From positions 64,001 to 128,000 of the forward strand of contig CAZNTG010000006.1 in assembly GCA_964575955.1 (NCBI GenBank): DNA of 64,000 nt. The letters are read 5' to 3'. The notes below the pieces were generated by a model. It was not told the DNA's origin. It saw only the letters and a list, made by a program, of their open reading frames with translations, and made no database searches. Made by a program: the position numbers and the translations under genes. Position 1 is the first letter of the stretch, and the number at the start of each line of letters is the position of its first letter. This stretch comes from an uncultured Thermoproteaceae archaeon (lineage in GTDB: Archaea > Thermoproteota > Thermoprotei > Thermoproteales > Thermocladiaceae). Shown here piece after piece: positions 1 through 64,000 of this stretch.

Positions 1-700
1 CGAGGAGTAGTTTAGATATAGCTAAACTAGCCTTATCTTGAGGATATATTAAACCATCTCTATACTCTTTCAATTTAGTAACATTAACATCACTATGAAT
101 AACTATTAAATCATCAAAGTCTGGATCAACACTACAAGAAATACCTTTCTCGTTGAGTCTTCTAACAACTTCGTAAACACTTACTAGATGTGTACATACT
201 CTAACATACTTAACAGGTTTTTCCATTAAAAACTTCAACAAATCTTCTATACTATCCTCAACATACATCATAAATCTCTCAATAATCCATCTGGGTGTTG
301 AATATTTTACACTTAATTTCTCAATAAAATCTTTACCATGTAGTAATTCGTTGATATCAAAATTCTTAGATAGTAAAGCTATATCTCTTATACATAGTTT
401 AAATTTTCTTAAGAATCTATACAACTTATCTACACTGTAATTTCTATACAATATCTCATAAACTAAGACTCGTAGAAGATTTTTTCTATAATTATCCAAT
501 CTTTCAAGTTTTATATTCAAAAATTCTCTACATATTGCATCTATAGTTAAATATCTCTTTGCAATATTTATTGAGAGAGCTTTAATTATAGGTCTAATAT
601 TTTCATATTTTATAAGTTTATATATTGAGTCTCTTATAGTTGTCTTCTTCTCAATACAGTATGTGAGTACTTTTGCTGTTAATTCTTCTATCGATAACAT
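1..700 (-). CDS. RsmB/NOP (NOL1/NOP2/Sun) RNA m5C methyltransferase, 5' part; runs off the window edge
   Basis: Manual translation from ATG at 700 (MLSIEELTAKV...): LSVKYSTPRWII, YVRV and KEYRDGLIYPQDKASLA are typical RsmB/Fmu motifs. Not in the ORF track because it has no stop in the window. Confidence 0.85.
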   Translation of the reverse strand, partial: MLSIEELTAKVLTYCIEKKTTIRDSIYKLIKYENIRPIIKALSINIAKRYLTIDAICREFLNIKLERLDNYRKNLLRVLVYEILYRNYSVDKLYRFLRKFKLCIRDIALLSKNFDINELLHGKDFIEKLSVKYSTPRWIIERFMMYVEDSIEDLLKFLMEKPVKYVRVCTHLVSVYEVVRRLNEKGISCSVDPDFDDLIVIHSDVNVTKLKEYRDGLIYPQDKASLAISKLLL

Positions 701-1998
701 TCTAATGTCACACTACTTCTCAAAGATAAACTTTCAATTATATACTTATGTATTTTCTCAGCTAATTCTTCCTGTTCTCTCCAATATCCTTCAAGTCTCT
801 TCAACTTCTCTATCTCTCTAAGTGTTTCTAAATATTTTGGATGTATCTTTCCTGGCTTCTCATTTTCAAATGGTGTTCCGGGTAGTGGCATAAATGTATG
901 TCCACGAATTATACATCCCTTCTTTGCAAATTCAAGCATTACTTTTGAAGTTATTTCAACATCTTCTTCAGTTTCTCCAGGTAGTCCAAATATGAAGTCT
1001 AGACATGGTGTATATCCATATTCTAGACATAGATCAACAGCCTCGTATACACATTCAATATTGTGACCTCTACCTATGTAATTTAGTAGTCTATTACTAC
1101 CTGTCTGTACTCCAATCGAGATCTTCTTATTATCTACATATTTTGAAACTACTTCAAGAACATCTCTATTAATAAAGTCTGGTCTTACCTCACTTGGAAA
1201 TGTTCCTAATACAAGTTTTGATTTACCTTCAACAGCTTCATAAGATGTTTTTAACATATTTTCAAGTGCTTTAATATTTGGTCTCTTACAATCTTTAGAA
1301 CCATATGCAAATCCATTTGGTGCTAAGTATCTTATAGTTTTAATACCAATCTTATAGTAATGTCTACACCATCTATATATTTCGTCAAGACTTCTATACC
1401 TAACCTTAAACATGTATATTCTAGGTGTTTGACAATACTTACATGCATGTTTACAACCTCTCATAATTTCAAGTGGTGCATATATTCTGAACCTGTCAAC
1501 ATATGGGCATGATGTATAGATCTTATCAGGAATGTAGTCTAGAGTCTTTATAATCTTCTCACCATCTCTATAAACTATATTTGGAACATCTCTCAAATCT
1601 TCATAACTGACTAGAGCATCTAGAAGTCTAGGTATTGTAATCTCACCTTCTCTAAGAACAGCAATATCAAAACCAAGTCTCAATAATGTACCTACAGGAT
1701 CACCAGATGCATGAGGACCACCAGCAATAAGTACTAAGTCGTGAGTTTTTCTAAGATCTCTAAGCATTTTCAATTCTTCAATAATCTCAACATCAAATAT
1801 TTGAGGTGTCATAAGTGAATACATCACAACTATGATATCTGAATCACATTTTAGAACTTCATTAACAACATCTCTAGCTAGGATTATATTCTTAACAAAT
1901 CTTCTAGATATTGAATAATTTTCAAGTATTGATAGTACATAAGCTAGAGAAAATCTACTAAGATCAGAATACTTAACTATTATAGTAACACTCTTCAC
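688..1998 (-). CDS. B12-binding-domain radical SAM protein (TIGR04013-like)
   Basis: IAGGPHASGDP and EGE in the N-terminal domain; RGCKHACKYCQTP (CxxxCxxC); DFIFGLPGET. Confidence 0.85.
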   Translation of the reverse strand: MKSVTIIVKYSDLSRFSLAYVLSILENYSISRRFVKNIILARDVVNEVLKCDSDIIVVMYSLMTPQIFDVEIIEELKMLRDLRKTHDLVLIAGGPHASGDPVGTLLRLGFDIAVLREGEITIPRLLDALVSYEDLRDVPNIVYRDGEKIIKTLDYIPDKIYTSCPYVDRFRIYAPLEIMRGCKHACKYCQTPRIYMFKVRYRSLDEIYRWCRHYYKIGIKTIRYLAPNGFAYGSKDCKRPNIKALENMLKTSYEAVEGKSKLVLGTFPSEVRPDFINRDVLEVVSKYVDNKKISIGVQTGSNRLLNYIGRGHNIECVYEAVDLCLEYGYTPCLDFIFGLPGETEEDVEITSKVMLEFAKKGCIIRGHTFMPLPGTPFENEKPGKIHPKYLETLREIEKLKRLEGYWREQEELAEKIHKYIIESLSLRSSVTLECYR

Positions 1999-2053
1999 AC
2001 TAATGATAATGATTAGGGAAGTAATTAAAATCGTAACTCTACAACTATAAGTA

Positions 2054-3901
2054 GTGACAAGTCTAACAATGAATATAGTAGATGTCGATAGTGGAAAGAT
2101 TGAAAAACTTCAAATAGATTTTAAAGATATTAGAAAGTTAATACACCCAACATTAATAATGTATAAGATATCTAAAGATCTAAATCTTAAGAATATACTA
2201 GCAATACTTCAACATCCATCAAAGCTATTTAAAATTCCTGGAACAACATCAATATACTTAATAGATATTGAAAATGATAAGATTAGCTGTGTTAGAGCAC
2301 TTGTAGGAAATATAGATTTTAAACATAAGTTCTTTGGAATATTATTCAAAGATAGGAAGCCTTCAACAATAACTATAGAAGATGATAAAATTCTATTTAA
2401 TGAACCTAAAGATAAAGATCAATATGCTAAGATAGTTGTAGATAAGGATAGATTAACTACAGACATATTTTCAATAAAGCACAATCTAAATATTGACAAA
2501 TTCGAAATATATGTTAAGAAGAGTATTAACGATTCTACAGATGTAGATATTGATAGAGAGTTTATTAGAAAAATAGAAATTCTATATAAATACTCACCAA
2601 TCATCGGTGAAGACTCTCCGGTCAGAAGACATGGTCTAAAAGCAATTATTAATAAGTTAGTTGGTTTAGAACTTAGAGAAGATGTTAAGACTAATATTGA
2701 AAATGTTAGAAGTGATTTAAGATTTTGCTGTAATTACTGTGATGTGTCTTGTCTTAATTCTATATATAACTATAATATTTTTTATTATGACTATATGTAT
2801 AGTATTATTCAAGATTTTGTATATGATAACGATCTTTTAAGTAGATTGAAGTCTAGTTGTGACGATCTTTTCTACATAGTACAGATGTTGTATATGTGTA
2901 GATTTAACTATCCTGAAAAGCTTGAGAAAGGTTTTGAGAAACCTAGTTCTAATCTATACTACTCTATAAGTATGCTTGGTCTATGTCCATTATGTATGTT
3001 ACTCTTCTCTAAGTCTAGAGATTTCAATATTGATATACCTATACAAATTTTGAAATATCTATACAAAATTGATGTTAAGTTAGACGATTTTATTAAGATT
3101 ATTGAAAAGTTCAGGCCAACATTTAGATTTTCTATAATGTTGAAGAATGTTGAAGATATTTTGAAGATTATGTATCAATTTAATGATGTTGATAAACCTG
3201 TCAATTATATTCATCCTAACTCTATTCTTAGAGATAGGAAAGTTCAGGTTGCTATTGATGTAGTTGATGTCCCTGAGCGTATTATTGATATTGCTTTTAC
3301 ATGTATATCTTCTGGAATTGATATTGTTGAAGTAGGTACACCATTATTGAAGTATTATGGAGTTAAGATTGTGGAGTTGTTGAGATCTAACCTTCCTGAG
3401 GGTACTATAATATTTGCAGATACAAAAACTATGGATGTTGGTGATCTAGAGGCAAGAATTATGTATATACATGGTGCTGATATGGTATCTACAATGGCTA
3501 TTGGAACATTATCTAAAATTAAGGAGGCAATATTTGAAGCTGCAAAATTTGACAAGATTCTACTTATAGATTTAATGCAGTGTGAAAATCCTATAAGAAA
3601 GATAGAGGAAATGAGAGAAATTCTCGAAAAAGCATATCCGTGGATAATCATATGTGTTCATAGAGGAATAACAGAGCAGATAAGAGGAATGGGTATTGAG
3701 TCAGATATAGATCTTATCAGAAAGATTAGAGAGATCTTACCTAAAGAGATACCACTAGCAGTTGCTGGAGGAATAAAGTTGGGAATAGCTAAGAAAGTTG
3801 TAGATGCAGGAGCAAATATTGTTATAGTAGGTGCAGCAATATACACATCTAGAGATATTGGAGAAACAGCTAGAAAGATTGTGAAAGAAGTTAAGTCTTA
3901 A
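2054..3901 (+). CDS. hps: 3-hexulose-6-phosphate synthase (C-terminal ~220 aa) fused to a ~395-aa degenerate AOR-like domain
   Basis: From nt 3242: VQVAIDV, IVEVGTPLLKYYG, FADTKTMDVGDLEA, AVAGGI, IVGAAI match the HPS/KGPDC family. The N-terminal part has C-x2-C-x3-C and LGLC. Confidence 0.8.
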   Translation: MTSLTMNIVDVDSGKIEKLQIDFKDIRKLIHPTLIMYKISKDLNLKNILAILQHPSKLFKIPGTTSIYLIDIENDKISCVRALVGNIDFKHKFFGILFKDRKPSTITIEDDKILFNEPKDKDQYAKIVVDKDRLTTDIFSIKHNLNIDKFEIYVKKSINDSTDVDIDREFIRKIEILYKYSPIIGEDSPVRRHGLKAIINKLVGLELREDVKTNIENVRSDLRFCCNYCDVSCLNSIYNYNIFYYDYMYSIIQDFVYDNDLLSRLKSSCDDLFYIVQMLYMCRFNYPEKLEKGFEKPSSNLYYSISMLGLCPLCMLLFSKSRDFNIDIPIQILKYLYKIDVKLDDFIKIIEKFRPTFRFSIMLKNVEDILKIMYQFNDVDKPVNYIHPNSILRDRKVQVAIDVVDVPERIIDIAFTCISSGIDIVEVGTPLLKYYGVKIVELLRSNLPEGTIIFADTKTMDVGDLEARIMYIHGADMVSTMAIGTLSKIKEAIFEAAKFDKILLIDLMQCENPIRKIEEMREILEKAYPWIIICVHRGITEQIRGMGIESDIDLIRKIREILPKEIPLAVAGGIKLGIAKKVVDAGANIVIVGAAIYTSRDIGETARKIVKEVKS

Positions 3902-3902
3902 G

Positions 3903-3956
3903 TCAGTTCGTGACCCACTCGTCACATATCAGTGGGCGCTTTTTCCCATTCATCAT
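3903..3956 (-). ncRNA. box C/D guide sRNA
   Basis: Minus strand: ATGATGA-atgggaaaaagcgccca-CTGA-tatg-TGACGA-gtgggtcacgaa-CTGA; C/D'/C'/D order, intergenic. Confidence 0.8.
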
Positions 3957-3971
3957 TTATGTAGTTTCTTA

Positions 3972-4024
3972 TCTGCTTGCTGAGTAATCATCATATTTTC
4001 AGTGTAACTCTGACTCTTCATCAA
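3972..4024 (-). ncRNA. box C/D guide sRNA (probable 23S helix 69 guide)
   Basis: Minus strand: TTGATGA-agagtcagagttaca-CTGA-aaata-TGATGA-ttactcagcaag-CAGA; the first guide is antisense to GTAACTCTGACTCT. Confidence 0.75.
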
Positions 4025-4075
4025 TTCTACTCTTATTAGAAATGATTTATAAGTACTCTTACATTTAGATGCTTC

Positions 4076-5197
4076 ATGTCTCTGATAGAGAAGATTAAGC
4101 CAATGAGTATTGGTCAGGAAAGACTGCTAAATGCATTAATGGATGATAGAAATGAGATTGTTGGTGCTTTTGGACCAACTGGTACTGGTAAGTCACTACT
4201 ATCCTGTGCATATGGAATATCTGGAGTTTTAAGTGGTAAGTATAAGAAGTTTATTATCGCTAGACCTGTTGTTGATGTTACAACTGGAGAATTGATAACA
4301 CCTGAAAGACTTGGCGATCTATACTACAAGATTGCTTCATCATATCTAGAAGATATTCTTGGAGAATTCATGTCTCGTGATGAGATACTCAAACTACTTC
4401 ATGAAGGTAAGGTCATTGTAACTGATGTATCATATTTAAGAGGTAGAACATTTGACGATTCTGTAATATTTCTAGATGATGCACAAAATGTACAACCTGA
4501 AAGTGCTGCTGAGATCTTAATGAGAATTGGTAGAAATTCTAAATTAATAATTGCTGGTGATCCAGTATTACAGAAACCTGTAACATTTGAAAAAGATGGA
4601 GCAACTCTACTAAGAGAAGTATTACTTAATGAAGAAAATGCAGCAGTAATTGATCTAGGATTGAAGGATATTGTTAGACCTGGAGCTAGGAGAGGTGTAA
4701 AAGTAATATTTGAATTGAGAATGAGGAAGAGAGAATTGACAGAGAGTGAGAGACAACTACTAGACCTAGTTAAAGTATGTGCACCAGATGCAGATGTTGT
4801 AACAGTAATAGAGTTTAAAGCTGAAAAAGATAGTTTAGGAATAAAGTCTGAAAACGTACCTGATGCATTAATAATAGCGAAAGAGGGACATCTAGGTAGA
4901 GTTGTTGGTAAAGGTGGTGAGAGAATTAGAAGTGTTGAAAATGAGTCAGGACTAAGACTTAGAGTAGTTGAAATGACTCTAGACTTCAAGAATTGGATAA
5001 GAGCAATACACCCAGTATCATGGATTGGAAAACACATAATTGATGTAGATCTAGCAGGACCTGAACTAGTAGTAACAGTTAGAAGAAATGCATTTGGAAC
5101 ATTTGTAGGACAGAGAGGAATGTATGTTAGACTACTCGATAGAATATTTAAGAGATTAATAAACGTTGGTATTAGAGCTATGGAAAGTGAAGAGTAA
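4076..5197 (+). CDS. PhoH-family ATPase with C-terminal KH domains
   Basis: GPTGTGKS, YLRGRTF, DDAQN, GDPVLQ; KH GxxG loops GRVVGKGG and FVGQRG. Confidence 0.9.
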   Translation: MSLIEKIKPMSIGQERLLNALMDDRNEIVGAFGPTGTGKSLLSCAYGISGVLSGKYKKFIIARPVVDVTTGELITPERLGDLYYKIASSYLEDILGEFMSRDEILKLLHEGKVIVTDVSYLRGRTFDDSVIFLDDAQNVQPESAAEILMRIGRNSKLIIAGDPVLQKPVTFEKDGATLLREVLLNEENAAVIDLGLKDIVRPGARRGVKVIFELRMRKRELTESERQLLDLVKVCAPDADVVTVIEFKAEKDSLGIKSENVPDALIIAKEGHLGRVVGKGGERIRSVENESGLRLRVVEMTLDFKNWIRAIHPVSWIGKHIIDVDLAGPELVVTVRRNAFGTFVGQRGMYVRLLDRIFKRLINVGIRAMESEE

Positions 5198-6280
5198 TCA
5201 ATATCTTAAAAGATCATTAACAATATCAGGGTCAAACCTATCAATCTTCATAACATTAACAGCAAAATTTAACAACGCTTCTCTAACATTTGGAGGATTA
5301 TCAGGGTAGAATAGTGGACTTGCAATAACTATAGCTCTAAATGCAAACCATGGTTGACATACATTTAAAATATCTTCATCTCCAGTATACTCAATATACT
5401 TCTTTAGAAATATTCTAAACATATTTTCAAAAACACCAGAAAACTTTCCTGTATCTAGAAGTGAAAACCATATGTAGTTAGTTAGTAGACATGTAACATC
5501 ATCAGCAGGCTCGCCCCATTCACCTCTAGATCTATCGAGAACTATCAATTCATCATTCTCTCTAAACCATATGTTAAATGGATGATAATCACCATGAACC
5601 TGACATAGTCTTGAGTAATACTTCTTAAGTCTCCATCTCCACTGTAGTGCCAAAACTTCAACCTCTCTAAGCCTATCAATAAGTTCAAAATCATCAGGAT
5701 ATGCAGAATCTACAACACCCATAATCATCTCACCATGACCAACAAGATCTCTAATTCTCCTATAGTATAGCCTTTTCATAGAATTAACATCACCTTCAAA
5801 TTTAACACTATGAATATCTACAAGATATTTAACAAGTATTTCAAGTCTTTTCAAATCTCTATCAGACAATTCTCTCCTCTTTAAAATATCTCTCAAATCC
5901 TCTATATATGGTCTACCTGAAGCTTCTTCCATAAGTATGAAAAATTCTTCATAATTACCAACACTATGAAGATCACCAAAATTATCTAAATACCCAACAT
6001 CTATAGATTTTACATGATTTGGAAGTTTATTAAAATCTTTATGAGCCATCAAAAGTACCTGTGCTCTATCTGCAGGATAGTCATGACCAAAACCTTTCTC
6101 ACCTTTTAAGAATTTTAATACAAATCTCTTAACACCTTCGCCCTCAACATCAACTTCAACTCTCCAAGCTTCAGCATGCCATCCTGTTCCAAGAAGATTT
6201 AAATTTATAACTTTCACAGGCTTTCTAAACACTTCTCTTAGATATTTTTCAATTCTATCAACACTTAGAGAGTACGTCAC
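5198..6280 (-). CDS. Aminoglycoside phosphotransferase/choline kinase-like protein
   Basis: LGTGWHAEA, VLK, HGDYHPFNI, LDRS...GEPADD kinase motifs. Confidence 0.8.
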   Translation of the reverse strand: MTYSLSVDRIEKYLREVFRKPVKVINLNLLGTGWHAEAWRVEVDVEGEGVKRFVLKFLKGEKGFGHDYPADRAQVLLMAHKDFNKLPNHVKSIDVGYLDNFGDLHSVGNYEEFFILMEEASGRPYIEDLRDILKRRELSDRDLKRLEILVKYLVDIHSVKFEGDVNSMKRLYYRRIRDLVGHGEMIMGVVDSAYPDDFELIDRLREVEVLALQWRWRLKKYYSRLCQVHGDYHPFNIWFRENDELIVLDRSRGEWGEPADDVTCLLTNYIWFSLLDTGKFSGVFENMFRIFLKKYIEYTGDEDILNVCQPWFAFRAIVIASPLFYPDNPPNVREALLNFAVNVMKIDRFDPDIVNDLLRY

Positions 6281-6331
6281 AGTGATAATGTATTTAAAAA
6301 TCTTAAATATATTACTACTGAACTAGAAGTT

Positions 6332-7717
6332 TCAAGATTTTAAACATATAGATTCACACTCATTAAATATCTTCTCAATAGTCTTATCAATCCTATCCTT
6401 AATACTATTCAATACCTCTCTCTGCTTTTCAATAGACTCTCTAGATCTTTGAATTAGAAATCTAACCTGTTCATAGCTTGAAGAGCCTAAGCTCTTCCTC
6501 ATCTTTAAAACACTTTCAGGATCTAGTAATTTAACATTCTTCTCTCTAATAGACTTTGCAATATTCATATAAACAATTCTGAATGATTTCTTTGTATTTA
6601 TAGATTCATATTCCACAGTTTCAGCAGAGGTTAAATATGTCTTATTAATTATATCATTAATAGTATCTTCATTAACTTTTAATCTATCTACTATATCCGT
6701 AAGTATTTTTAGACAATCATTAACGTCTTTAAATATGTTCCATACATGTGGTGTCACTTCCTGAAGATCTAGATAATATCCTTTACCAACATTCTTAATA
6801 ATGTTAAGTATCGATACTAAGTTGCCTATAATTATCGATATTCTAGCTCTAGCAATTTCTAAAGTTGCAGGATTTCTCTTATGAGGCATTATACTGCTTG
6901 TTGCACAATGTTCATCTGGTATGTATATTATGTTCATATCTGAAAATCTTATTAAATCATTTATGAATCTAGACAACTCAACTGCAAGACATGTTAATAT
7001 ACTTGACATTATTGTAAAGTAATCTCTACTTTCAGTAGCGTAGAGACAGTTATAGATTATTCCCATATTTAGATCAGATGCTTCTCTAGATCTATCAATT
7101 GGTGTAAGTGTGCCAACTGCAGGTCCTGAACCTAGAGGACATTTTTCAATAAAGTTTTCTAAAACATATATTATTAAATTTGTAAAGTTTTCTAACATCT
7201 CATCTACTGATAGTAGGTAGTGTGAAAATAATGTTATTTGAGCAGGTTGACCATGTGTAAATGCTATAAATCTACATCTTTCATATTCAATAGAGCGTTT
7301 AAGAATTACTTCTCTAAGCTTTAGAATATTGTTAAGTAACTCATATACATATTTTCTCAATCTTAATCTATGTGCTGTAGCTACATGATCATTTCTACTT
7401 CTACCAATACCTATCCAACCTCCACATTCAGGACCTAGTCTATCTATGAGATATTTTTCAATAAATTCATGAATATCTTCATACTTATATATTTCAGGAT
7501 TGTTATATAGATCTTCAATATTGTTATAGAGCTTCTTCAACTCTCTAAATATTTTACATAGTACATCTCTATCTATTATTCCACATCTATACACTTCTAA
7601 TACATGTTCTATTAATGTTAATATTACCTCTCTAGCAATTTCTCTATCTTCATCAATACTAGATATGTATTTCGCTAACCAATCTTCAGTTTCTCCAAGA
7701 AGCTCTTTCCTATACAC
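6332..7717 (-). CDS. argH: Argininosuccinate lyase
   Basis: EDIHEFIE, GRSRNDHVAT, THGQPAQ, TSSIMPHKRNP fumarase/ASL signature. Confidence 0.93.
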   Translation of the reverse strand: MYRKELLGETEDWLAKYISSIDEDREIAREVILTLIEHVLEVYRCGIIDRDVLCKIFRELKKLYNNIEDLYNNPEIYKYEDIHEFIEKYLIDRLGPECGGWIGIGRSRNDHVATAHRLRLRKYVYELLNNILKLREVILKRSIEYERCRFIAFTHGQPAQITLFSHYLLSVDEMLENFTNLIIYVLENFIEKCPLGSGPAVGTLTPIDRSREASDLNMGIIYNCLYATESRDYFTIMSSILTCLAVELSRFINDLIRFSDMNIIYIPDEHCATSSIMPHKRNPATLEIARARISIIIGNLVSILNIIKNVGKGYYLDLQEVTPHVWNIFKDVNDCLKILTDIVDRLKVNEDTINDIINKTYLTSAETVEYESINTKKSFRIVYMNIAKSIREKNVKLLDPESVLKMRKSLGSSSYEQVRFLIQRSRESIEKQREVLNSIKDRIDKTIEKIFNECESICLKS

Positions 7718-7719
7718 GA

Positions 7720-8016
7720 CTACTCGAGTTCTGGTCTATAGGCACCTTCTTCAATCTTAGATAATTTTAATGTCTTGACATTATTATTCATCTTGAACTT
7801 AACTACCAACTTCTTAGGCCATTGAGATGTATCAAGTTCAATAATTTCAGCATTCATTCTCCTACACAGATCCTGTATTGCATCTTTAACCTCGGATAGA
7901 TCTTCAGGCGCTGTAATTGTTGTATCAAGTTTAACACCTCTAGCAATAAGTTTTGCAAGTTCTTCTCTATCTTCCTCATATGTAATATCGTAGAATGATC
8001 TTACCTCCTCTGACAT
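7720..8016 (-). CDS. Hypothetical protein (~98 aa), probably cotranscribed with argH
   Basis: ATG at 8016 (MSEEV) lies ~25-30 nt below a TTTATAAA box; 2-nt gap to argH. Confidence 0.7.
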   Translation of the reverse strand: MSEEVRSFYDITYEEDREELAKLIARGVKLDTTITAPEDLSEVKDAIQDLCRRMNAEIIELDTSQWPKKLVVKFKMNNNVKTLKLSKIEEGAYRPELE

Positions 8017-8081
8017 AGCACTCTTAGAGTTGTCCAGATTTATAAATATGAAGTAAAGAGTTTTAAATATGCGTATACGTA

Positions 8082-8597
8082 TTGAGAAGTGTGAGTATTG
8101 CACAGATTGGGATTGATAAAATTGTTAAAAATGTAGCTAGAAAATATGGTATCAGTGATGAAGTTCTAGTAAAAGTATATTGTAGAGATGAGGAAGTTTC
8201 TGATGAGGTTCTAGATAAATTATTAAAATTTGAAAATGAAATCGCTGAAAGAGGTATTGATGTTGATGAAATAATGTCTCAATACTGTAGAGATAAAGTT
8301 GAGATAGAGAAAGAAGATGTTGAGAAGGGTAAATTAATAGAAGTTGAGAAGGTAGAGACTGTCTTAAAAGTTCCAATATTTAAAATGGGTGAAGAGAAGA
8401 TATTGAATATAGTTATTAAGAATGGTAAGATATCTCTAGAAGGCAATATTGAGGATATATGTAAAGATCCTAACGATATAGTAATCGGGAAAACTACAAT
8501 ATACATAAAATGTGGAAATACTTGGAAATCTCTACTACATAATCTTAAAGAAGATGAAGTAATTAAAATTGAGAAGATTGTGAAATCATGCTCCTAA
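8082..8597 (+). CDS. Hypothetical protein (probable start GTG 8091)
   Basis: Typical codon usage; TTTTAAATA box at ~8061-8069; overlaps the sufC start. Confidence 0.7.
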   Translation: MRSVSIAQIGIDKIVKNVARKYGISDEVLVKVYCRDEEVSDEVLDKLLKFENEIAERGIDVDEIMSQYCRDKVEIEKEDVEKGKLIEVEKVETVLKVPIFKMGEEKILNIVIKNGKISLEGNIEDICKDPNDIVIGKTTIYIKCGNTWKSLLHNLKEDEVIKIEKIVKSCS

Positions 8598-9313
8598 GAG
8601 TTGAAGATCTCTATGTAGAAGCTGGAGGTAGACTTATAGTTAGAGGTATAAATCTTGAAATTGATAGAGGTGAAATACACATAATAATTGGTCCAAATGG
8701 TGCAGGTAAGTCAACACTACTCTACGCAATATCAGGTATTCCTAAGTATAGAATTGTTAGAGGTAGAATATTGTTTAATAATGAAGATATAACTAATCTA
8801 ACATCAACAGAGAGAGTTAAAATAGGTATATGTCTTATGCATCAATTTCAACCACAGATAAAGACTGTGAAAGTTAAAGATATTGAAGAGTATATAGTAT
8901 CCAAATTTGGTAAAAATAAACTTGCAGAATATGCAAGAGAGATTTTAGAGATAGATAAGTTAGAAAATAGATCACTATTTCATAATATGAGTGGTGGTGA
9001 GAGAAAGAGATTAGAACTATACTTAACACTATTGACAAATCCTAAACTAGTGCTACTTGACGAACCTGATAGTGGTGTTGATGTTGATAGTTTATTTAAA
9101 ATTGCTGAAGTTATAAATAGAATAGTTAGTGAAGGTATAGCATGTATATTAGTTACACATAGAGGAGATATTGTTAAACTATTGAAGAAGGTTGATAGAG
9201 TATATGTTATGTGTAGTGGAAAGATTGTTGAGAGTGATGGTAGAGATGTTCTTGAGAGGGTGTTATCAACAGGATTTGCTAAAGTTTGTGAAAAATTGAA
9301 GAGTGGTCTCTAG
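8588..9313 (+). CDS. sufC: Fe-S assembly ABC ATPase SufC
   Basis: GPNGAGKST, MSGGERKRLE, LLDEPDSGVDVD; next to a SufBD gene. Confidence 0.88.
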   Translation: MLLRVEDLYVEAGGRLIVRGINLEIDRGEIHIIIGPNGAGKSTLLYAISGIPKYRIVRGRILFNNEDITNLTSTERVKIGICLMHQFQPQIKTVKVKDIEEYIVSKFGKNKLAEYAREILEIDKLENRSLFHNMSGGERKRLELYLTLLTNPKLVLLDEPDSGVDVDSLFKIAEVINRIVSEGIACILVTHRGDIVKLLKKVDRVYVMCSGKIVESDGRDVLERVLSTGFAKVCEKLKSGL

Positions 9314-9356
9314 TGGAAATATATACAAAGAGTCTTGAAAAGACAGTGTATAGGTA

Positions 9357-10538
9357 GTGATGAATAAGCATAATAGACTTGAATATATAAGGAAGAGAGC
9401 AGATGAAGTATTATCAAAGTTGAAGCATGATGGAGAGATTTTAGAACTTATAGCAAAGTCTGAGATAGAGCTACCACAAATACCTTATTATGAAGCATGT
9501 GAACTTGAAGGACCACTATACTACTCAATGATTGATAGAGCTAATGAGAAGTATTCGAATATACAGACTAGTAATCTAATATTAACATCATTACGTAGAG
9601 TTGTTATGGAAGAGATTGATCTAGATAACTTATGGTCACTTGCACAACCTGAAGAAGATCCACATCTAGCATTGATAGCTAAGTATGGTGATGATAGAGG
9701 TGCATATATTAGAGTACGTAGAGGATCTAAGGTAGGTCCTGTAAGAACATGTTACATATCTAGAACTCCCGGATCTGTACAGTTTGTACATAATGTATAT
9801 GTTGTTGAAGATAATGCAGAACTTCAAGTATTATCTACATGTCTAGCTGAGAAGTACATTCCTGAAATTTCTCATATAAGTTTAACAGAGGTTATATTAG
9901 GTGAGAATAGTAGATTTACAATGATAATGTACCATAGTTGGAATGAGACTACAAAACTTTGGTCAAGTCTTAGAATTCTTGCAGGTCCTCGAAGTAAGGT
10001 TACTATACTATACATAACTCACACACCTATAGGTAAGATGGATGGTGAGAGTAAGATTATTCTTAAAGATGAATCATCTCTAAACTACTCATCAATAATA
10101 TATGGTAGAGGCGGTTATTATAAATCTAGAGTTGAATCATATCTAGAAGGTTCAAACTCAAATTCAATAATAATATCGAGGATTATAGGATCACTAGGTT
10201 CACAGGTAGAGTCGATAACTAAGATTGTTGCTGAAGGTTCAGATAGTAGAGGGCATATAGAGTGTCTAGGAATAACGCTAGATCCTAAGTCTAGAATAGT
10301 TACAGTACCTGCACTTGAAGCAAAGAGAGATGATGTACAGCTTAGTCATGAGGCAGCTATTGGCAAGTTCTCTGAAGAAGAATTGGTGTATCTGATGAGT
10401 AAGGGATTAACAGAAGATGAAGCAAAGCAGGTACTTGTTAGAGGTTTTGTAAGTATAGAAATTCCAGAACTTCCACAAACTCTCAAAAATATTGTAGATA
10501 GAATAGTACAGAAACTCTCTAAATATCAATCAATCTAG
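9357..10538 (+). CDS. SufB/SufD-family Fe-S assembly protein
   Basis: RGHIECLG, VPALEA, LSHEAAIGK, YLMSKGLTEDEA. Confidence 0.9.
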   Translation: MMNKHNRLEYIRKRADEVLSKLKHDGEILELIAKSEIELPQIPYYEACELEGPLYYSMIDRANEKYSNIQTSNLILTSLRRVVMEEIDLDNLWSLAQPEEDPHLALIAKYGDDRGAYIRVRRGSKVGPVRTCYISRTPGSVQFVHNVYVVEDNAELQVLSTCLAEKYIPEISHISLTEVILGENSRFTMIMYHSWNETTKLWSSLRILAGPRSKVTILYITHTPIGKMDGESKIILKDESSLNYSSIIYGRGGYYKSRVESYLEGSNSNSIIISRIIGSLGSQVESITKIVAEGSDSRGHIECLGITLDPKSRIVTVPALEAKRDDVQLSHEAAIGKFSEEELVYLMSKGLTEDEAKQVLVRGFVSIEIPELPQTLKNIVDRIVQKLSKYQSI

Positions 10539-10632
10539 AATATATAGATAGTTGAAGCGTTTAGAATATTCTCAAAGTATAGTCTAGCTATGTAGAAAAC
10601 TTAATATAGCTTTACAATATCATCTTCAAGAC

Positions 10633-11097
10633 ATGTCATACGTACCTGTATACGAGTTACCGACAAGACCAAAACCTGGTGAGGAGATTGTACTTCCAAC
10701 AGGACAGAAGGTATATATTAGACCTGTAGGAATACCATGGATAGCACCTCCTAAGAAAGTTTGTCTTGATGAGAAATGTCCATGGCATGGTCATCTCAAG
10801 GTTAGAGGTGTCATTTTAGAAGTTAAGGTTGTTAAAGTACATCCAAAGTTTGTAGTTACACTACACGAATGGTTGAAGTATGATCATAAGTATAAGAGGT
10901 ATGAGTGGAGAAGAAAGAAGATACATGCAAGATTACCACCATGTATAGATGTTAAACCTGGAGATATAGTGTATATTGGAGAGACAAGACCATTAGCAAA
11001 GACTGTGTCATTTGTGGTTATTGGAACTAAAAATGATGTAATACCTGTCAAACCTATAGTTAAGAGACTTGGAGAAACAGAAGATTTGAGAATATAG
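10633..11097 (+). CDS. rps17: 30S ribosomal protein S17 (uS17) with N-terminal extension
   Basis: CLDEKCPWHGHLKVRG, YKRYE, HARLPPC, GETRPLAKT. Confidence 0.95.
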   Translation: MSYVPVYELPTRPKPGEEIVLPTGQKVYIRPVGIPWIAPPKKVCLDEKCPWHGHLKVRGVILEVKVVKVHPKFVVTLHEWLKYDHKYKRYEWRRKKIHARLPPCIDVKPGDIVYIGETRPLAKTVSFVVIGTKNDVIPVKPIVKRLGETEDLRI

Positions 11098-11145
11098 TCA
11101 GACTTGAGGCATCATCACAGTCTCAGCCGAAATCCGATACATCAC
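11098..11145 (-). ncRNA. box C/D guide sRNA
   Basis: Minus strand: GTGATGT-atcggatttcgg-CTGA-gactg-TGATGA-tgcctcaagt-CTGA, filling the gap between two convergent genes. Confidence 0.78.
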
Positions 11146-11148
11146 CAA

Positions 11149-11574
11149 TTAGCTAGATACATATCCCCTATATATTCCATAGTTCGTATATACAACAATA
11201 GTATACACATCATAACATTGAGAACCTTCAAAATATATACTCAATACCTGTCCAGGTCTTATCGTAATTGGAAGTTTTAATTTTTGATTATTTAGACTTA
11301 CACTAGATAATTCACAATTTGAAATCTCATTTCCTGAACTATCAAATAGTTTTATAGATTTAATACGAACTTCACCAACACCAATATTCCTGATATCTAC
11401 AATAAGCTTACTATTACCGATAAGATATCCATTAACTGCAATCTGCGCACTACTACTAATACCACCTGTCATTAATGTGTATATTATTGCACCTAGAGTT
11501 ACTGATGCTAAAATTCCAACAATAGCCCAAACTATATCTGATAATGCACCTCTTCTAGACTTTGATAGCTTCAT
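11149..11574 (-). CDS. Type IV pilin-like protein
   Basis: Class III signal peptide MKLSKSRRG/ALSDIVWAIVGILASV, then a hydrophobic helix and a beta-rich domain (IRNIG, IRPGQ). Confidence 0.8.
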   Translation of the reverse strand: MKLSKSRRGALSDIVWAIVGILASVTLGAIIYTLMTGGISSSAQIAVNGYLIGNSKLIVDIRNIGVGEVRIKSIKLFDSSGNEISNCELSSVSLNNQKLKLPITIRPGQVLSIYFEGSQCYDVYTIVVYTNYGIYRGYVSS

Positions 11575-11779
11575 GAGAGATTGTTTTTAAAATTATGTTA
11601 ATAATACAGTCTGTAAGTGTGTAGATGTATTGCTATAGTCTTCTTGAATATTCTTAGGATGTTTATTTACACACTTAACATGTCTATATTATGAGAATAG
11701 TGTATTTTTCTAAACTTTTTTCACATATTTCTACACCATCTCAACATACACTAAGTTTATTAGGTAGAATTTCTCTACT

Positions 11780-12982
11780 ATGTGTAGCTTAGGGGAAATG
11801 TTTCATAAGACTGATTCAGGTAGAGAAAGCTACAGACCTATATCTGTAGTTGACTGTATTAGAAAGATTAGAGATCTCTCAAGTCTTGTACTAGACTTAA
11901 CATACTACGCTCTACTATATCAGGATAGAGAGCTTGCACAGGTTGCATATGCTACTGGTGAAGAGACTATAAACTATTGGAGAGAGATGATGAAACATGC
12001 ATTTATGGCTATGAGCATGGTTCCTGAGATGGAGAAAGTCATCAGCAGTTTTATAGAAATTGCACACCATATGAGGAGAGCTGTAGATGTGTTACTAGAT
12101 TTTTGTAAACTTATACAGCTTGGATATAGACCACACTCAGCACTTATAAAGGCTGTAGAATTGAGTGAGGAGCAGGTTGCCATTGTTGAACTTCAAGATG
12201 GTATGACTATAGAAGAGTTGATCGATAAGATAGAGGCTTCTCTAGATGTGATAGCTGTTAAATGTGGTACTGCATGGTTTATAGATCCATCAAGAGATAG
12301 ATATCTACATAAGGGAGATTTACTAATTGTAAGAACTACAAATGATGTACTATCAAGAATTGAAGAGTTGAATATTGGAAAAATTAGAAGACCTAAAGTA
12401 GAGTGTGAAATACATAGATTAGAGGATGTTGAAGACATTGTAAAAGAGTTAGCATATATGAAGAATTTGAGTGAAGTTGCACTAGATTTAGCATATCTAA
12501 CAGTACTATCACTAGACCCATCAATAGTTGAAGAGGTTGAAGATATAGAACACTACTTTGATATTAGACATATAGAACTTGAAAAGAAGATATATAGAAA
12601 GTTGAGTGGAGATCCTGTAGAGATAATAACAACTATAAGATACATACTATGTCTAGAGGAGATTGTAGATTCTGCTAGAAGTCTAGCAGTATCTGTTAAA
12701 AAATGTCCAGAACTTGCATATATTCTTCAAAAAGCTGTTAGAGAAAGTGAAGAAGTGCTACTTAAAATAGTACTACAGAAGTCAGGAAGTATGAAATTGA
12801 AAGATTTGGCACTAGATGACTTAGGCTTAACAGTACTTGCAATAAAGAGAAAAGGAGACATAATAGTTCTACCAAGCCAAGAAATTGAATTAAAGGATGG
12901 AGATGTATTAATAATAAAATGCTTCAGAGAAGCTCTAGATGAAGTTAAGGAGAGATTAAGAATACCAATACAATCATTCTAA
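11780..12982 (+). CDS. PhoU-domain/TrkA-C (RCK_C) repeat protein
   Basis: Two PhoU-like helical units (LVLDLTYYALL; VALDLAYLTVL), each followed by an RCK_C-like unit (VLAIKRKGD...LKDGDVLII). Confidence 0.8.
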   Translation: MCSLGEMFHKTDSGRESYRPISVVDCIRKIRDLSSLVLDLTYYALLYQDRELAQVAYATGEETINYWREMMKHAFMAMSMVPEMEKVISSFIEIAHHMRRAVDVLLDFCKLIQLGYRPHSALIKAVELSEEQVAIVELQDGMTIEELIDKIEASLDVIAVKCGTAWFIDPSRDRYLHKGDLLIVRTTNDVLSRIEELNIGKIRRPKVECEIHRLEDVEDIVKELAYMKNLSEVALDLAYLTVLSLDPSIVEEVEDIEHYFDIRHIELEKKIYRKLSGDPVEIITTIRYILCLEEIVDSARSLAVSVKKCPELAYILQKAVRESEEVLLKIVLQKSGSMKLKDLALDDLGLTVLAIKRKGDIIVLPSQEIELKDGDVLIIKCFREALDEVKERLRIPIQSF

Positions 12983-12983
12983 C

Positions 12984-13796
12984 ATGTTGAAACTATTTGA
13001 AGAATTTAGAACATTATACAAATACTATCTTAAAGATCCAATACAGTACATATACGTCATAGTTGATCTATTACAATACCACGATACTAGCATTGTCGAT
13101 ATACTTAATATAGAACCAATAAGACTAGTTTTAACATATGTACACAACTTCTATAAGATAGGTTCAATATACATATATACAGACGATATAGATATTGAGA
13201 AATTAAGATACTTTCTAGAATATTGCATATCTAGAAATTGTAAGAAAATATATATATACATACCTTACATATCTTCTACATATAGTAAAGTATTGAAATT
13301 AGTATCTGAATATGGATTAAATATTTATAGAAAGTCTACATGGATAACGATGTATCTTACATATGATAGATTTAGACCAAAATACTTAAACTATGATGTA
13401 CATATCTTAAGACCTGAAAATGATTATCATGTTAAAATATTTATGAAGCATATGAAGTATGATAGGAATATAGAGTTAGAATATGAGAAATGTGTAGAAT
13501 TTTTGAGAAAGAATTGTGTATATGCTATAGTTAAGGATGATGAGATATTGTCGATAGGGTATGTCTATATTAATGATGGTAGAGTTGCAGGTATTGGTGG
13601 TGTATTTACAAAACCTGAGTATAGAGGTAGAGGACTTGCAAAAACACTTCTATCTCATATGTGTAGAGATTTGTTAAAACTTAACATAACACCGTTTCTA
13701 CATGTTGAAGATTGGAATTTACCTGCACTTAGACTTTATAGATCTCTAGGGTTTGTAGTTCATGATTGTGTTATGCTTATCGTTGTAGGTTATTAA
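12984..13796 (+). CDS. GNAT-family acetyltransferase
   Basis: VFTKPEYRGRGLA and NLPALRLYRSLGF. Confidence 0.9.
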   Translation: MLKLFEEFRTLYKYYLKDPIQYIYVIVDLLQYHDTSIVDILNIEPIRLVLTYVHNFYKIGSIYIYTDDIDIEKLRYFLEYCISRNCKKIYIYIPYISSTYSKVLKLVSEYGLNIYRKSTWITMYLTYDRFRPKYLNYDVHILRPENDYHVKIFMKHMKYDRNIELEYEKCVEFLRKNCVYAIVKDDEILSIGYVYINDGRVAGIGGVFTKPEYRGRGLAKTLLSHMCRDLLKLNITPFLHVEDWNLPALRLYRSLGFVVHDCVMLIVVGY

Positions 13797-15121
13797 TATC
13801 TATCTAATTCAAGTTTTGTAATATATGTCTGTACTTCACTTCTAGGATTAATCTCAAATGCTATTGGTGTTAACATTATCTTTCTAACTTCTTCCATATT
13901 TCTAGTTTTTGCTAATGTCCAACATAGTTTTACATATGCTGTTTCAGGATGCATATCTTCTGCAGGTATTACACCAATTTTTAGAAGTTCTACACCTCTC
14001 CTATACACGTTTAGATTTACTCTACCAAATATTGTTTGACTAGCAATAACTACAGGTATCTCTTCTTCAATTGCTCTTCTAATAGGTTCTAGAAGTTCTT
14101 TACGTACATGTCCAAATCCTGTTCCTTCAATAACTATCCCATGATATTTCTTATCTATGAGGTAGTGTATTATTTCAGGATCCATACCTGGGTAGAATTT
14201 TACTAGTGCAACTTTATTATCAAACTTGTTTTCAAGTATTATACTACTTCTATCACTATTTCTAGGTAGGTATCTTCTTGTTCTCAATTCAAATTCTAGC
14301 TTTTGTGGATATACAAATGCTATCGGTTCACTATTAATACTTACAAATGCATCTCTACGTGATGTATGCATCTTTCTAACTTTAGTACCTCTATGTACTG
14401 CTACTACACCATCGTTCGTTGTGTAATGCATAACTATGACAGATTCTCCAAATGGTGCTTTAATACATGTTAATACTGCTGAAAGTAAGTTTTCAAATGC
14501 ATCACTTGAAGGTCTATCACTACTTCTTTGAGAACCTACTAATGCTACAGGACCAGGAATGTTACGTAGTGCAAATGCTAATGCTGCAGATGTGTAATGC
14601 ATTGTGTCTGTTCCATGTAGAATAACAACACCATCAACACCATCAAGAAATGCCTTATATGCACTTTCAGCAATTTTTGACCATGTTTCAGGTGTGAAAT
14701 CTTCACTAAATATTGCCATTAGATTTAGAAGTTCTATACTTGCAATATTTCTAAGCTCTGGATATAGTTCATATAGATCTTCAAGACTAAAACTTGGATA
14801 TACAGCACCTGTAACATAGTCAACCTTAGACATTATTGTACCTCCCGTAGCTACTAGTCTAACTCTAGGTAAATTACCTCCAGACTTAACTAGATGACCA
14901 ACAGGAATTTCAACAGATTTTGAAGATTCTTTACCAATAACTTCAAATCTCTCAATTTGGTCAACCCTAATACCTACATTATACCCATTTGGAAGTTTTA
15001 ATACTATAACATCAGGACTTGCAGTTTCAGGTTTTGGAAGAACAACACCTTCTAAGATAGTTCCATATTTTAAGAAGATTCTAACACGAGAAAACTCTTC
15101 AATATTCAATCTAGAAGACAT
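13793..15121 (-). CDS. gatD: Glu-tRNA(Gln) amidotransferase subunit D
   Basis: KLPNGYNVG, TGGTIMSKVDY, HGTDTMHY, GSQRSSDRPSSD, KMHTSRRDAF. Confidence 0.96.
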   Translation of the reverse strand: MSSRLNIEEFSRVRIFLKYGTILEGVVLPKPETASPDVIVLKLPNGYNVGIRVDQIERFEVIGKESSKSVEIPVGHLVKSGGNLPRVRLVATGGTIMSKVDYVTGAVYPSFSLEDLYELYPELRNIASIELLNLMAIFSEDFTPETWSKIAESAYKAFLDGVDGVVILHGTDTMHYTSAALAFALRNIPGPVALVGSQRSSDRPSSDAFENLLSAVLTCIKAPFGESVIVMHYTTNDGVVAVHRGTKVRKMHTSRRDAFVSINSEPIAFVYPQKLEFELRTRRYLPRNSDRSSIILENKFDNKVALVKFYPGMDPEIIHYLIDKKYHGIVIEGTGFGHVRKELLEPIRRAIEEEIPVVIASQTIFGRVNLNVYRRGVELLKIGVIPAEDMHPETAYVKLCWTLAKTRNMEEVRKIMLTPIAFEINPRSEVQTYITKLELDRY

Positions 15122-15154
15122 TTAGAAAGAGTGATTTTATATATGTTAAATTTA

Positions 15155-15313
15155 TTATGCTGTAGAGCTTGCCTGAGCTGCGTATAGTATTCTCCTTCTA
15201 TAGTTTCTCCAATTTCTTCTTCTAGGCGGTAGATCCTTCTTTGGCTTTGGTGGTATTTTAGGTGTTTGACTTCTAACCTTACCTGCCTTCGTAATTGAAC
15301 CGTGGCTACCCAT
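15155..15313 (-). CDS. rps30e: 30S ribosomal protein S30e (52 aa)
   Basis: Manual translation MGSHGSITKAGKVRSQTPKIPPKPKKDLPPRRRNWRNYRRRILY...; GAGGTG SD upstream. Below the ORF-track size cutoff. Confidence 0.95.
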   Translation of the reverse strand: MGSHGSITKAGKVRSQTPKIPPKPKKDLPPRRRNWRNYRRRILYAAQASSTA

Positions 15314-15354
15314 AGCTAGTACACCTCACTACTCTAGGGTTTAAAAACCGAACT

Positions 15355-15654
15355 CTATCTAGCTCTAGCAGCTGCCTGTCTAGCTCTCTTAAATATGTAT
15401 GCAGGTATTAGACTTACATAACTTACAACTACAAGACCAGCACCACCCATCAAGTAAAAACTTTGCTTTGGAGGATATCCTAACACTAATGCTAATCCAA
15501 GACCAACTAGGTACACTACTAGACATATGAAGTCTAGTATTATGCTAATCACTAGGTGATCTATACTACCAGTAACACCATATATTATAGCACCTATCCA
15601 TGCAAGTACACATATACCAGCTAGAAACACGTCTAGTGCAAATACATCTACCAT
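15355..15654 (-). CDS. Small membrane protein (about 3 TM helices)
   Basis: Hydrophobic segments, basic C-terminus, AT-rich TATA-like box upstream. Confidence 0.65.
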   Translation of the reverse strand: MVDVFALDVFLAGICVLAWIGAIIYGVTGSIDHLVISIILDFICLVVYLVGLGLALVLGYPPKQSFYLMGGAGLVVVSYVSLIPAYIFKRARQAAARAR

Positions 15655-15702
15655 AAGTATATTTATGTATTGAACATTTTAAACTATTAAAGCTTGTGAA
15701 TA

Positions 15703-15719
15703 GAGAAAGATTTTAAAAT
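15703..15719 (+). promoter_or_regulatory. BRE-TATA promoter of tRNA-Leu
   Basis: GAGAAAGA followed by TTTTAAAAT, ~27-35 nt upstream of the tRNA 5' end. Confidence 0.6.
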
Positions 15720-15745
15720 ACCTAAATCAACTACGTTTCAAGATA

Positions 15746-15833
15746 GCGGGGGTGCCCGAGCCTGGCCAAAGGGGGCGGGTTGAGGTCCCGCTGGCGTAGG
15801 CCTGCGTGGGTTCAAATCCCACCCCCCGCACCA
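15746..15833 (+). tRNA. tRNA-Leu (anticodon GAG), intron-less, CCA encoded
   Basis: Acceptor GCGGGGG/CCCCCGC-A-CCA; anticodon arm GCGGG-TTGAGGT-CCCGC; long variable arm; T arm GTGGG-TTCAAAT-CCCAC. Confidence 0.97.
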
Positions 15834-17206
15834 GACCTATATACTATGTTTGTTATAACTTCTTCAGGTCTCTTATAGAATTCTGAGATTATACTGAGCT
15901 GTTGTGTATATGATTTTCTGACTAGATTTTTAATAATTTCTCTTCTATACTCAATCTCATCTCTAGGTATTTCTACACTATTTGGGATATATATATCTGA
16001 TACTTTTCTAATTTTTCTACAAATTCTAACACCATCTAGCTCAACTATTGTTGTACCTGTATGCATTTTAACTACAGCAATTTCTTTCAAAATATTTTGA
16101 CTATTTTCAATCATATTTGATAACCTCATTTTCAATTTATCATAACTATCTGCGTGAAATGTTGTAACACCACCATGACCTGTAGTTACGGCATCAATCC
16201 ATGCTTGAACTTCATCTCTAGTTCTAACCTCATTAACAATAATGTAGTCAGCACCTATTCTCAATGCATGAGCTATTAAATCTGACTTTGTAATTGATTT
16301 AACTCCAAGTCCATAGGATCTTCTTTCAATCAACTTAACAACATTATGACCAGGAAGTGTCATCTCATCAACATCCATTATCAATGCTTTAAATAGTGTT
16401 GGATTACTACAAAATGTTATTGCATTAGCTAGACTAGTCTTACCAGAACCCATAGGACCTATTATCAATATTGGTATCTTATTATCAAATAAATACCACA
16501 ATAATGCACATTGAGTAAAATCTACACTATCTCTAACAATAAGATCACCATAAGTCCAAGGACTTCTCGGTAAGATTCTAATATGTATGTAAGGTTCAGA
16601 TATTGGTTTTATCGAAATTGAAAATCTAACTCTAAACTCATGATCAGTAACTGATATCATAGGCATGTATGTTGTTATTGGACTACTAGATCTCTCAGCA
16701 ACACGAGAAATTACATATTCCAAAAAATCTTTAAGACTATATACCCTTCTATAAAGTCTATGCTTTACAAATTTAAGTATTGTAGATTTAAAATCTACGT
16801 ATGTATTTTCAAACTCAACATTAACTTCACAAAGACCGAAATCAGAATGATATGCATAGAAGTTTGATGTTGTTAAGTATATATCAGTAATCTTGTCATA
16901 TAATAATAATGGTGTTAAAATACCATAATATTTAAACCACCTAGTCCAAACTAAGCTAATATCCTCATAATTAACATTTAGAGATTTAGAAATTTTCTTA
17001 ATAATACTATCAACATCCTTACCTGAAATTACTAGACTATATATGAAATACGGATCTACATGTTGTATACCTTCATCAACATCATCATATAGATATATTA
17101 TGAATGTTGAACCTATCTGACGTATATCTATTATTGATCTAACTAGGAAATCTACAATAAAACTTTCAACAAGTTTACCATTAGGTTTTGACTTACTTAT
17201 AAGCAC
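15812..17206 (-). CDS. Type II/IV secretion ATPase (VirB11/TadA/FlaI-like)
   Basis: Walker A GPMGSGKTS, ALRIGADYIIVNEVR (Walker B), His box TGHGGVTTFHA. Confidence 0.9.
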   Translation of the reverse strand: MLISKSKPNGKLVESFIVDFLVRSIIDIRQIGSTFIIYLYDDVDEGIQHVDPYFIYSLVISGKDVDSIIKKISKSLNVNYEDISLVWTRWFKYYGILTPLLLYDKITDIYLTTSNFYAYHSDFGLCEVNVEFENTYVDFKSTILKFVKHRLYRRVYSLKDFLEYVISRVAERSSSPITTYMPMISVTDHEFRVRFSISIKPISEPYIHIRILPRSPWTYGDLIVRDSVDFTQCALLWYLFDNKIPILIIGPMGSGKTSLANAITFCSNPTLFKALIMDVDEMTLPGHNVVKLIERRSYGLGVKSITKSDLIAHALRIGADYIIVNEVRTRDEVQAWIDAVTTGHGGVTTFHADSYDKLKMRLSNMIENSQNILKEIAVVKMHTGTTIVELDGVRICRKIRKVSDIYIPNSVEIPRDEIEYRREIIKNLVRKSYTQQLSIISEFYKRPEEVITNIVYRSGAGGGI

Positions 17207-17351
17207 GTATAGTTACATATCTTAACATTACTAAATTCCAATCATATTGGGAGCTATAGAAACTCGATATAAATATTTAATGAGTATATACCTGATAGAA
17301 TAAGACTATTCAGGACGTACAAAAAAGATCATTGCATATCTTAAGTACTAA

Positions 17352-18077
17352 GTGGAAATATGTGAAACCATGAGTGTAAGACATAGATATAATATAACAA
17401 CATTTGACAATTTAGTATTAAGAACTTACAATCCAACAACATACATACCTCTCAATATTTGGGAAAGAATGTATAAGAGAGGAGAATTAACTATAAAGAG
17501 CTTAATAATACTTGGATGGAGAGTTAAATCATTAAGAGAGTGTAGACTATTTGGATTAGCATTCTCAGACTTACATGATCAGGATAGACTACTAGACATA
17601 GTATCGGTATTAGGTAACTATAAGAAGAGAGTTCATATAAAATTTACAAGTAGAGAATCGAGTATAGTATCAAAAATATATGAACAACATATAAGATATA
17701 GAACAACTATAAGCAATTACCTACTATATCTTTTTCTAACAGGATTTTATGCAAATTCAAGAGTAGTCACACATTACTCAAACTCGATAGATAGAATAAA
17801 ACTTGCATATGAGGATGAAAATATGCTTAAAGAAATGATGAAAACAGTGTTAAAAAACGTATTAAAAAATTATGAAGATATAGTGATATTTAAGAATAGG
17901 ATTATAACTGAATTATCGAGAACTCGTAGAAGGAGTACAATAAGGCATATTAAGAGAATTAATAATGAAAATGATAAAGAGAGATTGATATCATATATAT
18001 TAGACTCAGTGATATTTAATATAAAACCAGGAGCATTATTGAAGACCTATGTAAAAAACTGCATAGGATATGTATAG
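17352..18077 (+). CDS. Hypothetical basic protein (probable start ATG 17370)
   Basis: Long ORF; CTTAAGTA box at ~17340; overlaps the next gene. Confidence 0.65.
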   Translation: MEICETMSVRHRYNITTFDNLVLRTYNPTTYIPLNIWERMYKRGELTIKSLIILGWRVKSLRECRLFGLAFSDLHDQDRLLDIVSVLGNYKKRVHIKFTSRESSIVSKIYEQHIRYRTTISNYLLYLFLTGFYANSRVVTHYSNSIDRIKLAYEDENMLKEMMKTVLKNVLKNYEDIVIFKNRIITELSRTRRRSTIRHIKRINNENDKERLISYILDSVIFNIKPGALLKTYVKNCIGYV

Positions 18078-18459
18078 AATATTTTTAGCAATATCAGCTG
18101 AGAGTATAAGTAAGAATGTTATAGAACCATTCCTAAAATCTGCATACGACATCGTATCTATAATAGGTGGTTTAGCATTATGGGCTTTAATAATAATGTC
18201 TATAGTGAAGTTAATAGAGAGTAAACTCGGACCAACAGGTTGGTATAGATCTGCAGCTATGACAGGTCTATTTGAACTATTTAAGAGATTTCTAATAGCA
18301 ATAGCAATATTCTACGTAATAACATACATAATTGCATATATAATGAGCTCAATGGGTACAACTATAAATCCAACACAACTTGCAACAAACATCTTACTAA
18401 ACATGTTATTTAAACCATTCACAACACTGTACAAATATGTGATAAGTACAGGTAAATGA
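18070..18459 (+). CDS. Small two-TM membrane protein, putative VirB2/CedA1/TedC-like pilin
   Basis: Two hydrophobic helices separated by a short charged loop (KLIESKLGPTGWYRS). The function call is inference. Confidence 0.55.
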   Translation: MYRIFLAISAESISKNVIEPFLKSAYDIVSIIGGLALWALIIMSIVKLIESKLGPTGWYRSAAMTGLFELFKRFLIAIAIFYVITYIIAYIMSSMGTTINPTQLATNILLNMLFKPFTTLYKYVISTGK

Positions 18460-20933
18460 TATTACAGATAGCATTAGCGATAGAATTAACAATATTCACA
18501 ATACTCTACCTTAAGAATAGAAATCTTAGAGATATAAAGGATTTAGTAACAACAATAATATTAATATCAATAATAGTATTAATATCCTCAAACTACATAC
18601 TAAACTACTCTATATGCATTAAGAAGACTAGAGATATTATAGAAGTTTTAGAAAGTTGTTCAAAAATACTAAATTTAACAATATTAACATATTCTATTAG
18701 TCTCATACTACTTTCAATCTTAATATCTATAGTTCCTGTATTAAACATAGTTAATACTATATACCTATTTTACACATTACCACTAGGAAAGATTATAGAT
18801 CCTGTATTGAATAGTTTGATAATAATTTCAAACATTATACAACTTACACTAATAGTTCTAGTAGCAGAGCTAGATTTACTAATATTCTCTAAAGTAGCTT
18901 TAAAATATCTAATATTTCTACCACCTATATCATTAATAAGAAGATTAAAGATGCCGATAATTCTGATAGTGGTCTGCATACTCATAATTATAATATCAAC
19001 AGGATTGATATATAAGTCAGGAATATCGAAGATAAATCATAAAATTTTGAGAAAGATTAAGGATGAAATATTTAACATATCTAAATCTATCTCTAAAATC
19101 AGCATAGAGTATAGTAATATATCGATATTTAGATATATTTCAAATTATGGAGAGGTAAGTATCATATATATAAGATGTGGAAATTATGTAGATAGAGTAT
19201 TCGGTCTTGGAAATATTACGATTATATACAACTGTAGTAATGTAGGGCTTTTAAAAGCTTTCAAAATAGTGTTAAACTATAATGTAAGTAGTGAGATTTA
19301 TTGTAAGTATACTAAACATAGAAATATAACATACGTAGTATGTCATTCAAAATCCAAATTAAGACCTATAATCTATAGAAGATATCTTGTAGGATTACTT
19401 CATACCAACTGTTCTAAAGTATCTATAAAATTTATAGATAATATCACACTTATAGTCAGGAAACATCTAAATGCTTCATGTAGCGTAAATATAGTAGGTC
19501 CCTTCTCAGGTAGCGAAAATGTTCAATATAGTAATGTTCAATATAGTAAGATTGAGATACTGAGAAAAATTCTATATAAGATATATAATGTTGATAAGAT
19601 TGTAAATTATTACTATAATAAGAGTGTTGTAGATTTGAGAAAAATTCTAACATTAATACAGACTATAGACAATTTGAAGTACTATACTGTCAGGAAATTC
19701 ATTTTGCATAGAGATGTAGATAGTATATACATACATTTTCCAATTAGTAGAGCTGTGTTATGGCCTGTAAATATATCAACTATACCATATTCAAAATCTA
19801 TATATACATACTATAGATATCTCATAAACGTAAAGTCTGAATGTTCTAATATTTTGAAAACATTTAATTTCTATAAGTACTTCAATAATATTATAATCAT
19901 CTCACTATATTCACTATTCTTAACAATATTCTCAATAATTGCAGCAATGTACATATTGACAAATATCTTAAGTTTAGAAGGTATTGTTATATATCCTCTA
20001 ATTAAGTTTGGAAAAATATTACTATCTGAATTTTTAATACCTCTATACTTTAAGATTGCTAGTAAAGCTGTATCTAAGAAATTTATTAGAAGTATCTATA
20101 GAGCTTTCAAGAAAAGTGAAGGAATAGTAATTTTGGATAATTATCACAGAGTTGAGAATGTATTGAAGACGTATCACCATAGATATAGGGTTGAAGGTCT
20201 TTATACAATTTCAAATTATGCTAGAAGAAGATTATCAAAATATATCGATAGGAGAGTACTGTATGAAATTGAAAATAGGAGGATGCCAATTCTATATTTG
20301 AAGAACTTAGATATAAAGAAGAAAGATTACCAAACTAAGATTATTATTGAAGATATTATGAAAAATCTTGGTATATCTATTGAACTTTTATCAGACTTCT
20401 CAATTAGGAGATTTGAAAGACTTGATAGACTATCTAAATATGTATTATCAACATATATAAATGTTTCTAGAGGATTCAGATACTACAATATTATAGACTT
20501 ATCTATTGATATGAGATTAACACCATACCATATATTGTTACTATCATTAGACAGAGATGTTATTACTAATGTCTTACGGAGGTTAAATCTTTATGATATG
20601 TTTAAGGATTATCTTGATGTTAATAGAGATTTTATATTTAGCAAGTTTAGGACCTACATTTATGATCTATATTATGCATCATTATTAACATCTAGAATTA
20701 TACATAGGAGAGTTACTGGTTCTATAATTTTGAGTTTGTTAAAATATTCTGACTTAGATAGATCTCTATATGTTAGAGAGGTTAAGAACATTTTAAGATA
20801 TCATATTGATTTTGATGTTGTTAAGAAAATATTAGATGAGTATTTGAGAGAGGTTTATACTAGATATTCTGGTAGTTTTAGAAGGAGAGAATTGTATAAG
20901 GTTAATATTTTAAGAAGGTTATTTAATGTTTAG
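18456..20933 (+). CDS. Large multi-TM membrane protein (possible CedA/TedA/VirB6-like)
   Basis: Several TM segments in the first ~185 aa, a central N/Y/S/C-rich domain with NxS/T sequons, further TM near aa 480-520 and a basic C-terminal domain; ATGA overlap with the upstream gene. Confidence 0.55.
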   Translation: MILQIALAIELTIFTILYLKNRNLRDIKDLVTTIILISIIVLISSNYILNYSICIKKTRDIIEVLESCSKILNLTILTYSISLILLSILISIVPVLNIVNTIYLFYTLPLGKIIDPVLNSLIIISNIIQLTLIVLVAELDLLIFSKVALKYLIFLPPISLIRRLKMPIILIVVCILIIIISTGLIYKSGISKINHKILRKIKDEIFNISKSISKISIEYSNISIFRYISNYGEVSIIYIRCGNYVDRVFGLGNITIIYNCSNVGLLKAFKIVLNYNVSSEIYCKYTKHRNITYVVCHSKSKLRPIIYRRYLVGLLHTNCSKVSIKFIDNITLIVRKHLNASCSVNIVGPFSGSENVQYSNVQYSKIEILRKILYKIYNVDKIVNYYYNKSVVDLRKILTLIQTIDNLKYYTVRKFILHRDVDSIYIHFPISRAVLWPVNISTIPYSKSIYTYYRYLINVKSECSNILKTFNFYKYFNNIIIISLYSLFLTIFSIIAAMYILTNILSLEGIVIYPLIKFGKILLSEFLIPLYFKIASKAVSKKFIRSIYRAFKKSEGIVILDNYHRVENVLKTYHHRYRVEGLYTISNYARRRLSKYIDRRVLYEIENRRMPILYLKNLDIKKKDYQTKIIIEDIMKNLGISIELLSDFSIRRFERLDRLSKYVLSTYINVSRGFRYYNIIDLSIDMRLTPYHILLLSLDRDVITNVLRRLNLYDMFKDYLDVNRDFIFSKFRTYIYDLYYASLLTSRIIHRRVTGSIILSLLKYSDLDRSLYVREVKNILRYHIDFDVVKKILDEYLREVYTRYSGSFRRRELYKVNILRRLFNV

Positions 20934-20936
20934 TTG

Positions 20937-20984
20937 ATGATGAGTCTTCAGCCGAATGATTGGTGATTTGAGGCTGTTTGCTGA
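20937..20984 (+). ncRNA. box C/D guide sRNA (probable tRNA-Phe C32 guide)
   Basis: ATGATGA-gtcttcagccga-ATGA-ttgg-TGATTT-gaggctgtttg-CTGA, intergenic. Confidence 0.72.
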
Positions 20985-20990
20985 TCATGA

Positions 20991-22031
20991 TTATACTCTT
21001 ATGACTATTTCCAACTTATCTAATATTTCTTGATATCTTTGTCTAATTGTTACATCTGATTTTCCTGTTGCTTGTGATACTTCTTTCTGTTTTCTCTTAG
21101 TGTTAACTATGTTTACGGCTATGTATATTGCTGCTGCAGCTATTGCATATTTATCTTTTCCATTTGTGAGTCTTATTTTTCTACATGCATCTATGATGTT
21201 CCATGTAAGCTTCATTATTGGTGGTCTTAGGTCTGATGGAACTTCAAGTTTGTCTAATACTGTAGATATGTATCTTCTGATTTCAGCCTCATTTATAACT
21301 GATGTTTGAATGTTTATTCCTGAGCTTGCTAGTATTGATTTTATTTCTGTTAAAATTTTTGCAAGTCTTCTTCTATCGACATTAAATTCTGTTAATATTT
21401 CTTTAATTCTAAATCCTAAACCTCTATTTTTACATGCTACGTATAGTAGGGCTGCTGCAAGTTCTCTTAATCTATACATCCTCTTCTTTCTCTCAGGTAT
21501 CTTACCTTCTTTCACTGCTTTAGCGATATGTCTATACATGTGTATTACATCATCGATTATGCTTGATGGTAATCCAAGTTTTTGTACAACATTCTTAACA
21601 TATCTTTGAAGTGTTACAACATTTCTCTCAGTACTTGTAACTCTAAGTCTCTGGTGAATTATGCTAAGTCTTTCAAGTACTGATCTCATCTTAATGTTTT
21701 GTGATACTTTTGTTACATCAATCTCATCTTGTCCAAGTCCTTGATTTGGATATTTTATGTCAGTCTTGTATAGTCTTTCTTTTTCTTCAGCTTCTTCAGG
21801 TGTGTATACTCTATATTCTGGTCTTGTTATATCTGGTATTTTTTCAACAATTATTGAGCCACACTGTGTACATACTACCTGTCCATTTCGATAATCAAAT
21901 ATTATTTTTGGACATCCACAGTATGGACATCTTGTCAATTCTTCAATATTTACAACAGTTTCAGTCTTCTCCTTATCTTTATGTAACTTCTTTCTTAGGT
22001 ATTCAAATTTTGAAATTTTTTCATCAATCAT
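20991..22031 (-). CDS. tfb: Transcription initiation factor IIB (divergent, TFB2-like)
   Basis: Zn ribbon CPYCG...CTQCG; two cyclin repeats (AAALLYVAC, AAAAIYIA, SDVTIRQRY). Start placed at ATG 22031 behind GGAG. Confidence 0.93.
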   Translation of the reverse strand: MIDEKISKFEYLRKKLHKDKEKTETVVNIEELTRCPYCGCPKIIFDYRNGQVVCTQCGSIIVEKIPDITRPEYRVYTPEEAEEKERLYKTDIKYPNQGLGQDEIDVTKVSQNIKMRSVLERLSIIHQRLRVTSTERNVVTLQRYVKNVVQKLGLPSSIIDDVIHMYRHIAKAVKEGKIPERKKRMYRLRELAAALLYVACKNRGLGFRIKEILTEFNVDRRRLAKILTEIKSILASSGINIQTSVINEAEIRRYISTVLDKLEVPSDLRPPIMKLTWNIIDACRKIRLTNGKDKYAIAAAAIYIAVNIVNTKRKQKEVSQATGKSDVTIRQRYQEILDKLEIVIRV

Positions 22032-22032
22032 A

Positions 22033-22314
22033 CTATCTCCTCTTTCTTGTTCTTGATTTTTCAAGATCAAGTACTCTTACATATACTGCTTTACCTTTAA
22101 ACTTTTCTGGATCTTCAAGAACATTTCTGTCAGGTTTTACTAAGCCAAATGGGCTTGATACAGGTCCAATAACATCATATAGAATTCCTAATCTCTTCAT
22201 AGCGTAGTCATATACTGTGATGTAGAGTGGTGGTACCATGCTTAATTTAATTACAAGCTTCTTATCGTGTGAAAGATGAAGAACTTCACCTATCTTCTTC
22301 AATGATGTAGACAT
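22033..22314 (-). CDS. gar1: H/ACA RNP protein Gar1
   Basis: IGEVLHLS...LGILYDVIGPVSSPFGLVKP; gar1-tfb linkage. Confidence 0.88.
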   Translation of the reverse strand: MSTSLKKIGEVLHLSHDKKLVIKLSMVPPLYITVYDYAMKRLGILYDVIGPVSSPFGLVKPDRNVLEDPEKFKGKAVYVRVLDLEKSRTRKRR

Positions 22315-22461
22315 CCTTATTAGGCTAGTATTATATATCTTAAATCATAAACGTTTCGTCTACCTGAATCATAATGTGTATATATTGTATATTGTTGAAG
22401 ACAGGAAGGTAACAGATGGATGAGATATGTTTAAATAGGTACTATGTAGCATGCATTAGCA

Positions 22462-22884
22462 ATGGTAAAACTGCTAAGCTACTATCAGGGTAATGATACT
22501 AAGAAGCCATCTGGAGGATATAGACCAAGACCATATAAGGTGAAGAGGAAATGTCTTGGTGGTGGACCACCAACAATGACAAAGTTGGGCAATTCTGACA
22601 GGATTAAGATTACTAGAGACTATGGTGGTAATCATAAGATTAGACTTCTAGAAGCAGCTACAGCAAATGTATATATTCCAGATGAGAAGAGGTGTGTTAA
22701 AGTTAAGATTTTGAGAGTCCTTGAAACACCATCAAATCCTGAATATGCTAGAAGAGGAATAATTGTGAAAGGTGCTGTGATAGATACAGAGATTGGTAAA
22801 GCAGTAGTAACATCTAGACCTGGTCAGGATGGTGTTATTAATGCAGTACTGATTGAGAAGAGAGAAGAGAAGAAAAAGAAGTAG
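22462..22884 (+). CDS. rps8e: 30S ribosomal protein S8e
   Basis: YQGNDTKKPSGG, RRGIIVKGAVIDTEIG, TSRPGQDGVINAVL. Confidence 0.97.
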   Translation: MVKLLSYYQGNDTKKPSGGYRPRPYKVKRKCLGGGPPTMTKLGNSDRIKITRDYGGNHKIRLLEAATANVYIPDEKRCVKVKILRVLETPSNPEYARRGIIVKGAVIDTEIGKAVVTSRPGQDGVINAVLIEKREEKKKK

Positions 22885-22899
22885 ATTAACAATATCTAA

Positions 22900-23226
22900 A
22901 TGGTTCGTAGAAGGAGAAGAGGCATAATTATATGGACTGTATTTTTTGATTCTTCAAGATCTAGAAATCTTGGAAGAAAAGTTCCTAAATCATTAGCAAT
23001 TAAATGTCCAACAGTTGAAGAGCTTGAAGAAGCTGTTAAAGAGCTTGGTTTTGAATATGAGGTTTATAGAGATAAGAAGTATCCAAAAACTTGGTATTTA
23101 GATTCATGTCAAGGATATGTTAAGATATTTAAAAAACCTGACATGGAGATTAGCAGAACAAAACTTCTGAAGACTATAGCTGAGAAGTTGAGAGAGATTA
23201 GACAGAGAAGACAGATGAAGAGCTAA
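22900..23226 (+). CDS. srp19: Signal recognition particle protein SRP19
   Basis: IIWTVFFDSSRSRNLGRKVPKSLA, KKYPKTW. Confidence 0.93.
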   Translation: MVRRRRRGIIIWTVFFDSSRSRNLGRKVPKSLAIKCPTVEELEEAVKELGFEYEVYRDKKYPKTWYLDSCQGYVKIFKKPDMEISRTKLLKTIAEKLREIRQRRQMKS

Positions 23227-23277
23227 CTACTTCTTAAGAAATGTTTTAATGAGTGTTAAGATGATACTTGACTATCT

Positions 23278-24075
23278 ATGACATTGATAGAACATTTACG
23301 AACTATATCAGAGAAAGCTAGAATGTATCTACTACTAATAGCACTATACAATCCAGGAGTACATCTAGGATCTTCATTATCAGTAATTGAAATATTGACA
23401 GCACTATACGGTACAGGTAGAGTAAGCTTTCTTAAAGGTGATATTGATAGAAATTGGCTAATATTAAGTAAAGGTCATGCTGTACATGCAGTATATGCAA
23501 TAGCTGCAGCTATGGGATACCTATCATGGAATGACCTTAGAAATTCAGGTACAATAATGAGTCCACTACAAAATCATCCAGAACTTGGATGTCCAGGTGT
23601 TGATGTAGCAACAGGATCGCTAGGTCAAGGTGTTAGTATTAGTGTAGGTATTGCACTAGGATTAAAACTTAGAGGATTAACAAATAGGAAAGTATACGTA
23701 ATACTTGGAGATGGTGAACTTGATGAAGGTCAGACATGGGAAGCATTTTCAACAGCAGCACACTACAACTTGACAAATTGGATACCAATAATAGACCACA
23801 ATAAGATACAGCTAGATGGTAAGGTTGATAATGTTAAGAAGAAGGGTGATCTAAGGAAGAGATTTGAATCTCTTGGATATGATGTTGTTGAAGTTGATGG
23901 TCATGATATAAATGCAATACTTGGAGTTTTAGAAGATGTTGAATCTAGTAATAGGATGAGTGTAATTATAGCACATACAGTACGTGGTAAGGGTGTACCT
24001 GTACTTGAAGGAACTAATAGACAGAGAATGTTTAGAGAAGAGATTTTACAAATACTTAAAGAATATATGCAGTAG
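23278..24075 (+). CDS. Transketolase, N-terminal (TPP-binding) subunit
   Basis: HLGSSLS, LSKGHA, TGSLGQG, GDGELDEGQTWEA. Confidence 0.93.
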   Translation: MTLIEHLRTISEKARMYLLLIALYNPGVHLGSSLSVIEILTALYGTGRVSFLKGDIDRNWLILSKGHAVHAVYAIAAAMGYLSWNDLRNSGTIMSPLQNHPELGCPGVDVATGSLGQGVSISVGIALGLKLRGLTNRKVYVILGDGELDEGQTWEAFSTAAHYNLTNWIPIIDHNKIQLDGKVDNVKKKGDLRKRFESLGYDVVEVDGHDINAILGVLEDVESSNRMSVIIAHTVRGKGVPVLEGTNRQRMFREEILQILKEYMQ

Positions 24076-24624
24076 CTATTTTCTAGGTATACACTCTTTA
24101 ATTAGTATTTCAGCAGATGCATATACTGCAGATAGACCACATATAATACCTTCATAACCAGCAACTCTCAATATTGTTAAACTGCCTGTAGCAAATGCTG
24201 CACATAGTAGAAAGAAGAGTATTGTTAAAGTTACGAAGACCACTTTAAGACTTGCAGTACCAGTCTTCAAGACTACTATGGTTAAGTATAGTGTAAATAT
24301 GCCCCACATAAACATCCATGCTGCAAGTTCACCAGAGCCTATAGTTGTCAACTTTAACCATCCTGTAACAGCACTCATAAGTGCTAGACCAATCCAAAAT
24401 AATCCATATGCTGTAAATGCTGTACCTCCAAATGTCGATCCTCTTCTAAACTCTATAATTCCAGATATTACCTGTGCAAGACCACCAAAGAAGAATCCAT
24501 AACACATTGTTAATGTTGCTGTTTTAACAATACCTGCATTATACAGATTTAGCAGTACTGTAGTTAATCCAAAAGCTGCAAGTCCCAGTGATGCTGGATT
24601 ACCCCATTGATTAGTTGTTGACAT
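24076..24624 (-). CDS. Acetate uptake transporter, SatP/GPR1/FUN34/YaaH family
   Basis: NPASLGLAAFGLTT, GGLAQ, TFGGTAFTAYGLFW; about 6 TM helices. Confidence 0.93.
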   Translation of the reverse strand: MSTTNQWGNPASLGLAAFGLTTVLLNLYNAGIVKTATLTMCYGFFFGGLAQVISGIIEFRRGSTFGGTAFTAYGLFWIGLALMSAVTGWLKLTTIGSGELAAWMFMWGIFTLYLTIVVLKTGTASLKVVFVTLTILFFLLCAAFATGSLTILRVAGYEGIICGLSAVYASAEILIKECIPRK

Positions 24625-24784
24625 GTGTTTCCTCTCTAATACTTTCTCTTCTTATCTATTTTTACAAATCTGTAATAAACAATATTTTAGAATGAGAGTA
24701 CTTACCTGTATATAGTCTAAATATGTTGTTGCTATAGGTAAAACATTATACTTATATCTTCATACGAGAACTTTCGTGAACTAG

Positions 24785-25750
24785 ATGTCAAGTATAAGTC
24801 TTACAGAACTTTCAGAACTAACACCTAGAGATGCTCTAGGTAGAGCACTTGTAGAACTTGGATCGATGTATAGAGATGTTGTTGTTGTAACAGCAGATGT
24901 TGGTGAAGCAACTAGAGCAAAATATTTTGGAGATAGATATCCAGATAGGTACTTCAATGTCGGAATAGCTGAGCAAGACATGCTTGGTGTTGCTGCAGGT
25001 CTAGCACTTACAGGATTTAGAGTATATGCAGTTGCATTTGCAATGTTTCTAATGAGAGCATGGGAGCAGATTAGGAACAGTATTGTGAGAATGAACATAC
25101 CTGTAAAGATTGTTGGTACACATGCAGGATTTAGTGATGCATATGATGGAGCTAGTCATCAATGTCTTGAAGATATTGCACTTATGAGAATACTACCAAA
25201 CATGACCGTCATAGCACCTGCAGATGCACCTGAAGTATATAGAGCTATTATAAGTAGTGCTGAACTAAAAACACCATGCTATATCAGAGTTGGTAGAGAT
25301 TATACTAGAAATATTACACATACACTAGACTACGAGTTTAAGATTGGTCAAGCAGTAGTTGTTGAAGATGGTGAAGACATCTCAATATTTACAACAGGAA
25401 TGACACTATGGATAGCACTTGAAGCATACAACATACTTAAGGATATGGGTGTAAGTCCAGCAATAGTACACTTCCACACAATATCACCACTAGATGTAAA
25501 CACTGTAGAGAAGTATGCTAGAAAGACAGGAGCGATAGTAACTATAGAAGAACATCTAGTTAAAGGAGGATTTGGATCAGCAATTGCAGAGACAGTAGTA
25601 CAGACATATGCAGTACCTATAGTGATGGTTGGTGCATATAGTTTTGGTAGAAGTGCTAGAAGTCCTGAAGAGCTATATAGATATTTTGGAATAGAACCAA
25701 ATGAAGTTGCTCTTAGAGCAATTGAACTTATAAAGTTGAGAAAGAGATAA
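24785..25750 (+). CDS. Transketolase, C-terminal subunit
   Basis: FNVGIAEQDM, RAWEQIR, DGASHQ, EEHLVKGGFGSA. Confidence 0.93.
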   Translation: MSSISLTELSELTPRDALGRALVELGSMYRDVVVVTADVGEATRAKYFGDRYPDRYFNVGIAEQDMLGVAAGLALTGFRVYAVAFAMFLMRAWEQIRNSIVRMNIPVKIVGTHAGFSDAYDGASHQCLEDIALMRILPNMTVIAPADAPEVYRAIISSAELKTPCYIRVGRDYTRNITHTLDYEFKIGQAVVVEDGEDISIFTTGMTLWIALEAYNILKDMGVSPAIVHFHTISPLDVNTVEKYARKTGAIVTIEEHLVKGGFGSAIAETVVQTYAVPIVMVGAYSFGRSARSPEELYRYFGIEPNEVALRAIELIKLRKR

Positions 25751-25794
25751 GAAGTAGGTTTCTAAACCCTCTAAAATAGTAGAAGTTAAGTATC

Positions 25795-27678
25795 GTGACA
25801 AAGATATCACTAATAGAAAGATATTTTCCATATAGTAGATGGAGAAGATTTCAGAAAGAGATAGCTGAGACAGTTTACGATGGATTAATAGACTGTGGAA
25901 TAGTCCTAATAGAAGCACCAACAGGGATTGGGAAGACAAGCTCAGTACTTTCAGGAGCATTAGCATATGCTGAAGAGACAGATAGAAAATTGATATATCT
26001 AATAAGAACTAAAAGTGAAGCACAGGCACCACTTAGAGAGATAGATAGATTGAAGAGTAGAGAGATATACATACCATACACACTTATAAGAAGTAGATTA
26101 GATATGTGTTGCATGATTGAGAATAGAAAGATACCGTATGACGAATTCTTAGAAGAATGTAGATATCTCAGATATTCAGGAAAGTGTCAATACTACATAA
26201 ATGCTCAAAAAGTAGATATAGATGACATAATATTAAGAGTACAGGAACTAGATGCAAGACCAGAAGAGTTTTTAACATTTATGTGCAATAACGCACTATG
26301 TCCATATGAGGTTGCTAAGAGAATGATTGAGAAGTCTAGAATAGTCATAATGACATACCACTACATATTTAGTATGAATATAACTGAGACACTACCAATA
26401 AATCTTGAAGATTCTATATTAATAATAGATGAAGCACACAATCTGCCAAATATAATAATTGATGCAAACTCCTTCTCAATTAGTGAAATAACTATAAAAT
26501 CATGTATAAGTGAGGTTAAGAAGTACATATCGAGTGAAGATAAGAAGAATAGAACTGTGAAAGTTCTTAAAGATATACTAGCATATATGAAGAAGTTTAA
26601 AGAGTTGAAAACTTATGAAGAACTTGAGAGAAGTTATATACAGATTGATGTGTCTGATATATTATCACTATTTGAAAATATTGATATTATTAGAGAAGCA
26701 TATCTAGAAGTTATTAGTAAGAAGAGAAGTTCTAGTGTTGGTATACCATTCTCATATCTTTATAGAATATTAGATTTTCATAGAAAATTAATGAATATAG
26801 GTTCTCAATTTGCAGCATTTATAACATGTAATGAAGGTATTTTAGAAATCTCATGTAGATGTCTTGATCCAGCTGTTATAAGTTCTAAAATTTTTGATAA
26901 AATTGCAGGTGCTGTATTGATGAGTGGTACATTACCGCCAACAGACTATATTAAAAGCATGTTAGGAATATATAGACATGTTAGAGAATTGAGAATACCA
27001 TTTAGAGATTATGTTGGTTCTAGTAATATTGAAGCTGTGATATATACAGAAGTAACTACTAGATACAGTGAGAGATGTGAAAATATGTATAGTAGAATTG
27101 GTAAAGTACTTTCAGAAATTTATAGAAATGTTAAAGATGGTGCAATACTTAGTGTATTTCCATCATATACAGTATTGAAGACTGTTAGAAGATATATAGA
27201 TAGCGATGTTGATTATATTATGGAAGTATCATCAACAACAATATCTCAAGTATTAGATAGATTGAGAGAAAATCCACACATCTTGATAATGGCTGTTGCA
27301 GGTGGTAAACTTATGGAAGGTGTAGAATTTAAGATTGATGGTAGAAATATTTTGAAGTCTGTAGTTATTGTAGGTGTACCATATCCAGAACCTAACGATT
27401 TTCTAGAAATGTTTAGAGGTATAGTAAGTACAAGATTAGGATCTAGCGAACTTGCATGGGAACTTGTATATATGTGGAATGCTTTAATGAAAGTTAAACA
27501 AGCTATAGGTAGAGCTATCAGATCTGAAAATGATAGAGCTTTCATAATATTGATGGATCGTAGATATCTAGATTCTAGACTTAGAAAATTTATAGAAGAT
27601 TATTTAGGAAATGTTGAAGTTACTAACAATATTGACGATATGTTAGTTAGATTAAGAAGATTTCTAAACTCCAACTGA
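25795..27678 (+). CDS. xpd: XPD/Rad3 (DinG-family) Fe-S helicase
   Basis: EAPTGIGKT, Fe-S cysteines (MCC, EEC, LCPYE), DEAHN, SGTL, QAIGRAIR. Confidence 0.92.
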   Translation: MTKISLIERYFPYSRWRRFQKEIAETVYDGLIDCGIVLIEAPTGIGKTSSVLSGALAYAEETDRKLIYLIRTKSEAQAPLREIDRLKSREIYIPYTLIRSRLDMCCMIENRKIPYDEFLEECRYLRYSGKCQYYINAQKVDIDDIILRVQELDARPEEFLTFMCNNALCPYEVAKRMIEKSRIVIMTYHYIFSMNITETLPINLEDSILIIDEAHNLPNIIIDANSFSISEITIKSCISEVKKYISSEDKKNRTVKVLKDILAYMKKFKELKTYEELERSYIQIDVSDILSLFENIDIIREAYLEVISKKRSSSVGIPFSYLYRILDFHRKLMNIGSQFAAFITCNEGILEISCRCLDPAVISSKIFDKIAGAVLMSGTLPPTDYIKSMLGIYRHVRELRIPFRDYVGSSNIEAVIYTEVTTRYSERCENMYSRIGKVLSEIYRNVKDGAILSVFPSYTVLKTVRRYIDSDVDYIMEVSSTTISQVLDRLRENPHILIMAVAGGKLMEGVEFKIDGRNILKSVVIVGVPYPEPNDFLEMFRGIVSTRLGSSELAWELVYMWNALMKVKQAIGRAIRSENDRAFIILMDRRYLDSRLRKFIEDYLGNVEVTNNIDDMLVRLRRFLNSN

Positions 27679-27693
27679 TAACCTCAACCCAAC

Positions 27694-28221
27694 CTATTCC
27701 GAAGTTGATGTTTCTCTCTTCTCTTCAGGTTTTTGCAATATCTTACCTTGCTGAGTAGCTGTTGGTGGTCTTATTAATGCTTCAGCTGTTGGTGATGGAG
27801 TTGGTGGTCTTCTCTCAGGTTTTACCTGTGGTTGTGTTGGTATTGGCTGTTGATATGGAGTAGATTGCATTGTCTGAGTCTGTGGTATTGGTGGTCTAAC
27901 CATTTGTGGATATTGTGGTTGTTGATATGGTTGGTATGGCGCTACATATTGTGGAGGTGGTGGTTGAACTTGATATTGAGGATATGGTTGTCTTCTCTGC
28001 TGTATCTGTCTTATCAATATTACCTGAATTGCAATTACTATAGATAGTAGACATATTATCAATATGTCTATTATAGTCTGCATGTATACTCCATACGCCA
28101 TATATGCTGTATTGTAGAATGATAAGGTTACTAATGATAACACTATCCCAATGACAGCAATTACGGCAGCTGCAATTAGTAGTGCTATATATCCTCTACC
28201 TTCTCTATACGGAGTATACAT
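27694..28221 (-). CDS. Two-TM membrane protein with Pro/Gln-rich C-terminal tail
   Basis: Two hydrophobic segments followed by a low-complexity QPYPQYQVQPPPPQ region. Confidence 0.7.
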   Translation of the reverse strand: MYTPYREGRGYIALLIAAAVIAVIGIVLSLVTLSFYNTAYMAYGVYMQTIIDILIICLLSIVIAIQVILIRQIQQRRQPYPQYQVQPPPPQYVAPYQPYQQPQYPQMVRPPIPQTQTMQSTPYQQPIPTQPQVKPERRPPTPSPTAEALIRPPTATQQGKILQKPEEKRETSTSE

Positions 28222-28363
28222 CCATATCCACTACCATGACAGTATATATGAAGATTTTATACTTGTCGGTCATTAAATACTTGATACTTGATATATCCAA
28301 GTTTTAATGTAGATTCTACAGATTTGAGATAGTTTTATAATTCTAAAATACAGACCTAGACAT

Positions 28364-30004
28364 GTGTTATCACTTCAATCTCTACTTAACAAAGTTGGAG
28401 TTGAAATATCGCCAGACATAGTAAATAGGATTAGAGAACTTTCAAGAGAAAGAGAGTTGAAAAAGGGTGATGAATTCCCAATACCTGCAGGAACGTTAAT
28501 AGCAATACTTGACGGTATAGTTGAGATAAATGGAGAATTAAACTGTGTTGGAGATTTACTATACTGTGAAGATACTATAGATTTAAAATGTATAAGTAGT
28601 AATTGTGTATTGTTAGAGATAGATAAAGAGGTAATGTCTATAATACCAGAAAATATTAGAGATAAATTAATAAGATTTTCAAAAGTTATTAAAAGTGAGG
28701 AATACATACCTGTAAAACTATTTGTAAAGAGAATACCAATAACACTTAAGAAAGATGCAACATTGATAGAAGCTGCTAGGATAATGTATGAGAAGGGTAT
28801 TAGCTCTGTAATACTTGTAGACGATGAAGATAGACCAATAGGAATAGTTACAGATTCAGATTTAAGAAGAGCACTTGCACTTGGTGTAGATCCAAAAACT
28901 AGATTAGGAGAATTTAGTTTAAAACAGGTATATGTAGCTCAAGAAGATGAACCACTAAATATAGCTCTTGAGAGAATGCTTGTACATGGTGTTAAACATC
29001 TAGTAATTGTTGATAATAATGGTAGAGTTAGTGGAATGGTAACTGCTAGAGATCTACTAGATGCATATACTGCAGTTCCACTAGCTCTCTTAAGAGAACT
29101 TCAGAGAGATTTAACTGTAGATGATGTGAAAACAACATATTCAAGAATAATAAAACAGGTAATAAATGTATCTAAAGAACGTAGTATAGATATTTTAGAA
29201 TTTTCAAGAATATTCTCAATAGCTAAGATATTGCTAATACGTAAATTATTAGAAATTGAGTGCAAAGCTATTCAGGAAGAGTGTACAGTATTTATAGAAA
29301 TACCACTAGCAACATATAGTCATGTTATTGGTGAACCTGTAAGACTATACATAATATCTGAAAGTTATGAAAAGATAAGTGATCAAGTACTTAGACTTAG
29401 AACTGACATATCGAGAATTCCAGATGTAAGTGAGACCTTAAGTGTAGAGACATATACTTATGAAGATGTTAAGAATAATGTAGAGTTATTAACAAATATT
29501 GAAGTATTTTCAAGATATTTATGGGGTAGTAAGTTTAGTATCGATATTAATGATGAGATATATGCAAACATCATGCGAAGATTAGCAAGAATATGTGCTG
29601 AAATTGAAATACCTCTAGACATGTTTGGTAAGATAAAAGTGAAGACTTTAGACATTGCTAGACATATAGTAATTCCACTAGAGAGAATGTTAGCAATGCT
29701 ACACTACGTATGTATGGGTAGTCGTGTAAAAGTTAGACCACATAGAGCAATACATATGCTTCATGAGAGAGGACATATAACAGAGGAAATTGTTGAAGAT
29801 CTATTCTTCATATACTTCCAAATTAAGAATCTACTAATTAAGACATGTGTAAACAACTACCTAACTAGAGGTGAGATAAGTACTGAAGTTAAGATTGATG
29901 AAATACCTGACACTGAGCTAGATATAATTCGTAGAGGATTGAGAGTGTTGAAGGAGTTGAAAGAGAGGACTCTCTCAATAATAACTAGGTATGTTGTTGT
30001 GTAA
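28364..30004 (+). CDS. cNMP-binding-like/CBS-pair/DUF294-like protein
   Basis: Cupin-like N-terminus (ILDGIVEI...VGDL), CBS pair (GIVTDSDL, GMVTARDL), helical C-terminus resembling DUF294_C. Confidence 0.7.
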   Translation: MLSLQSLLNKVGVEISPDIVNRIRELSRERELKKGDEFPIPAGTLIAILDGIVEINGELNCVGDLLYCEDTIDLKCISSNCVLLEIDKEVMSIIPENIRDKLIRFSKVIKSEEYIPVKLFVKRIPITLKKDATLIEAARIMYEKGISSVILVDDEDRPIGIVTDSDLRRALALGVDPKTRLGEFSLKQVYVAQEDEPLNIALERMLVHGVKHLVIVDNNGRVSGMVTARDLLDAYTAVPLALLRELQRDLTVDDVKTTYSRIIKQVINVSKERSIDILEFSRIFSIAKILLIRKLLEIECKAIQEECTVFIEIPLATYSHVIGEPVRLYIISESYEKISDQVLRLRTDISRIPDVSETLSVETYTYEDVKNNVELLTNIEVFSRYLWGSKFSIDINDEIYANIMRRLARICAEIEIPLDMFGKIKVKTLDIARHIVIPLERMLAMLHYVCMGSRVKVRPHRAIHMLHERGHITEEIVEDLFFIYFQIKNLLIKTCVNNYLTRGEISTEVKIDEIPDTELDIIRRGLRVLKELKERTLSIITRYVVV

Positions 30005-30010
30005 AAATAT

Positions 30011-30922
30011 ATGGTTAAGATTGGAATACTTACAAGAAATCCAAATGGATGGGCAACACAACAACTTAGAAAAGCCGCACTCGAACTTGGATATCAAATA
30101 ACAACATTTAGATTTAGAGATCTATCAGTTAAGATTGAGAGTGATAATGTAGAAGTATATTTTAGAGACACTAAGTTGAAAGATGTTGTAGATATTGTAC
30201 TTGTAAGACCAATAGGTAAGTGTAGTCTTGAACAGGCAATATATAGGATGGATCTACTACACTTAATTAAAGAACTTGGAATATATGTTATAAATGATCC
30301 TAAAAGTATAGAAATTGCAATTGATAAATTTAGAACATTATACATACTTGCTTTAAATGGGTTAAAAGTTCCATATACAATCGTTACAGAGAATGAGTAT
30401 AGGATATATGATGTTGATAAAATTCCTGAAAGATTAATTATAAAACCTCTATTTGGATCGAGAGGACATGGAGTATTTAGCATATCTAATATGGGTAATG
30501 TAGAATATTTTAGAGATTTTATATGGAGAATATGTTTCTACCTAACTAGTATGAGGAGTGTAGTATATATTCAAGAACAGGTATCTACAAAAGGTGAAGA
30601 TTATAGACTTCTAGTAGTTGGTGATAGAGTTATAGCTGGTATGTTAAGAAAGTCTGAGGTTGGTTGGAAAACTAACATATCTGTAGGTGGTAAACCAATA
30701 CCTCTCAAGAAAATTCCTAAAGAAGTTGAAGATATGGCATTAAAGGCTTGTAAAATTATTGGTTGTGAAATTGCTGGTGTTGATATAATTAGAGGTGATG
30801 ATGATAATTACTACATACTTGAACTAAATACTCAACCTGGCTGGAGAGGTCTTCAACAATGTACTAATATTGATATTGCGAAAGAAATTATAAATTACTT
30901 AGCTGAGAAAGTTAAGAAATGA
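30011..30922 (+). CDS. RimK-family ATP-grasp alpha-L-glutamate ligase (MptN/CofF-like)
   Basis: DKFRT, IKPLFGSRGHG, DYRLLVVG, WKTNISVGG, AGVDI, ELNTQPGWRGLQ; 4-nt overlap with ftr. Confidence 0.88.
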   Translation: MVKIGILTRNPNGWATQQLRKAALELGYQITTFRFRDLSVKIESDNVEVYFRDTKLKDVVDIVLVRPIGKCSLEQAIYRMDLLHLIKELGIYVINDPKSIEIAIDKFRTLYILALNGLKVPYTIVTENEYRIYDVDKIPERLIIKPLFGSRGHGVFSISNMGNVEYFRDFIWRICFYLTSMRSVVYIQEQVSTKGEDYRLLVVGDRVIAGMLRKSEVGWKTNISVGGKPIPLKKIPKEVEDMALKACKIIGCEIAGVDIIRGDDDNYYILELNTQPGWRGLQQCTNIDIAKEIINYLAEKVKK

Positions 30923-31878
30923 TCACAATTGATGAAGTTTTAAGTAAGATAGATGACACGTTTGCTGAAGCATTTCCAATGTATGTGTCTAGAGTATTAG
31001 TCACTGCTGATAGTAGGAAGTGGGCACTTATAGCTGGTAAATTAGCTACAGGTTTTGCAACATCAATAATATTATCACCATGTGAAGCAGGTATTGAAAA
31101 GCTTGTAAGTTCAAAATCAACACCTGATGGTAGGGTTGGAGTATTATTACAATTTTGGCATAGTGATCTAACAAATCTAAAACTTCAACTGATATTAAGA
31201 TTAAGTCAGGTGGTCTTGACATGTCCAACAACTAGAGTATTTGATGGTCTTCCTAAAAGTAGAAGAAAATTCACAATTGGTAAAAGTATTGCAAGATTTG
31301 GAGATGGATTTGAATATGAAGCTGAGATTTTTGGAAGAAAAATGTGGATTATACCTGTAATGGATGGAGAATTCATGATTGAAGATAAGGTAGGAGTAGT
31401 TAAGGGTGTTGCAGGTGGTAACATAATCATACTAGGAAAAGATAGGAGAGGTACACTAGAAGCTGCGTATAGAGCAGCAAGAGCAATTCAAAGAGCAGGT
31501 CTTAGAGTAATACTTCCATTCCCAGGTGGAGTATGTAGAGCAGGTTCAAAACCTGGATCTAGAGTATATAAGAAGGTTAAAGCTACAACAAATCACCCGT
31601 TCTGTCCAACACTAAAAGATAAGATACAAGATACGAAACTTACAAAAGATGTTGAATGTGTATATGAGATAGTCATAAATGGACTTACTGAAAGAGATGT
31701 AAAAATTGCAATGGGTATAGCAGCAATAGTAGCATCAAAACATGAATCAGTGATTAAGATTACATGTGGAAACTATGGAGGAAAATTAGGACCATACAAG
31801 ATATTTCTAAAAGATGCTATTAAGGAAGCATTAGAAAACTATAGAGATTTACTAAATAGACTTACAACCTTAACATAA
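30919..31878 (+). CDS. ftr: Formylmethanofuran--tetrahydromethanopterin N-formyltransferase
   Basis: IDDTFAEAF, ATGFATS, CEAGIE, TPDGR, VLTCPTT, GVAGGN, GSKPGS, GNYGGKLG. Confidence 0.95.
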   Translation: MITIDEVLSKIDDTFAEAFPMYVSRVLVTADSRKWALIAGKLATGFATSIILSPCEAGIEKLVSSKSTPDGRVGVLLQFWHSDLTNLKLQLILRLSQVVLTCPTTRVFDGLPKSRRKFTIGKSIARFGDGFEYEAEIFGRKMWIIPVMDGEFMIEDKVGVVKGVAGGNIIILGKDRRGTLEAAYRAARAIQRAGLRVILPFPGGVCRAGSKPGSRVYKKVKATTNHPFCPTLKDKIQDTKLTKDVECVYEIVINGLTERDVKIAMGIAAIVASKHESVIKITCGNYGGKLGPYKIFLKDAIKEALENYRDLLNRLTTLT

Positions 31879-32393
31879 TCATCTAACGTATCAATATCAA
31901 TAATATCGTTAAGATCAAATATTGGTAAACTAGTCCAAGATAGCTCTTTACCAAAAATACACCTATCAGCATATACTAGACTAACATTACTAACACTACC
32001 ATCAACATAGCATAATGTAACGATATTGTAGTTAGATATCTTTAATGCATATTCTAGTGCTTTTATAAATTTTTCAAAGTTTATTATTACACAATCTCCA
32101 TTAACTATAAGTATTGGTTTTCTAATTATCGTGTTAATACACATACACATGTCAATACAGTAGTCAACTCCTGACATGACTATTATATCTACATACTCAT
32201 ATTTTCTCAATAATTCTATTAATCTTCTATGTCTTACAGATGTTAATACTACAATACTCTTGAATATATTTTTAAGTGTTTCAATTAAATATTCTATTAT
32301 TGTTTTATCTCCTATCTTTAGTAGATGTTTTTCAGGATTTCTTAATCTACTTCCTGATCCTCCAGCCATTATTACTACAATATTCAATCCCAC
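31839..32393 (-). CDS. NTP transferase (MobA/CobY-like)
   Basis: IMAGGSGSRL..EKHLL, NGD, DIDTLDD. Confidence 0.75.
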   Translation of the reverse strand: MGLNIVVIMAGGSGSRLRNPEKHLLKIGDKTIIEYLIETLKNIFKSIVVLTSVRHRRLIELLRKYEYVDIIVMSGVDYCIDMCMCINTIIRKPILIVNGDCVIINFEKFIKALEYALKISNYNIVTLCYVDGSVSNVSLVYADRCIFGKELSWTSLPIFDLNDIIDIDTLDDYVKVVSLFSKSL

Positions 32394-33592
32394 TTTCTTC
32401 TCAATTTTAGAAGATTTCTAGACATATCTTTAGGATATTTTGATAGTATTTTAGCAGCAGTACACATGTATAATGCTGTTTTTAAATCTTCTATAGAATT
32501 TCTAGTTTTTACACTAGCCTCAGTTGTTAATATTAGATCAATCTCAAGTTCTACAGCGATTGCTGAGAGAAGAGCATAAACACCATGAGGATCAACATCC
32601 ATCAACTCTACAACATTTCCAAAACCCATCAGGATCGGTCTATCTTTAAATAGTTCTCTAATATTTACATATCTACATATTGATTTTGATAAGTTGAATA
32701 TTGGAGGCTTAAGTAGAGGATCAATTATAGGTATAGCACCTCTAGATTCTAAATACTTAGAACAATATTCAAAATATGAATGTAGATAATTAATATCATC
32801 AGAATCTCTATCAGGAATTACGACAACACCAACATCTTTAATATTAAAATTCAACTTATCTAACATTCCTCTAGTAATACTTAAAATAAGGTCAACACCA
32901 GCTCTAACTCCAGCTTCAATTTCCTGTATCGATAAGGAGTCAACACTTATACCAACATTATCAGGAATCTCTCTGGATAACTCTCTAACAACTTCATATA
33001 CTCTAGCTGGATTAGGACTACCAGCAACACATCCAACATCTATAATAGAGGCACCTTCATCAACATATTTTAAAGCAATTTCAACACATGTATTTAGATT
33101 TATTCTAGTTGCATCAACAATCTCAGCAATTATTAGAGGAGGTAAACCATTAACTCTAAATCTAGATCTTCTACCAAACTCAGCTCTATAATATCTAACT
33201 CTATATGAGTTCTCTATAACAAAACTCTCAATGTATTCCTGATACTTAGATATTTTCTCATATAAATTTTTAATATCTCTAGGTATATCATTACAGTACT
33301 TTAAATACATTAATAATGCTGGAATATCACTAACATGTTTTAGATATATTACAGGTACATTATCTACTTTTATACTAAATCCATATGGAACTATCACTAG
33401 GTCAAACCTATCTTTAGAAATTTCTTTTCTAACAATATCTTCAATATACTTATCTGATAGAAATGATATTAATCCACCAGTCATGTTTAGATATTTCAAC
33501 TCTACATCACTTGGAAATATCTCTGGAAAAATATTTCTCAATTTCTCAAGAACTTCAATTCCAAACCTACCTGTAACTACTAGAATCTTCAT
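32384..33592 (-). CDS. Dihydropteroate synthase-like protein (methanopterin-pathway type)
   Basis: MKILVVTG, IIAEIVDA, GASIIDVG, ISVDSL, GFGNVVELMDVD, TTEASVKT, YPKD. Confidence 0.85.
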   Translation of the reverse strand: MKILVVTGRFGIEVLEKLRNIFPEIFPSDVELKYLNMTGGLISFLSDKYIEDIVRKEISKDRFDLVIVPYGFSIKVDNVPVIYLKHVSDIPALLMYLKYCNDIPRDIKNLYEKISKYQEYIESFVIENSYRVRYYRAEFGRRSRFRVNGLPPLIIAEIVDATRINLNTCVEIALKYVDEGASIIDVGCVAGSPNPARVYEVVRELSREIPDNVGISVDSLSIQEIEAGVRAGVDLILSITRGMLDKLNFNIKDVGVVVIPDRDSDDINYLHSYFEYCSKYLESRGAIPIIDPLLKPPIFNLSKSICRYVNIRELFKDRPILMGFGNVVELMDVDPHGVYALLSAIAVELEIDLILTTEASVKTRNSIEDLKTALYMCTAAKILSKYPKDMSRNLLKLRRKWD

Positions 33593-34521
33593 ATGAAGTA
33601 TGTTATAATTTTCTCAATCAATCTTCTTCCAAAAATCTTAACATTACCATAACCATAGACAGTAACTTGTGATACTGAAAACATCTCTATTGGAGCTTTA
33701 AGTAGAAATTCAGAGCCATAAGTTTTTACAAGTTCTATAAACGGTTTAGCATCTTCACTTGTTACACATCTGCTTAAAATATTTTCAACATCTTCTACAG
33801 TATCTTCATTTAGTAGTATTGATACAGTACCTGTATATCTAATTGAGTCATTACATGCAGCTATATTTGTAATATAGTCTTCTCTGACTGGTGGAATAAT
33901 ACAGGTCCCAATACCTGAATTTACTACGTCTAGATTTACATTATCTAAAATTCTCATTAATAAAACTTCAATAACTCTAGAACATATTTGCACCATCCCA
34001 GACATAGATTTTGATGATGTTAATATTATGTATATCTTATCATTCTGTATATTTGACATAATTTTATCTATAACATCTCTAGAAGGTTCTGATGGTGGTA
34101 TACACTCTACTATGTATATAGGCTTCCATTCAAAATCTTTAACATAACTTTCTAACTTCTCAAAGAATTTTCTAGGTTTTCTCAAAAGTACTTTTCCAGG
34201 TCCTGATATGTAGCATGTAGATTCACCACACTTTAAAGCCCATGTTGCTGATTGTGAACATAGACATGCTGTTACTGGATTGTCTGTAGTTATGTTGATC
34301 TGTAACATTGGTATGTTTTTCTCATGTATAATCTCTATATTAACTTCTGAGAGATTGTTCATAGATATTTCAGATATAATCTTACCAACTTCCAATCCTG
34401 TTTTTGTTACAATTCCTGTATCGATTATATATGCTCTATCTATCTTCTTTACATGTATTCTCAATCTATCTGACTCAGCTATAAGTTTTTCAACTAAATC
34501 TACTACATCTCCACATTTCAT
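33589..34521 (-). CDS. mch: Methenyltetrahydromethanopterin cyclohydrolase (divergent)
   Basis: TDNPVTACLCSQSATW, SGPG, GMVQICSRVIE, NDSIRYTG, KPFIE. Confidence 0.8.
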   Translation of the reverse strand: MKCGDVVDLVEKLIAESDRLRIHVKKIDRAYIIDTGIVTKTGLEVGKIISEISMNNLSEVNIEIIHEKNIPMLQINITTDNPVTACLCSQSATWALKCGESTCYISGPGKVLLRKPRKFFEKLESYVKDFEWKPIYIVECIPPSEPSRDVIDKIMSNIQNDKIYIILTSSKSMSGMVQICSRVIEVLLMRILDNVNLDVVNSGIGTCIIPPVREDYITNIAACNDSIRYTGTVSILLNEDTVEDVENILSRCVTSEDAKPFIELVKTYGSEFLLKAPIEMFSVSQVTVYGYGNVKIFGRRLIEKIITYFI

Positions 34522-35372
34522 TCTATCGGTTCTAATAATTTTTCTAGAGGTTTTATAATGTGTATGTTATGTTCATAATTTATTATCAATCTTCCTCTAC
34601 TTTCCATCAATACATCACCTATGAATATTGCAAACCTACCTTCAATCTTCCTACCTTTAAACTTTATTCCGCTAACTATCGAGTCTATGTAGAAGCTTGG
34701 TAATATTTCTTCAACTTTGCCTAAAATTATTATTCTACCACCAGACATTCTAGCTCCAGGGTATATGCCTGCATTTCCCATTATCAGGATATTTCCACCC
34801 TTCATACCATATCCAGCGAAGTCGTTTACATTACCTTCAATTATTATATCACCACTCTTCATACCATGACCTATGAATGATTCTGCATTTCCATGTATAA
34901 TTATTGTTCCACCTCTCATACCATGACCATACATCATCCCTATCAACTTACCTCCAACAAATGAGCCAGCATTACCGTAGACCTCTATCTTTCCATTCTT
35001 CATTAGTGAGCCTAGATAGTGATCTGCATCTCCATAGATTACTAATTCACCACCACGCATTCTATATCCTGCTAATGGGCCAACACTACCTCTAACTTCG
35101 ATTTTTCCAATACTCATTCTATATCCAACATATCTTAATCTTCTAGTTCCATCTCCTTCAAATATTATATCAATACCTTCTTTATCTTCCTCGATCCAAT
35201 ATTCAATATCAAATAATTCTTCAACTCCTGATTTTCTATTTCCAATCCATATCTGCAATTCTCTCAATACTTCTTTAATATCTCTATTGATAAATTTGTC
35301 TGGAATTATTTGTCTTACTTCAACAGGAACTTTAGGATCTTCTTTAAATTTAAATTTTATTACAATCTTCAT
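34518..35372 (-). CDS. fwdC: Formylmethanofuran dehydrogenase subunit C
   Basis: Repeated GxxMxxGxIxIxG beta-helix units; ILPSF; FIGD. Confidence 0.9.
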   Translation of the reverse strand: MKIVIKFKFKEDPKVPVEVRQIIPDKFINRDIKEVLRELQIWIGNRKSGVEELFDIEYWIEEDKEGIDIIFEGDGTRRLRYVGYRMSIGKIEVRGSVGPLAGYRMRGGELVIYGDADHYLGSLMKNGKIEVYGNAGSFVGGKLIGMMYGHGMRGGTIIIHGNAESFIGHGMKSGDIIIEGNVNDFAGYGMKGGNILIMGNAGIYPGARMSGGRIIILGKVEEILPSFYIDSIVSGIKFKGRKIEGRFAIFIGDVLMESRGRLIINYEHNIHIIKPLEKLLEPIE

Positions 35373-36559
35373 TTTTCAAAAAATGTTGATATTCTTCTAA
35401 TAGCTTCTTCAATTCTTTCAGGACTCTCTTTTGCGAAACACATCCTTACATGATATCTACCTGCTGAACCAAATGCAGAACCGGGAACTACTGCTACATG
35501 TACTTCTTCTAGTAGTCTATTTACAAATACTTCATCATCAATGTTTATCTTTTTCATATAGTTTGATAGATCTACAAACATGAATAATCCAGCTCTAGCT
35601 TTTACAGTCTTAGCTTCAGGTAGATATTTTAATATTGCTTGATACATTCTATCTCTTCTCTCTCTATATATTGGAATCACTTCCTGTAAATATTTAGATT
35701 TGTATTTTGTTACAAATAGTTTTGCTGCATATTGTGCTGGTGTTGGTGGATTTAGATTTACATACTGTATAACTCTTCCTAACTCTTTAACTATACTTTC
35801 ATGAGCAACTACATATCCAAGTCTCCACCCTGGAAGTGCAGCACCTTTAGACATTGTGTTTAGTGCAATTACATTTTCAAGATCTCTTCTAACTATGTAA
35901 TTATGCTCACCCTCGTAGTATAGTTCTCTATATGCTTCATCGTAGATTATGTAGAATTTATAATCTATAGCAAGATCTAGAATAGTCTTCACAAGTTCTT
36001 CACTAGCTACCCTACCTGTTGGATTATCAGGATTTACAAATATTAACATCTTAGTTTTTCTTGAAACTGCATTTTTAACATCTTCAATATCTGGTTCATA
36101 GTTATTATTAACAGATACAGGAATATCAACAACTTTAGCTCCAAAATACTCGGCTAATGGTCTATATAGCAGATATTCTGGATTAAATATTACAACTTCA
36201 TCACCTTCATCTATAAGTAGCATATATATTGCAAGTATTGCCTCACTAGAACCTGTTGTAAGTATTATATTTTCAATACCAATACTAGACTTACTATCTC
36301 TAGAGTAGTCCTCAGCTATTGCCTGTCTAACATCCTCAAGACCCATAGATGGTGTATATCTACTAAAGTTGAATGAGTCTCTCAACATCAAATCCTTCAA
36401 CTCCTCTAACAGCTCTCTACTTGGAGGAAGACCAGGTTGACCAATATGTAGTTCATACACATCTATACCAGTCTTCTTCAATTTAGCAACTTCAGATACT
36501 AGAAGTCTAATTTTAGAGCCAGGAAGTATATTCGCTTTTCGTGATAATGTTAATGGCAC
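35369..36559 (-). CDS. Class I/II PLP-dependent aminotransferase
   Basis: HIGQPG, NPDNPTG, DEAY, MSKGAALPGWRLG; 4-nt overlap with fwdC. Confidence 0.92.
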   Translation of the reverse strand: MPLTLSRKANILPGSKIRLLVSEVAKLKKTGIDVYELHIGQPGLPPSRELLEELKDLMLRDSFNFSRYTPSMGLEDVRQAIAEDYSRDSKSSIGIENIILTTGSSEAILAIYMLLIDEGDEVVIFNPEYLLYRPLAEYFGAKVVDIPVSVNNNYEPDIEDVKNAVSRKTKMLIFVNPDNPTGRVASEELVKTILDLAIDYKFYIIYDEAYRELYYEGEHNYIVRRDLENVIALNTMSKGAALPGWRLGYVVAHESIVKELGRVIQYVNLNPPTPAQYAAKLFVTKYKSKYLQEVIPIYRERRDRMYQAILKYLPEAKTVKARAGLFMFVDLSNYMKKINIDDEVFVNRLLEEVHVAVVPGSAFGSAGRYHVRMCFAKESPERIEEAIRRISTFFEK

Positions 36560-36616
36560 ATATCTACATTTCTTAAAGAATTCATAAATATTCTCACCTA
36601 CATCTTGAATTAGGTT

Positions 36617-37153
36617 ATGAAGGTAGAAATAGATAATTATACTATAATCATCAAACCATTACTCATATATGCAGATAAGCTAGATAGAGTATGTATTGAA
36701 AATATATTAAAAAATATTAGAACAAAATATACACACATATTCATAAATCCACATAGAGTATTAGATCATAGACAAGTAATCTATAGCATAGTTCAAAGTA
36801 TTAAGAATAGAAGTATAGGTATTGAAATTGCAAGAAAGATAGAGCTAGACATACTTGGATATATATGTTGTACAGATCAAATTAAGAATATAGTTGAAAA
36901 ATGTATAGAAGATTATAATGGAAAACTACTACTAATATCATACTGCATGAATTGCAATGAAGAGGATCTATTAAGAGAACAATACAATATTCTAGACAAC
37001 ATATCTAAACTATGTGACACATCTATAGTAGACTTAGCTATATGTTTCTCATGTTATAAAATTGTGAAATTATCTGAATATTGTAATGATGTTAGTGATG
37101 TTATGGATTTTATGGAGAAGATTGTTGAGATGTTGTTAAGAAGAGTTGAATAG
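36617..37153 (+). CDS. cgi121: KEOPS subunit Cgi121-like protein
   Basis: IARKIELDILGYICCTDQIK resembles the Cgi121 motif. Confidence 0.65.
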   Translation: MKVEIDNYTIIIKPLLIYADKLDRVCIENILKNIRTKYTHIFINPHRVLDHRQVIYSIVQSIKNRSIGIEIARKIELDILGYICCTDQIKNIVEKCIEDYNGKLLLISYCMNCNEEDLLREQYNILDNISKLCDTSIVDLAICFSCYKIVKLSEYCNDVSDVMDFMEKIVEMLLRRVE

Positions 37154-37156
37154 TTT

Positions 37157-37675
37157 TTATGATAGTGATATTTTAAGTAGTGAGAATATGTCATCTTCTT
37201 TAATTACTGAGATACCTGTCTTTGAAGGAAACATGTCTATTAGAAGTATCTTATCTGGATTATCTAACTTAACTTTACGTTTTATTTGACGTGCTATGTA
37301 ATCTATAATCTCCATTCTATGATATTGAACACCTCTCTTTCTAACTTCAATACGATATGTTTCATCTTCTCTAATTTTCTCATGTGCAAGTTCTACAGCT
37401 TTCTCTTTAATTTTTTCAAGATCTGTAATAACAACTTCCTGAATTGGGACAACTTTCAGTATAAATCTTGGAACATACTGTTGAGATATTACCAAATCTT
37501 TCAATCTCTTACAAAACTCTACAGGATCGTACTCAACTTTAGCAGTTATTAAACCATCAAAACCTGTAAACCAAGTATCTGAAAGCTCTACACCTAACAG
37601 ATCACATACATATCTCAATTCTTGAATACATAAACCTTCTCTTCTCCTTCCTGTAGAGATTACTAGATTAAACAT
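37157..37675 (-). CDS. THUMP-domain protein
   Basis: FNLVISTGRRRE, KVVPIQ, YRIEVRKRG, KVKLDNPDKIL. Start set at ATG 37675 below a TATA box. Confidence 0.88.
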   Translation of the reverse strand: MFNLVISTGRRREGLCIQELRYVCDLLGVELSDTWFTGFDGLITAKVEYDPVEFCKRLKDLVISQQYVPRFILKVVPIQEVVITDLEKIKEKAVELAHEKIREDETYRIEVRKRGVQYHRMEIIDYIARQIKRKVKLDNPDKILLIDMFPSKTGISVIKEDDIFSLLKISLS

Positions 37676-37865
37676 TGCTGTAAAAGCAGTAGAAGGATTT
37701 ATATACTTAAACACGTGCAAGAAATACTAAAATAGTGAATATATCTCAAATATGTACGTTAGGTACAGTAGATTTAGCCTGTATAGTCCAGATGTATCTA
37801 GTAATCCGAAACTTTCACAAATATATTTGGTAATGCTTTAAATCCTAGCAAATTCTTTCGTAATA

Positions 37866-37970
37866 ATGCCTATCCTCTCAGAAGTATATCTAATGGAAGA
37901 GGAGATATGGGAAGAGGAAGAAGAGGAGGAGTGGGAAGAGTTTGAAGAAGAGTGGGAAGAAGAGTTCTAA
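37866..37970 (+). CDS. Small Glu/Trp-rich acidic peptide (34 aa)
   Basis: MPILSEVYLMEEEIWEEEEEEEWEEFEEEWEEEF*; CTTTAAAT box ~25-30 nt upstream; T-run downstream. Confidence 0.6.
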   Translation: MPILSEVYLMEEEIWEEEEEEEWEEFEEEWEEEF

Positions 37971-38003
37971 ATAGGTGAATAATCTAATAAAAAGTCAATT
38001 TTT

Positions 38004-38867
38004 CTATTCATATAGAAATCTAACTATGACTACAGGATGGTGAGGAAAAATCTTCATAACTTGACACCACTTAACTAGTGTGTAATCTATAGCACCAACA
38101 TATCTAGCAGTCTCAAGAACAGTCCTTACAGGACTTTTCAAGTATTTAGAAATTCTCCTAGCTATATAAAATATTCTGTAAGGTATTAGAGATCTATGAC
38201 CTCTAAAATATGTAATTGTTGGGCATTTTATAAAAAGTTTATAACTTTTAAAACATTTAGCTAATACATATGTCAATACTCCAAGATTAATACATCCAGG
38301 AACGTGTACAGGTCTTGAGACAAGTACAATATTAAACTTCTTGATAATTATAGATAAATCACTATCAACAACACATATAGATAATAGTCTACATCTATGA
38401 TAAATCTCATCAATAATCTTCTTAATAATAGCGTAGCTGTCTCTAGATGGATAGGTTACGTAGAAGTATGGTAGTAGAGATGTATCAACACCACATGTAG
38501 ATACGGGTTTTAATATTGATAATAAGTTTTTACTAATTGAAGAACATAGATGTAGATGTCTTGCTAAGTCTATATCTCTAACATTACATAGAGATTCGTA
38601 GATATATTCTCTAAATAATCTTCTAAATAATCTACACCATACATATTTAAATATCTTCACATTTAATAGATCTATCTTAGATATCTTAATTAGAGATTCA
38701 TCATATATGAAACCTAGTGATGTTAATAGAGCTTTCTCAGATATGAATATTATCGTGTTTTTATGTTCAAATTTTTTAGCTATTCTTAATAACTTTTTAA
38801 CAATTCTATATCTATCTCTTGTAGGTATCCAATATCTACTTCTAATTCTAAATATCTTCACCTTCAT
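38004..38867 (-). CDS. CofE-like (coenzyme F420:L-glutamate ligase superfamily) protein
   Basis: IRSRYW, IFISEKAL, GVDTSLLP, VVDSD; last gene of the cofD-cofG operon. Confidence 0.65.
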   Translation of the reverse strand: MKVKIFRIRSRYWIPTRDRYRIVKKLLRIAKKFEHKNTIIFISEKALLTSLGFIYDESLIKISKIDLLNVKIFKYVWCRLFRRLFREYIYESLCNVRDIDLARHLHLCSSISKNLLSILKPVSTCGVDTSLLPYFYVTYPSRDSYAIIKKIIDEIYHRCRLLSICVVDSDLSIIIKKFNIVLVSRPVHVPGCINLGVLTYVLAKCFKSYKLFIKCPTITYFRGHRSLIPYRIFYIARRISKYLKSPVRTVLETARYVGAIDYTLVKWCQVMKIFPHHPVVIVRFLYE

Positions 38868-40035
38868 ACTTACGATCTACAAGACCATCTTCATCAACTA
38901 TGTTTAGAACTCTCTCACGTATTATATCTGAAAGCCATACTTTAGCATTTTTAATATATTTAGGATATATTGGTAATCTCTCTCTTAACATATATCCAAA
39001 ACTCTCAGTAACTTTTCTAATTTCACATATCTTCGGCCATCTATAGTCAATATTTATGTAGTCTGGAGTTATTGGAGATATTCCACCCCAATCATTAATA
39101 CCTGCTAGTATTAGAAGTCCAAAGCTTTCTGGATATAGATTTGGTGGTGATTGTATTGATGTTAAGTTTCTTACATATATCCTATATATCGATATTATTT
39201 TCATTATTTCATATATTGTAGGTCTTCTACAACATGTACATAGTCTCTCTGAAATACTACCTGGAGTGTATGGTTGTATTATTATTTCTTGAATATTATC
39301 AAAGTTTTCAAGAAGTTTTTTAGTCACTATTAATGTTCTAGCTCTATCTATAGAATCTTCACAAATACCTACCAATATTCCTGTTGTAGTTGCAATTCTC
39401 AGTCTATAGCAGTTGTATATAAATCTAAGCCTAATATGTGGCATTTTTGTACTTGATTCATAATGTGGCATACCTCTTCTATTCAATCTATATGATATAC
39501 ATTCAAGCATGAGACCTACACTTGCGACATATGGTTTTAAAAGTTTCAATTCTTCAAAACTTAGATAACCTATATTCAAGTGTGGAATAGCAAATTCAGT
39601 ATTTTTCAAAACCTTATCTAGAAATGTTATTACATACTCAATATAGTTTTTAAATCCCCACATCTTCAATCTATCTCTAACTTTTTCATATCTATCAGGT
39701 CTCTCTCCTGTACATACTAGAATTTCTTTAATTTTAAACTTCTTCTCCCACTTCTTAACTTTATGTACAATATCTTCAATATTCATAATATATGCTTCAG
39801 AACTTTCAGGATCTCTTCTAAAGTTACAATAGTAGCACTTGTTTGAACATATGTTTGTTAATGGTATGAAGACTTTTCTAGAGTATGTTATTATTTTTCC
39901 AAAATATCTATCTCTAATTTCACATGCTTTAGATATTAGTTGTAGAATATCTATGTAGTTACTATCTTCGAAAAGTTTAGCTATTTCAGACAACCCCGTA
40001 ATCTTCATCTCTTCAGTGCCCGTAGTTTTCATCAT
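38848..40035 (-). CDS. cofG: FO synthase subunit CofG
   Basis: ITYSRKVFIPLTNICSNKCYYCNF, ASVGLMLE, TTGILVGI, QSPPNL, DWGGISP. Confidence 0.93.
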   Translation of the reverse strand: MMKTTGTEEMKITGLSEIAKLFEDSNYIDILQLISKACEIRDRYFGKIITYSRKVFIPLTNICSNKCYYCNFRRDPESSEAYIMNIEDIVHKVKKWEKKFKIKEILVCTGERPDRYEKVRDRLKMWGFKNYIEYVITFLDKVLKNTEFAIPHLNIGYLSFEELKLLKPYVASVGLMLECISYRLNRRGMPHYESSTKMPHIRLRFIYNCYRLRIATTTGILVGICEDSIDRARTLIVTKKLLENFDNIQEIIIQPYTPGSISERLCTCCRRPTIYEIMKIISIYRIYVRNLTSIQSPPNLYPESFGLLILAGINDWGGISPITPDYINIDYRWPKICEIRKVTESFGYMLRERLPIYPKYIKNAKVWLSDIIRERVLNIVDEDGLVDRKYEGEDI

Positions 40036-40961
40036 ATTTCATTTAGTATCTTCTCTGCTAGTCTTATACAGTCTTTCTTATCTTTCATAACTATATTATC
40101 AATAATGACGTTAATCTTTCTTTCATATGCATACTCTATAACATCTTTATCAGAGAAATCACAGACTATGTGTGTTATATTAAATTTTGAGTATAGTTCT
40201 AAAATACCTTTTGAAGATCCTTCATATCCTATAGCTTCCATGAGCTTGTCTGTTACTCCACTTATAGGTCTGTTACCAATCATTGGTAACACACATATCT
40301 TAGGCTTATTCAACTTCCTGATAATGTCACCTATAGGATTTGTATAGAGTATTGGTAGTATACTTACAGGTGGGCTACTTGGACCTATTATAACTATGTC
40401 AGATTTTTCTAAAAACTTTATAGCTTTAATACATGCATATGCATTTTCAATACCTTCAAATCTTATTGATATTGGTTTTAGACTTTTACAATATTTAACT
40501 ACAAACTCTTGAATATTTAATTCTCCAATTTCTGTAAGTATCATTGTTCTAACTCTACAATCTGTCATTGGTGATATGTTTGTAGGTATTCCCAATCTTG
40601 TACATACGTAATCACATATATTTGAAAGTTTATAACCTTTCTTAAGTAGGTATGTCCTAAGTATGTGCATTGCTAGATCTCTATCACCAATATTAAACCA
40701 AGTATCTTCAAGACCAAGTATCTTTGCCTGATTTAGAAAGTTGAATGTGTCTTCACGTATACCCCACATCTTGTCTAAGTCAAGCATTCCTGATAGTGCA
40801 TATATTACTGTGTCTAAGTCTGGAGATATGTAGAGACCATTCCACTCAAAATCATCTCCAGTATTCACAATTATGTATACATTATTGATACCCAACACCT
40901 CTACTAATCCAAGTAGAAGCTTTACGCCTCCTGTACCTCCTGTTAATAATGTCACTTTCAT
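40032..40961 (-). CDS. cofD: 2-phospho-L-lactate transferase CofD
   Basis: LTGGTGGVKL, NTGDD, ISPDLDTV, IGDRDLA, IGPSSPPVSI. Confidence 0.93.
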   Translation of the reverse strand: MKVTLLTGGTGGVKLLLGLVEVLGINNVYIIVNTGDDFEWNGLYISPDLDTVIYALSGMLDLDKMWGIREDTFNFLNQAKILGLEDTWFNIGDRDLAMHILRTYLLKKGYKLSNICDYVCTRLGIPTNISPMTDCRVRTMILTEIGELNIQEFVVKYCKSLKPISIRFEGIENAYACIKAIKFLEKSDIVIIGPSSPPVSILPILYTNPIGDIIRKLNKPKICVLPMIGNRPISGVTDKLMEAIGYEGSSKGILELYSKFNITHIVCDFSDKDVIEYAYERKINVIIDNIVMKDKKDCIRLAEKILNEI

Positions 40962-41019
40962 ATCTTCTCAAAATAATGTTTGGAATATTGTTAAATATGT
41001 GAAAATAGTTGACTAGTGT

Positions 41020-41466
41020 ATGAGTAGTGAATACACAACACTATACGAGAGAGAAGTTGAGACAGAGATTCAGGTTAGTAAGAAGGTTAGTGATGAAGCA
41101 AGAATAAAGAGACTTGAAAGATGGCCTAGAGAAGCTGGACTTTCAATAACACTTGATGAGTCAGGTGGAAACTTTATGCAACTTATGAAGATAACAGCAT
41201 CTGAGTATGGTCTTGAGCTTGGCGATAAGAAGTGGGATTTTAAGAAGGAGAATGATAAGATACTTGCAGTACTAAGATGGCCATTAGTGAAGGAGGGGAA
41301 TGAGGTTGGTATAGGTGAGGCTATCTTTGAAATATTTTTAACACCAAAATCAGAGACTGATAATAATGTTGTATATGGTGTTAAGGTTAAGTATAGATTA
41401 TCAATACGTAATGATATACTTTCTGAAAAATCTACCGAGGGTATTGTCGACTTGTCAGGACTTTAA
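41020..41466 (+). CDS. Hypothetical protein
   Basis: Typical codon usage; TATA-like box upstream; no motif recognised. Confidence 0.75.
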   Translation: MSSEYTTLYEREVETEIQVSKKVSDEARIKRLERWPREAGLSITLDESGGNFMQLMKITASEYGLELGDKKWDFKKENDKILAVLRWPLVKEGNEVGIGEAIFEIFLTPKSETDNNVVYGVKVKYRLSIRNDILSEKSTEGIVDLSGL

Positions 41467-41537
41467 TACCCAAACTAATTTCTTTAAAAATCTTAACACT
41501 GTTTCGATTTTGGAACAAGTGTAACACTATTATATTA

Positions 41538-41924
41538 ATGTCCATAGATAGTAGTGGGATGTGCTCGCAGACTGAGGACAACACTGTGAAGAGGCTACTA
41601 CCACTACTAGAATCTCTACTACAGGAGCATGTACTATTCAATCCACTTAGACTATGCATAATGCTCATACTGCTAATACATAAGAATGGTATACCATTCA
41701 TAGAACTTCAAAGACTATTGAAAGTTAGTCCAAGTACATTAGAGACAAATCTTGAAAGATTGGAACAGGAAGGTTATTTAGTTAAGCGTAGAGTTCTCAG
41801 AGATCTACATGTACGTGTCATAATTATGCCTACAGAGAAAGGTGTTGAACATACTAAAAATACTCTAAAGCTTCTAAATGAGATTATACAAATTGTTAAG
41901 AATATTATACGAGAACTATCGTAA
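41538..41924 (+). CDS. MarR/ArsR-type winged-helix regulator
   Basis: NPLRLCIM, FIELQRLLKVSPSTLETNLERLEQEGYL, TEKG. Confidence 0.85.
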   Translation: MSIDSSGMCSQTEDNTVKRLLPLLESLLQEHVLFNPLRLCIMLILLIHKNGIPFIELQRLLKVSPSTLETNLERLEQEGYLVKRRVLRDLHVRVIIMPTEKGVEHTKNTLKLLNEIIQIVKNIIRELS

Positions 41925-41932
41925 ACATATAT

Positions 41933-42778
41933 CTATACACTAGGTCTATTTTGAGAGATCTGTCTAATAACTATATCTCTAATCTTTGGATATATTTCAA
42001 CAGCTTTCTCAAGAATATACTTAATATCATCTCTACTAAATACTCCAATAGTCTTCTGAATAGATACTACTTTTCCTTGAGAAATTCCTAAAGTTATCTT
42101 AGAATCTAGAACATTCTCTTCTTCAAGTGTTGGATCAACTATTATATTATTTGATATTTTTGCAAATGTTATAGTTAGTGGTAGTAGATCGATATTAACT
42201 TTCATATCCTGCTTTTCCTCTCTAATAACTCTATACTGATCCTGTTCTATAACTACCTTAGGAAGTTTTGAACAGGATAGTGCAGATACAGCAGCTATGC
42301 AGGATGCGTCTACAAGATTACCATCATGATTTAGAACGTATATGTCTACCCATAGGATATATGCAAGCTTTCCTGTCTGTATACATAGTGATTTGAAATC
42401 TATAAATCCACTATGTCTTATAGTCCTATCAACTATTCTAGCAATTTCAATAGCATTTTCATCAGGAGGTCCTGGTTCAATTCCAGGTGCTGCTAGTGGT
42501 GGTGTTTCTAGGTTAACTATCAATGCTCCTTCGTCTGGTGTGTCTGGGTATGGTGTTCCAACACCAACTTTAACACCTGCAACAACTATGGTATTTCCGA
42601 GTCTTACTATTGAACTTCCATCAGCAGTTTTTATTGTGTTTACTTCAATACTTATATTTCTAAAGTCTAGATGTGTTCTACCATCACTTCTCTTACCTTC
42701 TTCAATTAGTCTACGTATAGATTCTCTACGTAGTTGTGGTAGTATTTCAGGTTGTTGTGTTATGCTAATACTGCTCAT
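41933..42778 (-). CDS. rrp42: Exosome component Rrp42
   Basis: RSDGR, PYPDTPDEG, PGPPDENAIEIARIVDR, HDGNLVDA, DPTLEEE. Confidence 0.95.
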   Translation of the reverse strand: MSSISITQQPEILPQLRRESIRRLIEEGKRSDGRTHLDFRNISIEVNTIKTADGSSIVRLGNTIVVAGVKVGVGTPYPDTPDEGALIVNLETPPLAAPGIEPGPPDENAIEIARIVDRTIRHSGFIDFKSLCIQTGKLAYILWVDIYVLNHDGNLVDASCIAAVSALSCSKLPKVVIEQDQYRVIREEKQDMKVNIDLLPLTITFAKISNNIIVDPTLEEENVLDSKITLGISQGKVVSIQKTIGVFSRDDIKYILEKAVEIYPKIRDIVIRQISQNRPSV

Positions 42779-42810
42779 ACTTTACAACATGTATATAGGA
42801 TTAATATATG

Positions 42811-43572
42811 TCACGACATAGCTCTTATAGATTCTATATACTTACCCTTCAACACATCTCTCATCTGTCTATATATGTTTTCTGCTGCTCTATATGCCAT
42901 ATCTATGGCTTTTTCAATCTCTTCAATAGTCCATTGACCATCGGCTTGTAGTAATGTTAGTAGTCCTCTACGACACATAAATGCTATTGGCATATCACCA
43001 TCACCATAACCATCTTCAACTCTATTTAAGTCAACTATTATCAAATTCTCAATCTTTCCAACAGACACACCAACTACAAGATCTCTCATTGGTATTCCAG
43101 CATCTGCAAGTGCTAGTGATGCTGCAGTTATTGATGCAACTCTCGTTGAGCCATCAGCCTGTAGTACTTCTATAAATACGTCAATGCTTGTTCTTGGAAA
43201 TTGTTCTAATATAACTACAGGTTCTAGAGCTTCTCTAATTATCTTAGATATTTCAATCTCTCTACGTGTAGGTTCAGGTCTCTTTCTCTCGTCTGGAGTA
43301 CTGAATGGTGTCATGTGATATCTAACTCTCAATATTGCACGATCAGGCAATGCTAGATGTCTTGGATGTACTTCTCTTGGACCATACACTGCTGCAACTA
43401 CTACAGTATCACCATAAGCTACAAGTGCACTACCATCAGCATTACTTAGAACTCCAACTTCCATTCTAACATTTCTATGCTGTTCAGGACTTCTACCATC
43501 AATTCTCTTACCTTCACGTGCAAGTTCTCTAATAATTCTTCTCAACTCTTCACCATGCTGTATCTGTGACAT
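42811..43572 (-). CDS. rrp41: Exosome component Rrp41
   Basis: [30 protein letters not shown]. Confidence 0.96.
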
Positions 43573-43614
43573 AGATAATCAACCTGTGTAGAGTGTTTAA
43601 GCATTTAACTAGTA

Positions 43615-44256
43615 CTACCATATCAATGTGAGATGCATAGATAGTATTAACAATATTGCAGATATTGCAAATAGTCCAATCCAAGCTCCTGGATTAGTTC
43701 TAAAAACTTTCAAACCATCAAACATGGGTAATGGAAGTAGGTTAAATACGGCTAACATAGCATTTATCTGAGCTATCAATATCATAAGTCTTAAATATAT
43801 GCTAGGTATGAAGCTTAGCGCATATGATGCTGCTGCAATAACTATATTAGTTATTGGACCTGCAGATGCTATTAGAAACTCATCTTGAACAATCTCTCTA
43901 GGAGATTTGATAGTCATTGGACTTGGATATATGTATACAGCTCCAGGTGCTAGAAATATTATTGGTAGTATTATTCCAACATACTCTAACATTGCTACAG
44001 CTATCGCTGTTAATAGTGATATTGCAAGACCAAGTTTCCAAGCTCTGAAAAATGCTATATATCCAAGCTTTCTAGCAGTCATTCTATGTGCAAGTTCGTG
44101 AAATAGAAATCCTGATAAGACACCACCAATTATGTATGGTATGAGTATTATGCTTGGTGATGCTGGTAAGTATATTAATAAGAATGTTACGACTAGGACT
44201 GATATAGCTAGTGCAAAATCTTTCAATTCCTCCTTCGGTGAGTATACTACATACAT
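43615..44256 (-). CDS. Site-2 protease (peptidase M50)
   Basis: HELAH, AGPITN, FNLLPLPMFDG. Confidence 0.92.
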   Translation of the reverse strand: MYVVYSPKEELKDFALAISVLVVTFLLIYLPASPSIILIPYIIGGVLSGFLFHELAHRMTARKLGYIAFFRAWKLGLAISLLTAIAVAMLEYVGIILPIIFLAPGAVYIYPSPMTIKSPREIVQDEFLIASAGPITNIVIAAASYALSFIPSIYLRLMILIAQINAMLAVFNLLPLPMFDGLKVFRTNPGAWIGLFAISAILLILSMHLTLIW

Positions 44257-44308
44257 AACTTTACTTCAACTCATCCTACATTAATAATAATTGTTACCCC
44301 AATCAACT

Positions 44309-44830
44309 CTATATCTTACTAGCAGGTAGATATCTCTCACGTGCTGAACATACATATTCCAATACTAGTAATGTCTCAGTTTTAACAACTTCAGGATGCG
44401 ATGGTAAGTACTTTATTAAGAAATCACTAAGCTGTTTCATATCTCTAGCCCAAACTTTCAAAATTATGTCATAAGATCCTGTAACTATATGTGCCTCCTC
44501 TACCCATGGTAGTTCAGGTTTCTCATCTGTATCTCTTAAAATTCTCTCTATCAGAACTTCCTGACTTGACCTACCTGATATTGGCGCTATTCTACGTGCA
44601 CTAATCATCACAAATGCCAGCACGTTATATCCAAGTCTTCTAATATCAACAATAGCTCTATAACCAGTAATTAGCTGTTCCCTCTCCAACTTCTCAATTC
44701 TACTCATTATAGTTGTACGTGGCTTATTTAAGATAGTTGCAAGTTTCGCAATTTTAACTCGAGCATCTTTTTGAAGATATTCAAGAAGCTTCTTATCAAG
44801 ATCGTCAAGTAGTACCATCATAATAGACAT
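44309..44830 (-). CDS. Lrp/AsnC-family transcriptional regulator
   Basis: LDDLDKKLLEYLQKDAR HTH; VTGSYDIILKV RAM domain. Confidence 0.93.
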   Translation of the reverse strand: MSIMMVLLDDLDKKLLEYLQKDARVKIAKLATILNKPRTTIMSRIEKLEREQLITGYRAIVDIRRLGYNVLAFVMISARRIAPISGRSSQEVLIERILRDTDEKPELPWVEEAHIVTGSYDIILKVWARDMKQLSDFLIKYLPSHPEVVKTETLLVLEYVCSARERYLPASKI

Positions 44831-44888
44831 ATCGAGAATCTTTTTTAAGACTCTGACCGTGAATTAGCCTAACCTAAACCTACCAATA

Positions 44889-44903
44889 TTGACATATTGT
44901 CAA
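44889..44903. promoter_or_regulatory. 15-bp palindrome TTGACA-TAT-TGTCAA, putative Lrp operator
   Basis: Perfect 6-bp arms with an AT centre, in the divergent Lrp/pflX intergenic region. Confidence 0.55.
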
Positions 44904-44960
44904 ATTTTTATGTAGAAATTTGAAACTATACTATAAATACCACTCACAGATATAAAACAT

Positions 44961-46124
44961 ATGGAGAGATTCATGCTTAGAGAATGGGAATTATTGAGAC
45001 CTGACGCATTTACAGTATGGGAGTATAGAGAGGTTAGAGAGAGATTAGCCTGGTATTATGCTGTTATGAGAGATGAAGCACCAGCAAAATTTCACATATG
45101 TGCAAGACTAGAAGTGCCGTATAAGAGAGATGAGATTGAAAGTATGAGTATTGAAGAGCTTTGGAAAATACATGATAAGTATAGTGAAGAGTTTGATAAG
45201 ATTTGGTATGAAGTAAGGCAAAACTATAATAAAGATGTGTATAGAAGATGGACACAGTCAGAACTTCCTGAGATAAGTCTTCTAGATATTAAGATAATTC
45301 TAGCATATAGAATATTGAGAGAGTGTATATACTGTGAGAGGAAGTGTAGAGTTAATAGATTTGAAAGACGTGGTGCATGTCTTGTAGATCATAGAGTTAG
45401 AGTATCCGACTACTTTCACCACCCTGGTGAAGAAGCACCACTAGTACCATCAGGAACAATATTCTTTACAGGATGTACATTTAGATGTGTATATTGTCAA
45501 AATTGGAGTATATCACAATACCCAGACAATGGTGATCTTGTAAATGCTAAACAGCTAGCAATAATACAGAAATGGCTTAGAGAGACAGGTGCTAGAAATA
45601 TAAATTGGGTTGGTGGTGATCCAACACCTGCAATTCACGTAATATTAGAATCTCTAAAATATTTAGCAATGTGGAGCATAAATGTACCACAACTATGGAA
45701 TAGTAACATGTACCTCACAGTTGAGGGTATGAAATTGATAGTTCACATAATAGATATATGGCTACCAGATATGAAGTATGGAAATGATAGATGTGCTGAA
45801 AAGTACTCGATAGTTAAGAGGTATTGGGAAGTTATAACTAGAAATATGAAGATGCTTGCAGATAGAGATGAAGATTGCATAATTAGACATCTAGTACTTC
45901 CAAACCATGTAGAATGCTGTACCAAGCCTGTACTTAAGTGGATTGCTGAGAATTATAGAAAAGCACTTGTAAACATAATGGATCAATATAGACCTGAATG
46001 GCAAGTAGCTAAACATCCAGATAGGTGGAGAGAAATTGCTAGAAGACCAAGTAGAAGAGAAATTGAAGAAGCCTATAAATATGCTACAGAGTTAGGAATA
46101 TGTTGGGAACCAGTAACTAGGTGA
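44961..46124 (+). CDS. PflX-like radical SAM protein
   Basis: CIYCERKC, GEEAPLVPSGTIFFTGCTFRCVYCQN, DMKYGND, IRHLVLP. Confidence 0.9.
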   Translation: MERFMLREWELLRPDAFTVWEYREVRERLAWYYAVMRDEAPAKFHICARLEVPYKRDEIESMSIEELWKIHDKYSEEFDKIWYEVRQNYNKDVYRRWTQSELPEISLLDIKIILAYRILRECIYCERKCRVNRFERRGACLVDHRVRVSDYFHHPGEEAPLVPSGTIFFTGCTFRCVYCQNWSISQYPDNGDLVNAKQLAIIQKWLRETGARNINWVGGDPTPAIHVILESLKYLAMWSINVPQLWNSNMYLTVEGMKLIVHIIDIWLPDMKYGNDRCAEKYSIVKRYWEVITRNMKMLADRDEDCIIRHLVLPNHVECCTKPVLKWIAENYRKALVNIMDQYRPEWQVAKHPDRWREIARRPSRREIEEAYKYATELGICWEPVTR

Positions 46125-46130
46125 AGATAC

Positions 46131-46547
46131 ATGCCAACCTGGCCATCATGGATAGTTAAACCACATGAATTACCATTAGAACCACTTGATAAGCCTAGTC
46201 CTGAAATTACTAGAGTATGTGCTGGTTGTAGAGATGATAGAGGTTTAGAATCTGAGATTGATATTCTAGATTTAACACATTCAAGATATTTAACAATAGT
46301 AGATATTGATAAAGATAGAAATATTGTAAATGTTGAATCTATAAAAAATGTATTTTCAACAATTCCAAGAAAGACAGCACTGATAGTTGCTTATTGGATA
46401 GTTGAGAGTGGTGTATCTATTGTTATAGCATCAGGATATTGTCATAATATGACATACTATCTCGATCAGTCAGGTGTTGTTAGACTTACTGCTACTGGTG
46501 GTGAAAGATTGATTGATGTTCTTAAGAAGTTTAATCTTATCTCCTAA
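46131..46547 (+). CDS. NifB/NifX-like (dinitrogenase FeMo-cofactor family) protein, divergent
   Basis: DDRGLESEI...SRYLTIVDI...N, GVSIVIASG pattern. Confidence 0.55.
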   Translation: MPTWPSWIVKPHELPLEPLDKPSPEITRVCAGCRDDRGLESEIDILDLTHSRYLTIVDIDKDRNIVNVESIKNVFSTIPRKTALIVAYWIVESGVSIVIASGYCHNMTYYLDQSGVVRLTATGGERLIDVLKKFNLIS

Positions 46548-46730
46548 CTTATCCTCACCTACAACCCTTATCAATTCTTCAAACTCTTCAGGAGTTAGTA
46601 CGTATACATAGTCAACATTTAGAAGCTTCTCATCTGTTGGCAGGTTAACTATCAGTTTAAGATACTTATACCTTCTTTCACCTCTCCTAACTACGTAGTA
46701 TGTCTTTGTTATCTTAACCTTGTAGACCAT
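46470..46730 (-). CDS. Small hypothetical protein downstream of argS
   Basis: 2-nt gap after the argS stop; its tail overlaps the convergent gene. Confidence 0.55.
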   Translation of the reverse strand: MVYKVKITKTYYVVRRGERRYKYLKLIVNLPTDEKLLNVDYVYVLTPEEFEELIRVVGEDKLGDKIKLLKNINQSFTTSSSKSNNT

Positions 46731-46732
46731 AT

Positions 46733-48661
46733 CTACATCCTCTCGAGTATTGGTATTCCTAGGATATTCATAATATTTTCAAGAACCTTCTTAACAGATA
46801 TTACTAATGCTATTCTAAATCCTCTATATGGCTCTTCAGCATGTATTACAGGATACTTCTCGTAGAATGAGTTGAATGTTAGTGCTATCTTATTCACATG
46901 TTCAACAATATAGTCTGGTCTTAAATCATTCGCTGCCTGTGTAATAATTTCAGGAACCTCACCTATATATTTCACAAGCTCAATCTCTTCAGGACCTAGA
47001 ACATCTGGCACAGTATATTTCAAAACATCTACAATACCTGCCTTTTCAAGTATTGATCTAGCTCTAACATATGTATACTGTATGAATGGGCCACTATTCT
47101 GCTTCAAGTTTAAAACCTTATCCCATGTAAATGTTATTGGTTTTGTTGGACTTACTGATAGTAGTGAATATCTTATAGCTCCAACAGCTACAGCTTCAGC
47201 AACTTTCTCAAGCTCACTCCTATCTAAAAATCTTCCAGATATCATACTCATAATTCTTCTCTTAGCCTCATCAATAAGCTCATCAAGAGTTACATATCTA
47301 CCTCTTCTACCACTCATCTTAACTCCCGGAATATTCACAAGCTCGTATGCGTAGTGTATCATTCTCTCAGCCCAATCAACATACCCCATAGCGTATAGCA
47401 TAGTTCTAATTTGTGCTTGTGGATGTTGTTGTTCTGCAGCTATTACACGTATCAGTTTTGTTGGATTGAATTTTTCAAAACACCATATAGCATATGTTAA
47501 GTCTCTAGTTATGTATAGTGTAGTACCATCACTTCTAGTTAACGTTACTTTAGGTAGATGTCTAGGTAGTTTAAGTTTTGACCATAGATCTAGATCTTGA
47601 GCATATTTATCAGCTCTAAATATTATAACATTACCAATCTTCTCTATATAATTTCCAGCTTTTGATATTAATTTTCTAATAACTTCATACACCTTTCCTG
47701 AATATACAGTTATATCACTCTCCCAATCCCATGAGTCAAAACTTATACCAAGTCTATTTAATGTCATTTTAAATCCATCAATAACTAGATTAACCATCTC
47801 ACGTACAATTCTTCTAACTTCATCAACACCTTCTTCATACATTCTTGAAATCTTCTTAACCTCTTCCTCAATATTTTTAATACTTCTCAATTTGTCTATC
47901 AACGTTAATACTAGTTCTCTATCTTTCTGTTCTAATTCTGCTATAACTGCTACTAGATCATCACGTTGAGCTACTACTTCTCTATACTTCTCAGGATCTC
48001 TATCCTTCAATTCTTCAAGCTCTCTAGTAAGCTTCTGAATTTCACCTACTGTACATGTAGTTGCATATACTATACCAATAACATGGTCAGGTTTTAATCC
48101 ACTTCTAACTCTCTCATATACTAGATCTCTAACTAGTGAAAATCCAAGTGTTGCATATGCAACTTGATCACCACAATCATCTAAGTAGAAGTGTGTTCTA
48201 ACTTCACAACCACAAAATCTTAACAATCTTGCAAGTGTATCACCTAGAACTGCATTTCTACCATGACCAACATGTAGTGGATGTAGTGGATTTGCACTTG
48301 TATGCTCAACAATGTACTTTCCTTCCATAGGCTTTTCAGGTTTTCCATAATTCTCACCATATCTCAATACTGTATCTATAACCATCTTAGCATATTTAGG
48401 AGGATCAATATCAAAATTTAGAAATCCATTAACATACTCAGGAGGTTTTAGATATCTAAATTCGAATTCTCTAGAAACATCTTCAACAACTTTAGGAAAG
48501 TCCGAATACTCTCTAGCAATACTGTGTAGGGGTACTGAGAGATATCCAAATTTTGGCTGTGCACGAACTATAGAAGTGTTTGATAGATCAACACTAAGCT
48601 TCCTACCTAACTCATCTAGAAACATCCTAACTTCTCTAATAAGCTCAGCGTATGGATTCAC
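46733..48661 (-). CDS. argS: Arginyl-tRNA synthetase
   Basis: EHTSANPLHPLHVGHGRN, RSDGTTLY, KMSGRRG, GPFIQYTYVRA. Confidence 0.97.
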   Translation of the reverse strand: MNPYAELIREVRMFLDELGRKLSVDLSNTSIVRAQPKFGYLSVPLHSIAREYSDFPKVVEDVSREFEFRYLKPPEYVNGFLNFDIDPPKYAKMVIDTVLRYGENYGKPEKPMEGKYIVEHTSANPLHPLHVGHGRNAVLGDTLARLLRFCGCEVRTHFYLDDCGDQVAYATLGFSLVRDLVYERVRSGLKPDHVIGIVYATTCTVGEIQKLTRELEELKDRDPEKYREVVAQRDDLVAVIAELEQKDRELVLTLIDKLRSIKNIEEEVKKISRMYEEGVDEVRRIVREMVNLVIDGFKMTLNRLGISFDSWDWESDITVYSGKVYEVIRKLISKAGNYIEKIGNVIIFRADKYAQDLDLWSKLKLPRHLPKVTLTRSDGTTLYITRDLTYAIWCFEKFNPTKLIRVIAAEQQHPQAQIRTMLYAMGYVDWAERMIHYAYELVNIPGVKMSGRRGRYVTLDELIDEAKRRIMSMISGRFLDRSELEKVAEAVAVGAIRYSLLSVSPTKPITFTWDKVLNLKQNSGPFIQYTYVRARSILEKAGIVDVLKYTVPDVLGPEEIELVKYIGEVPEIITQAANDLRPDYIVEHVNKIALTFNSFYEKYPVIHAEEPYRGFRIALVISVKKVLENIMNILGIPILERM

Positions 48662-48747
48662 AACACTGTATTTAGAGAGGTTGTTTAAAAGACTAGCTGT
48701 ATCTGAGAGAGCGGTTTATAATTCATCATATAGTGTAGTAGAGAGAT

Positions 48748-49269
48748 ATGACACGTAGGGTAGAGGTAGGACCACAACTTATAAGTTCAACATCTCCATA
48801 CTTCCACGATATAGTTAGTTGGGCATGGAGAAGAGCTAGAGAACTAGCCACAAGGATGGGTAGTAGTGTAGAAACTCTAAGGCCAGACCACCTATATGGT
48901 GAAGAAGCTCAAAACATAGGATACATGCTTAAGGTTGGTGAGATATATCCTGGAAATGTACTTCCTGAAAGAACATACCTAGTAATATATGGAATATTTA
49001 ATACAGATGAGACACTAGACTATGTACAGATTAGTGATGGTAGAAGAACATACGACTGGTATGTACTTCCAGTACTATACTTTACAGAGAGAATAGCTGT
49101 GTGGGGTGAAGGACCTATAGTACTAGATGCATATAGTACAAAACTTGTAGTTCACTCACTAGATCCTAATAGAGATAGAGTATATGCATGGCTTCTAGGA
49201 TTTGTAATTAAACCAAGACAACAACAGTCTCAAGAAGTATCAACAGAGAGGAGAAGAAGGAGGAGATAG
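48748..49269 (+). CDS. Hypothetical beta-rich protein with C-terminal Arg6 tail
   Basis: Own TTTATAA box ~30 nt upstream; typical codon usage; ends in ERRRRRR. Confidence 0.8.
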   Translation: MTRRVEVGPQLISSTSPYFHDIVSWAWRRARELATRMGSSVETLRPDHLYGEEAQNIGYMLKVGEIYPGNVLPERTYLVIYGIFNTDETLDYVQISDGRRTYDWYVLPVLYFTERIAVWGEGPIVLDAYSTKLVVHSLDPNRDRVYAWLLGFVIKPRQQQSQEVSTERRRRRR

Positions 49270-49326
49270 ACATAGTAAAAATTCTTAGGGTAATAGTGTT
49301 AAATTCTCTACTCAACTTGTCTAAAT

Positions 49327-50577
49327 ATGTCTACAATTGTTGAAAAGATATTGTCAGAAAAGTGTGGTAGAACTGTAACACCTGGAGAGATTGTTGAAGC
49401 AAGTGTAGACTTAGTGATGTTTCATGATTTGACAGGTTTTCACGTACTTGAAGTTATGGAGAAGATTGGTAAAGTACAGGTATTTAATCCAGATAGGATA
49501 GTTGTAGTATTTGACCACTTTGTACCACCGCCAGATACTAGATCTGCAAATATTCAGAAGAAGTTGAGAGATTTTGTGAAGAGTATGAATATTAAAAACT
49601 TTCATGATGTTTGTGAAGGTATATGTCATGTTATACTAATTGAGAGAGGATATATAAGACCTGGAATGTTTGTAGTTGGTGCTGACAGCCACACCACAAC
49701 TGGTGGTGCTGTTGGTGCATTTTCAACAGGTATGGGTGCTAGTGATGTTGCAGCTGCAACACTTACAGGTAAGATTTGGACTATCGTTCCTGAGACTATA
49801 AAGGTAGTTATTGAAGGTGAACTTCAGAAAGGTGTTATGGCTAAAGACATAGTACTGAAGATAATTGGTGAACATGGTTCAGATGCTGCAAATTTCAAAG
49901 TTGTTGAATATCACGGTTCAACATTAAAGAAGTTAAATATTGATGAGAGAATGACACTATCAAACATGAGTGTTGAGATGGGTGCTGAGTGTGGTATTGT
50001 AGTTCCTGATGAGATAACTATAAACTACTTCTACGAACTTGGTATAAGAGATATAAAGCCAGTACTTCCTGATCCAAATGCTGAATATTGTGATGAGTGG
50101 CACGTAGATGTTAGTAAGCTAGAACCTCAAGTAGCAGTACCCCACAATATTGATAATGTTAAGCCTATTAGTGAGGTTGAGGGTATTGAAGTTGATGAAG
50201 TATTTATAGGATCTTGCACAAATGGTAGATTAACAGATCTTGAAATTGCTGCTAAGATAATGAAAGGTAGAAAGATTAAGGTTAGTAGATGTGTAGTAAT
50301 TGCTGCTAGTAGAAAAATATTCTTAGAGGCATTGAAGAGAGGTATTATACAGACATTAGTAGAGGCTGGATGTGTAGTAACATATGGAACATGTGGACCA
50401 TGTCTAGGTGGTCATTTTGGACTTATAGGTGATGGTGAAGTTGCAGTATCTACAGGAAGTAGAAACTTTAAAGGTAGAATGGGCAGTCCAAATGGCTATG
50501 TATATGTTGCAAGTCCTGCAGTTGCTGCAGCTACAGCAGTTGAAGGTAAATTAGCAGATCCTAGAAAGTATCTATAG
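49327..50577 (+). CDS. leuC: 3-isopropylmalate dehydratase/homoaconitase large subunit
   Basis: DHFVPP, GADSHTTT, FIGSCTNGR, CGPCLG, SRNFKGRMG. Substrate (Leu vs Lys/Aks) cannot be resolved from sequence. Confidence 0.85.
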   Translation: MSTIVEKILSEKCGRTVTPGEIVEASVDLVMFHDLTGFHVLEVMEKIGKVQVFNPDRIVVVFDHFVPPPDTRSANIQKKLRDFVKSMNIKNFHDVCEGICHVILIERGYIRPGMFVVGADSHTTTGGAVGAFSTGMGASDVAAATLTGKIWTIVPETIKVVIEGELQKGVMAKDIVLKIIGEHGSDAANFKVVEYHGSTLKKLNIDERMTLSNMSVEMGAECGIVVPDEITINYFYELGIRDIKPVLPDPNAEYCDEWHVDVSKLEPQVAVPHNIDNVKPISEVEGIEVDEVFIGSCTNGRLTDLEIAAKIMKGRKIKVSRCVVIAASRKIFLEALKRGIIQTLVEAGCVVTYGTCGPCLGGHFGLIGDGEVAVSTGSRNFKGRMGSPNGYVYVASPAVAAATAVEGKLADPRKYL

Positions 50578-50581
50578 TAGA

Positions 50582-51640
50582 TTGATGATAATACTGATTA
50601 GGAAAATATTGAGAAGAATTGTAAAGATTATTAAGAAGAATAGAGTACTAATCTCAATACTAATATTTATAGTAGTTACAATAATTAATGGAGCACTATT
50701 CTACTATGCAGAACATGTAGTTGGTGGTAATAGAAATTTAACACTCTTCAAAGCACTATATTGGGCTATTGTTACTGCAACAACTGTGGGATATGGTGAT
50801 ATTGTTCCTAAGACATTTCTAGGACATGTAATAACTATAGAGACAATATTTGTAGGTATTGCAACATTTACAATCATGGTTTCACTAATAGCAGAAGCAT
50901 TTATAAGTAGGACGATCAGGGGAATGTTTGGTCTTGGAAAAGTGAGAAAGACAGACGTCCTAGTTATAGGGTATGGAGAGATTTGTAAAGAAGCTATTGA
51001 TGAGTTAAAGATGAATAGACCAGACTACAGGATTACATGGCTTGTAGAGAGAAGACCTAGAGAAATTCCTGAAGATGTTGAATATGTTGTTGGTAATCCA
51101 ACAGATCCAACAACACTTGAGAGAGCTGGTGCTAGAACTGCTAGATATGTGTTAATATGTATGAGTAGCGATTCAAAAATTATACATACAGTACTCTCAT
51201 TGAGGAAGATTAATAAGAAAGCTAGAATTGCAGCAATTGCATGGTCTAAGAGAGCTCAAGAACTTCTAAAAGAGGCTGGTGTTGCAATTGTAGTTCCATT
51301 GAGAATTATTGGTAGAATGCTTGCAAGTGCAGCATTTGAACCTGTAATACCAATATTTCTAGAACAGGCAACAACAATTAGAGGTGTTGCAGATCTTATA
51401 GAGGTTGATGTTGATGAGAAGTTTGAGGGTAAGAGTATTAGAGATCTAGTATCTAGATTAGAGTCTAGTGAAGGTAAGAGATTCATACCATTAATGCTAT
51501 GTCATAGTGATGGTAAGACAATACTTGCACCTAGTTGGGATCTAAAACTTGAACTTGGAGATAGACTACTACTATTGAAGATTAATGTCGAAACTACAGA
51601 TATTGCTAAGACTATAACTAGCGAACCTTCAACTTCTTAA
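50582..51640 (+). CDS. Potassium channel with RCK domains (MthK-like)
   Basis: Filter TTVGYGD between two TM helices; Rossmann VIGYGEI; GNPTD. Confidence 0.93.
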   Translation: MMIILIRKILRRIVKIIKKNRVLISILIFIVVTIINGALFYYAEHVVGGNRNLTLFKALYWAIVTATTVGYGDIVPKTFLGHVITIETIFVGIATFTIMVSLIAEAFISRTIRGMFGLGKVRKTDVLVIGYGEICKEAIDELKMNRPDYRITWLVERRPREIPEDVEYVVGNPTDPTTLERAGARTARYVLICMSSDSKIIHTVLSLRKINKKARIAAIAWSKRAQELLKEAGVAIVVPLRIIGRMLASAAFEPVIPIFLEQATTIRGVADLIEVDVDEKFEGKSIRDLVSRLESSEGKRFIPLMLCHSDGKTILAPSWDLKLELGDRLLLLKINVETTDIAKTITSEPSTS

Positions 51641-52352
51641 GTTCTTGAAGTATTGGTATCTCTCTCAACTTCTCAGGTGGAAGTTTCTCCCATATTATAC
51701 CTCTAGGTCTATCTTTCACTCTTCTAGTCTCTATAATTCTTGTAGGTGTTACTATGAGATCTACAGGTAGGTCAAATTCATCATATGGAATTTCAAAATC
51801 TGTCAATACTTGTAGATCATGTACTGTTGTTACTATGATTGTACTATAATCAACTTTACCACATTCTGAAAGTATTGCCCATTCAAGTTCTGCATAACCT
51901 TCACCTTTACCAAGTCTAATACCTCTAAGATCAACAGCTACTGAGCCAATAACTACTAAATCTACTTTTGGAAGATTCCAAGGTTTTACACTTATTCCCC
52001 ATCTATATGCTCCAGATATTGTTGATGCTTCTCTATATGCATATTTAGGTATTTTTGATGGATCTAGAAGTAGAAATCCATTCCTAATCCTAGGTGTTGG
52101 CATTATTAGGATCTTTCCCTGTTCAAGACATATCTCTCTAATTCTTCTTTGAGGACTGTCAGGGTTTACCTTAACAACTTTCGCATTTTTAAATATTTCA
52201 AGTTTTGCAAGATTTTCACATGCAATATCTGAACCTTCGAAGTTTGGAATTCTACCATATACAGGTCTTGGAAAAGTTGCAATATTCTTCTCCTCTAACA
52301 ATCTCCAAATTCTCCACCTAATCTCACTCTTTACCTTAGATATACTACTCAC
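51618..52352 (-). CDS. 5-formyltetrahydrofolate cyclo-ligase family protein
   Basis: [39 protein letters not shown]. Confidence 0.9.
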
Positions 52353-52357
52353 AGTAT

Positions 52358-53431
52358 GTGAGATACAACTTCAAAAATAATCTTAACTATATGCATAAGA
52401 TGTTTAAAGAAGAGCTTGGTAGAGATATTAGAAGAGCATTGATAATAGCTGCAGGTGGTGGAGGTGATTCTGTAGGTGCATTACATACATACATGCTATT
52501 GAAGAGAGAAAATGTCAGACCAATACTAGGTGCATTACCATGGGAAAGACTTAGCATAGATCCATGTCCAGGACCTGTACCATTACACATGTTTAAGAAT
52601 ATTGTAAAAAATATTGAAAATACTTTAGCAATTGTAAATTCTAAAACATTTGTTAAGAGATGTTATAAAGTATTTAAAATACAGCTATGTAATGTTTTAG
52701 AAGTTATTAATGATGTTGGAATTATATATAATGCATATAGACCTGTTAAAGATATTGCAAAGATAATATATGAATACTGTATTCAGGAAGGTATTGATCT
52801 AGTAGTTGGATCTGACTCAGGTGGTGATATTCTTGGTACAGGTTTTGAAGATACTCTACTGAGCCCACTTGCAGATTCATACACGATGTCTATACTTAAT
52901 GAACTTGATAGACTTGGAATATATGTAATTGTTGGAATATTTGGACCGGGGTGTGATGGTGAGTTAAGTAGGGAGGAAATTATGAGAAGATTTGCAAAAA
53001 TTGCTGAGAAAGGATATTATCTATTTCATGTAGGTATAACTCCAAGCATTGCTAGAGAAATGTTGAAAGTTCTTGAAAAAGCACATACTGAGGCAAGTAG
53101 ACTACCTGTAGAGGCATATTTTGGAAAATTTGGAGAATACTATATTAGGAGAGGTGAGAGAAAAGTTATTTTAGATATTACATGTTCAGGAACATACTAC
53201 ATGTATGCTAGAGGAATTCTTGAAATAACTAAACTACCTGAAATATTGAAAGATAGTTTAAACATTCTACATGCACGTGAAATATTGAATAAGTATGGAA
53301 TAGTTACAGAATTAGATATTGAGATTGAACTTATTAGAAGAGGATTAGCAACTAAGAAGATAACTGCAGAAGAATTTATGAAAATAGTGGAAGAGTTGAA
53401 AAGTAGGATTAGGAAAACGAGACTACTCTAA
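52358..53431 (+). CDS. DUF1152-family protein
   Basis: [31 protein letters not shown]. Confidence 0.8.
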
Positions 53432-53704
53432 CTCTTCTTCAACTCTTCTAGACTTAACATACGATACTACTAGTAAGATTATGAATATTATAAATGCTAT
53501 GAAGGCTAGAATACTCAATATTGATAAGATTGGACTCATATGTGAGATATTTCCAAATGCAATTATTGGAAATGGAAATATCCAAACAAAACCTGCAAAA
53601 TGTGTATGACCTCCATATGATAAATATGCAGCTAATGGTATACCAATAGCAATTATAAACATTCCAACAATAGTCAACACTAGACCAACAGTAAATAATC
53701 TCAT
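53423..53704 (-). CDS. DUF131/TIGR00304-like membrane protein
   Basis: TM - GFVWIFPFPIIAFG - TM pattern. Confidence 0.65.
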   Translation of the reverse strand: MRLFTVGLVLTIVGMFIIAIGIPLAAYLSYGGHTHFAGFVWIFPFPIIAFGNISHMSPILSILSILAFIAFIIFIILLVVSYVKSRRVEEELE

Positions 53705-53740
53705 GAGATTTGGAGTAACACTACCAAAACTTATACCTAA

Positions 53741-54100
53741 CTAATGAGGAACTAAATGTACAGGTGCTGTAGGAAAGAATGCCCATATTAGAAATATTAT
53801 GAATATTATAAAGAAGAACACTAGAGAAAGTATAACAATAATCTCAAAAAGTCTAGAAGCTCTCTCAGATTTAATAACAATTGGAAAAGGACCAACAAGT
53901 ATAAGACCCTCAGACCTAACTCTCCTCTTCCTCTCCTTCTCCTCTCCCTTCTCTTCACTAATCTTCTCCTCAAACTCTCTCCTACTCTCAAGATACTCCT
54001 CAACTTTAGCAGAACTATGAAGAGCGTCAACCACCATAAGTATAAATCCTAGAAAAATTAAAGCAAGACCAATGATCAATACTAGAAATATAGACAACAT
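53741..54100 (-). CDS. DUF131/TIGR00304-like membrane protein
   Basis: TM - charged linker - GLILVGPFPIV - TM pattern; tandem paralog of the adjacent gene. Confidence 0.7.
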   Translation of the reverse strand: MLSIFLVLIIGLALIFLGFILMVVDALHSSAKVEEYLESRREFEEKISEEKGEEKERKRRVRSEGLILVGPFPIVIKSERASRLFEIIVILSLVFFFIIFIIFLIWAFFPTAPVHLVPH

Positions 54101-54174
54101 ACATCTCGTAAAGAAATTATCAGAAATTTAAAAATATAGACATATGAAATAGAAATATCTTAAATAGAGCATGT

Positions 54175-54254
54175 AGAGAAAGATGAAGATAGGGAAGGAA
54201 AAGAGAAGAAATGGAAGAAAGAAATGATTTATTTAAGAGAGGAGAAAAAGAGGA
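54175..54254 (-). terminator. Pyrimidine/T-rich tract after the S-layer gene
   Basis: Minus strand is almost pure C/T with a T5 run, starting ~35 nt after the stop; archaeal-type terminator. Confidence 0.5.
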
Positions 54255-54286
54255 TTTTTGTTAAATATTAGATTTCTTGACCTATC

Positions 54287-57200
54287 TTACCTTTGTGATG
54301 GTGGTCCTAGTACTGATACTAATCTCTTTCTTCTCCAGTGCTGGTACTCTATCAATCCAATCACTATTATGATTATCACAATGAAGATTATCACAATCCA
54401 TAGTGCTATCTGCTGCCATGATACATAGCCAACGCCTGGCCACCACCATCCAGTTACTGGGACCTTAACCTTTAGCTCGTATGTTGTTGGCTTTGATATT
54501 TCTATTGTGTAGGTCTTAGACTTTACATTTCCTGGTGCTGTTGCCATTGCTACACATGTTATTGGTGTTGTAGCTACATTCTTTGGTAGTGGTAGTATGA
54601 AGCTTAGCTTACCTTTACCATATCCTGTGTATATTACCTTACCTCCATATGTACAGTTTACACTTATGGATGCTATGTTTAGTGGACTGCCGCTTGCACT
54701 GACTGCTAATACCTTCACTTCAGCTCCTGGTATTGTTATTACTGGAGTTACTACTGATGATGGTGTCAGCTCGTAGGTCTCTTCATATCCTAGTGGTAGT
54801 CCATTCACACTTAGAACTTTCACAACTAGCTTTGTTGCACCTAGTGCTGCTACATGTACTGGACTTACTGTTACTGTTCCACTACTGCCTGTTGTTAATG
54901 TCCATGTTGCTGCCTTAACAGTGGTTAGTGACTTCATGTTTGGAACTATGTATGGTCCATATGTTGCATATGTTACTGCTGGTACATACTCTGTAACTTC
55001 TACCTTAGCTCCAGCTAGCGGTTCTGTCACTACTCCTGGAACTTGTAGTTGTACTGTTACTGGTATCTTTAGATATGCTGTACTGACCTTAACAGTTGTT
55101 ACAAATACTGGGTTTGTTGATCCTCTCTGTAGGCTTAGTGGATAGTTTAGTAGTACTGGTACTAGGTATGTCTTACCTCCTGATGTTATTGGTATGAATA
55201 CGTCTACTAGTAGGTTGCTTGCTGGTACTGAGCTTACACTACCTGCAAATGCTGTTCTTATATCTCTAATTACTGCTCCTCCAGTACTGTTTAGTATTGC
55301 TGATGCGTAGAAGTATTGTCCTCCAGTTGCTGCATCCTTTACAACTACTACAGCATTCTTCAGTGGTAATCCTGTCTTTGTCAATACTTGTAGTACTAGT
55401 GAGTATACCCATGTGTATACTAGGCTTACATTCTGCTGTGCATTACCTAGCTTCTGTACATCTTCCTGCTTAGCACTATCATATATTACTATTGGTACTG
55501 CATATGAGCTAAATGATGCTACTGGTGCATCTCCTCTTGGTCTACATACTGTGAATAGATATCTTACATAGCTGTCATACCAGAATATCATTACTCTAGC
55601 ACCATATGGTAGTACTGATAGTAGACTGCCGTTTGGTCCTATGAATGTTATTGCCATTGGATGACATAGGTCTCTCGATACGTTGTCAAATACTACCACT
55701 GTGGCATTTACTATTGGTTTACCATTCCATCCAAATACCTTGCTTAGGCCGTATATTGCTTCTGGTCCTAGGAATAGCTTACCTACAGGTACCCATCCAC
55801 CACTTACTGACATGACCTTAACCTTAACTCCTAGCTTGTTCACTCTAATTACTGCTGGTTCTCTATATACTGTAAATGCGTAGTATATGTCTGATCTTGT
55901 TGTCCAGTTAATAGCTATCTCATACTTCACTAGCTCGTCTGGTGTTACAACTATCTTCTTCATTGTTGGTGTGTAGAATGTGTAGCTTGGTGGCCAGTAC
56001 TTGTATGCTATCTTTGGCTCTGGTACATATTCTACAAACATCTTACTCTTGTATGTTAGGCATGGTACTGCATCAGCATTTACTAGGAATGTTGGTCCTA
56101 GTAGGTATGCTATTTCACCTGTCTTGTTAGTCTTGCTTGGTAGTACTAGTGGCTTTGTTGTTGACTTTACAACTATGTCAAATGTGTTGTTGTTGTAGAA
56201 TCTTATCAATGTTTCAGGTATTGAGTTTAGTGTTACTACACTTGGCATTACACCTACACTGAATAGTTTCTCATTCTTTGTTGCGTAGTTGTATATTAGT
56301 GTTGATGTTGCACCTGTTAATGGTCCTAGTGTTATTGCTTTACGCTCAACTACGTCAGCCTCACCTGTTAGTCCAACATATACCTTGCTTACGTTTACAT
56401 TCATTCTTGCAAAGTTTAATAGTGCGTATGTGCGTGGCTTAACTATTAGGTATGGTACTCCACTTACCTCAGACACATTAATGCCGAAGTACTCTCTTGA
56501 ACTGAATGGTCCACATGTCCAGTATCTACATACTACTACGCCACTGCTTGTTGGGAAGCATGTTATGTTACGTTCTACATATCTTGGAGTCTCGTTAATT
56601 ATGTATATTCTTGCTATATGAGCACCTCTCAATACGTTTGTTGTTATTGTCCACTCTGGTAGTGGTATTCTCACTACACCATTGTCAACATTTACTAGTA
56701 GTAGTAATGGACTTCCGAAGTAGTATCTCCATGCTGTGCCAGGTAGTAGCTTCTCTAGGTATAGTGATGTTGTCTCTACTGTTCCGTTTGGTAGTTGTAG
56801 TACACGTACTTCTGTCTCAGTAATGTTGAATGGTGTTCCACGCCATATTCCTGCAGTTATGTTCAATGTTCCGTATCCTGTACCGTTAACCCATATAATT
56901 ATCTTGACTCTCTTCTCAATATCGTAAATCTTACTATGATTTACAGGTACTAGCATTACTAATACTCTTGGTGTCTGTAGAATCTTCTCAACAGCCTTAG
57001 TGATGTTTACTGGTGATACTAGTACTACTCTCTTCAACTCACCTCCAGATGTGTATTCTGCTATCATTGATACTGTCAAGTTAGTTATCTCATATAGATC
57101 ACTTGCATTAACCATCAAGTATAGTGCTCCAATATCATACTTGAACACGTTTCTAATAATTAGCTTCTTCTTCTCAACCTTACTTAATGATAGTGATACT

Positions 57201-60200
57201 AGTGCACTAGTCTTCTTGTATATCATGTATGGTGCTTCTAACAACTCCGAGAGTGGTAATCCATATGGTATAGATCTTCTCAATGCCTTCGCTGATGCAA
57301 AGCTTGTTATGTTTAGTATAGTTGGCTTTCCATTAACGTAAACTACTAGATGTAGCATTCCGTAGTATAGTGTCATATTAATTCCTAGTGATCCGTTTGG
57401 TAGTAATTCTATTCCAGTATCTGGCATGTACTTTTCGTTTCCTGTTACTGCCATTAAGCTTGGTAGTATGTACGTTACATTTTCGTATGTCTCATTTTCG
57501 TACATTCCGATTATTGATGGAACTCCAACAATTGCATTTGTTGTGTTAAATCCGTTCACTATTGGTAACACGTTTACTAATGCCGTACCTGTATGTACTG
57601 TGAATGTCCTTGCTAGTGTATCTGCGAATAGTAGTCCTAGGAATACGTGTCTTAGTGTCTCATTGTCTCTCGTGTATAGCTTGAATGTTACTGGCTTTAC
57701 AGTGCTTACTATTACTATACTTCCAGGCTTTACTGTTACCTTCTTACCTGTCATTGTTGTTAGTGTTATTGGCTTAGTGACGTTTATTGTTGTGCCGTTT
57801 GGTAGTACTATGTAAGTCATGTTGTATGGTGGTATTGTTATTACATTGTCAAAGACCTTATAGCCTAGGTAGTATACCTGTGCTTCATATGTCTGTCCTG
57901 GTAGTATGACTCTCCACACGTTACCTGCTCCAAATATTGGTGATATGTAGAATAGTGCGTATGGTGTGCTTGATGATGCATTAGCTATTAATGCTGCTGC
58001 GACATAGTAGCTCATGTTTACCATGTAATCTTTTAACCATGCATCTTCTCCAGTCTCTTCATACTTCGTTAATGCAACCTCAGCATCATGTCTATAGCTC
58101 TTTGCAAGTTCTTCATACCTCTCCTTAGCCCAATTCATACCTATCATTCTGAAGTCTGCAAGTTTGACTAAGTTAGCCATACTTGATTTGCTATACACTG
58201 TACCGTTGATTACTAGAGTCAGGTTGTATAGTATTACTGGACATCTTAATGGTACTGAGCATGGATATACTGGTAGTGTGTTTAGTAGTACTAGCTTACC
58301 ACTGTCATTGTAGACTACGTATACTGGAACTTTTCTAATGTTTACTATTCTCAGTGCAATGTTCTTTCCAACTGTTGCCGGTACTGTTATCTTCGTAACA
58401 TTTGCCACTAGTCCAGCATCTAGTGATGCACGTGTACCTAATGTGTATACCCACTCTGTTGGTTTGTAGCCTAATATTAGTGATGCATATTCTGCATAGT
58501 TGTTGTGATATTCTGCTAAGGTTCTGTTTACATTTATATGTTCTATGAACCACTTCTTATCATCCTTTGGTATTATTGTTCTAACTACAACTATTACACT
58601 TCTATTAGCTGGTAGTGCACCGATATATGCTAAACCTTGATCATTTGTGATCGCTCTCCATAACTCTTCACCAGTCTTTGTACTGAATACCTGTATTACA
58701 AATCCTGGAAGTGGTACTCCACTGCTTGACTCAACCTTGAACCACTCATACACTATTGGGAATGCTATCTCTGTCCATGTTAATCCACGTAGTAGCTGTG
58801 TTATTGTTAACTTCACAGGCTTTCCTGTTGTTCTATTCACTGCATATAGTGTATATCCTGCATAGTTTAGTATGAATGTGTATGTTGCCTTTGTCTTCTC
58901 AACTGTTGGCCAACCTTCTTTGAATGTTACTGGTACTGGTATTAGTAGTTGCTGTACATAGCGTGCTGGTACTGTTGCAATTACCTCAGGTTTACCAGCG
59001 ACATATCTTACTACTGATACTGTTGCTGATACACCTGCAGGTAGTGCAGTTATTAATGGCTTACCGTATAGTGTTGTGAAGTATGTCATTACAGTTACGA
59101 ATGCTGATGCAACTAGTAGGTTAACTGCTGTTACCTTCTCTGCAGTTACTCCAGTTATCACAGGTACTGTTGATGTGTATGGGAATGCTTGACCTTCCCA
59201 ATATCCACCAACTGTGTAGAACTTGTTTGTTCTATTCCACATTGATGAGAAGTTTGGAATCTTACTCTTCTTATAGACATTCAACACCTTGTAACCACCT
59301 ACAGGCCATACCCATGCATTTACTGCTGTGACATTTGTACCTACTAATCTTGAGTATGATCCTACAGCAAACTCTCCAACACCTATAGTTATAGGTCCAT
59401 ACTTCACATAGACTGTGTAGTAGTAGTATGTCTCATTTGTTCTTGGACCGATAATGCGTACTGATGTTAGTGATGTAATGTTATACTCTACTGGTGCTGC
59501 AGTTACTAGGTATATTACAGGTGATAGCTGTAATGCACCTGCAATGTATGTTGGTCTTGCAGCTACTGCATCATCTAGATCACATGAGAATGTTACTGAT
59601 AGGTTTGCATATAGTGTTCCTGGTGCTGCAATGTACATTGACCTGTATATTAGTACTCTCATGTTTCTGTATAGTATTGGAGTTATTGATAGTTTAGGTG
59701 CTGCAGTTACGTTAATTCCAGGTACATATCTTCTAATTCTTATAACTACTGGTACTATGCTTGTCTTAAGTATTACATTACTGACTGGGAACTTTACTTC
59801 GGTCATTTTGAATATTGTCTTATTAACTAGCTTAGTTATGTCAAATCTAGCAACCATGTCATAGTGGTAGTATATCTCTACATAGAAGTGGTGAATCTCA
59901 AATGATGGACCTCTATATACGTACTTTGGTATGTATGACTCATTTATGTATATGTCGAAGTATCTTGTACCTACTAATGTTGCGTAGTTCTCAGGTCCTG
60001 TTGATATGAATATCCTCTTGCCTGTTGTAGTTACTTCATACCAGCGGTAGCTCAACATGTTGAATAGTTCTGTTGGTAGCTTTGTTCCAAGTAGTGATCT
60101 AAGCTTTGATGTGTCTAGTATGTATGTTGTTTTTGGAACATTTACAAATGCGTATGGTTGTAATCTATACTTTATGCCTACAGCTTTTGGATTATATGCG

Positions 60201-61570
60201 TAGCCGTATAGGCCAACTGCTAATACTGTGAAGTTCTTTAATGTTGTGAAGTTTGGTAATGCTATGACTCCAAAGTTTGTTAGTGAGTATGGCTTTGTAA
60301 TTACATCAAGAGTCTTCATGTATTCTCCAGTTAGCTTAGTCATGTAGTAGATCTCGATTCTGTAATATACAGAGCTGAATGGCTTCTGAACTTTAACAAC
60401 TAGAGCTCTAAAGTGCTTGAACTGTGGTGGTGGTAATATCTCTAAACCTTCGTATAGTGCAGTTGTGTAGTAGATTGGTCCAAATGTACACTTTCCAATC
60501 ATGTTTGTAACAGTCTCATTATACATCAACTCTGGATAGATTACCTGCTTTCCTGTTGGTAGGTACTGTGTTACTGTAATCTTGTAGTAGTTACAGTATG
60601 TCTTCGTGTCATTAACAACTATGAAGAATGCCTGTATGTATGGTAGCCAGAATGCCTTCTCAACCCAGAATGGGAACTCCTCAACACCAAGACCATAGTA
60701 GTTGTATGTGTATAGTAGCTTTCCTGTTGCTGATTCATATATATTAACTATCTGTGTTGCTGGCGATAGCTTATATGGTAGGTTTGGAGTTACGTTAAGT
60801 CTTAGATACTTTGTCTTTGGAATATATATGTATATGTCGTATTTTGCATTCTTTGCGACTATATATGGTGTTCCATTGATGTAGATGTTTGCAAGTATGT
60901 CATTTGTATCAAGCTTATCTAATATGTGGTAGTATGTTGTACTGTTGATTACTGGTAGACCCATCTTTCCAGTCTCAATTCTTGATAATATTCTGAGAAC
61001 TGATACTAGTGGCATTGGTATTGCCGTTGTGAAGTTTGCAGCTAACCACCATTTACCCCAAGCTTTTACTAGGATTATGATTTTCCAAAATGCTATTAAG
61101 TTAATTATAGATTGTGGTACCTTCACTACGAAGAGTACTCCACCAGTACTGTTTGCTTCTGCTGTTACTGTTATATTTATTGGTGTTGGATATATCTCAA
61201 AGTAGTGTGTTGTAGTTTCGTAGTATGGTGTTGATGCATTAACTATGATTAGCTTAAATTCTTTACCTGCTGTGAAGTAGTAAGGTGATGCATTGTATAG
61301 GAATAGTTTGTATATGTTCTTACCATATAGTGCCTCCCATACCTGTGTAGGTATGCCGTGTATTGGTGGTATTCCTACAGTAATCATTAGTGATGGTGTG
61401 CCTGTTACATTTATTCTTGCATCTGTCATGTTTAGACTTATGTTATATATTAGTAGTTTTTCTGGTGTTGCGTGGACTATTGTTGTTATTCCTACTAGTC
61501 CTAATATTGTTACTAGTACTGCTAGAGTTGTTATTATTGCGAGTCTGTTTAAGGTGTTACTTTTGGGCAT
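54287..61570 (-). CDS. Giant cell-surface/S-layer glycoprotein (2427 aa)
   Basis: Signal peptide, T/V/Y/P-rich beta sequence with many NxS/T sequons, C-terminal TM followed by EYQHWRRKRL, strongly biased codon usage. Confidence 0.82.
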   Translation of the reverse strand: MPKSNTLNRLAIITTLAVLVTILGLVGITTIVHATPEKLLIYNISLNMTDARINVTGTPSLMITVGIPPIHGIPTQVWEALYGKNIYKLFLYNASPYYFTAGKEFKLIIVNASTPYYETTTHYFEIYPTPINITVTAEANSTGGVLFVVKVPQSIINLIAFWKIIILVKAWGKWWLAANFTTAIPMPLVSVLRILSRIETGKMGLPVINSTTYYHILDKLDTNDILANIYINGTPYIVAKNAKYDIYIYIPKTKYLRLNVTPNLPYKLSPATQIVNIYESATGKLLYTYNYYGLGVEEFPFWVEKAFWLPYIQAFFIVVNDTKTYCNYYKITVTQYLPTGKQVIYPELMYNETVTNMIGKCTFGPIYYTTALYEGLEILPPPQFKHFRALVVKVQKPFSSVYYRIEIYYMTKLTGEYMKTLDVITKPYSLTNFGVIALPNFTTLKNFTVLAVGLYGYAYNPKAVGIKYRLQPYAFVNVPKTTYILDTSKLRSLLGTKLPTELFNMLSYRWYEVTTTGKRIFISTGPENYATLVGTRYFDIYINESYIPKYVYRGPSFEIHHFYVEIYYHYDMVARFDITKLVNKTIFKMTEVKFPVSNVILKTSIVPVVIRIRRYVPGINVTAAPKLSITPILYRNMRVLIYRSMYIAAPGTLYANLSVTFSCDLDDAVAARPTYIAGALQLSPVIYLVTAAPVEYNITSLTSVRIIGPRTNETYYYYTVYVKYGPITIGVGEFAVGSYSRLVGTNVTAVNAWVWPVGGYKVLNVYKKSKIPNFSSMWNRTNKFYTVGGYWEGQAFPYTSTVPVITGVTAEKVTAVNLLVASAFVTVMTYFTTLYGKPLITALPAGVSATVSVVRYVAGKPEVIATVPARYVQQLLIPVPVTFKEGWPTVEKTKATYTFILNYAGYTLYAVNRTTGKPVKLTITQLLRGLTWTEIAFPIVYEWFKVESSSGVPLPGFVIQVFSTKTGEELWRAITNDQGLAYIGALPANRSVIVVVRTIIPKDDKKWFIEHINVNRTLAEYHNNYAEYASLILGYKPTEWVYTLGTRASLDAGLVANVTKITVPATVGKNIALRIVNIRKVPVYVVYNDSGKLVLLNTLPVYPCSVPLRCPVILYNLTLVINGTVYSKSSMANLVKLADFRMIGMNWAKERYEELAKSYRHDAEVALTKYEETGEDAWLKDYMVNMSYYVAAALIANASSSTPYALFYISPIFGAGNVWRVILPGQTYEAQVYYLGYKVFDNVITIPPYNMTYIVLPNGTTINVTKPITLTTMTGKKVTVKPGSIVIVSTVKPVTFKLYTRDNETLRHVFLGLLFADTLARTFTVHTGTALVNVLPIVNGFNTTNAIVGVPSIIGMYENETYENVTYILPSLMAVTGNEKYMPDTGIELLPNGSLGINMTLYYGMLHLVVYVNGKPTILNITSFASAKALRRSIPYGLPLSELLEAPYMIYKKTSALVSLSLSKVEKKKLIIRNVFKYDIGALYLMVNASDLYEITNLTVSMIAEYTSGGELKRVVLVSPVNITKAVEKILQTPRVLVMLVPVNHSKIYDIEKRVKIIIWVNGTGYGTLNITAGIWRGTPFNITETEVRVLQLPNGTVETTSLYLEKLLPGTAWRYYFGSPLLLLVNVDNGVVRIPLPEWTITTNVLRGAHIARIYIINETPRYVERNITCFPTSSGVVVCRYWTCGPFSSREYFGINVSEVSGVPYLIVKPRTYALLNFARMNVNVSKVYVGLTGEADVVERKAITLGPLTGATSTLIYNYATKNEKLFSVGVMPSVVTLNSIPETLIRFYNNNTFDIVVKSTTKPLVLPSKTNKTGEIAYLLGPTFLVNADAVPCLTYKSKMFVEYVPEPKIAYKYWPPSYTFYTPTMKKIVVTPDELVKYEIAINWTTRSDIYYAFTVYREPAVIRVNKLGVKVKVMSVSGGWVPVGKLFLGPEAIYGLSKVFGWNGKPIVNATVVVFDNVSRDLCHPMAITFIGPNGSLLSVLPYGARVMIFWYDSYVRYLFTVCRPRGDAPVASFSSYAVPIVIYDSAKQEDVQKLGNAQQNVSLVYTWVYSLVLQVLTKTGLPLKNAVVVVKDAATGGQYFYASAILNSTGGAVIRDIRTAFAGSVSSVPASNLLVDVFIPITSGGKTYLVPVLLNYPLSLQRGSTNPVFVTTVKVSTAYLKIPVTVQLQVPGVVTEPLAGAKVEVTEYVPAVTYATYGPYIVPNMKSLTTVKAATWTLTTGSSGTVTVSPVHVAALGATKLVVKVLSVNGLPLGYEETYELTPSSVVTPVITIPGAEVKVLAVSASGSPLNIASISVNCTYGGKVIYTGYGKGKLSFILPLPKNVATTPITCVAMATAPGNVKSKTYTIEISKPTTYELKVKVPVTGWWWPGVGYVSWQQIALWIVIIFIVIIIIVIGLIEYQHWRRKRLVSVLGPPSQR

Positions 61571-61620
61571 ATGACTCGGTACTGTGTTTGCTTGAGTTTA
61601 TTTTTAAGGTATACGCGTGG

Positions 61621-61656
61621 TACATGGTGTACTGTATGGTGAACTGTATGGTGTAC
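61621..61656. repeat. Three tandem 12-bp imperfect repeats
   Basis: tacatggtgtac / tgtatggtgaac / tgtatggtgtac, between two divergent TATA boxes. Confidence 0.8.
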
Positions 61657-61717
61657 GTGTATGTATTGTACACATGAATTAATTTTTATATTTAGGTCTT
61701 CTTTGAGGAGAGTGCGT

Positions 61718-62254
61718 ATGAGGTGTCTCCTGTTAGTACTAGACACATCTTGGAGAGGAGAATATCCAAATATAGTACAGGCATTGAAAGAGACTGGTAA
61801 TGATGTTGATGTTGGTATAGTGTCTCCAGATGTTGATGTTAACTATAGGTATGAGCTTGTATATGAGAAGTATGATGTTCAAGAGCTTGTAGATAGCTAT
61901 GATGCATTTGGCATTGTTGGTGGTTATAGACTATACTACATTACGTGTGGTAAGAGGTTTCCATGTAGAAAGTTGGAGTCTCCTAAGATAAATATGCAGG
62001 TTGTTGATGAAGTTGTTAAGAGAGCATTTGAGCAGAATAAGCTTATTATTGCTCCAATTGCAGCACCTGCATATCTTGCAAAACTTGGAATTTTGAAAGG
62101 TAGGAAAGCAACAGTATACCCAACTACAGATCTAATAAAGATACTTGTTGAGAATGGTGTTGAATTTGTTAATGATGTTGTTGTTAGAGATGGAAATGTT
62201 ATAACTCTAAAGAAGATAGATGTTGAAGAACTTAAGAAGAAGCTTGTAAGCTAG
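61718..62254 (+). CDS. DJ-1/PfpI-family protein
   Basis: YDAFGIVGG, GILKGRKATVYP, VVRDGNVIT. Start ATG 61718 after GAGGAG. Confidence 0.85.
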   Translation: MRCLLLVLDTSWRGEYPNIVQALKETGNDVDVGIVSPDVDVNYRYELVYEKYDVQELVDSYDAFGIVGGYRLYYITCGKRFPCRKLESPKINMQVVDEVVKRAFEQNKLIIAPIAAPAYLAKLGILKGRKATVYPTTDLIKILVENGVEFVNDVVVRDGNVITLKKIDVEELKKKLVS

Positions 62255-62257
62255 TTT

Positions 62258-63337
62258 GTGAGTGACGTGTTTAAACGATTAGAAATATTTGAAGTACCTA
62301 GTAAAGTATTTTTCGGACCTGGAGCTCTCAGCAGGGTTAGTCAGATAGTTCAGAATTGTTCTTGTGAGAAGATCCTACTATTAACAGGTAGGTGTAATAG
62401 TAGGAAGTATGCTGAAACTGTTCTTGAAAGTCTAGATAAGAGTTGTCAAGTTGAGATTGTTGAAAATGGAGATATTGTAGATGTTTTAAATCTATATGAG
62501 AAGTATAGAAATCAGGATATTGACATAATTATCGGTGTTGGAGGTGGTAAGGTTATTGATGTTGCTAAAGCATTGGCATATCTATTAGATACAGACGTTA
62601 TTTCTGTACCGACAACAGCTAGTCATGATGGAATATCTTCACCATATGTAGCATATCTACTACAACTTGATTTAAGAGAGAAGTTGGGAATATCTAAGGT
62701 GTATAAAGTTCCTAAAGCAATTGTTGCAGACACCGTGGCTATACTATCAGCACCTAGAAGATATCTTGTAGCTGGTATTGGTGAGATTCTCGGTAAGATT
62801 ATAGCTGTTAAAGATTGGGAACTTGCATATAGGATAAAGGGTGAAGAGTTTAGTGAATTTGCAGCTAGACTCTCAATATCTAGCTATGAGATAGTTGTTA
62901 ACAATATTGAAAAATTGAAAGTTCATAATGAGAACTCTGTAAGACTTGTAGTTAAAGCATTGATAGGATGTGGAGTTGCTATGGCAATAGCAGGATCATC
63001 AAGACCATGCAGTGGTTCAGAACACATGTTCTGTCATGCACTAGACCTACTAGCAAGACAACTAGGATTTAAACCACCACTACATGGTGAAGTTGTTGCC
63101 ATCGGAACATTAATGATGGCATATCTACATGGATTAAGGTGGAGAAAGTTGAAGAAGATAATGAAGATTGTTGGACTTCCACTAGACGTTAGAGAGATAG
63201 GACTTGATAGAGATATAATTATTGAAGCACTACTACTAGCACATAAGATAAGACCTGACAGATATACAATATTGGGATCAGATGGCTTAACAAGAACAGC
63301 TGCAGAACAGCTTGTAGATACTATCGGGATAGTCTAG
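62258..63337 (+). CDS. egsA: sn-glycerol-1-phosphate dehydrogenase
   Basis: GVGGGKVIDVAK, PTTASHDGISSP, GSSRPCSGSEH, HGEVV, RPDRYTIL. Confidence 0.96.
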   Translation: MSDVFKRLEIFEVPSKVFFGPGALSRVSQIVQNCSCEKILLLTGRCNSRKYAETVLESLDKSCQVEIVENGDIVDVLNLYEKYRNQDIDIIIGVGGGKVIDVAKALAYLLDTDVISVPTTASHDGISSPYVAYLLQLDLREKLGISKVYKVPKAIVADTVAILSAPRRYLVAGIGEILGKIIAVKDWELAYRIKGEEFSEFAARLSISSYEIVVNNIEKLKVHNENSVRLVVKALIGCGVAMAIAGSSRPCSGSEHMFCHALDLLARQLGFKPPLHGEVVAIGTLMMAYLHGLRWRKLKKIMKIVGLPLDVREIGLDRDIIIEALLLAHKIRPDRYTILGSDGLTRTAAEQLVDTIGIV

Positions 63338-63932
63338 ATTCTAGAACTACTCTGAGTATTGAGTTTGCTATAAGTTTAGCAATTCTAATAGGTTCAGGTC
63401 TCTTACCCTCATGTATAAATCTTGAAACTATACTTCTAATAAGTCTTGAAGATTCTTGAATACCTACAACTCTCACATATATATGATATCCATCTCTAAC
63501 ATAGATCTTCAATGGATTTGGAAGATTCCTAAACATACTCAACTTCTTCTCAGCAACTTCCTTAGGAAAGAGTTTACGTATTGCAGATTCAACATCACCT
63601 TCAATATCTTCAAATGTTATTGATATTATTGGAAGTTTAACCTCTTCATAAATCCTCTTGAGATCTACAATATTATACCAAGAGATTATACATCCATCAA
63701 TCATTAAGAAATGTATATCATTTCTACCTAATCTTCTAAACATTCTAATTATAGATTCTGTAGCATCATCACCACCGACAGTACAGGTATCGACTACAAC
63801 ACCATCAACAATACCATCACTCCTACATACAACACCACACAATATAGATTTTGGATATTGAAGTACAAAACTTTCAGCAATTCCAAGTGCTCTAATAGCC
63901 TTCTTACCAAGTATAGACTCTATCTTAGACAC
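63321..63932 (-). CDS. DUF99-family (endonuclease V/dU-like) protein
   Basis: LGIAESF, VGGDDAT, GCIISWYNIVD, PEPIRIAKLIA. Confidence 0.85.
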   Translation of the reverse strand: MSKIESILGKKAIRALGIAESFVLQYPKSILCGVVCRSDGIVDGVVVDTCTVGGDDATESIIRMFRRLGRNDIHFLMIDGCIISWYNIVDLKRIYEEVKLPIISITFEDIEGDVESAIRKLFPKEVAEKKLSMFRNLPNPLKIYVRDGYHIYVRVVGIQESSRLIRSIVSRFIHEGKRPEPIRIAKLIANSILRVVLESRLSR

Positions 63933-64000
63933 TTATCTAGAGATGTAGCTTAATCCTTTAATCCTACCTACACAATCTACATAACATGGCTAGAGTTGAT

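Follow-up and report, generated by a model that had tools for sequence, protein, structure and literature searches.

A hexulose-6-phosphate synthase joined to a probable remnant of a tungsten aldehyde:ferredoxin oxidoreductase in an uncultured archaeon

Pentose synthesis in archaea by the reverse ribulose-monophosphate route releases one molecule of toxic formaldehyde per pentose. To our knowledge, disposal of this formaldehyde is known for few lineages only, through the Fae-HPS protein of methanogens (HPS, hexulose-6-phosphate synthase) and through stand-alone formaldehyde:ferredoxin oxidoreductase (FOR). The closest described fusions are Fae-HPS (NF009833, methanogens) and HPS-PHI (NF041755, Thermococcales; 9LJ9; PHI, 6-phospho-3-hexuloisomerase), and the protein described here resembles both in joining HPS to a module concerned with the fate of formaldehyde or with the next step. 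It differs from them in its partner, which is neither Fae nor PHI but an apparent relic of an inactivated oxidoreductase placed at the N-terminus. Against the Fae-HPS and HPS-PHI models only the HPS part was matched (126-138 bits; profile positions 175-380 of NF009833). Identity as Fae-HPS was rejected because the HPS part alone matches NF009833 and there is no Fae domain, and identity as HPS-PHI was rejected because PHI is encoded separately; the source genome, which is 94.7% complete, yielded no Fae (PF08714). Another HPS fusion from the same archaeal family, the HPS-RraA-like protein (NF005442) of a sister-genus genome (G008), differs in that its RraA/aldolase-family partner is C-terminal and its HPS lies outside the clade of AOR-HPS fusions considered below (AOR, aldehyde:ferredoxin oxidoreductase).

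The gene lies in the window, the whole stretch of 64,000 nucleotides that was analysed. A first-pass annotation made from the letters alone had described it as one uninterrupted reading frame ending in an HPS domain, and this was borne out (615 aa, with matches to Pfam at aa 396-609 and to NCBIfam at aa 397-611). The sequence strings that it quoted are likewise all present: IVDVDSGKIE at aa 8-17, QYAKIVVD at aa 123-130, C226-x2-C229-x3-C233, MLGLC311 and YKIDVKLDDFIKI at aa 337-349.

2054..3901, plus strand: fusion gene of the putative AOR remnant and HPS; one unbroken ORF, 615 aa plus stop; full-length AF2 model with pLDDT 90.7 and pTM 0.91

The start codon is GTG, in register with the Met start of homologues; counted from the in-frame ATG that follows five codons further on, the protein would have 610 aa. 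Open frames of the same architecture (612-643 aa), here called short forms, occur at five loci in four of the six other genomes of the genus, each locus holding one gene rather than two joined in error. Of the remaining two genomes, one holds a fragment truncated where its contig stops and the other gave no match, and the same query found no short fusion in 34 genomes of other genera. The genes flanking the fusion are conserved among the relatives, the synteny including a radical-SAM and a PhoH-like gene. Database searches added three relatives among 5.8 billion clusters and three among 1.84 billion representatives, all of 602-610 aa, and a profile search with the full-length alignment gave full-length matches at five loci, whose records are Thermoproteota, Thermoproteales or Thermoproteaceae MAGs. 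A profile search of the 1.84 billion representatives found neither the N-terminal domain as a stand-alone protein nor a bridge from it to AOR.

These relatives bear directly on the idea that two genes were misjoined by an assembly or sequencing error, which, together with the idea that the AOR resemblance reported below is a chance fold match, is hardly credible. In 10 distinct sequences, whose overall identity falls as low as 34%, the fusion is conserved as an open frame, and an independent second study yielded a contig that spans the domain junction (2945-3287) with no differences, the contigs of that study leaving the gene uncovered at about 2344-2935. A lost stop codon or misassembly, which the first-pass annotation had wished to see excluded, was rejected on the strength of the conserved open frames and the junction-spanning contig. 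The fusion is real and not an assembly artefact.

The C-terminal domain was assigned by sequence and by structure.

3239..3898, plus strand: HPS domain; Pfam, NCBIfam, PDB sequence and structure matches
3416..3436, plus strand: A455-D-T-K-T-M-D461, with the D-x-K-x-x-D pattern that marks the OMP decarboxylase suprafamily; unchanged in all 10 short forms compared

Pfam OMPdecase/HUMPS (PF00215) matches aa 396-609 at 7.3e-26 (91.9 bits, cut-off 27), and RuMP_HxlA (TIGR03128) is the best NCBIfam match (aa 397-611; 141.5 bits, under its equivalog cut-off of 200). Among PDB sequences the domain matches 9LJ9 (8.7e-32) and 3AJX (1.4e-24), with KGPDC and OMPDC ranking lower, and its model superimposes on 9lj9_A with Z 27.9 and an rmsd of 1.7 A over 202 residues at 38% identity; the matches to three HPS structures have Z-scores of 27.9, 26.8 and 25.5. 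Residues A455-D461 align with adlKTMDtG and admKTMDaG of solved HPSs. The D-x-K-x-x-D residues are catalytic in the OMP decarboxylase suprafamily, and the HPS motifs QVAxD, EVGTP, ADxKTMDxGxLE, HxGIxEQ and AVAGG are invariant in all 10 short forms compared. The best reading is that the domain is a predicted active HPS. No second HPS was found in the source genome, making the fusion its only one, and 6-phospho-3-hexuloisomerase is encoded on another contig (TIGR03127, 176.8 bits, above the cut-off of 160).

The N-terminal part is almost invisible to sequence searches. Residues 1-395 gave no noteworthy match in Pfam, with no AFOR model reported even at E <= 10, and no match in NCBIfam; weak matches to Vps4_C and to a zinc-finger model lay below their cut-offs and were set aside as chance. 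A profile of the N-terminal alignment returned 0 matches at E <= 10 among PDB sequences, and the ESM Atlas search gave no usable match. Its predicted structure gave a different answer.

2054..3226, plus strand: putative degenerate AOR remnant lacking the tungstopterin motifs, aa 1-391; fold match of the AF2 model, colinear hhalign alignment, no Pfam or NCBIfam match
2054..2527, plus strand: beta-rich part, probably a shortened AOR domain 1 (AFOR_N), aa 1-158; secondary structure of the model, with GGRG and GRxGxGAxxGSK lost (0 of 11 short forms)

With the AF2 model of aa 1-391, the top nine Foldseek matches all belong to the AOR family (E 1.9e-6 to 1.0e-4), followed at rank 10 by a match with E 0.018. 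In a VIA-align comparison with 48,161 chains, four AOR representatives scored Z 11.5-12.3 and the next fold Z 5.4; these AOR Z-scores derive solely from the N-terminal-only model, which is the weaker one (pLDDT 69.9, falling below 50 over aa 159-257, the region that includes CxxCxxxC).

6x1o: Z 12.3, rmsd 4.4, 257 residues aligned
9mqx: Z 12.1, rmsd 4.8, 293 residues aligned
4z3w: Z 12.0, rmsd 5.2, 335 residues aligned
1b25: Z 11.5, rmsd 5.1, 299 residues aligned

With the full-length model, OMPDC-type (TIM) barrels make up the best 50 VIA-align matches listed, whether the mode was wide or second-look, and Foldseek ranks 1aor_A no higher than 50th (E 2.3e-7, 555 columns, TMq 0.38). The N-terminal model contains the three-domain AOR fold reduced by about 195 residues: compared with P. 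furiosus AOR (1AOR), FOR (1B25), WOR5 (6X1O) and BamB (4Z3W), residues 1..375 align from residue 1 of the AOR chains to about residue 540-640, and CxxCxxxC and the remote Cys follow in the same order. Unlike the tungsten AORs, the remnant has 391 aa rather than about 605, shares 9-14% identity with them and is fused to HPS.

Profile alignment adds colinearity to this picture. An alignment of the 11 short forms to the AOR part of 46 full-length AOR-HPS fusions, described below, pairs residues Q3-388 with T5-572 over 373 colinear columns (E 0.0029), and 69 columns around the fourth Cys align at E 0.0013. Against the three AORs of the source genome itself, hhalign aligned the Cys motif alone, at a probability of 7.7%, and the probabilities of the remnant's alignments with AOR are only 8-18%. 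A chance resemblance would be compatible with AOR reaching no significance by sequence profiles alone; against it, the AOR matches stand 6-7 Z units above every other fold, and the AOR is intact in the fusions that carry the nearest HPS relatives. Because fold, phylogeny and colinear motifs agree, and even though sequence profiles taken alone are insignificant, the modelled N-terminal part very probably descends from a tungsten AOR. The first-pass annotation had staked its AOR proposal on such a structural comparison, and both Foldseek and VIA-align found the similarity. Most of the equivalences that it drew, i.e. the N-terminal strand, CxxCxxxC, LGLC311 as the counterpart of AOR DSxxxC and the helix that follows, are upheld by the profile alignment to the full fusions; its pairing of QYAKIVVD with AOR 'FAAI.ND' is not, and that stretch aligns elsewhere.

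The ancestry becomes clearer with the full fusions themselves. In the sister-genus genome G008 a protein of 829 aa matches AFOR_N (272 bits), AFOR_C (300 bits) and OMPdecase (97 bits), and all three domains are present in 46 of 53 matches from a database search. Such full fusions, exemplified by the G008 protein and 45 database clusters, belong to uncultured archaea, have about 800-835 aa and come from sources that include Bathyarchaeia and Hadarchaeota MAGs. In the same search PF00215 alone was recognised in the window protein and in six of six short forms, AFOR_N and AFOR_C going unrecognised. Trees of the HPS domain unite the 11 short forms with 44 full ones in a single clade, with SH-aLRT 99 (63 rows) and 100 (86 rows, including the 23 best stand-alone-sized HPS matches), both trees being quick searches without bootstraps. 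The HPS domain of the window protein is 44% identical to that of the G008 fusion and 42% identical to the best stand-alone-sized match. From the shared clade it follows that the window protein would be a reduced descendant, shorter by about 195 residues. Since the short forms branch as a sister group of the full ones and not from within them, the direction of change, loss and not gain, rests on parsimony and fold. Taken together, the domain matches and trees show the predicted ancestor-like form to be a full AOR-HPS fusion of about 820 aa, which survives in the sister genus as well as among other uncultured archaea. No description of a full-length AOR-HPS fusion was found in the literature searched, and the architecture is apparently undescribed.

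The full fusions and the window protein are alike in their order (AOR at the N-terminus, HPS at the C-terminus), their colinear scaffold and their four Cys ligands. They differ in that the window protein lacks about 195 residues, lacks the tungstopterin and catalytic motifs and has an AOR part that Pfam does not see. The motifs GRxGxGAxxGSK, EYE, DxxGLD, PAYDP and RGGxH and the Asp of DSxxxC serve tungsto-bispterin binding or catalysis in AOR. In the short-form alignment 195 AOR residues face gaps, and the tungstopterin and catalytic motifs fall there. The motif counts are as follows.

GGRG: 0 of 11 short forms, 45 of 46 full fusions
GRxGxGAxxGSK: 0 of 11 short forms, 40 of 46 full fusions
E[YF]E: 1 of 11 short forms (at a non-homologous place), 46 of 46 full fusions
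CxxxG[LIM]D: 0 of 11 short forms, 46 of 46 full fusions
PAY[DNH]P: 0 of 11 short forms, 46 of 46 full fusions
RGGxH: 0 of 11 short forms, 45 of 46 full fusions
DSxxxC: 0 of 11 short forms, 46 of 46 full fusions
CxxCxxxC: 10 of 11 short forms, 46 of 46 full fusions
Fourth Cys: 11 of 11 short forms

The first-pass annotation had remarked that the Gly-rich GRxGxGAxxGSK motif is missing and that the domain is about 200 aa shorter than AOR; the former holds for every short form and the latter amounts to 195-198 residues fewer than in the AOR part of a full fusion. Its broader proposal, an AOR-derived module that keeps its Fe-S ligands without the pterin motifs, is supported by these counts and by the 829-aa fusion of the sister genus, whose HPS domain is sister to that of the window protein; a redox sensor, a formaldehyde handler or a scaffold were the candidate roles that it put forward. 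With none of the checked motifs at a homologous place in the short forms, tungstopterin chemistry has very probably been lost. Lacking GRxGxGAxxGSK, EYE, DxxGLD, PAYDP and RGGxH, the remnant should be unable to hold tungsto-bispterin as AOR does, and lacking the cofactor site it is unlikely to oxidise formaldehyde. A shortage of cofactor does not account for the loss: the source genome has three intact AOR-family genes, one of FOR type (620 bits to 1B25), so the idea that the site decayed when the organism stopped making tungstoenzymes was rejected, and the stand-alone AOR and FOR paralogues indicate that cofactor supply was not the reason.

Two Cys motifs of the remnant have counterparts in AOR, and one conserved motif is its own.

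2729..2752, plus strand: C226-N-Y-C229-D-V-S-C233, counterpart of AOR CxxCxxxC by hhalign; first Cys in 10 of 11 short forms (Ser in one), C229 and C233 in 11 of 11
2972..2989, plus strand: M307-L-G-L-C311-P, counterpart of AOR DSxxxC by hhalign, the putative fourth-ligand motif; Asp not kept
2888..2917, plus strand: L279-Y-M-C-R-F-N-Y-P-E288 (LYMxRFxYPE), motif specific to the short forms and lacking an AOR counterpart; opposite the gapped part of the AOR alignment

CxxCxxxC and the remote Cys correspond to C288, C291, C295 and C494 of 1AOR, the [4Fe-4S] ligands there. [LI]CP is found in all 11 short forms, C311 and P312 being invariant, and a [4Fe-4S] cluster is probably still bound by the four cysteines. 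A competing proposal is that the four cysteines bind Zn or nothing, in the manner of a zinc ribbon, and that the remnant is purely structural and without redox role. Sequence does not tell whether a Cys4 pattern takes Zn or Fe-S, the first Cys of CxxCxxxC is replaced by Ser in one member, and AOR residues surrounding the cluster are altered, as with the Asp of DSxxxC; against these points, the C-x2-C-x3-C and remote Cys have exactly the spacing of the AOR cluster and align with it, and the organism makes Fe-S and tungsto-enzymes, with its three intact AORs. We regard a zinc-ribbon-like relic as improbable.

Within LYMxRFxYPE the columns L279, Y280, M281, R283, Y286, P287 and E288 are invariant, and the remnant's own invariant polar residues are E206, N235, D258, D271, R283, Y286 and E288, which suggest something beyond a passive scaffold. 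For the three pairs that are closest, dN/dS is 0.15-0.18 for the N-terminal part and 0.09-0.15 for HPS, values that are rough with dS at 1.4-2.1, near saturation. Judged by these ratios, the remnant is under purifying selection, and at the amino-acid level it evolves about twice as fast as HPS (24-43% identity, against 53-72%).

One way to read this conservation is that remodelling of the AOR scaffold produced a new site, for ligand binding or for catalysis, made of LYMxRFxYPE, D258, D271, E206 and N235, which might bind formaldehyde or a sugar phosphate, or trap it, or might serve as the docking point of another protein. The new motifs do not vary among the 10 short forms compared and lack AOR counterparts, and dN/dS is well under 1. 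The faster change of the N-terminal part tells against such a site, as does the fact that the remnant resembles no other family or fold and offers no candidate ligand, and we consider this outcome very doubtful. A second way is that the [4Fe-4S] cluster senses redox state, O2 or ferredoxin charge and tunes HPS across a tight interface, such that formaldehyde would be made only when it is disposable. In its favour, every cofactor motif has gone and yet the four cluster ligands persist (10-11 of 11), purifying selection acts on the remnant, the model of the whole protein is rigid and of high confidence (pTM 0.91) and polar residues beyond the Cys motifs are invariant. Nevertheless, cluster and regulation are both read from sequence and model, the first ligand is Ser in one member, Fe-S clusters are often retained for structure alone, and no functional link, partner or regulatory gene for the fusion was found among the neighbouring genes; a switch of this kind is rather improbable. 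The more general proposal that the gutted AOR is a new Fe-S regulatory or ligand-binding module gating the formaldehyde-releasing pentose step, whether as a redox or formaldehyde switch or through a new active site around LYMxRFxYPE, D258 and D271, is unlikely.

We favour the reading that the organism's sole HPS carries an AOR-derived pseudoenzyme domain of ~390 residues at its N-terminus, to which we assign a probability of roughly 0.6. According to this model, the HPS barrel and the separate 6-phospho-3-hexuloisomerase would run the reverse ribulose-monophosphate route, from fructose-6-P to hexulose-6-P and on to ribulose-5-P and formaldehyde. The remnant would no longer be able to oxidise the formaldehyde, would probably still bind an Fe-S cluster, and may have been kept because HPS evolved in this clade while packed against the remnant, which would serve it as a partner in folding, stability or oligomer formation; formaldehyde would be removed in trans, e.g. 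by the stand-alone FOR-type enzyme of the source genome. The models are in keeping with such packing, the full-length protein reaching pLDDT 90.7 and pTM 0.91 against pLDDT 69.9 for the N-terminal part modelled alone. That the remnant is a structural partner and nothing else is a tentative proposal to which we give slightly less than even odds.

The 46 full AOR-HPS fusions suggest a third solution to the formaldehyde problem, oxidation to formate on the spot, and the window protein would be the outcome of abandoning it, with the tungsten site lost and the shell and Fe-S cysteines still under selection. It would thereby offer a clean natural case of an enzyme turned pseudoenzyme domain within a fusion, with the active ancestor-like form available for comparison in a sister genus, and a testable system for why fused domains persist after catalysis is lost. 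The comparison also flags proteins that annotation pipelines call just 'HUMPS family' or 'hypothetical'.

The genes neighbouring the fusion are an RsmB-like fragment, a B12/radical-SAM gene, a PhoH-like gene, an APH-like kinase and a Lyase_1-family (fumarate-lyase-type) enzyme, the last of which resembles argininosuccinate lyase by eye.

The fusion of an aldehyde:ferredoxin oxidoreductase (AOR) remnant to HPS (3-hexulose-6-phosphate synthase) is encoded by a single ORF, as the first-pass annotation had described, and all of the strings quoted there were found in the translation.

2054..3901, plus strand: AOR-remnant-HPS fusion ORF, uninterrupted, 615 aa, GTG start
688-1998, minus strand: B12-binding/radical-SAM gene, 436 aa, divergent upstream neighbour of the fusion, conserved in six of six loci examined

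Using the N-terminal 395 aa as query, matches were obtained in five of the six other genomes of the genus. Four of these hold open frames of 612-643 aa without an internal stop (five loci), indicating one gene, and the fifth holds only a fragment ended by a contig edge. The query found no match in the sixth genome (88% complete) or in any of 34 further genomes, which belong to other genera in the same family and order. Three relatives were found among 5.8 billion clusters and three among 1.84 billion representatives; all are 602-610 aa long, and therefore every one is fused. A lost stop codon or misassembly had been raised as a concern, and here a contig from a second study's run spans the domain junction (2945-3287) with 0 differences; a run covering the entire stretch was not counted as independent, since it may be the source of the window DNA. 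A PhoH-like gene downstream is common to the genus loci, and no functional link of the B12-binding/radical-SAM neighbour to the fusion was evident from the six loci. In another genome of the genus the fusion occurs twice (L002:1495-3318 and L007:3-1823), and the copies have diverged, with pN 0.29 in the N-terminal part (~29% of non-synonymous sites) versus 0.12 in the HPS part; at 69% completeness and 3% contamination of that genome, they may be either paralogues or mixed strains.

The C-terminal part matches HPS by sequence and structure. The only Pfam match was the OMP-decarboxylase/HUMPS family (aa 396-609, 7.3e-26), and the best NCBIfam model was RuMP_HxlA (3-hexulose-6-phosphate synthase; aa 397-611), at 141.5 bits against an equivalog cut-off of 200. 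Solved HPSs were matched by sequence (9LJ9, 8.7e-32; 3AJX, 1.4e-24) and by structure (9lj9_A, Z 27.9, rmsd 1.7 Å over 202 residues; 3f4w, Z 26.8; 3ajx, Z 25.5), and the HPS signature residues are invariant across the AOR-remnant-HPS fusions (hereafter short forms).

Residues 1-395 gave no Pfam or NCBIfam match, and their profile gave no match to PDB sequences. For aa 1-391, AlphaFold2 run on seven sequences gave a model of pLDDT 69.9 and pTM 0.75, in which pLDDT dropped under 50 across aa 159-257. When this model was compared with the PDB using Foldseek, ranks 1-9 were all AOR-family proteins (E 1.9e-6 to 1.0e-4), including the AORs of C. autoethanogenum, P. furiosus and A. aromaticum, formaldehyde:ferredoxin oxidoreductase (FOR), bifurcating AOR, BamB and WOR5; rank 10 had E 0.018. 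An independent structural search of 48,161 chains returned four AOR-family representatives (Z 12.3, 12.1, 12.0 and 11.5; 257-335 residues aligned, rmsd 4.4-5.2 Å), with the next fold at Z 5.4. The alignments run from model residue 1 to 367-375 against chain residues 1 to 537-638. The full-length model (10 sequences) was confident throughout, including aa 180-260 (pLDDT 90.7, pTM 0.91), which suggests that the remnant and the HPS part are packed as one body.

In the sister-genus genome G008, the HPS closest to the HPS-domain query (44-47% identity) was found inside an 831-aa open frame.

L027:2751-5240 (G008 contig C13), minus strand: intact AOR-HPS fusion, 829 aa; AFOR_N 272 bits, AFOR_C 300 bits, OMPdecase 97 bits

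A database search with the linker and HPS of this protein returned 53 proteins, 46 of which (696-835 aa) combine AFOR_N, AFOR_C and OMPdecase. These full forms carry the label 'HUMPS family protein' or 'aldehyde:ferredoxin oxidoreductase', and MAGs of Bathyarchaeia and Hadarchaeota are among their named sources. The remainder were one fragment with AFOR_C plus OMPdecase and six proteins of the short type (about 608-617 aa, OMPdecase alone). These results confirm the full-length AOR-HPS fusion and its spread.

Alignment of 11 short forms with the AOR part of the 46 full forms using hhalign (E 0.0029, probability 10.6%) produced one colinear alignment of 373 columns, query 3-388 to template 5-572. 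It matches up the N-terminal strand, sets C226-x2-C229-x3-C233 against CxxCxxxC of AOR and LGLC311 against its DSxxxC, thereby recovering the cysteine equivalences proposed earlier; the equivalence proposed for QYAKIVVD was not reproduced. In 1AOR numbering the paired cysteines are C288/291/295 and C494, the cluster ligands of AOR. Around the fourth cysteine, a further comparison matched 69 columns (E 0.0013). Taken alone, the sequence evidence is weak, but it agrees with AOR ancestry of the remnant; together with the two structural searches and the HPS-domain trees, the colinear alignment bears out the AOR-derived domain proposed by the first-pass annotation.

HPS-domain trees were quick searches without bootstraps. 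In a tree of 63 rows, a branch of SH-aLRT 99 set the 11 short forms and 44 full forms apart from the other rows, the value rising to 100 once the 23 best stand-alone-sized HPS matches were added (86 rows); the best match to the window HPS among proteins of 121-385 aa was 42% identical. The short forms constitute a single group (SH-aLRT 91 and 95) that is sister to the 44 full forms (99 and 98) rather than nested inside them, and the short form is read as the derived state because of its AOR fold and by parsimony. The HPS domains of two further AFOR_N+AFOR_C+HPS fusions, P0056 (811 aa) and P0057 (813 aa), lie outside the main fusion clade, beside the HPS-RraA type, and fusion of AOR with HPS may have happened on more than one occasion.

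In the full forms, the AOR signatures vary hardly at all.

Motif counts by pattern in 11 short and 46 full forms
GGRG: short 0/11, full 45/46
GRxGxGAxxGSK: short 0/11, full 40/46
E[YF]E: short 1/11 (at another place in the protein), full 46/46
CxxxG[LIM]D: short 0/11, full 46/46
PAY[DNH]P: short 0/11, full 46/46
RGGxH: short 0/11, full 45/46
DSxxxC: short 0/11, full 46/46
CxxCxxxC: short 10/11, full 46/46

The absence of the Gly-rich pterin motif and a shortening by ~200 aa had both been noted from the window protein; the first extends to every short form, and 195 AOR residues stand opposite gaps, including the stretches bearing the lost motifs. In AOR, these motifs serve tungsto-bispterin binding and catalysis. 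The Fe-S ligands are retained as noted: the single short form lacking CxxCxxxC has Ser in place of the first Cys, and the fourth Cys, within [LI]CP, is kept in 11/11. Across the three closest pairs, with dS near saturation, dN/dS was 0.15-0.18 in the remnant versus 0.09-0.15 in the HPS part, showing that the remnant is under selection. Invariant motifs peculiar to it include YSPIxGxDGPV, GLEL, CLN, LYMxRFxYPE and SKSRxFxLDIP.

2591-2671 (aa about 180-206): YSPIxGxDGPVxRxG...GLEL, invariant in short forms, without AOR counterpart
2888-2917 (aa 279-288): LYMxRFxYPE, invariant in short forms, without AOR counterpart

The window protein derives from an AOR-HPS fusion and is a pseudoenzyme form of it. 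Its HPS half would perform the reverse RuMP step, giving off formaldehyde, which the remnant would be incapable of oxidizing because the cofactor site is gone. The remnant probably still binds a [4Fe-4S] cluster and may have been kept as the barrel's structural partner; alternatively, the remnant could act as a redox switch, or the conserved cysteines could form a Zn site. The two peculiar motifs may lie where the remnant meets the HPS barrel, or may make up a new site, the latter corresponding to a third alternative in which the remnant has acquired a new ligand site. Formaldehyde would be oxidized in trans, plausibly by the FOR-type paralogue.

Three genes of the AOR family remain intact in the genome of the window: an AOR-type gene (677 bits to 1AOR), a FOR-type gene (620 bits to 1B25) and a divergent gene. 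Hence missing tungstoenzyme machinery is not the reason for the loss of the cofactor site. The divergent gene (L010; contig C3:122484-123578; 596 aa, 244 bits to 1AOR) has, by eye, several Gly-rich-motif changes and a shortened C-terminus. No HPS besides that of the window was found in this genome; 6-phospho-3-hexuloisomerase (PHI) is present above its cut-off on another contig. Searches of the genome (94.7% complete) returned no transaldolase family match and no Fae. The window itself holds what is possibly half of a split transketolase.

23362-24018, plus strand: Transketolase_N match, 267-aa open frame

The first-pass annotation knew of no description of this architecture, and a search of the full texts of openly available papers likewise found none, either of an AOR-HPS fusion or of HPS joined to a degenerate AOR. 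Passages from the following papers mention separate AORs as well as HPS-PHI and Fae-HPS, with no AOR-HPS fusion: PMC11291895, PMC3189178, PMC6946796, PMC10547907, PMC8065059 and PMC4725937. Apparently, the parent AOR-HPS fusion is itself unpublished.

In G008 the AOR-HPS gene directly adjoins ORFs of 244 aa (2020-2754) and 439 aa (310-1629) that by eye resemble a serine recombinase and a protein of TnpB-like type, hinting at an adjacent mobile element. The same genome also encodes a second HPS fusion, and therefore carries two different ones.

L028:2936-4318 (G008 contig C1), plus strand: HPS with C-terminal RraA-like fusion; OMPdecase 132 bits, RraA-like 152 bits

Follow-up and report, generated by a model that had tools for sequence, protein, structure and literature searches.

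The locus raises the question of whether a secretion-type ATPase gene, standing back to back with an operon of membrane-protein genes, belongs to one DNA-transfer machine or marks the place where two machines meet. The window, that is, the whole stretch of 64,000 nucleotides analysed from an uncultured Thermoproteaceae archaeon, had been read from its sequence alone as holding a Ced/Ted-like module that resembles a type IV secretion system (T4SS) and is coupled to a VirB11-type ATPase, either instead of a VirB4-type one or as well as it. The block rather probably brings together two machines, a Ted pilin operon and, back to back with it, the gene for the motor ATPase of another apparatus, which is type IV pilus-like; it appears to be mostly a machine of known kind, in an arrangement newly seen.

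Gene order and the intergenic region

At its left edge, the block abuts a tRNA-Leu(GAG) gene (15746-15833, + strand; called by ARAGORN and by Rfam RF00005 at 49.5 bits), which converges on the ATPase gene (464 aa, 15812-17206, - strand) and has 22 nt in common with the 3' end of its reading frame. The same abutment is present in two relatives (G003 and G006), and in three others (G001, G004 and G002) an extra gene of 326-527 aa separates tRNA-Leu from the ATPase. A divergent intergenic region (17207-17351) is followed on the + strand by three genes that overlap by 8 nt and then by 4 nt, encoding p241, a basic orphan of 241 aa that comes first in the operon (17352-18077), a 129-aa two-helix protein, TedC (18070-18459), and p825, a large polytopic membrane protein of 825 aa (18456-20933). 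The ORF list, the GC profile (0.24-0.30 over 16500-20999 vs 0.31-0.38 in the flanks) and the ARAGORN and Rfam calls agree with the four reading frames, the AT-richness and the tRNA-Leu of the sequence-only reading, which had also correctly described the block as free of TadC/FlaJ, integrase and relaxase domains (Pfam, NCBIfam and PHROGs).

The intergenic region contains A/T-rich, TATA-like stretches and the imperfect inverted repeat cctgatag/ctattcagg, which had been noticed earlier and is present at 17291-17314; a gapless repeat finder missed it because its pairing needs a one-base bulge. In a comparison of five orthologous intergenic regions, the sole invariant part is CCTGA in the left arm, and the right arm is unconserved. 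The region would be expected to act as a promoter region, and a common promoter region would co-regulate the ATPase gene and the Ted operon.

As for p241, whose gene heads the operon, its true start may be the ATG at 17370. The protein has a pI of 9.8, and its orthologues are confined to the genus (5 loci). Searches of Pfam, NCBIfam and PHROGs gave no match, HHalign gave no link to 17 other locus-associated families, and the Atlas, whose copy of the sequence begins at residue 7, gave nothing above noise. The proteins of the block diverge fast.

A Ted pilin and its proposed lineage-specific membrane partner

The operon is Ted-like, as had been proposed, because the 129-aa protein is, by profile comparison, a TedC orthologue and a VirB2-like pilin of the conjugative type. 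Its two hydrophobic helices (24-42 and 66-84) are in keeping with the two-helix membrane protein described before, and its profile (A1) searched against the PDB matched 8dft_A over 92 profile positions (E 0.001, 22.2 bits), the runner-up reaching E 0.79. The 8DFT structure, a P. calidifontis pilus, is attributed to TedC (Pcal_0765) in the text of PMC9905601. The tedC profile finds a single copy in this genome (one match in G000). Across the order, 33 of 62 genomes give a match, and 10 of these are among the 29 of family f2 (E 1e-10 to 1e-14). This comparison set holds 31 genomes of family f1, to which the present genome belongs, 29 of f2 and 2 of f3, and all co-occurrence counts drawn from it are counts over related genomes, which are non-independent samples.

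The genes for p241, TedC and p825 probably form the pilin operon of a Ted (Thermoproteales exchange of DNA) system whose other parts are scattered: contig C7 carries TedA, and C10 carries TedB, ParA/MinD and two small genes. Outside the block, the TedA orthologue was located at C7:114759-115568 (jackhmmer; profile E 2.5e-86) and VirB4-like TedB, with the P-loop domains DUF87, AAA_10, TrwB and TraG, at C10:7752-9842 (E 1e-85 to 1e-90), with ParA/MinD at C10:6281-7078. A search of the genome for VirB4/CedB, suggested along with the first reading, has returned TedB. Since the genome holds this VirB4-like protein, the secretion ATPase comes in addition to a VirB4-type one and not as a replacement for it; the "as well as" of the sequence-only reading stands and its "instead of" falls. 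The MinD/ParA family has one close orthologue in the genome (E 4e-27; next paralogues 1e-6) and has been assigned both to Ted, in the text of PMC9905601, and to the 4G pili considered below, in passages of PMC4858521 and PMC13705601.

As set out in the text of Beltran et al. 2023 (PMC9905601), the Ted system of Thermoproteales comprises TedC, TedA and TedB with ParA/MinD, HerA-like and Rad50 proteins. The present genome is alike in having orthologues of TedC, TedA, TedB and ParA/MinD and in carrying parts at distal loci, as that text describes for some species. However, the gene that follows tedC here encodes an f1-confined protein of 825 aa and not the 7-TM TedA, TedC is, by eye, without an obvious N-terminal Sec-type hydrophobic leader, and a 241-aa orphan heads the operon, with a FlaI-type ATPase as its divergent neighbour. 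The terms "VirB11", "T4P" and "arCOG" are absent from the main text of PMC9905601.

The 825-aa protein has about seven N-terminal TM helices (1-181), a beta domain of about 230 aa (216-445) that holds 10 of the 14 N-glycosylation sequons and 6 Cys, two further TM helices at 476-516 and a basic, helical C-terminal region of 270 aa (556-825, pI 9.8) that is predicted to be cytoplasmic; its AF2 model has a pLDDT of 73.8. The family is narrow, with 26 matches among 1.84 billion representatives, and occurs in 22 of the 62 genomes of the order, all of them in f1 (22/31). HHalign relates p825 to the long proteins encoded after tedC in genera g2, g3, g4 and g5 at 97.9-98.7%. Among the 31 f1 genomes, 21 have tedC and the p825 family, 2 have tedC only, 7 have neither and 1 has the p825 family only, at a contig break; in 16 of the 21 genomes with both, the p825-family gene comes immediately after tedC. 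The protein is a membrane partner restricted to this lineage and found alongside tedC across f1. [quoted passage not shown]

A likeness of p825 to TedA, CedA or VirB6, put forward for checking with the first reading, was not supported. Identity with TedA/CedA was rejected, as the true TedA orthologue sits on C7; when the N-terminal domain was aligned with TedA in HHalign, the probability was 25% (E 7.6e-4; controls 0.1-0.3%), and for the whole protein it was 0.2%. The hints of VirB6 are weak and were not reproduced. With the TM core of the full-length model, the top VIA-align match was stalk entry chain F (TrwI of R388) of 7O3V, at Z 10.1 and rmsd 7.0 Å over 217 of 261 residues, followed by the same chain of 8RT9, at Z 9.7 and about 7 Å over 216 of 272 residues, values of a size that noise can produce for helical bundles; residue numbering points to VirB6, and not VirB5, as the identity of chain F. 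This likeness to the bacterial VirB/D4 T4SS is nevertheless lost when the N-terminal domain is folded alone, VirB6 being absent from the VIA-align top 50, and Foldseek returned no match at E <= 0.001. A VirB6-like TM core is something that the models only hint at and that p825 may have.

The divergent ATPase and its probable pilus partners

The ATPase belongs to the T2SSE family (PF00437, E 5.3e-20; 71.8 bits vs a cut-off of 24.9), and its Walker A motif GPMGSGKTS, Walker B Glu and His box are intact and align with those of FlaI. Its best solved relatives are FlaI (E 9.3e-21), 2OAP (5e-20), CpaF (3e-13) and VirB11 (1e-5), and it stands closest to FlaI, CpaF and the GspE of Archaeoglobus (E 9e-21 to 3e-13). 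It shares a superfamily with VirB11 of the bacterial VirB/D4 T4SS but scores far under the VirB11 model cut-offs (TIGR02788, 74.1 bits vs 249.95; PRK13900, 44.7 vs 389); the FlaI and BasE models give 89-92 bits, also below cut-off. A VirB11-type identity was rejected on the shortfall from the curated scores and on the E values of solved VirB11 and FlaI (1e-5 vs 9e-21), and the protein first labelled VirB11/TadA-type is of the FlaI/TadA type instead.

Orthologues of the ATPase are found in 24 of the 30 other f1 genomes, that of G008 being a distant match (E 1e-31, 33% identity), and in none of the 29 f2 or 2 f3 genomes. Their occurrence follows that of V382, a diverged, putatively TadC-like platform protein with 6-7 TM helices: 25 of the 31 f1 genomes have both, 1 has only a V382 remnant and 5 have neither, and both are absent from the 29 f2 and 2 f3 genomes. 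In loci of g4 and g5, the ATPase and V382 genes stand side by side. In this genome, the V382 gene and three prepilin-like genes occupy C6:371516-373943, about 290 kb from the ATPase gene; a pilus-type ATPase whose prepilin-like genes and putative TadC-like partner lie at other places in the genome is among the outcomes that the first reading had listed as speaking against it. V382 has no PF00482 match, and HHalign against local T2SSF alignments gave 3.3% and 0.2% (control pair 100%). An Atlas feature search gave a score of 0.92 with 187 shared features, and 26 of 30 Atlas matches are in clusters with PF00482 on 12-21% of their members.

The prepilin-type N-termini include SRG/ISS, CRG/ISS and RRG/ALS, each followed by a hydrophobic helix, which is the pattern of the class III signal-peptide motif. 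The prepilin-like proteins score below threshold with TIGR02537 (archaellin/pilin N-terminal, 16.7 bits vs a cut-off of 20) and, likewise below threshold, reach 25 bits with BasA. A further prepilin-like gene lies within the window (141 aa, 11149-11574, - strand), and its product has an N-terminal basic stretch, RRG/ALS and then a hydrophobic helix. It has no Pfam or NCBIfam match, and phmmer relates it (E 1e-12 to 1e-18) to one-helix proteins of 142-149 aa in g5 that adjoin the ATPase and platform genes. A prepilin peptidase (PF01478, 39.5 bits) is encoded at C6:501196-501453. Judged from these relationships, the ATPase powers the assembly of a type IV pilus-like system and would drive the pilus with the V382 platform, the three C6 prepilin-like genes, the prepilin-like gene at 11149-11574 and the peptidase.

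On the basis of its gene content and of the Caldivirga rows of a published supplement, this system is most likely the Thermoproteales "subclade 4G" of Makarova. In that supplement, arCOG10359 in Caldivirga is labelled "TadC/FlaJ family, subclade_4G" (Makarova 2016, PMC4858521), and the Caldivirga gene matches the V382 gene of the g2 loci in size and neighbours. Subclade 4G systems, according to passages of PMC4858521 and PMC13705601, have a diverged ATPase, the diverged TadC/FlaJ-family arCOG10359, PilA-family pilins and a FleN/MinD ATPase. Two further membrane proteins listed for them agree in size, gene order and neighbouring genes with the TedC and TedA families, but Makarova et al. 2016 took the two as pilus parts, before Ted was known, and the long gene after arCOG10500 is given there as arCOG13765, "CorA-like", outside the system (PMC4858521). 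No CorA domain was found in the 13 p825-family members scanned.

Linkage of the pilus ATPase with the Ted operon

Conservation of the neighbourhood, a check proposed for the first reading, was borne out, the linkage being kept in the genus and recurring in other genera. Of the 22 f1 genomes that carry both the ATPase gene and tedC, 10 have the two no more than 10 kb apart, distributed as 6/6 in the present genus (g1), 1/1 in g3, 1/6 in g2, 0/4 in g4 and 2/5 in g5. Pilus ATPase and Ted operon might still be functionally unrelated, with both systems scattered and their adjacency in the genus a historical accident. The genes are indeed unlinked in g2 (5/6 genomes) and g4 (4/4), where tedC, the ATPase gene and the platform gene each lie apart. 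In the present genome, most pilin genes and the platform gene are far from the ATPase gene, either system is found without the other in some genomes, and the inverted repeat is not conserved in its right arm. Mere neighbourhood is nonetheless rather unlikely, as co-location recurs in four genera in differing forms, with divergent genes in g1, one module embedded in the other in g5, and clusters at G017:C34 and G008:C17. Furthermore, MinD/ParA and two small-protein families in g5 flank pilus-only and Ted-only loci alike, and a small-protein family of the f2 Ted loci has a homologue beside the platform gene in this genome.

Under the favoured reading of two machines meeting at one locus, the pilus would make cell contact and Ted would move DNA, by analogy with Ups and Ced in Sulfolobales. 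In that proposed pairing, a type IV pilus for species-specific contact acts with a T4SS-derived importer made of a VirB2-like pilin, a VirB6-like channel and a VirB4-like ATPase. The likeness suggested here, unlike one founded on sequence-level orthology to Ups or Ced, is a functional proposal drawn from gene neighbourhood. Thermoproteales are without Ups, and pairing through the Ted pili themselves is possible (PMC11823120).

A third reading, the one first made from the sequence, takes the secretion ATPase as a VirB11-like motor of Ted itself, which would dock on p825 and help TedC pilus assembly or DNA movement. It would fit the back-to-back genes with their common 145-bp intergenic region in all six genomes of the genus with both, the g5 loci L055 and L056, in which the pilus module, ATPase included, is embedded inside the Ted operon, and the restriction of both the ATPase clade and the p825 family to f1. 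VirB11 and pilus ATPases also form one superfamily, and the TIGR02788 score is 74 bits beside 89-92 for FlaI and BasE, all being below cut-off. The structural relatives nevertheless point to FlaI over VirB11, and the ATPase tracks V382 and the prepilin-like genes. Moreover, the 99% complete G019 has TedB, TedC, TedA and the p825 family and lacks the ATPase and V382, all 10 Ted-bearing f2 genomes are without this ATPase clade, and conversely G013 and G024 carry the ATPase and V382 with no tedC, tedA or p825-family match. Since Ted occurs without this ATPase, a VirB11-driven Ted machine is improbable.

An integrated conjugative element decayed at tRNA-Leu could account for an AT-rich block of fast-diverging proteins abutting a tRNA gene and for the multiple pilus-module copies of some g5 genomes, but it is very improbable, because the GatD-block-TFB order is syntenic within the genus, so that the block is not a recent insertion (G001 and G004 carry it between GatD, E 1e-246 to 1e-250, and TFB, 1e-169 to 1e-171, and G003 beside TFB), Pfam, NCBIfam and PHROGs show neither an integrase nor a relaxase domain in the block, the remaining Ted genes are scattered over the chromosome, and neither a flanking repeat of the tRNA 3' end nor a close strain without the block was noticed.

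Between the p825 gene and TFB, a C/D-box-like element (20934-20990, + strand) was read directly from the sequence, with C box ATGATGA and D box CTGA. It received no Rfam call at the gathering score, is outside the machine and is kept in two of three aligned relatives (G001 and G004).

The tedC operon, its setting and the dispersed Ted system

The block is a tedC operon with a lineage-specific giant membrane partner, and lies back to back with the gene for the motor ATPase of a pilus that is most likely of the 4G type, one of Makarova's type IV pilus subclades. Its four open reading frames are as the sequence-only reading had described them: a secretion ATPase of 464 aa on the minus strand (15812-17206) and, on the plus strand, the overlapping genes of p241 (17352-18077, 241 aa), of a 129-aa protein (18070-18459, overlapping the p241 gene by 8 nt) and of p825 (18456-20933, 825 aa, overlapping the preceding gene by 4 nt).

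The 129-aa protein has no match in Pfam, NCBIfam or PHROGs. When a profile built from seven homologues (A1) was compared with the PDB, it matched 8dft_A at E 0.001 over 92 positions, the next entry following at E 0.79. In the available sections of Beltran et al. 2023, 8DFT is the pilus of Pyrobaculum calidifontis and its subunit is TedC, Pcal_0765 (PMC9905601). Judged by profile similarity, the 129-aa protein is TedC, and the operon is indeed Ted-like, as had been proposed. A1 finds matches in 33 of the 62 genomes of the order, namely 22/30 other genomes of the same family (f1) plus the genome of the window (G000), where the match is single, 10/29 of family f2 and 0/2 of family f3. Some of the f2 matches form the N-terminal part of longer TedA-like reading frames, which fits with the CedA1-like region with which CedA is described to begin in the accessible text (PMC9905601).

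Ted, the DNA exchange system of Thermoproteales, was defined in 2023 on the basis of a single pilus structure and of gene neighbourhoods; as listed in the sections available, its parts are the pilin TedC, the 7-TM VirB6/CedA-like TedA, encoded downstream of tedC, and the VirB4-like TedB, commonly joined by ParA/MinD, a HerA-like helicase and Rad50 (PMC9905601). A VirB4-type ATPase, whose presence elsewhere in the genome the sequence-only reading had left to be checked, was found as TedB at C10:7752-9842 (696 aa, E 1e-85 to 1e-90 with phmmer), with a ParA/MinD gene (C10:6281-7078) and two small genes upstream. The Pfam domains of TedB are DUF87, AAA_10, TrwB and TraG P-loop, those of its neighbour CbiA/ParA, and the best NCBIfam matches of TedB, all under cut-off, are to CedD and VirB4-like models. 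With regard to TedA, a jackhmmer search seeded with a 7-TM gene of 304 aa located next after tedC in an f2 locus gathered a 294-aa gene adjoining tedC in genus g5 and, in G000, C7:114759-115568 (269 aa), which the TedA profile A5 confirms at E 2.5e-86. The true TedA is therefore located outside the block, and the proposal that the 825-aa protein is TedA/CedA does not hold. A5 detects TedA in 31/62 genomes (f1 20/30, f2 10/29) and has no match among PDB sequences with HMMER. The Ted system of G000 is thus dispersed, and the block is its tedC operon. A HerA-like ATPase of 653 aa is also present at C7:78896-85999 among consecutive large genes (806, 426 and 469 aa); this series looks like the Rad50-Mre11-HerA-NurA repair operon, which the Ted paper, in the sections available, links to DNA exchange (PMC9905601).

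The first gene of the tedC operon, p241, is an orphan. Pfam, NCBIfam and PHROGs contain nothing for it, an Atlas search gave feature scores of at most 0.86 and TM of at most 0.38, and HHalign against 17 locus-associated families reached at most 1.1%.

The closest matches of the block ATPase carry the source names Caldivirga and Thermocladium, which places G000 (1.52 Mb in 15 contigs, 94.7% complete) among relatives of those genera. The window is C6:64001-128000 of G000, whose genus is denoted g1; g2-g5 are the remaining genera of f1. Two g1 genomes (G001 and G004) have the four genes of the block at an identical position, flanked by the same GatD (E 1e-246 to 1e-250) on one side and the same TFB (E 1e-169 to 1e-171) on the other; in G003 the four genes are beside TFB, and in G005 and G006 they are followed up to the contig ends. 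A recent mobile insertion is ruled out by this synteny. Identity to the window proteins is 52-61% for the ATPase, 41-63% for the 129-aa protein and 21-31% for the 825-aa protein, so that the genes of the block differ greatly in evolutionary rate. GC content is 0.24-0.30 over 16500-20999 and 0.31-0.38 in the flanks.

The 3' end of the ATPase reading frame extends 22 nt (15812-15833) into the 3' end of the convergent gene for tRNA-Leu(GAG) (15746-15833). The same 22-nt overlap is found in G006 (L049 4220-4241), with the anticodon CAG, and in G001, G004 and G002 an extra gene (326-527 aa, 1-2 TM helices) separates the ATPase from the tRNA. The inverted repeat cctgatag/ctattcagg in the divergent intergenic region (17291-17314) requires a one-base bulge, and the CCTGA of its left arm (17291-17295) is the only part of it that is invariant in the alignment of five orthologous regions (A7). 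An upstream box, ATTGGGAGCC(A/T)TAGA, is common to the window, G001 and G004; this box and CCTGA are candidate operator or promoter elements. At the other end of the block, the 57-nt gap between the p825 gene and TFB (20934-20990) is occupied by a C/D-box-like element (ATGATGA ... CTGA), of which G001 and G004 have near-identical copies and G003 has none; at its gathering score, Rfam calls tRNA only, and the element receives no call. The TFB gene (20991-22070, minus strand) is full-length, with a Zn ribbon, two cyclin repeats and an N-terminal extension; it converges on the p825 gene and is syntenic across the genus. In Sulfolobales, the TFB paralogue TFB3 controls both Ups, the contact pilus, and Ced, the DNA importer. 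A TFIIB gene is noted for pilus operons of subclade 4D in the portion of Makarova 2016 available (PMC4858521).

The block ATPase and the probable 4G pilus genes

The ATPase exceeds the cut-off of PF00437 with 71.8 bits and reaches that of no NCBIfam model, the scores being 92 bits for BasE, 89 for FlaI, 78 for TadA and 74 for VirB11. Among solved structures it is closest to FlaI (E 9.3e-21), followed by the GspE of Archaeoglobus (2OAP, E 5e-20) and CpaF (E 3e-13), with weaker matches to PilT (E 2e-6) and VirB11 (E 1e-5), and its Walker A, Walker B Glu and His box align with those of FlaI. The earlier classification of this protein as VirB11-type had to be abandoned in favour of a FlaI-type one. 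Orthologues (E <= 1e-30) occur in 25/62 genomes, that is, in 24/30 of f1 plus G000, 0/29 of f2 and 0/2 of f3.

In loci of genera g4 and g5 the ATPase gene is abutted by a gene for a protein of 337-382 aa with 4-7 predicted TM helices, the candidate TadC/FlaJ-like platform V382, whose profile finds 26/62 genomes with the same distribution as the ATPase. Both are present in 25 of the 31 f1 genomes and neither in 5, the remaining one having a 48-aa remnant alone. V382 of G000 is encoded at C6:371516-372661, divergently from three genes of 121-137 aa with prepilin-type N-termini; a fourth prepilin-like gene is found in the window at 11149-11574, and a prepilin peptidase (PF01478) at C6:501196-501453. 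The prepilin-like genes have sub-threshold NCBIfam matches to the archaellin/pilin N-terminal domain (16.7 bits, cut-off 20) and BasA (25 bits).

V382 is not recognised by PF00482, and a Pfam search at E <= 5 returned nothing relevant. Comparison with local T2SSF alignments by HHalign reached 3.3% and 0.2%, where a control pair scored 100%. A word-indexed homologue search returned 3 proteins. In an Atlas feature search (0.92, 187 shared features), 26 of the 30 matches fell in Thermoproteota clusters in which 12-21% of members carry PF00482. The two PF00482 genes of G000 both flank a different ATPase, at C6:44024.

These genes resemble a pilus type already catalogued. For Thermoproteales, the accessible text on subclade 4G reports an ATPase and a TadC that are both diverged, pilins of the PilA family and a FleN/MinD ATPase (PMC4858521), and a 2026 census describes 4G, in the part available, with a MinD-like ATPase (PMC13705601). 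In the rows available from the 2016 supplement, Caldivirga maquilingensis has arCOG10359 as 'TadC/FlaJ family, subclade_4G' (6 TM), a FlaI-family ATPase beside SerRS and a 96-aa pilin, arCOG10497 (885 nt, 5 TM), arCOG10500 (405 nt, 2 TM) and, directly after the latter, arCOG13765 (3291 nt, 5 TM), which is labelled 'CorA-like' and placed outside the pilus system (PMC4858521). As far as those rows go, sizes, order and neighbours match V382, the ATPase, TedA, TedC and the p825 family in loci of genus g2 (L052, L098, L157), and the adjacency of arCOG10500 and arCOG10497 in Pyrobaculum 1860 (PMC4858521 supplement) equals that of tedC and tedA in f2. By this match, the families of TedC and TedA already appeared in the 2016 catalogue, as accessories of the pilus. 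The block ATPase is most likely the motor of a dispersed pilus system of this 4G type.

The correspondence of the 4G 'accessory membrane proteins' of 2016 to the TedC and TedA families connects two bodies of literature between which there is no citation on this point. The terms 'arCOG', 'T4P' and 'VirB11' are absent from the text of Beltran et al. 2023 (PMC9905601), Ted occurs 0 times in the 2026 census (PMC13705601), and a literature search of texts outside subscription journals found none that joins the 4G and Ted systems.

The large membrane protein that follows tedC

In p825, about seven TM helices are predicted within residues 1-181 and two more at 476-516; residues 216-445 contain 10 of the 14 sequons and 6 Cys, and the C-terminal 270 aa have a pI of 9.8. 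A single-sequence search finds relatives in its own genus alone (5/41 genomes, G000 included). HHalign links this genus family to long multi-TM proteins that follow tedC in g2 (1101 aa), g4 (914 aa) and g3 (1240 aa), and to similar long proteins that are found in the Ted clusters of g5, with probabilities of 97.9-98.7%, E 5e-13 to 4e-16 and 733-755 columns. Searched with HMMER against 1.84 billion representatives, the joint profile gathers 26 proteins at E <= 0.001, and within the order it finds 22/62 genomes, all of them in f1. tedC and the p825 family are found together in 21 of the 31 f1 genomes and are both missing from 7; tedC stands without the family in two (G020, with tedC at a contig start, and G044, with a weak match) and the family without tedC in one (G002, at a contig break). 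Where both occur, the p825-family gene comes immediately after tedC in 16 of 21 genomes, and in g5 it is 4.6-16 kb away or on fragmented contigs. The phyletic pattern and this position identify the p825 family as an f1-specific companion of TedC, a large membrane protein family that the present locus brings to light and that is named in no text found in the literature search, which covered texts outside subscription journals.

Pfam, NCBIfam and PHROGs contain nothing for p825 itself, and 0/13 scanned members of the family reach a Pfam cut-off; in 12 further members Pfam gave only two sub-threshold, chance-level matches, HepT-like and DUF4131. The second of these, at residues 153-231 of protein P0037 (E 0.0046, 17 bits, cut-off 31.6), concerns the N-terminal domain of ComEC competence proteins and is found in no other member. 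The family profile (A3) has four HMMER matches among PDB sequences, all at E >= 0.25.

The AF2 model of p825 (22-row alignment, pLDDT 73.8, pTM 0.45) begins with a bundle of helices, followed by a beta domain at 222-347, further helices and, at the C-terminus, a helical domain predicted with confidence. Foldseek against the PDB, by which the sequence-only reading had hoped to place the 825-aa protein, gave best values of E 0.15 for the full model and E 0.58 for the N-domain model. VIA-align against 48,161 chains ranked 7o3v_F, from the R388 VirB5-VirB6 stalk, first (Z 10.1, rmsd 7.0 A, 217/261 residues), with the following rows at Z 9.3, all below the Z of about 13 under which, by the warning of the method, helical bundles may be generic. 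In a second-look run the stalk again came first (8rt9_F, Z 9.7, 216/272 residues, 1.8 above the next row), the two runs not being independent since they used the same model. Chain F is deduced to be VirB6 because the match to the earlier entry starts at residue 23, where residues 23-33 of VirB5 are unbuilt; these were built in the later stalk entry only (PMC11294453).

HHalign of the p825 N-terminal domain with TedA gave 25% probability (E 7.6e-4; controls 0.1-0.3%), centred on an R-x-R motif after a TM helix, and 0.2% for the whole protein. Residues 1-218 folded alone (pLDDT 77.8) form long hairpins, for which VIA-align ranked generic long-helix proteins first (IpaB, Z 8.9), with no VirB6 entry among the 50 rows listed. 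Taken together, a VirB6-superfamily core in p825 seems possible, at slightly less than even chances. As for the beta domain, residues 219-302 align with Ig/CnaB-type domains of the Gram-positive pilus adhesins SpaC, RrgB and PitA (Z 5.2-6.4, rmsd 2.5-2.8 A, 73-77 residues), a modest but repeated hint, drawn from the model, that p825 may have an adhesin-like ectodomain.

Association of the pilus and Ted modules

The pairing of the operon with a secretion ATPase, which had been pointed out from the sequence, is real and conserved: the ATPase lies within 10 kb of tedC in 10 of the 22 f1 genomes with both (g1 6/6, g2 1/6, g3 1/1, g4 0/4, g5 2/5), counts that are not independent trials because the genomes are related. 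The g3 case involves a distant ATPase (33% identity) and the g2 case a second copy on G017:C34. In two g5 loci (L055 and L056) a Ted operon of TedA, TedC, ParA, two small genes and TedB is interrupted by the pilus module, which consists of three prepilin-like genes together with V382 and the ATPase. In three other loci (L057-L059) the pilus module is accompanied by the same ParA and by the same small genes, with TedA, TedC and TedB missing, and another two (L101 and L102) have Ted without the pilus module. The one close ParA/MinD orthologue in G000 (E 4e-27, next paralogues 1e-6) is located with TedB, and a family of small proteins that neighbours tedC in f2 loci is represented by a homologue adjoining V382 in G000.

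Since co-location is recurrent and varied and accessory genes are shared, the two systems might cooperate, the pilus making cell contact and Ted transferring DNA, a prospect that we hold to be real though somewhat less probable than its opposite. Against an obligate tie there are several signs. G019 (99% complete) has TedB, TedC, TedA and the p825 family and lacks the ATPase and V382; the ATPase clade of the block occurs in 0/10 Ted-bearing f2 genomes; and G013 (99% complete) has the ATPase and V382, no match for tedC, tedA or the p825 family, and a TedB-like gene of 26% identity. According to the available part of a 2025 paper, Thermoproteales lack an Ups-like contact pilus and may pair through the Ted pili themselves (PMC11823120). 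Should the pilus and Ted cooperate, this family would provide one more instance, of independent standing, in which the logic of Ups and Ced applies; otherwise the block would simply be a Ted pilin operon in an uncultured genus.

A stronger version, which appears rather unlikely, would make the 4G pilus and Ted of f1 one composite DNA-exchange apparatus with a shared MinD/ParA regulator, in which the pilus would provide cell contact and the p825 family an extended VirB6-like component, its fast-evolving Ig-like ectodomain setting partner specificity. In its boldest form the FlaI-type ATPase would help to assemble the VirB2-like Ted pilus; that this ATPase drives the Ted pilus directly is improbable.

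The 111-aa protein adjoining V382 (G000 C6:371092-371427; L137 1093-1428) has no Pfam match and is kin to proteins of about 190 aa, encoded directly upstream of tedC in f2 loci; L100 and L101 have such proteins too. In some g5 and g2 genomes (G042, G010, G013, G017) the ATPase/platform module occurs at least twice and up to many times, as copies or fragments, with 11 platform matches, several of them with stops, in G042; these multiple copies may reflect mobility, decay or fragmented assembly.

Follow-up and report, generated by a model that had tools for sequence, protein, structure and literature searches.

The window analysed here is a stretch of 64,000 nucleotides from a non-methanogenic hot-vent archaeon whose uncultured genus falls in the Vulcanisaeta/Caldivirga family; the organism is represented by a 15-contig MAG (1.52 Mb, 94.7% complete, contamination estimate 0.53%). 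On a 621-kb contig of this genome, seven open reading frames form two convergent operons. All are intact and lie at the coordinates given in a preliminary description of this DNA, and profile matches upheld the gene identities proposed there. These genes and their relevant neighbours are as follows.

2054..3901, plus strand: HPS domain (residues 396-609) fused to a 395-aa N-terminal domain (PF00215, 91.9 bits)
28364..30004, plus strand: CBS-pair/DUF294_C protein, 546 aa (Pfam CBS 90.6 bits, DUF294_C 28 bits)
30011..30922, plus strand: RimK-family ATP-grasp alpha-L-glutamate ligase, MptN-like (TIGR00768, 180.6 bits, above the cut-off of 143.4)
30919..31878, plus strand: Ftr, formylmethanofuran:H4MPT N-formyltransferase, 319 aa (NF002554, 378.6 bits, above the cut-off of 297)
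31839..31878, no strand: stretch shared by the 3' ends of the convergent ftr and NTP-transferase genes (31878-31839+1 = 40 nt)
31839..32393, minus strand: small MobA-like nucleotidyltransferase (NTP-transferase), 184 aa (PF12804, 41 bits)
32384..33592, minus strand: DHPS-like pterin-binding protein, 402 aa (TIGR00284, 163.4 bits, below the cut-off of 256.65; PF00809, 41.7 bits)
33589..34521, minus strand: Mch, methenyl-H4MPT cyclohydrolase, 310 aa (PF02289, 182 bits, above the cut-off of 25)
34518..35372, minus strand: FwdC, formylmethanofuran dehydrogenase subunit C, 284 aa (TIGR03122, 220.9 bits, above the cut-off of 130.65; PF01493 GXGXG)
35369..36559, minus strand: class I/II PLP aminotransferase, 396 aa, first gene of its operon (PF00155, 212 bits)
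38004..38867, minus strand: divergent CofE-like protein (F420:glutamate ligase family), 287 aa (ESM Atlas)
38848..40035, minus strand: CofG, F0 synthase subunit, F420 biosynthesis (NF004884, 325.1 bits, above the cut-off of 209)
40032..40961, minus strand: CofD, 2-phospho-L-lactate transferase, F420 biosynthesis (PF01933, 146.4 bits)

Inside each operon neighbouring genes overlap by 4-10 nt, and the 40-nt overlap of the two 3' ends, already noted in the preliminary description, is borne out by the coordinates. The congener G004 keeps a 34-nt overlap at locus L105 (Ftr 5157-6110, plus strand; NTP-transferase 6077-6628, minus strand), and the gene order of the cluster is common to congeners wherever their contigs reach. 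A second, independent DNA run (X2) yielded near-identical short contigs over Ftr and its overlap with the NTP-transferase gene, and also over the Mch, FwdC, DHPS-like and aminotransferase genes; the contig covering 31713-32018 bridges the overlap with a single difference; the stretch was matched in no RNA run. The CBS-pair/DUF294_C gene precedes the RimK-like gene by 7 nt, is probably co-transcribed with it, and is found at the same position with 73-74% identity in congener loci L017-L019 (L019 and L105 being the same contig) and with 37% identity in L020.

The best specific model for the RimK-like protein was MptN (NF040720, 225.6 bits, below its cut-off of 350), with lower scores for LysX (141.6 bits) and CofF (90.5 bits), and by these scores the protein appears closest to MptN, the tetrahydromethanopterin:alpha-L-glutamate ligase. 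Of the 73 Ftr loci from beyond the clade, 16 encode a homologue, which is at most 500 nt from Mch at 7 loci and from Ftr at 4. Ftr, which carries PF01913 and PF02741 and also passes TIGR03119 (349.9 bits; cut-off 292.6), is as well conserved as had been claimed, being 79-82% identical to its congeneric counterparts and 53-60% to most other Thermoproteota, while FwdC adjoins Mch on the same strand in all 39 non-clade loci holding both. The DHPS-like protein covers positions 1-394 of the 497 of TIGR00284, without some 100 C-terminal model positions, and presumably has a role in making a methanopterin-type pterin; strong matches (125-206 bits) were restricted to this genus (6/6) and genome G008, with none in genus g7 (0/2) and only weak, generic DHPS-domain matches in other genera.

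The aminotransferase reaches no NCBIfam equivalog and is closest to proteins of Vulcanisaeta, Caldivirga and Thermocladium (50-55% identity; 43-44% in Pyrobaculum), and its position beside FwdC is confined to this genus (0/73 other Ftr loci). The MobA-like protein matched CobY and TIGR00454 weakly, far below the cut-offs; homologues of the same size (26-34% identity) are present in genera g5 (7/7), g2 (4/6) and g4 (2/4), all devoid of Ftr and Mch, and at none of the 73 Ftr loci outside the clade. Since orthologues of both exist in relatives without the pathway, the two are probably housekeeping bystanders that share the operon and are not specific to C1 metabolism.

The preliminary description had tied the cluster to HPS and F420 genes of the window, and these were located: the HPS domain, CofG and CofD by profile, and the CofE-like protein by ESM Atlas. 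The F420 operon (CofD, CofG, CofE-like) lies 1.4 kb from the cluster. Its CofE-like product, which gave no Pfam or NCBIfam match even at E values of 10 and 0.1, was paired with PF01996 clusters in the Atlas (feature score 0.94, 221 shared features, structure TM 0.85), and a homologue is found at 17 of 73 Ftr loci, at most 500 nt from Ftr in 10. The HPS fusion scored 141.5 bits on TIGR03128, below 200. Its N-terminal domain had no Pfam, NCBIfam, PDB-sequence or Atlas match, but a Foldseek search of the PDB with its predicted model (pLDDT 58) returned AOR-family enzymes as all of the top 9 matches (E 1.3e-3 to 4.7e-2), and on this model it resembles an aldehyde:ferredoxin oxidoreductase that has been shortened and has degenerated. 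In G008 the AFOR_N+AFOR_C+HPS fusion is intact.

Divergence and conserved core of Mch

Mch had been described as strongly diverged yet retaining an R..E pair, and both points held. Its TIGR03120 score (173.6 bits) is below the cut-off of 228.8, and Pfam scores within the genus range from 155 to 193 bits, as against 307-439 bits for 13 full-length matches from other genera of the class. The ratio of Mch to Ftr identity is 0.51, compared with a median of 0.83, and Mch evolves at roughly three times the rate of Ftr (dN 0.278 and 0.092, G002 versus G004). The motif SRVIE occupies residues 181-185, with the pair at R182 and E185; the latter aligns with the position at which PDB entries 4gvq and 4gvr differ (E versus Q). 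The best PDB match is 4gvq (E 3.3e-32), spanning residues 7-291. Among 30 columns invariant across 19 other Thermoproteota Mch sequences, 21 are kept here, and 19 of the 30, plus the catalytic R/E pair, in all six sequences of the genus. The dN/dS of about 0.19 (G002 versus G004; dS saturated) indicates that Mch remains under purifying selection despite its speed, and, judged by its full-length alignment to solved structures, R182/E185, the conserved columns and dN/dS, Mch is functional-looking. Mch, the DHPS-like gene and the NTP-transferase all evolve unusually fast, which could also mean relaxed constraint instead.

Remaining pathway genes and their distribution

As the preliminary description had it, mcr, mtr, fwdA/B/D, mtd and fae are absent from the scanned ORFs of the window (outside the cluster, those of at least 120 aa). 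For the missing genes it had pointed to the rest of the genome, and a search of the 1.52-Mb assembly recovered the remainder of the pathway: FwdA (707.5 bits), a fused FwdD-FwdB carrying a ferredoxin insert (445.7 bits), Mtd (362 bits), Mer (370.6 bits), CdhC (624 bits), CdhD (435 bits), CdhE (521 bits), CdhA (607.7 bits, below the NCBIfam equivalog cut-off of 781.3), an AcsV-like corrinoid activase (399 bits), CooS (638 bits) and, for the cofactors, MptG in two copies, MfnB and MfnF/TIGR03123 (301.6 bits). Fae was not found in this search, and no CdhB (epsilon) was identified among the scanned neighbour genes; an FrhB/FpoF-like gene adjoins CdhA. With McrA found in none of 41 genomes (the source and 40 relatives) and MtrH not found in the source genome, the organism is non-methanogenic by gene content, as had been proposed. 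The genome further encodes several [NiFe]-hydrogenase large-subunit-like proteins (two of them group-4-like), one NuoD-like protein and an ADP-forming acetyl-CoA synthetase (569 bits, above its cut-off).

In the survey of the source genome and 40 relatives, CdhC and an Ftr paralogue were present in all six congeners and Mch in five, being missing from one 69%-complete genome. Wherever a genus has Ftr/Mch, it also has Mer, CODH/ACS and the corrinoid activase. The pathway is common in uncultured Thermoproteota; its scarcity in well-assembled relatives was confirmed, Mch and CdhC being found in 0/14 genomes of family f2, 0/6 of g2, 0/4 of g4 and 0/7 of g5. Of the two grounds for doubt raised in the preliminary description, absence of the rest of the pathway did not hold, whereas the other, a lineage in which the pathway is standard, applies to this genus. 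Members of the HpaB_N family, which includes 4-hydroxybutyryl-CoA dehydratase, occur in 12/14 f2 and 6/7 g5 genomes, all without CODH/ACS, and in none from this genus (0/7), g3 (0/1) or g7 (0/2), the three genera with CODH/ACS. That these are exactly the genera without an HpaB_N match fits a carbon-fixing role, the comparison being one of few, related genera and of a family that also holds unrelated hydroxylases.

Proposed function and comparison with known systems

Since FwdA, FwdD-B, Mtd, Mer, CdhA/C/D/E, the AcsV-like protein and CooS are present and intact, we consider it likely (probability roughly 0.75) that the cluster, bystander genes aside, forms the central section of a full H4MPT/methanofuran Wood-Ljungdahl pathway. 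FwdC would be a subunit of formylmethanofuran dehydrogenase, Ftr would move the formyl group from methanofuran to H4MPT, Mch would interconvert formyl- and methenyl-H4MPT, and the MptN-like ligase and DHPS-like protein may make or tailor the pterin carrier; genes elsewhere in the genome would supply what is missing to connect CO2 and acetyl-CoA, with neither Mcr nor Mtr involved. Gene content, intact reading frames, genus-wide conservation and purifying selection are shown here; that the pathway works, and in which direction, we infer, the reductive direction being somewhat favoured. Hydrogenase electrons, passed through ferredoxin and F420, would then drive CO2 fixation, and acetyl-CoA would enter biomass or yield acetate and ATP through the ADP-forming acetyl-CoA synthetase, the pathway replacing the dicarboxylate/4-hydroxybutyrate cycle of cultured relatives.

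All steps of the pathway are reversible, and Archaeoglobus reportedly runs it in the oxidative direction. A mainly oxidative use, in which CODH/ACS splits acetyl-CoA from organic substrates and the methyl group is oxidised to CO2 via Mer, Mtd, Mch, Ftr and Fwd, with coupling to H2 evolution or to a respiratory acceptor, is an alternative that we regard as unlikely. The group-4-like hydrogenases could evolve H2, and heterotrophs are known among relatives in the family (PMC12794621). Two DsrA-like genes (274 and 111 bits) leave room for coupling to respiration; the better score, however, is below the cut-off of 392.85, and the copies are divergently oriented, not in a dsrAB operon arrangement. 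The HpaB_N distribution, too, fits carbon fixation. Disposal of formaldehyde that HPS liberates when the ribulose-monophosphate pathway runs in reverse, the first of two options in the preliminary description, is improbable as the main role of Ftr, Mch and Fwd, even with an HPS domain encoded in the window. Fae is not strictly needed, because formaldehyde and H4MPT condense without an enzyme, and the degenerate AOR-like domain fused to HPS in this genus would make another formaldehyde sink useful. Against this, no Fae was found in the genome, the co-occurring Mer, CODH/ACS and corrinoid activase are needless for detoxification, and HPS homologues are found in 39/41 genomes, including all lineages without Ftr/Mch, and HPS is therefore independent of the pathway.

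Still less probable is a decaying cluster in which Mch is no working cyclohydrolase, since the seven ORFs and the Mch genes of five congeners are intact, dN is well below dS, the R/E pair and 19/30 conserved positions persist throughout the genus, and the remaining pathway genes all occur in intact form, the last point also speaking against the earlier suggestion of a relic methyl branch. This is so even though Mch has diverged, in score and in identity ratio, beyond any other sampled lineage and is split over two frames in a sister-genus genome (G101). Because the pathway genes are distributed among five of the 15 contigs of the MAG (C3 with FwdA/Mer, C9 with CODH/ACS and C15 with FwdDB/Mtd, besides C6 and C7/C8), its completeness rests on correct binning. 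We consider it most improbable, however, that the cluster is genuine and the remaining genes come from a different organism of the metagenome: GC is 32-33% on C3, C6, C9 and C15, estimated contamination is low, and CdhC is present in independent MAGs of all six congeneric species and Mch in those of five.

The complete Wood-Ljungdahl reading has close parallels. Non-methanogenic H4MPT Wood-Ljungdahl pathways of the Archaeoglobus and Bathyarchaeia types share Fwd, Ftr, Mch, F420-dependent Mtd and Mer and Cdh-type CODH/ACS without Mcr; their terminal metabolism is sulfate respiration or acetogenesis. The present one has FwdD-FwdB fused with a ferredoxin insert. The bacterial H4MPT-linked formaldehyde oxidation module (Fae, MtdA/B, Mch and the Fhc complex) has homologous Mch, Ftr (FhcD) and FwdA/B/C (FhcA/B/C) and, as in Chloroflexia locus L090, a RimK-like gene in the cluster, but differs in having Fae, not found here, and in being without the F420-dependent Mtd, Mer and CODH/ACS present here.

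H4MPT/methanofuran C1-transfer genes have been listed for Thermoproteales, with their patchy presence read as recent loss (Chistoserdova 2016, PMC5020050); our gene set is the same and comes from the same taxonomic order of archaea, and to this we add the whole pathway, CODH/ACS included, for one genus and its distribution over 40 relatives. For Ignisphaera MAGs a complete Wood-Ljungdahl gene set without Mcr has been reported, and its authors suggest that it may fix carbon, in a group to which the dicarboxylate/4-hydroxybutyrate cycle is otherwise attributed (Berghuis et al., bioRxiv 10.1101/391417; PNAS 2019). The genome studied here is likewise a crenarchaeal (Thermoproteota) MAG with all Wood-Ljungdahl genes and without Mcr. 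With both sets in print (2016; 2018/19), the present locus is therefore a further example and not a new system, and it adds a further uncultured, non-methanogenic lineage to the archaea with a complete Wood-Ljungdahl pathway. Ftr is 55-59% identical to that of Ignisphaera, but the taxonomic order differs (Thermoproteales versus Ignisphaera/Desulfurococcales), Mch evolves much faster here, and RimK-Ftr converges on NTP-transferase, DHPS-like, Mch, FwdC and aminotransferase, whereas in Ignisphaera Ftr is followed after ~4.4 kb by FwdC-Mch and then by RimK on the opposite strand.

Gene content of the cluster and of the genome

The cluster, at 30011..36559, is made up of two convergent operons with the following members:

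30011-30922, + strand, RimK-like ligase, 303 aa; over the RimK subfamily cut-off
30919-31878, + strand, Ftr (formylmethanofuran:H4MPT formyltransferase), 319 aa; 378.6 bits, cut-off 297
31839-32393, - strand, NTP transferase, 184 aa
32384-33592, - strand, DHPS-like protein, 402 aa; 163 bits with TIGR00284, under its cut-off of 256, over model positions 1-394 of 497
33589-34521, - strand, Mch (methenyl-H4MPT cyclohydrolase), 310 aa; 182 bits in Pfam (cut-off 25), 173.6 bits with the NCBIfam equivalog model, under its cut-off of 228.8
34518-35372, - strand, FwdC (formylmethanofuran dehydrogenase subunit), 284 aa; 220.9 bits, over the curated cut-off
35369-36559, - strand, aminotransferase, 396 aa

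The seven open reading frames of the preliminary description were recovered in place, and each of their family assignments was backed by both Pfam and NCBIfam. By ORF coordinates, the overlap between adjacent genes is 4-10 nt within each operon, and that of the two convergent 3' ends is 40 nt. Every part of the cluster had near-identical short contigs in a second, independent DNA run, and one such contig spans the 40-nt overlap; no RNA run was found to contain the cluster. Two apparent read junctions (32290>35338 and 32858>34475) were dismissed as chance, as only 21-22 letters matched, from unrelated contigs. Among 32 models, MptN was the best specific one for the RimK-like protein (225.6 bits, under its cut-off of 350).

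The remaining pathway families were sought by six-frame searches of the whole genome (1.52 Mb in 15 contigs of 32-38% GC each; 94.7% complete, 0.53% contamination), and the neighbours of the matches were then scanned. Contigs of this assembly are designated C1 to C15, the window lying on C6 at 64001-128000.

Pathway and carrier-biosynthesis genes in the genome
FwdA, C3: 707.5 bits, over the cut-off
FwdB, C15: 447 bits; as FwdD+FwdB fusion 445.7 bits, over the cut-off
Mtd, C15: 361.9 bits
Mer, C3: 370.6 bits, over 348.7
CdhC (beta), C9: 204.8 bits in Pfam; 624 bits, over at least one cut-off
CdhE (gamma), C9, same operon as CdhC: 521 bits, over at least one cut-off
CdhD (delta), C9, same operon as CdhC: 435/355 bits, over at least one cut-off
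CdhA (alpha), C9, same operon as CdhC: 607.7 bits, under 781.3
RFA-P synthase (MptG), C7 and C8: two copies
MfnB, C6: match in the six-frame search
MfnF/TIGR03123 (MfnF-like), adjoining MfnB: 301.6 bits

CdhB (epsilon) was not recognised among the scanned neighbours of the pathway matches. The Cdh operon on C9 is followed by an FrhB/FpoF-like gene and then, divergently transcribed, by a gene for an AcsV-like corrinoid activase (399 bits). No match to MtrH or to Fae (PF08714) was obtained in the six frames of the genome, and McrA had none either there or in 40 relatives (0/41). With the remaining steps supplied by these six-frame matches and the genes next to them, and with McrA and MtrH not found, the genome appears to carry the whole H4MPT/methanofuran Wood-Ljungdahl pathway but not its methanogenic end. 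The genome-wide search proposed in the preliminary description has returned fwdABD, mtd, mer and cdh, and neither mcr nor fae.

The carrier-biosynthesis genes detected comprise MptG (two copies), MfnB, the MfnF-like gene, CofG, CofD, a CofE-like gene and the DHPS-like gene. CofD and CofG form an operon in the window, 1.4 kb from the cluster, together with a gene for a 287-aa protein (38004-38867, - strand) that has no match in Pfam or NCBIfam and resembles the CofE family in ESM Atlas (feature score 0.94, structure TM 0.85).

Two further loci were encountered in these searches. On C15 (2092-6858), the 638-aa FwdD-FwdB fusion carries an inserted two-[4Fe-4S] ferredoxin-like segment at about residues 329-402; its gene appears to share an operon with Mtd, and a gene for a CooS-type CODH (638 bits) lies divergently next to it. 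On C7 (100618-101619; + strand of the extracted locus L101 at 6618-7619) lies a second, diverged Ftr paralogue of 333 aa, 36% identical to Ftr and, at 219.7 bits, under the Ftr cut-off. This paralogue is kept in 6/6 congeners (72-77% identity) and, at 49%, in the relative G008, where it stands beside Ftr and CdhC.

Distribution of the pathway and membership of the cluster

The nearest Ftr loci came from MAGs labelled "Thermoproteota archaeon" (79-82% identity), "Thermoproteales archaeon" (73%) and "uncultured Thermoproteaceae archaeon" (66%), while the nearest named homologues of the aminotransferase were those of Vulcanisaeta, Caldivirga and Thermocladium (50-55%), with Pyrobaculum (43-44%) coming next. 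We therefore place the genome in an uncultured genus of the Vulcanisaeta/Caldivirga/Thermocladium family. Matches to Mch and CdhC were distributed as follows among the 40 relatives searched, of which the f2 genomes were mostly single-contig and the sole genome of the own genus without an Mch match was 69% complete.

Genomes with a match, by genus or family
g1 (own genus): Mch 5/6, CdhC 6/6
g3: Mch 1/1, CdhC 1/1
g7: Mch 2/2, CdhC 2/2
g2: Mch 0/6, CdhC 0/6
g4: Mch 0/4, CdhC 0/4
g5: Mch 0/7, CdhC 0/7
f2 (family): Mch 0/14, CdhC 0/14

Across the class, 21 of 120 genomes, representing 11 of 39 genera, gave an Mch match. On the basis of these counts, the Wood-Ljungdahl pathway is standard in this genus and patchy within the order. 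MAGs labelled Ignisphaera, Desulfurococcaceae, Thermofilaceae, Culexarchaeia, Methanomethylicia, Nezhaarchaeales and Kor also commonly carry Ftr together with FwdC-Mch. One of the 21 genomes of the class with Mch belongs to g5 (G101, C12:52022-52958), and there Mch is split over two overlapping frames, because of a frameshift or else a sequencing error.

In a rapidly searched Ftr tree (75 rows), the genus formed a 7-row clade with 100% support and a long stem, which nests among other Thermoproteota with weak support; its deep branches are weakly supported and do not separate vertical descent from transfer within the phylum. A record of Vulcanisaeta sp. JCM 14467 (locus L041) holds Ftr, FwdC and a RimK-like gene, its Ftr grouping with that of Ignisphaera and not with this genus (weak support).

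To decide which cluster genes belong with the pathway, we compared 73 Ftr loci lying outside the genus clade, with flanks of up to 6 kb, many of which end at contig ends.

Occurrence at the 73 non-clade Ftr loci
FwdC: 49/73
FwdC and Mch together: 39/73; same strand and adjacent in 39/39
RimK-like: 16/73; at most 500 nt from Mch in 7, from Ftr in 4
CofE-like: 17/73 (other Thermoproteota); at most 500 nt from Ftr in 10
Aminotransferase: 0/73
NTP transferase: 0/73
DHPS-like: 1/73

These counts argue for FwdC-Mch as an old, phylum-wide module and for the MptN-like ligase as a recurrent companion: where a RimK-like homologue is present (16 loci), it adjoins Mch or Ftr in 11. The aminotransferase and the NTP transferase belong to this operon only within this genus, have orthologues in relatives without the pathway as well, and are probably bystanders in the cluster. 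Assignment of the aminotransferase as MfnC was rejected, given its 43-55% identical orthologues in Vulcanisaeta, Caldivirga, Thermocladium and Pyrobaculum, where Mch and CdhC were not found, and its position beside FwdC in none of the 73 loci; a pathway-specific function of the NTP transferase was likewise rejected, given its orthologues in relatives lacking the pathway. For the TIGR00284-type DHPS-like protein, strong matches were confined to this genus (6/6) and G008, with none in g7 (0/2), and a pterin-related role thereby gains partial phyletic support.

The HpaB_N family, of which 4-hydroxybutyryl-CoA dehydratase is one member beside others, was matched in 12/14 f2 and 6/7 g5 genomes, and in 0/7 of this genus, 0/1 of g3 and 0/2 of g7. 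Within the window's genome and its 40 relatives, g1, g3 and g7 have CODH/ACS and no HpaB_N; the opposite holds for g5, g6 and g8, and g4 lacks both. In so few and related genera, and with a family of mixed function, this complementary pattern is only a hint. A sister genus with the full Wood-Ljungdahl pathway and without a gene of the 4-hydroxybutyryl-CoA dehydratase family would inform on the exchange of carbon fixation pathways in Thermoproteota, and would also bear on the H4MPT pathway as ancestral to the phylum.

Thermoproteales and Ignisphaera are already listed among the archaea with H4MPT/methanofuran C1 genes, and patchy loss is noted (Chistoserdova 2016, PMC5020050). Ignisphaera MAGs with all Wood-Ljungdahl genes were contrasted with the dicarboxylate/4-hydroxybutyrate cycle of Desulfurococcales and Thermoproteales (Berghuis et al., 10.1101/391417), and the pathway was described in diverse hot-spring MAGs (PMC11362583). 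Our searches found no paper joining "Wood-Ljungdahl" and "Thermocladiaceae", although Supplementary Dataset 8 of PMC11362583 (pathway by taxon) may list Thermoproteales MAGs; a literature search on MJ0107 found nothing. The practical value of our observations is modest, since the general point is already in print for Ignisphaera, Bathyarchaeia, Korarchaeia and others. The new elements are (i) the genus-level distribution, (ii) an accelerated yet constrained Mch, and (iii) the probable bystander status of two "cluster" genes.

Divergence and constraint of Mch

Compared with 15 other lineages, the window's Ftr showed a median identity of 56% and its Mch one of 28.5%, that is, an Mch/Ftr ratio of 0.51 (range 0.48-0.55), against a median of 0.83 (range 0.60-1.02) in 60 random control pairs among the other lineages. 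The strong divergence of Mch noticed in the preliminary description is thus borne out, as is its retention of the R..E pair (R182 and E185). Synonymous sites were saturated in all pairs (dS either exceeded 1 or could not be computed), which leaves dN and a rough ratio for the closest pair, G002 and G004, as the usable quantities. Between these two genomes, dN was 0.278 for Mch, 0.092 for Ftr, 0.148 for the RimK-like protein, 0.177 for the DHPS-like protein and 0.384 for the NTP transferase, values consistent with an acceleration of Mch that is ongoing inside the genus; the dN/dS of Mch was about 0.19 (dS saturated). Overall, the evolutionary rates of Mch and the DHPS-like protein are 2-3 times those of Ftr, FwdC and the aminotransferase, and purifying selection persists.

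Residues 7-291 of Mch align with solved Mch structures (4gvq, E 3.3e-32), E185 falling on the column that differs between 4gvq and 4gvr (E vs Q), a difference we take to be the E186Q active-site mutant of Archaeoglobus Mch. Mch sequences from 19 other Thermoproteota share 30 invariant columns, of which 21 are kept in the window's Mch and 19 in all six genus sequences; the retained positions include Q90, W94, S106-G107-P108, E139, G175, Q178, R182, E185, D225, K275 and F281. We read this Mch, from its residues and substitution rates, as a working enzyme under relaxed or shifted constraint, and not as a pseudogene.

Formaldehyde, direction of the pathway and alternative readings

The pathway is demonstrated at the level of gene content, intactness, conservation and selection; the reaction sequence that we infer would run as follows. 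Fwd (A, D-B and C) would reduce CO2 onto methanofuran with reduced ferredoxin, Ftr would pass the formyl group to the pterin, Mch would close the ring to methenyl, Mtd and Mer would carry out the reductions with F420H2, and CODH/ACS would join the methyl group and CO into acetyl-CoA. Possible electron sources are the products of the [NiFe]-hydrogenase large-subunit-like genes of the genome (two group-4-like and others) and of a NuoD-like gene, and the FrhB-like gene beside CdhA may connect ferredoxin and F420. Through an ADP-forming acetyl-CoA synthetase (569 bits), acetate could be produced with a gain of ATP. We favour the reductive direction with a probability of roughly 0.55-0.6. The pathway may also be used oxidatively, and a DsrA-like gene in the genome, scoring under its cut-off, would fit such use.

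The preliminary description had also proposed that the cluster oxidises formaldehyde from the reverse RuMP pathway. This methylotroph-type reading is not supported, as Fae was not found in six frames of the genome; HPS, the formaldehyde-linked RuMP enzyme, is here fused to a different domain. The HPS gene (2054-3901, + strand) encodes 615 aa, with HPS at residues 396-609 and a 395-aa domain fused N-terminally. No match to this domain was found in Pfam at E up to 10 (up to 1 for four congeners), in NCBIfam, in the PDB by sequence or profile, or in ESM Atlas. Full-length homologues of the fusion occur in 4/6 congeners, a fifth having the HPS part and a separate N-terminal fragment; free-standing HPS homologues of about 220 aa are found in nearly all relatives, and 39 of the 41 genomes have some HPS match. 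In G008 (L117:751-3240, - strand), an 829-aa protein carries intact AFOR_N (272 bits) and AFOR_C (300 bits) domains fused to HPS. The same AFOR_N+AFOR_C+HPS arrangement, of 696-835 aa (mostly about 800-830), accounts for 43 of the 50 protein clusters listed, some with Bathyarchaeia or Hadarchaeota labels, the other seven being six of the short form (608-617 aa) and one of AFOR_C+HPS only.

A C-x2-C-x3-C motif and a later Cys of the short domain line up with the AOR part; hhalign of the short domain against the AOR part of G008 gave a probability of only 19% (E 0.0012, 62 columns), and with a low-confidence structural model of the domain (pLDDT 58) the top nine Foldseek matches were all AOR-family enzymes. 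On the strength of the fusion context and Foldseek, the domain appears to be a shortened, degenerate AOR remnant. The relatives probably rely on the fused tungsten enzyme, and not on Fae and H4MPT, for a direct oxidation of HPS-derived formaldehyde, and the AOR-HPS fusion suggests a direct, ferredoxin-reducing sink for reverse-RuMP formaldehyde. In the parts of the literature consulted, we found no description of an HPS/aldehyde-oxidoreductase fusion, Fae-HPS and HPS-PHI being the only fusions mentioned. The AOR-HPS fusion, intact in many archaea and degenerate here, may merit separate study.

Two broader readings concern the genus as a whole. It seems improbable to us that its C1 carrier is a structurally modified methanopterin, and not canonical H4MPT, with which the pterin-touching enzymes have co-evolved; Mch and the DHPS-like protein would then co-evolve with the variable parts of the pterin, and the MptN-like ligase, the truncated DHPS-like protein and the small NTP transferase would be tailoring enzymes. 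Cultured Thermoproteales are users of the dicarboxylate/4-hydroxybutyrate cycle or heterotrophs, and we consider it likelier than a modified pterin that the Wood-Ljungdahl pathway is ancestral to Thermoproteales and was kept in uncultured genera only, the dicarboxylate/4-hydroxybutyrate cycle having taken its place in the cultured ones.

Some further features of the assembly and the window were recorded. Several contig ends have [NiFe]-hydrogenase large-subunit-like matches on or close to them (both ends of C6, C1:863-1108 and C5:18339-18869), so that two or more similar hydrogenase loci are suggested to have broken the assembly. A gene for a B12-binding radical SAM protein of the TIGR04013 (MJ_1487) family (688-1998, - strand; 384 bits, over the cut-off) is divergently transcribed from the HPS fusion gene, and on C3 another gene resembling this family is found close to those for corrinoid biosynthesis. 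For a 2427-aa open reading frame (54287-61570, - strand), Pfam gave no family at E up to 1e-6. The stretch 51618-53431 holds a divergent gene pair, one member encoding a protein of the 5-formyltetrahydrofolate cyclo-ligase family (105 bits) and the other a DUF1152 protein (281 bits); speculatively, the cyclo-ligase-family protein might act on a formyl-pterin in this H4MPT organism.
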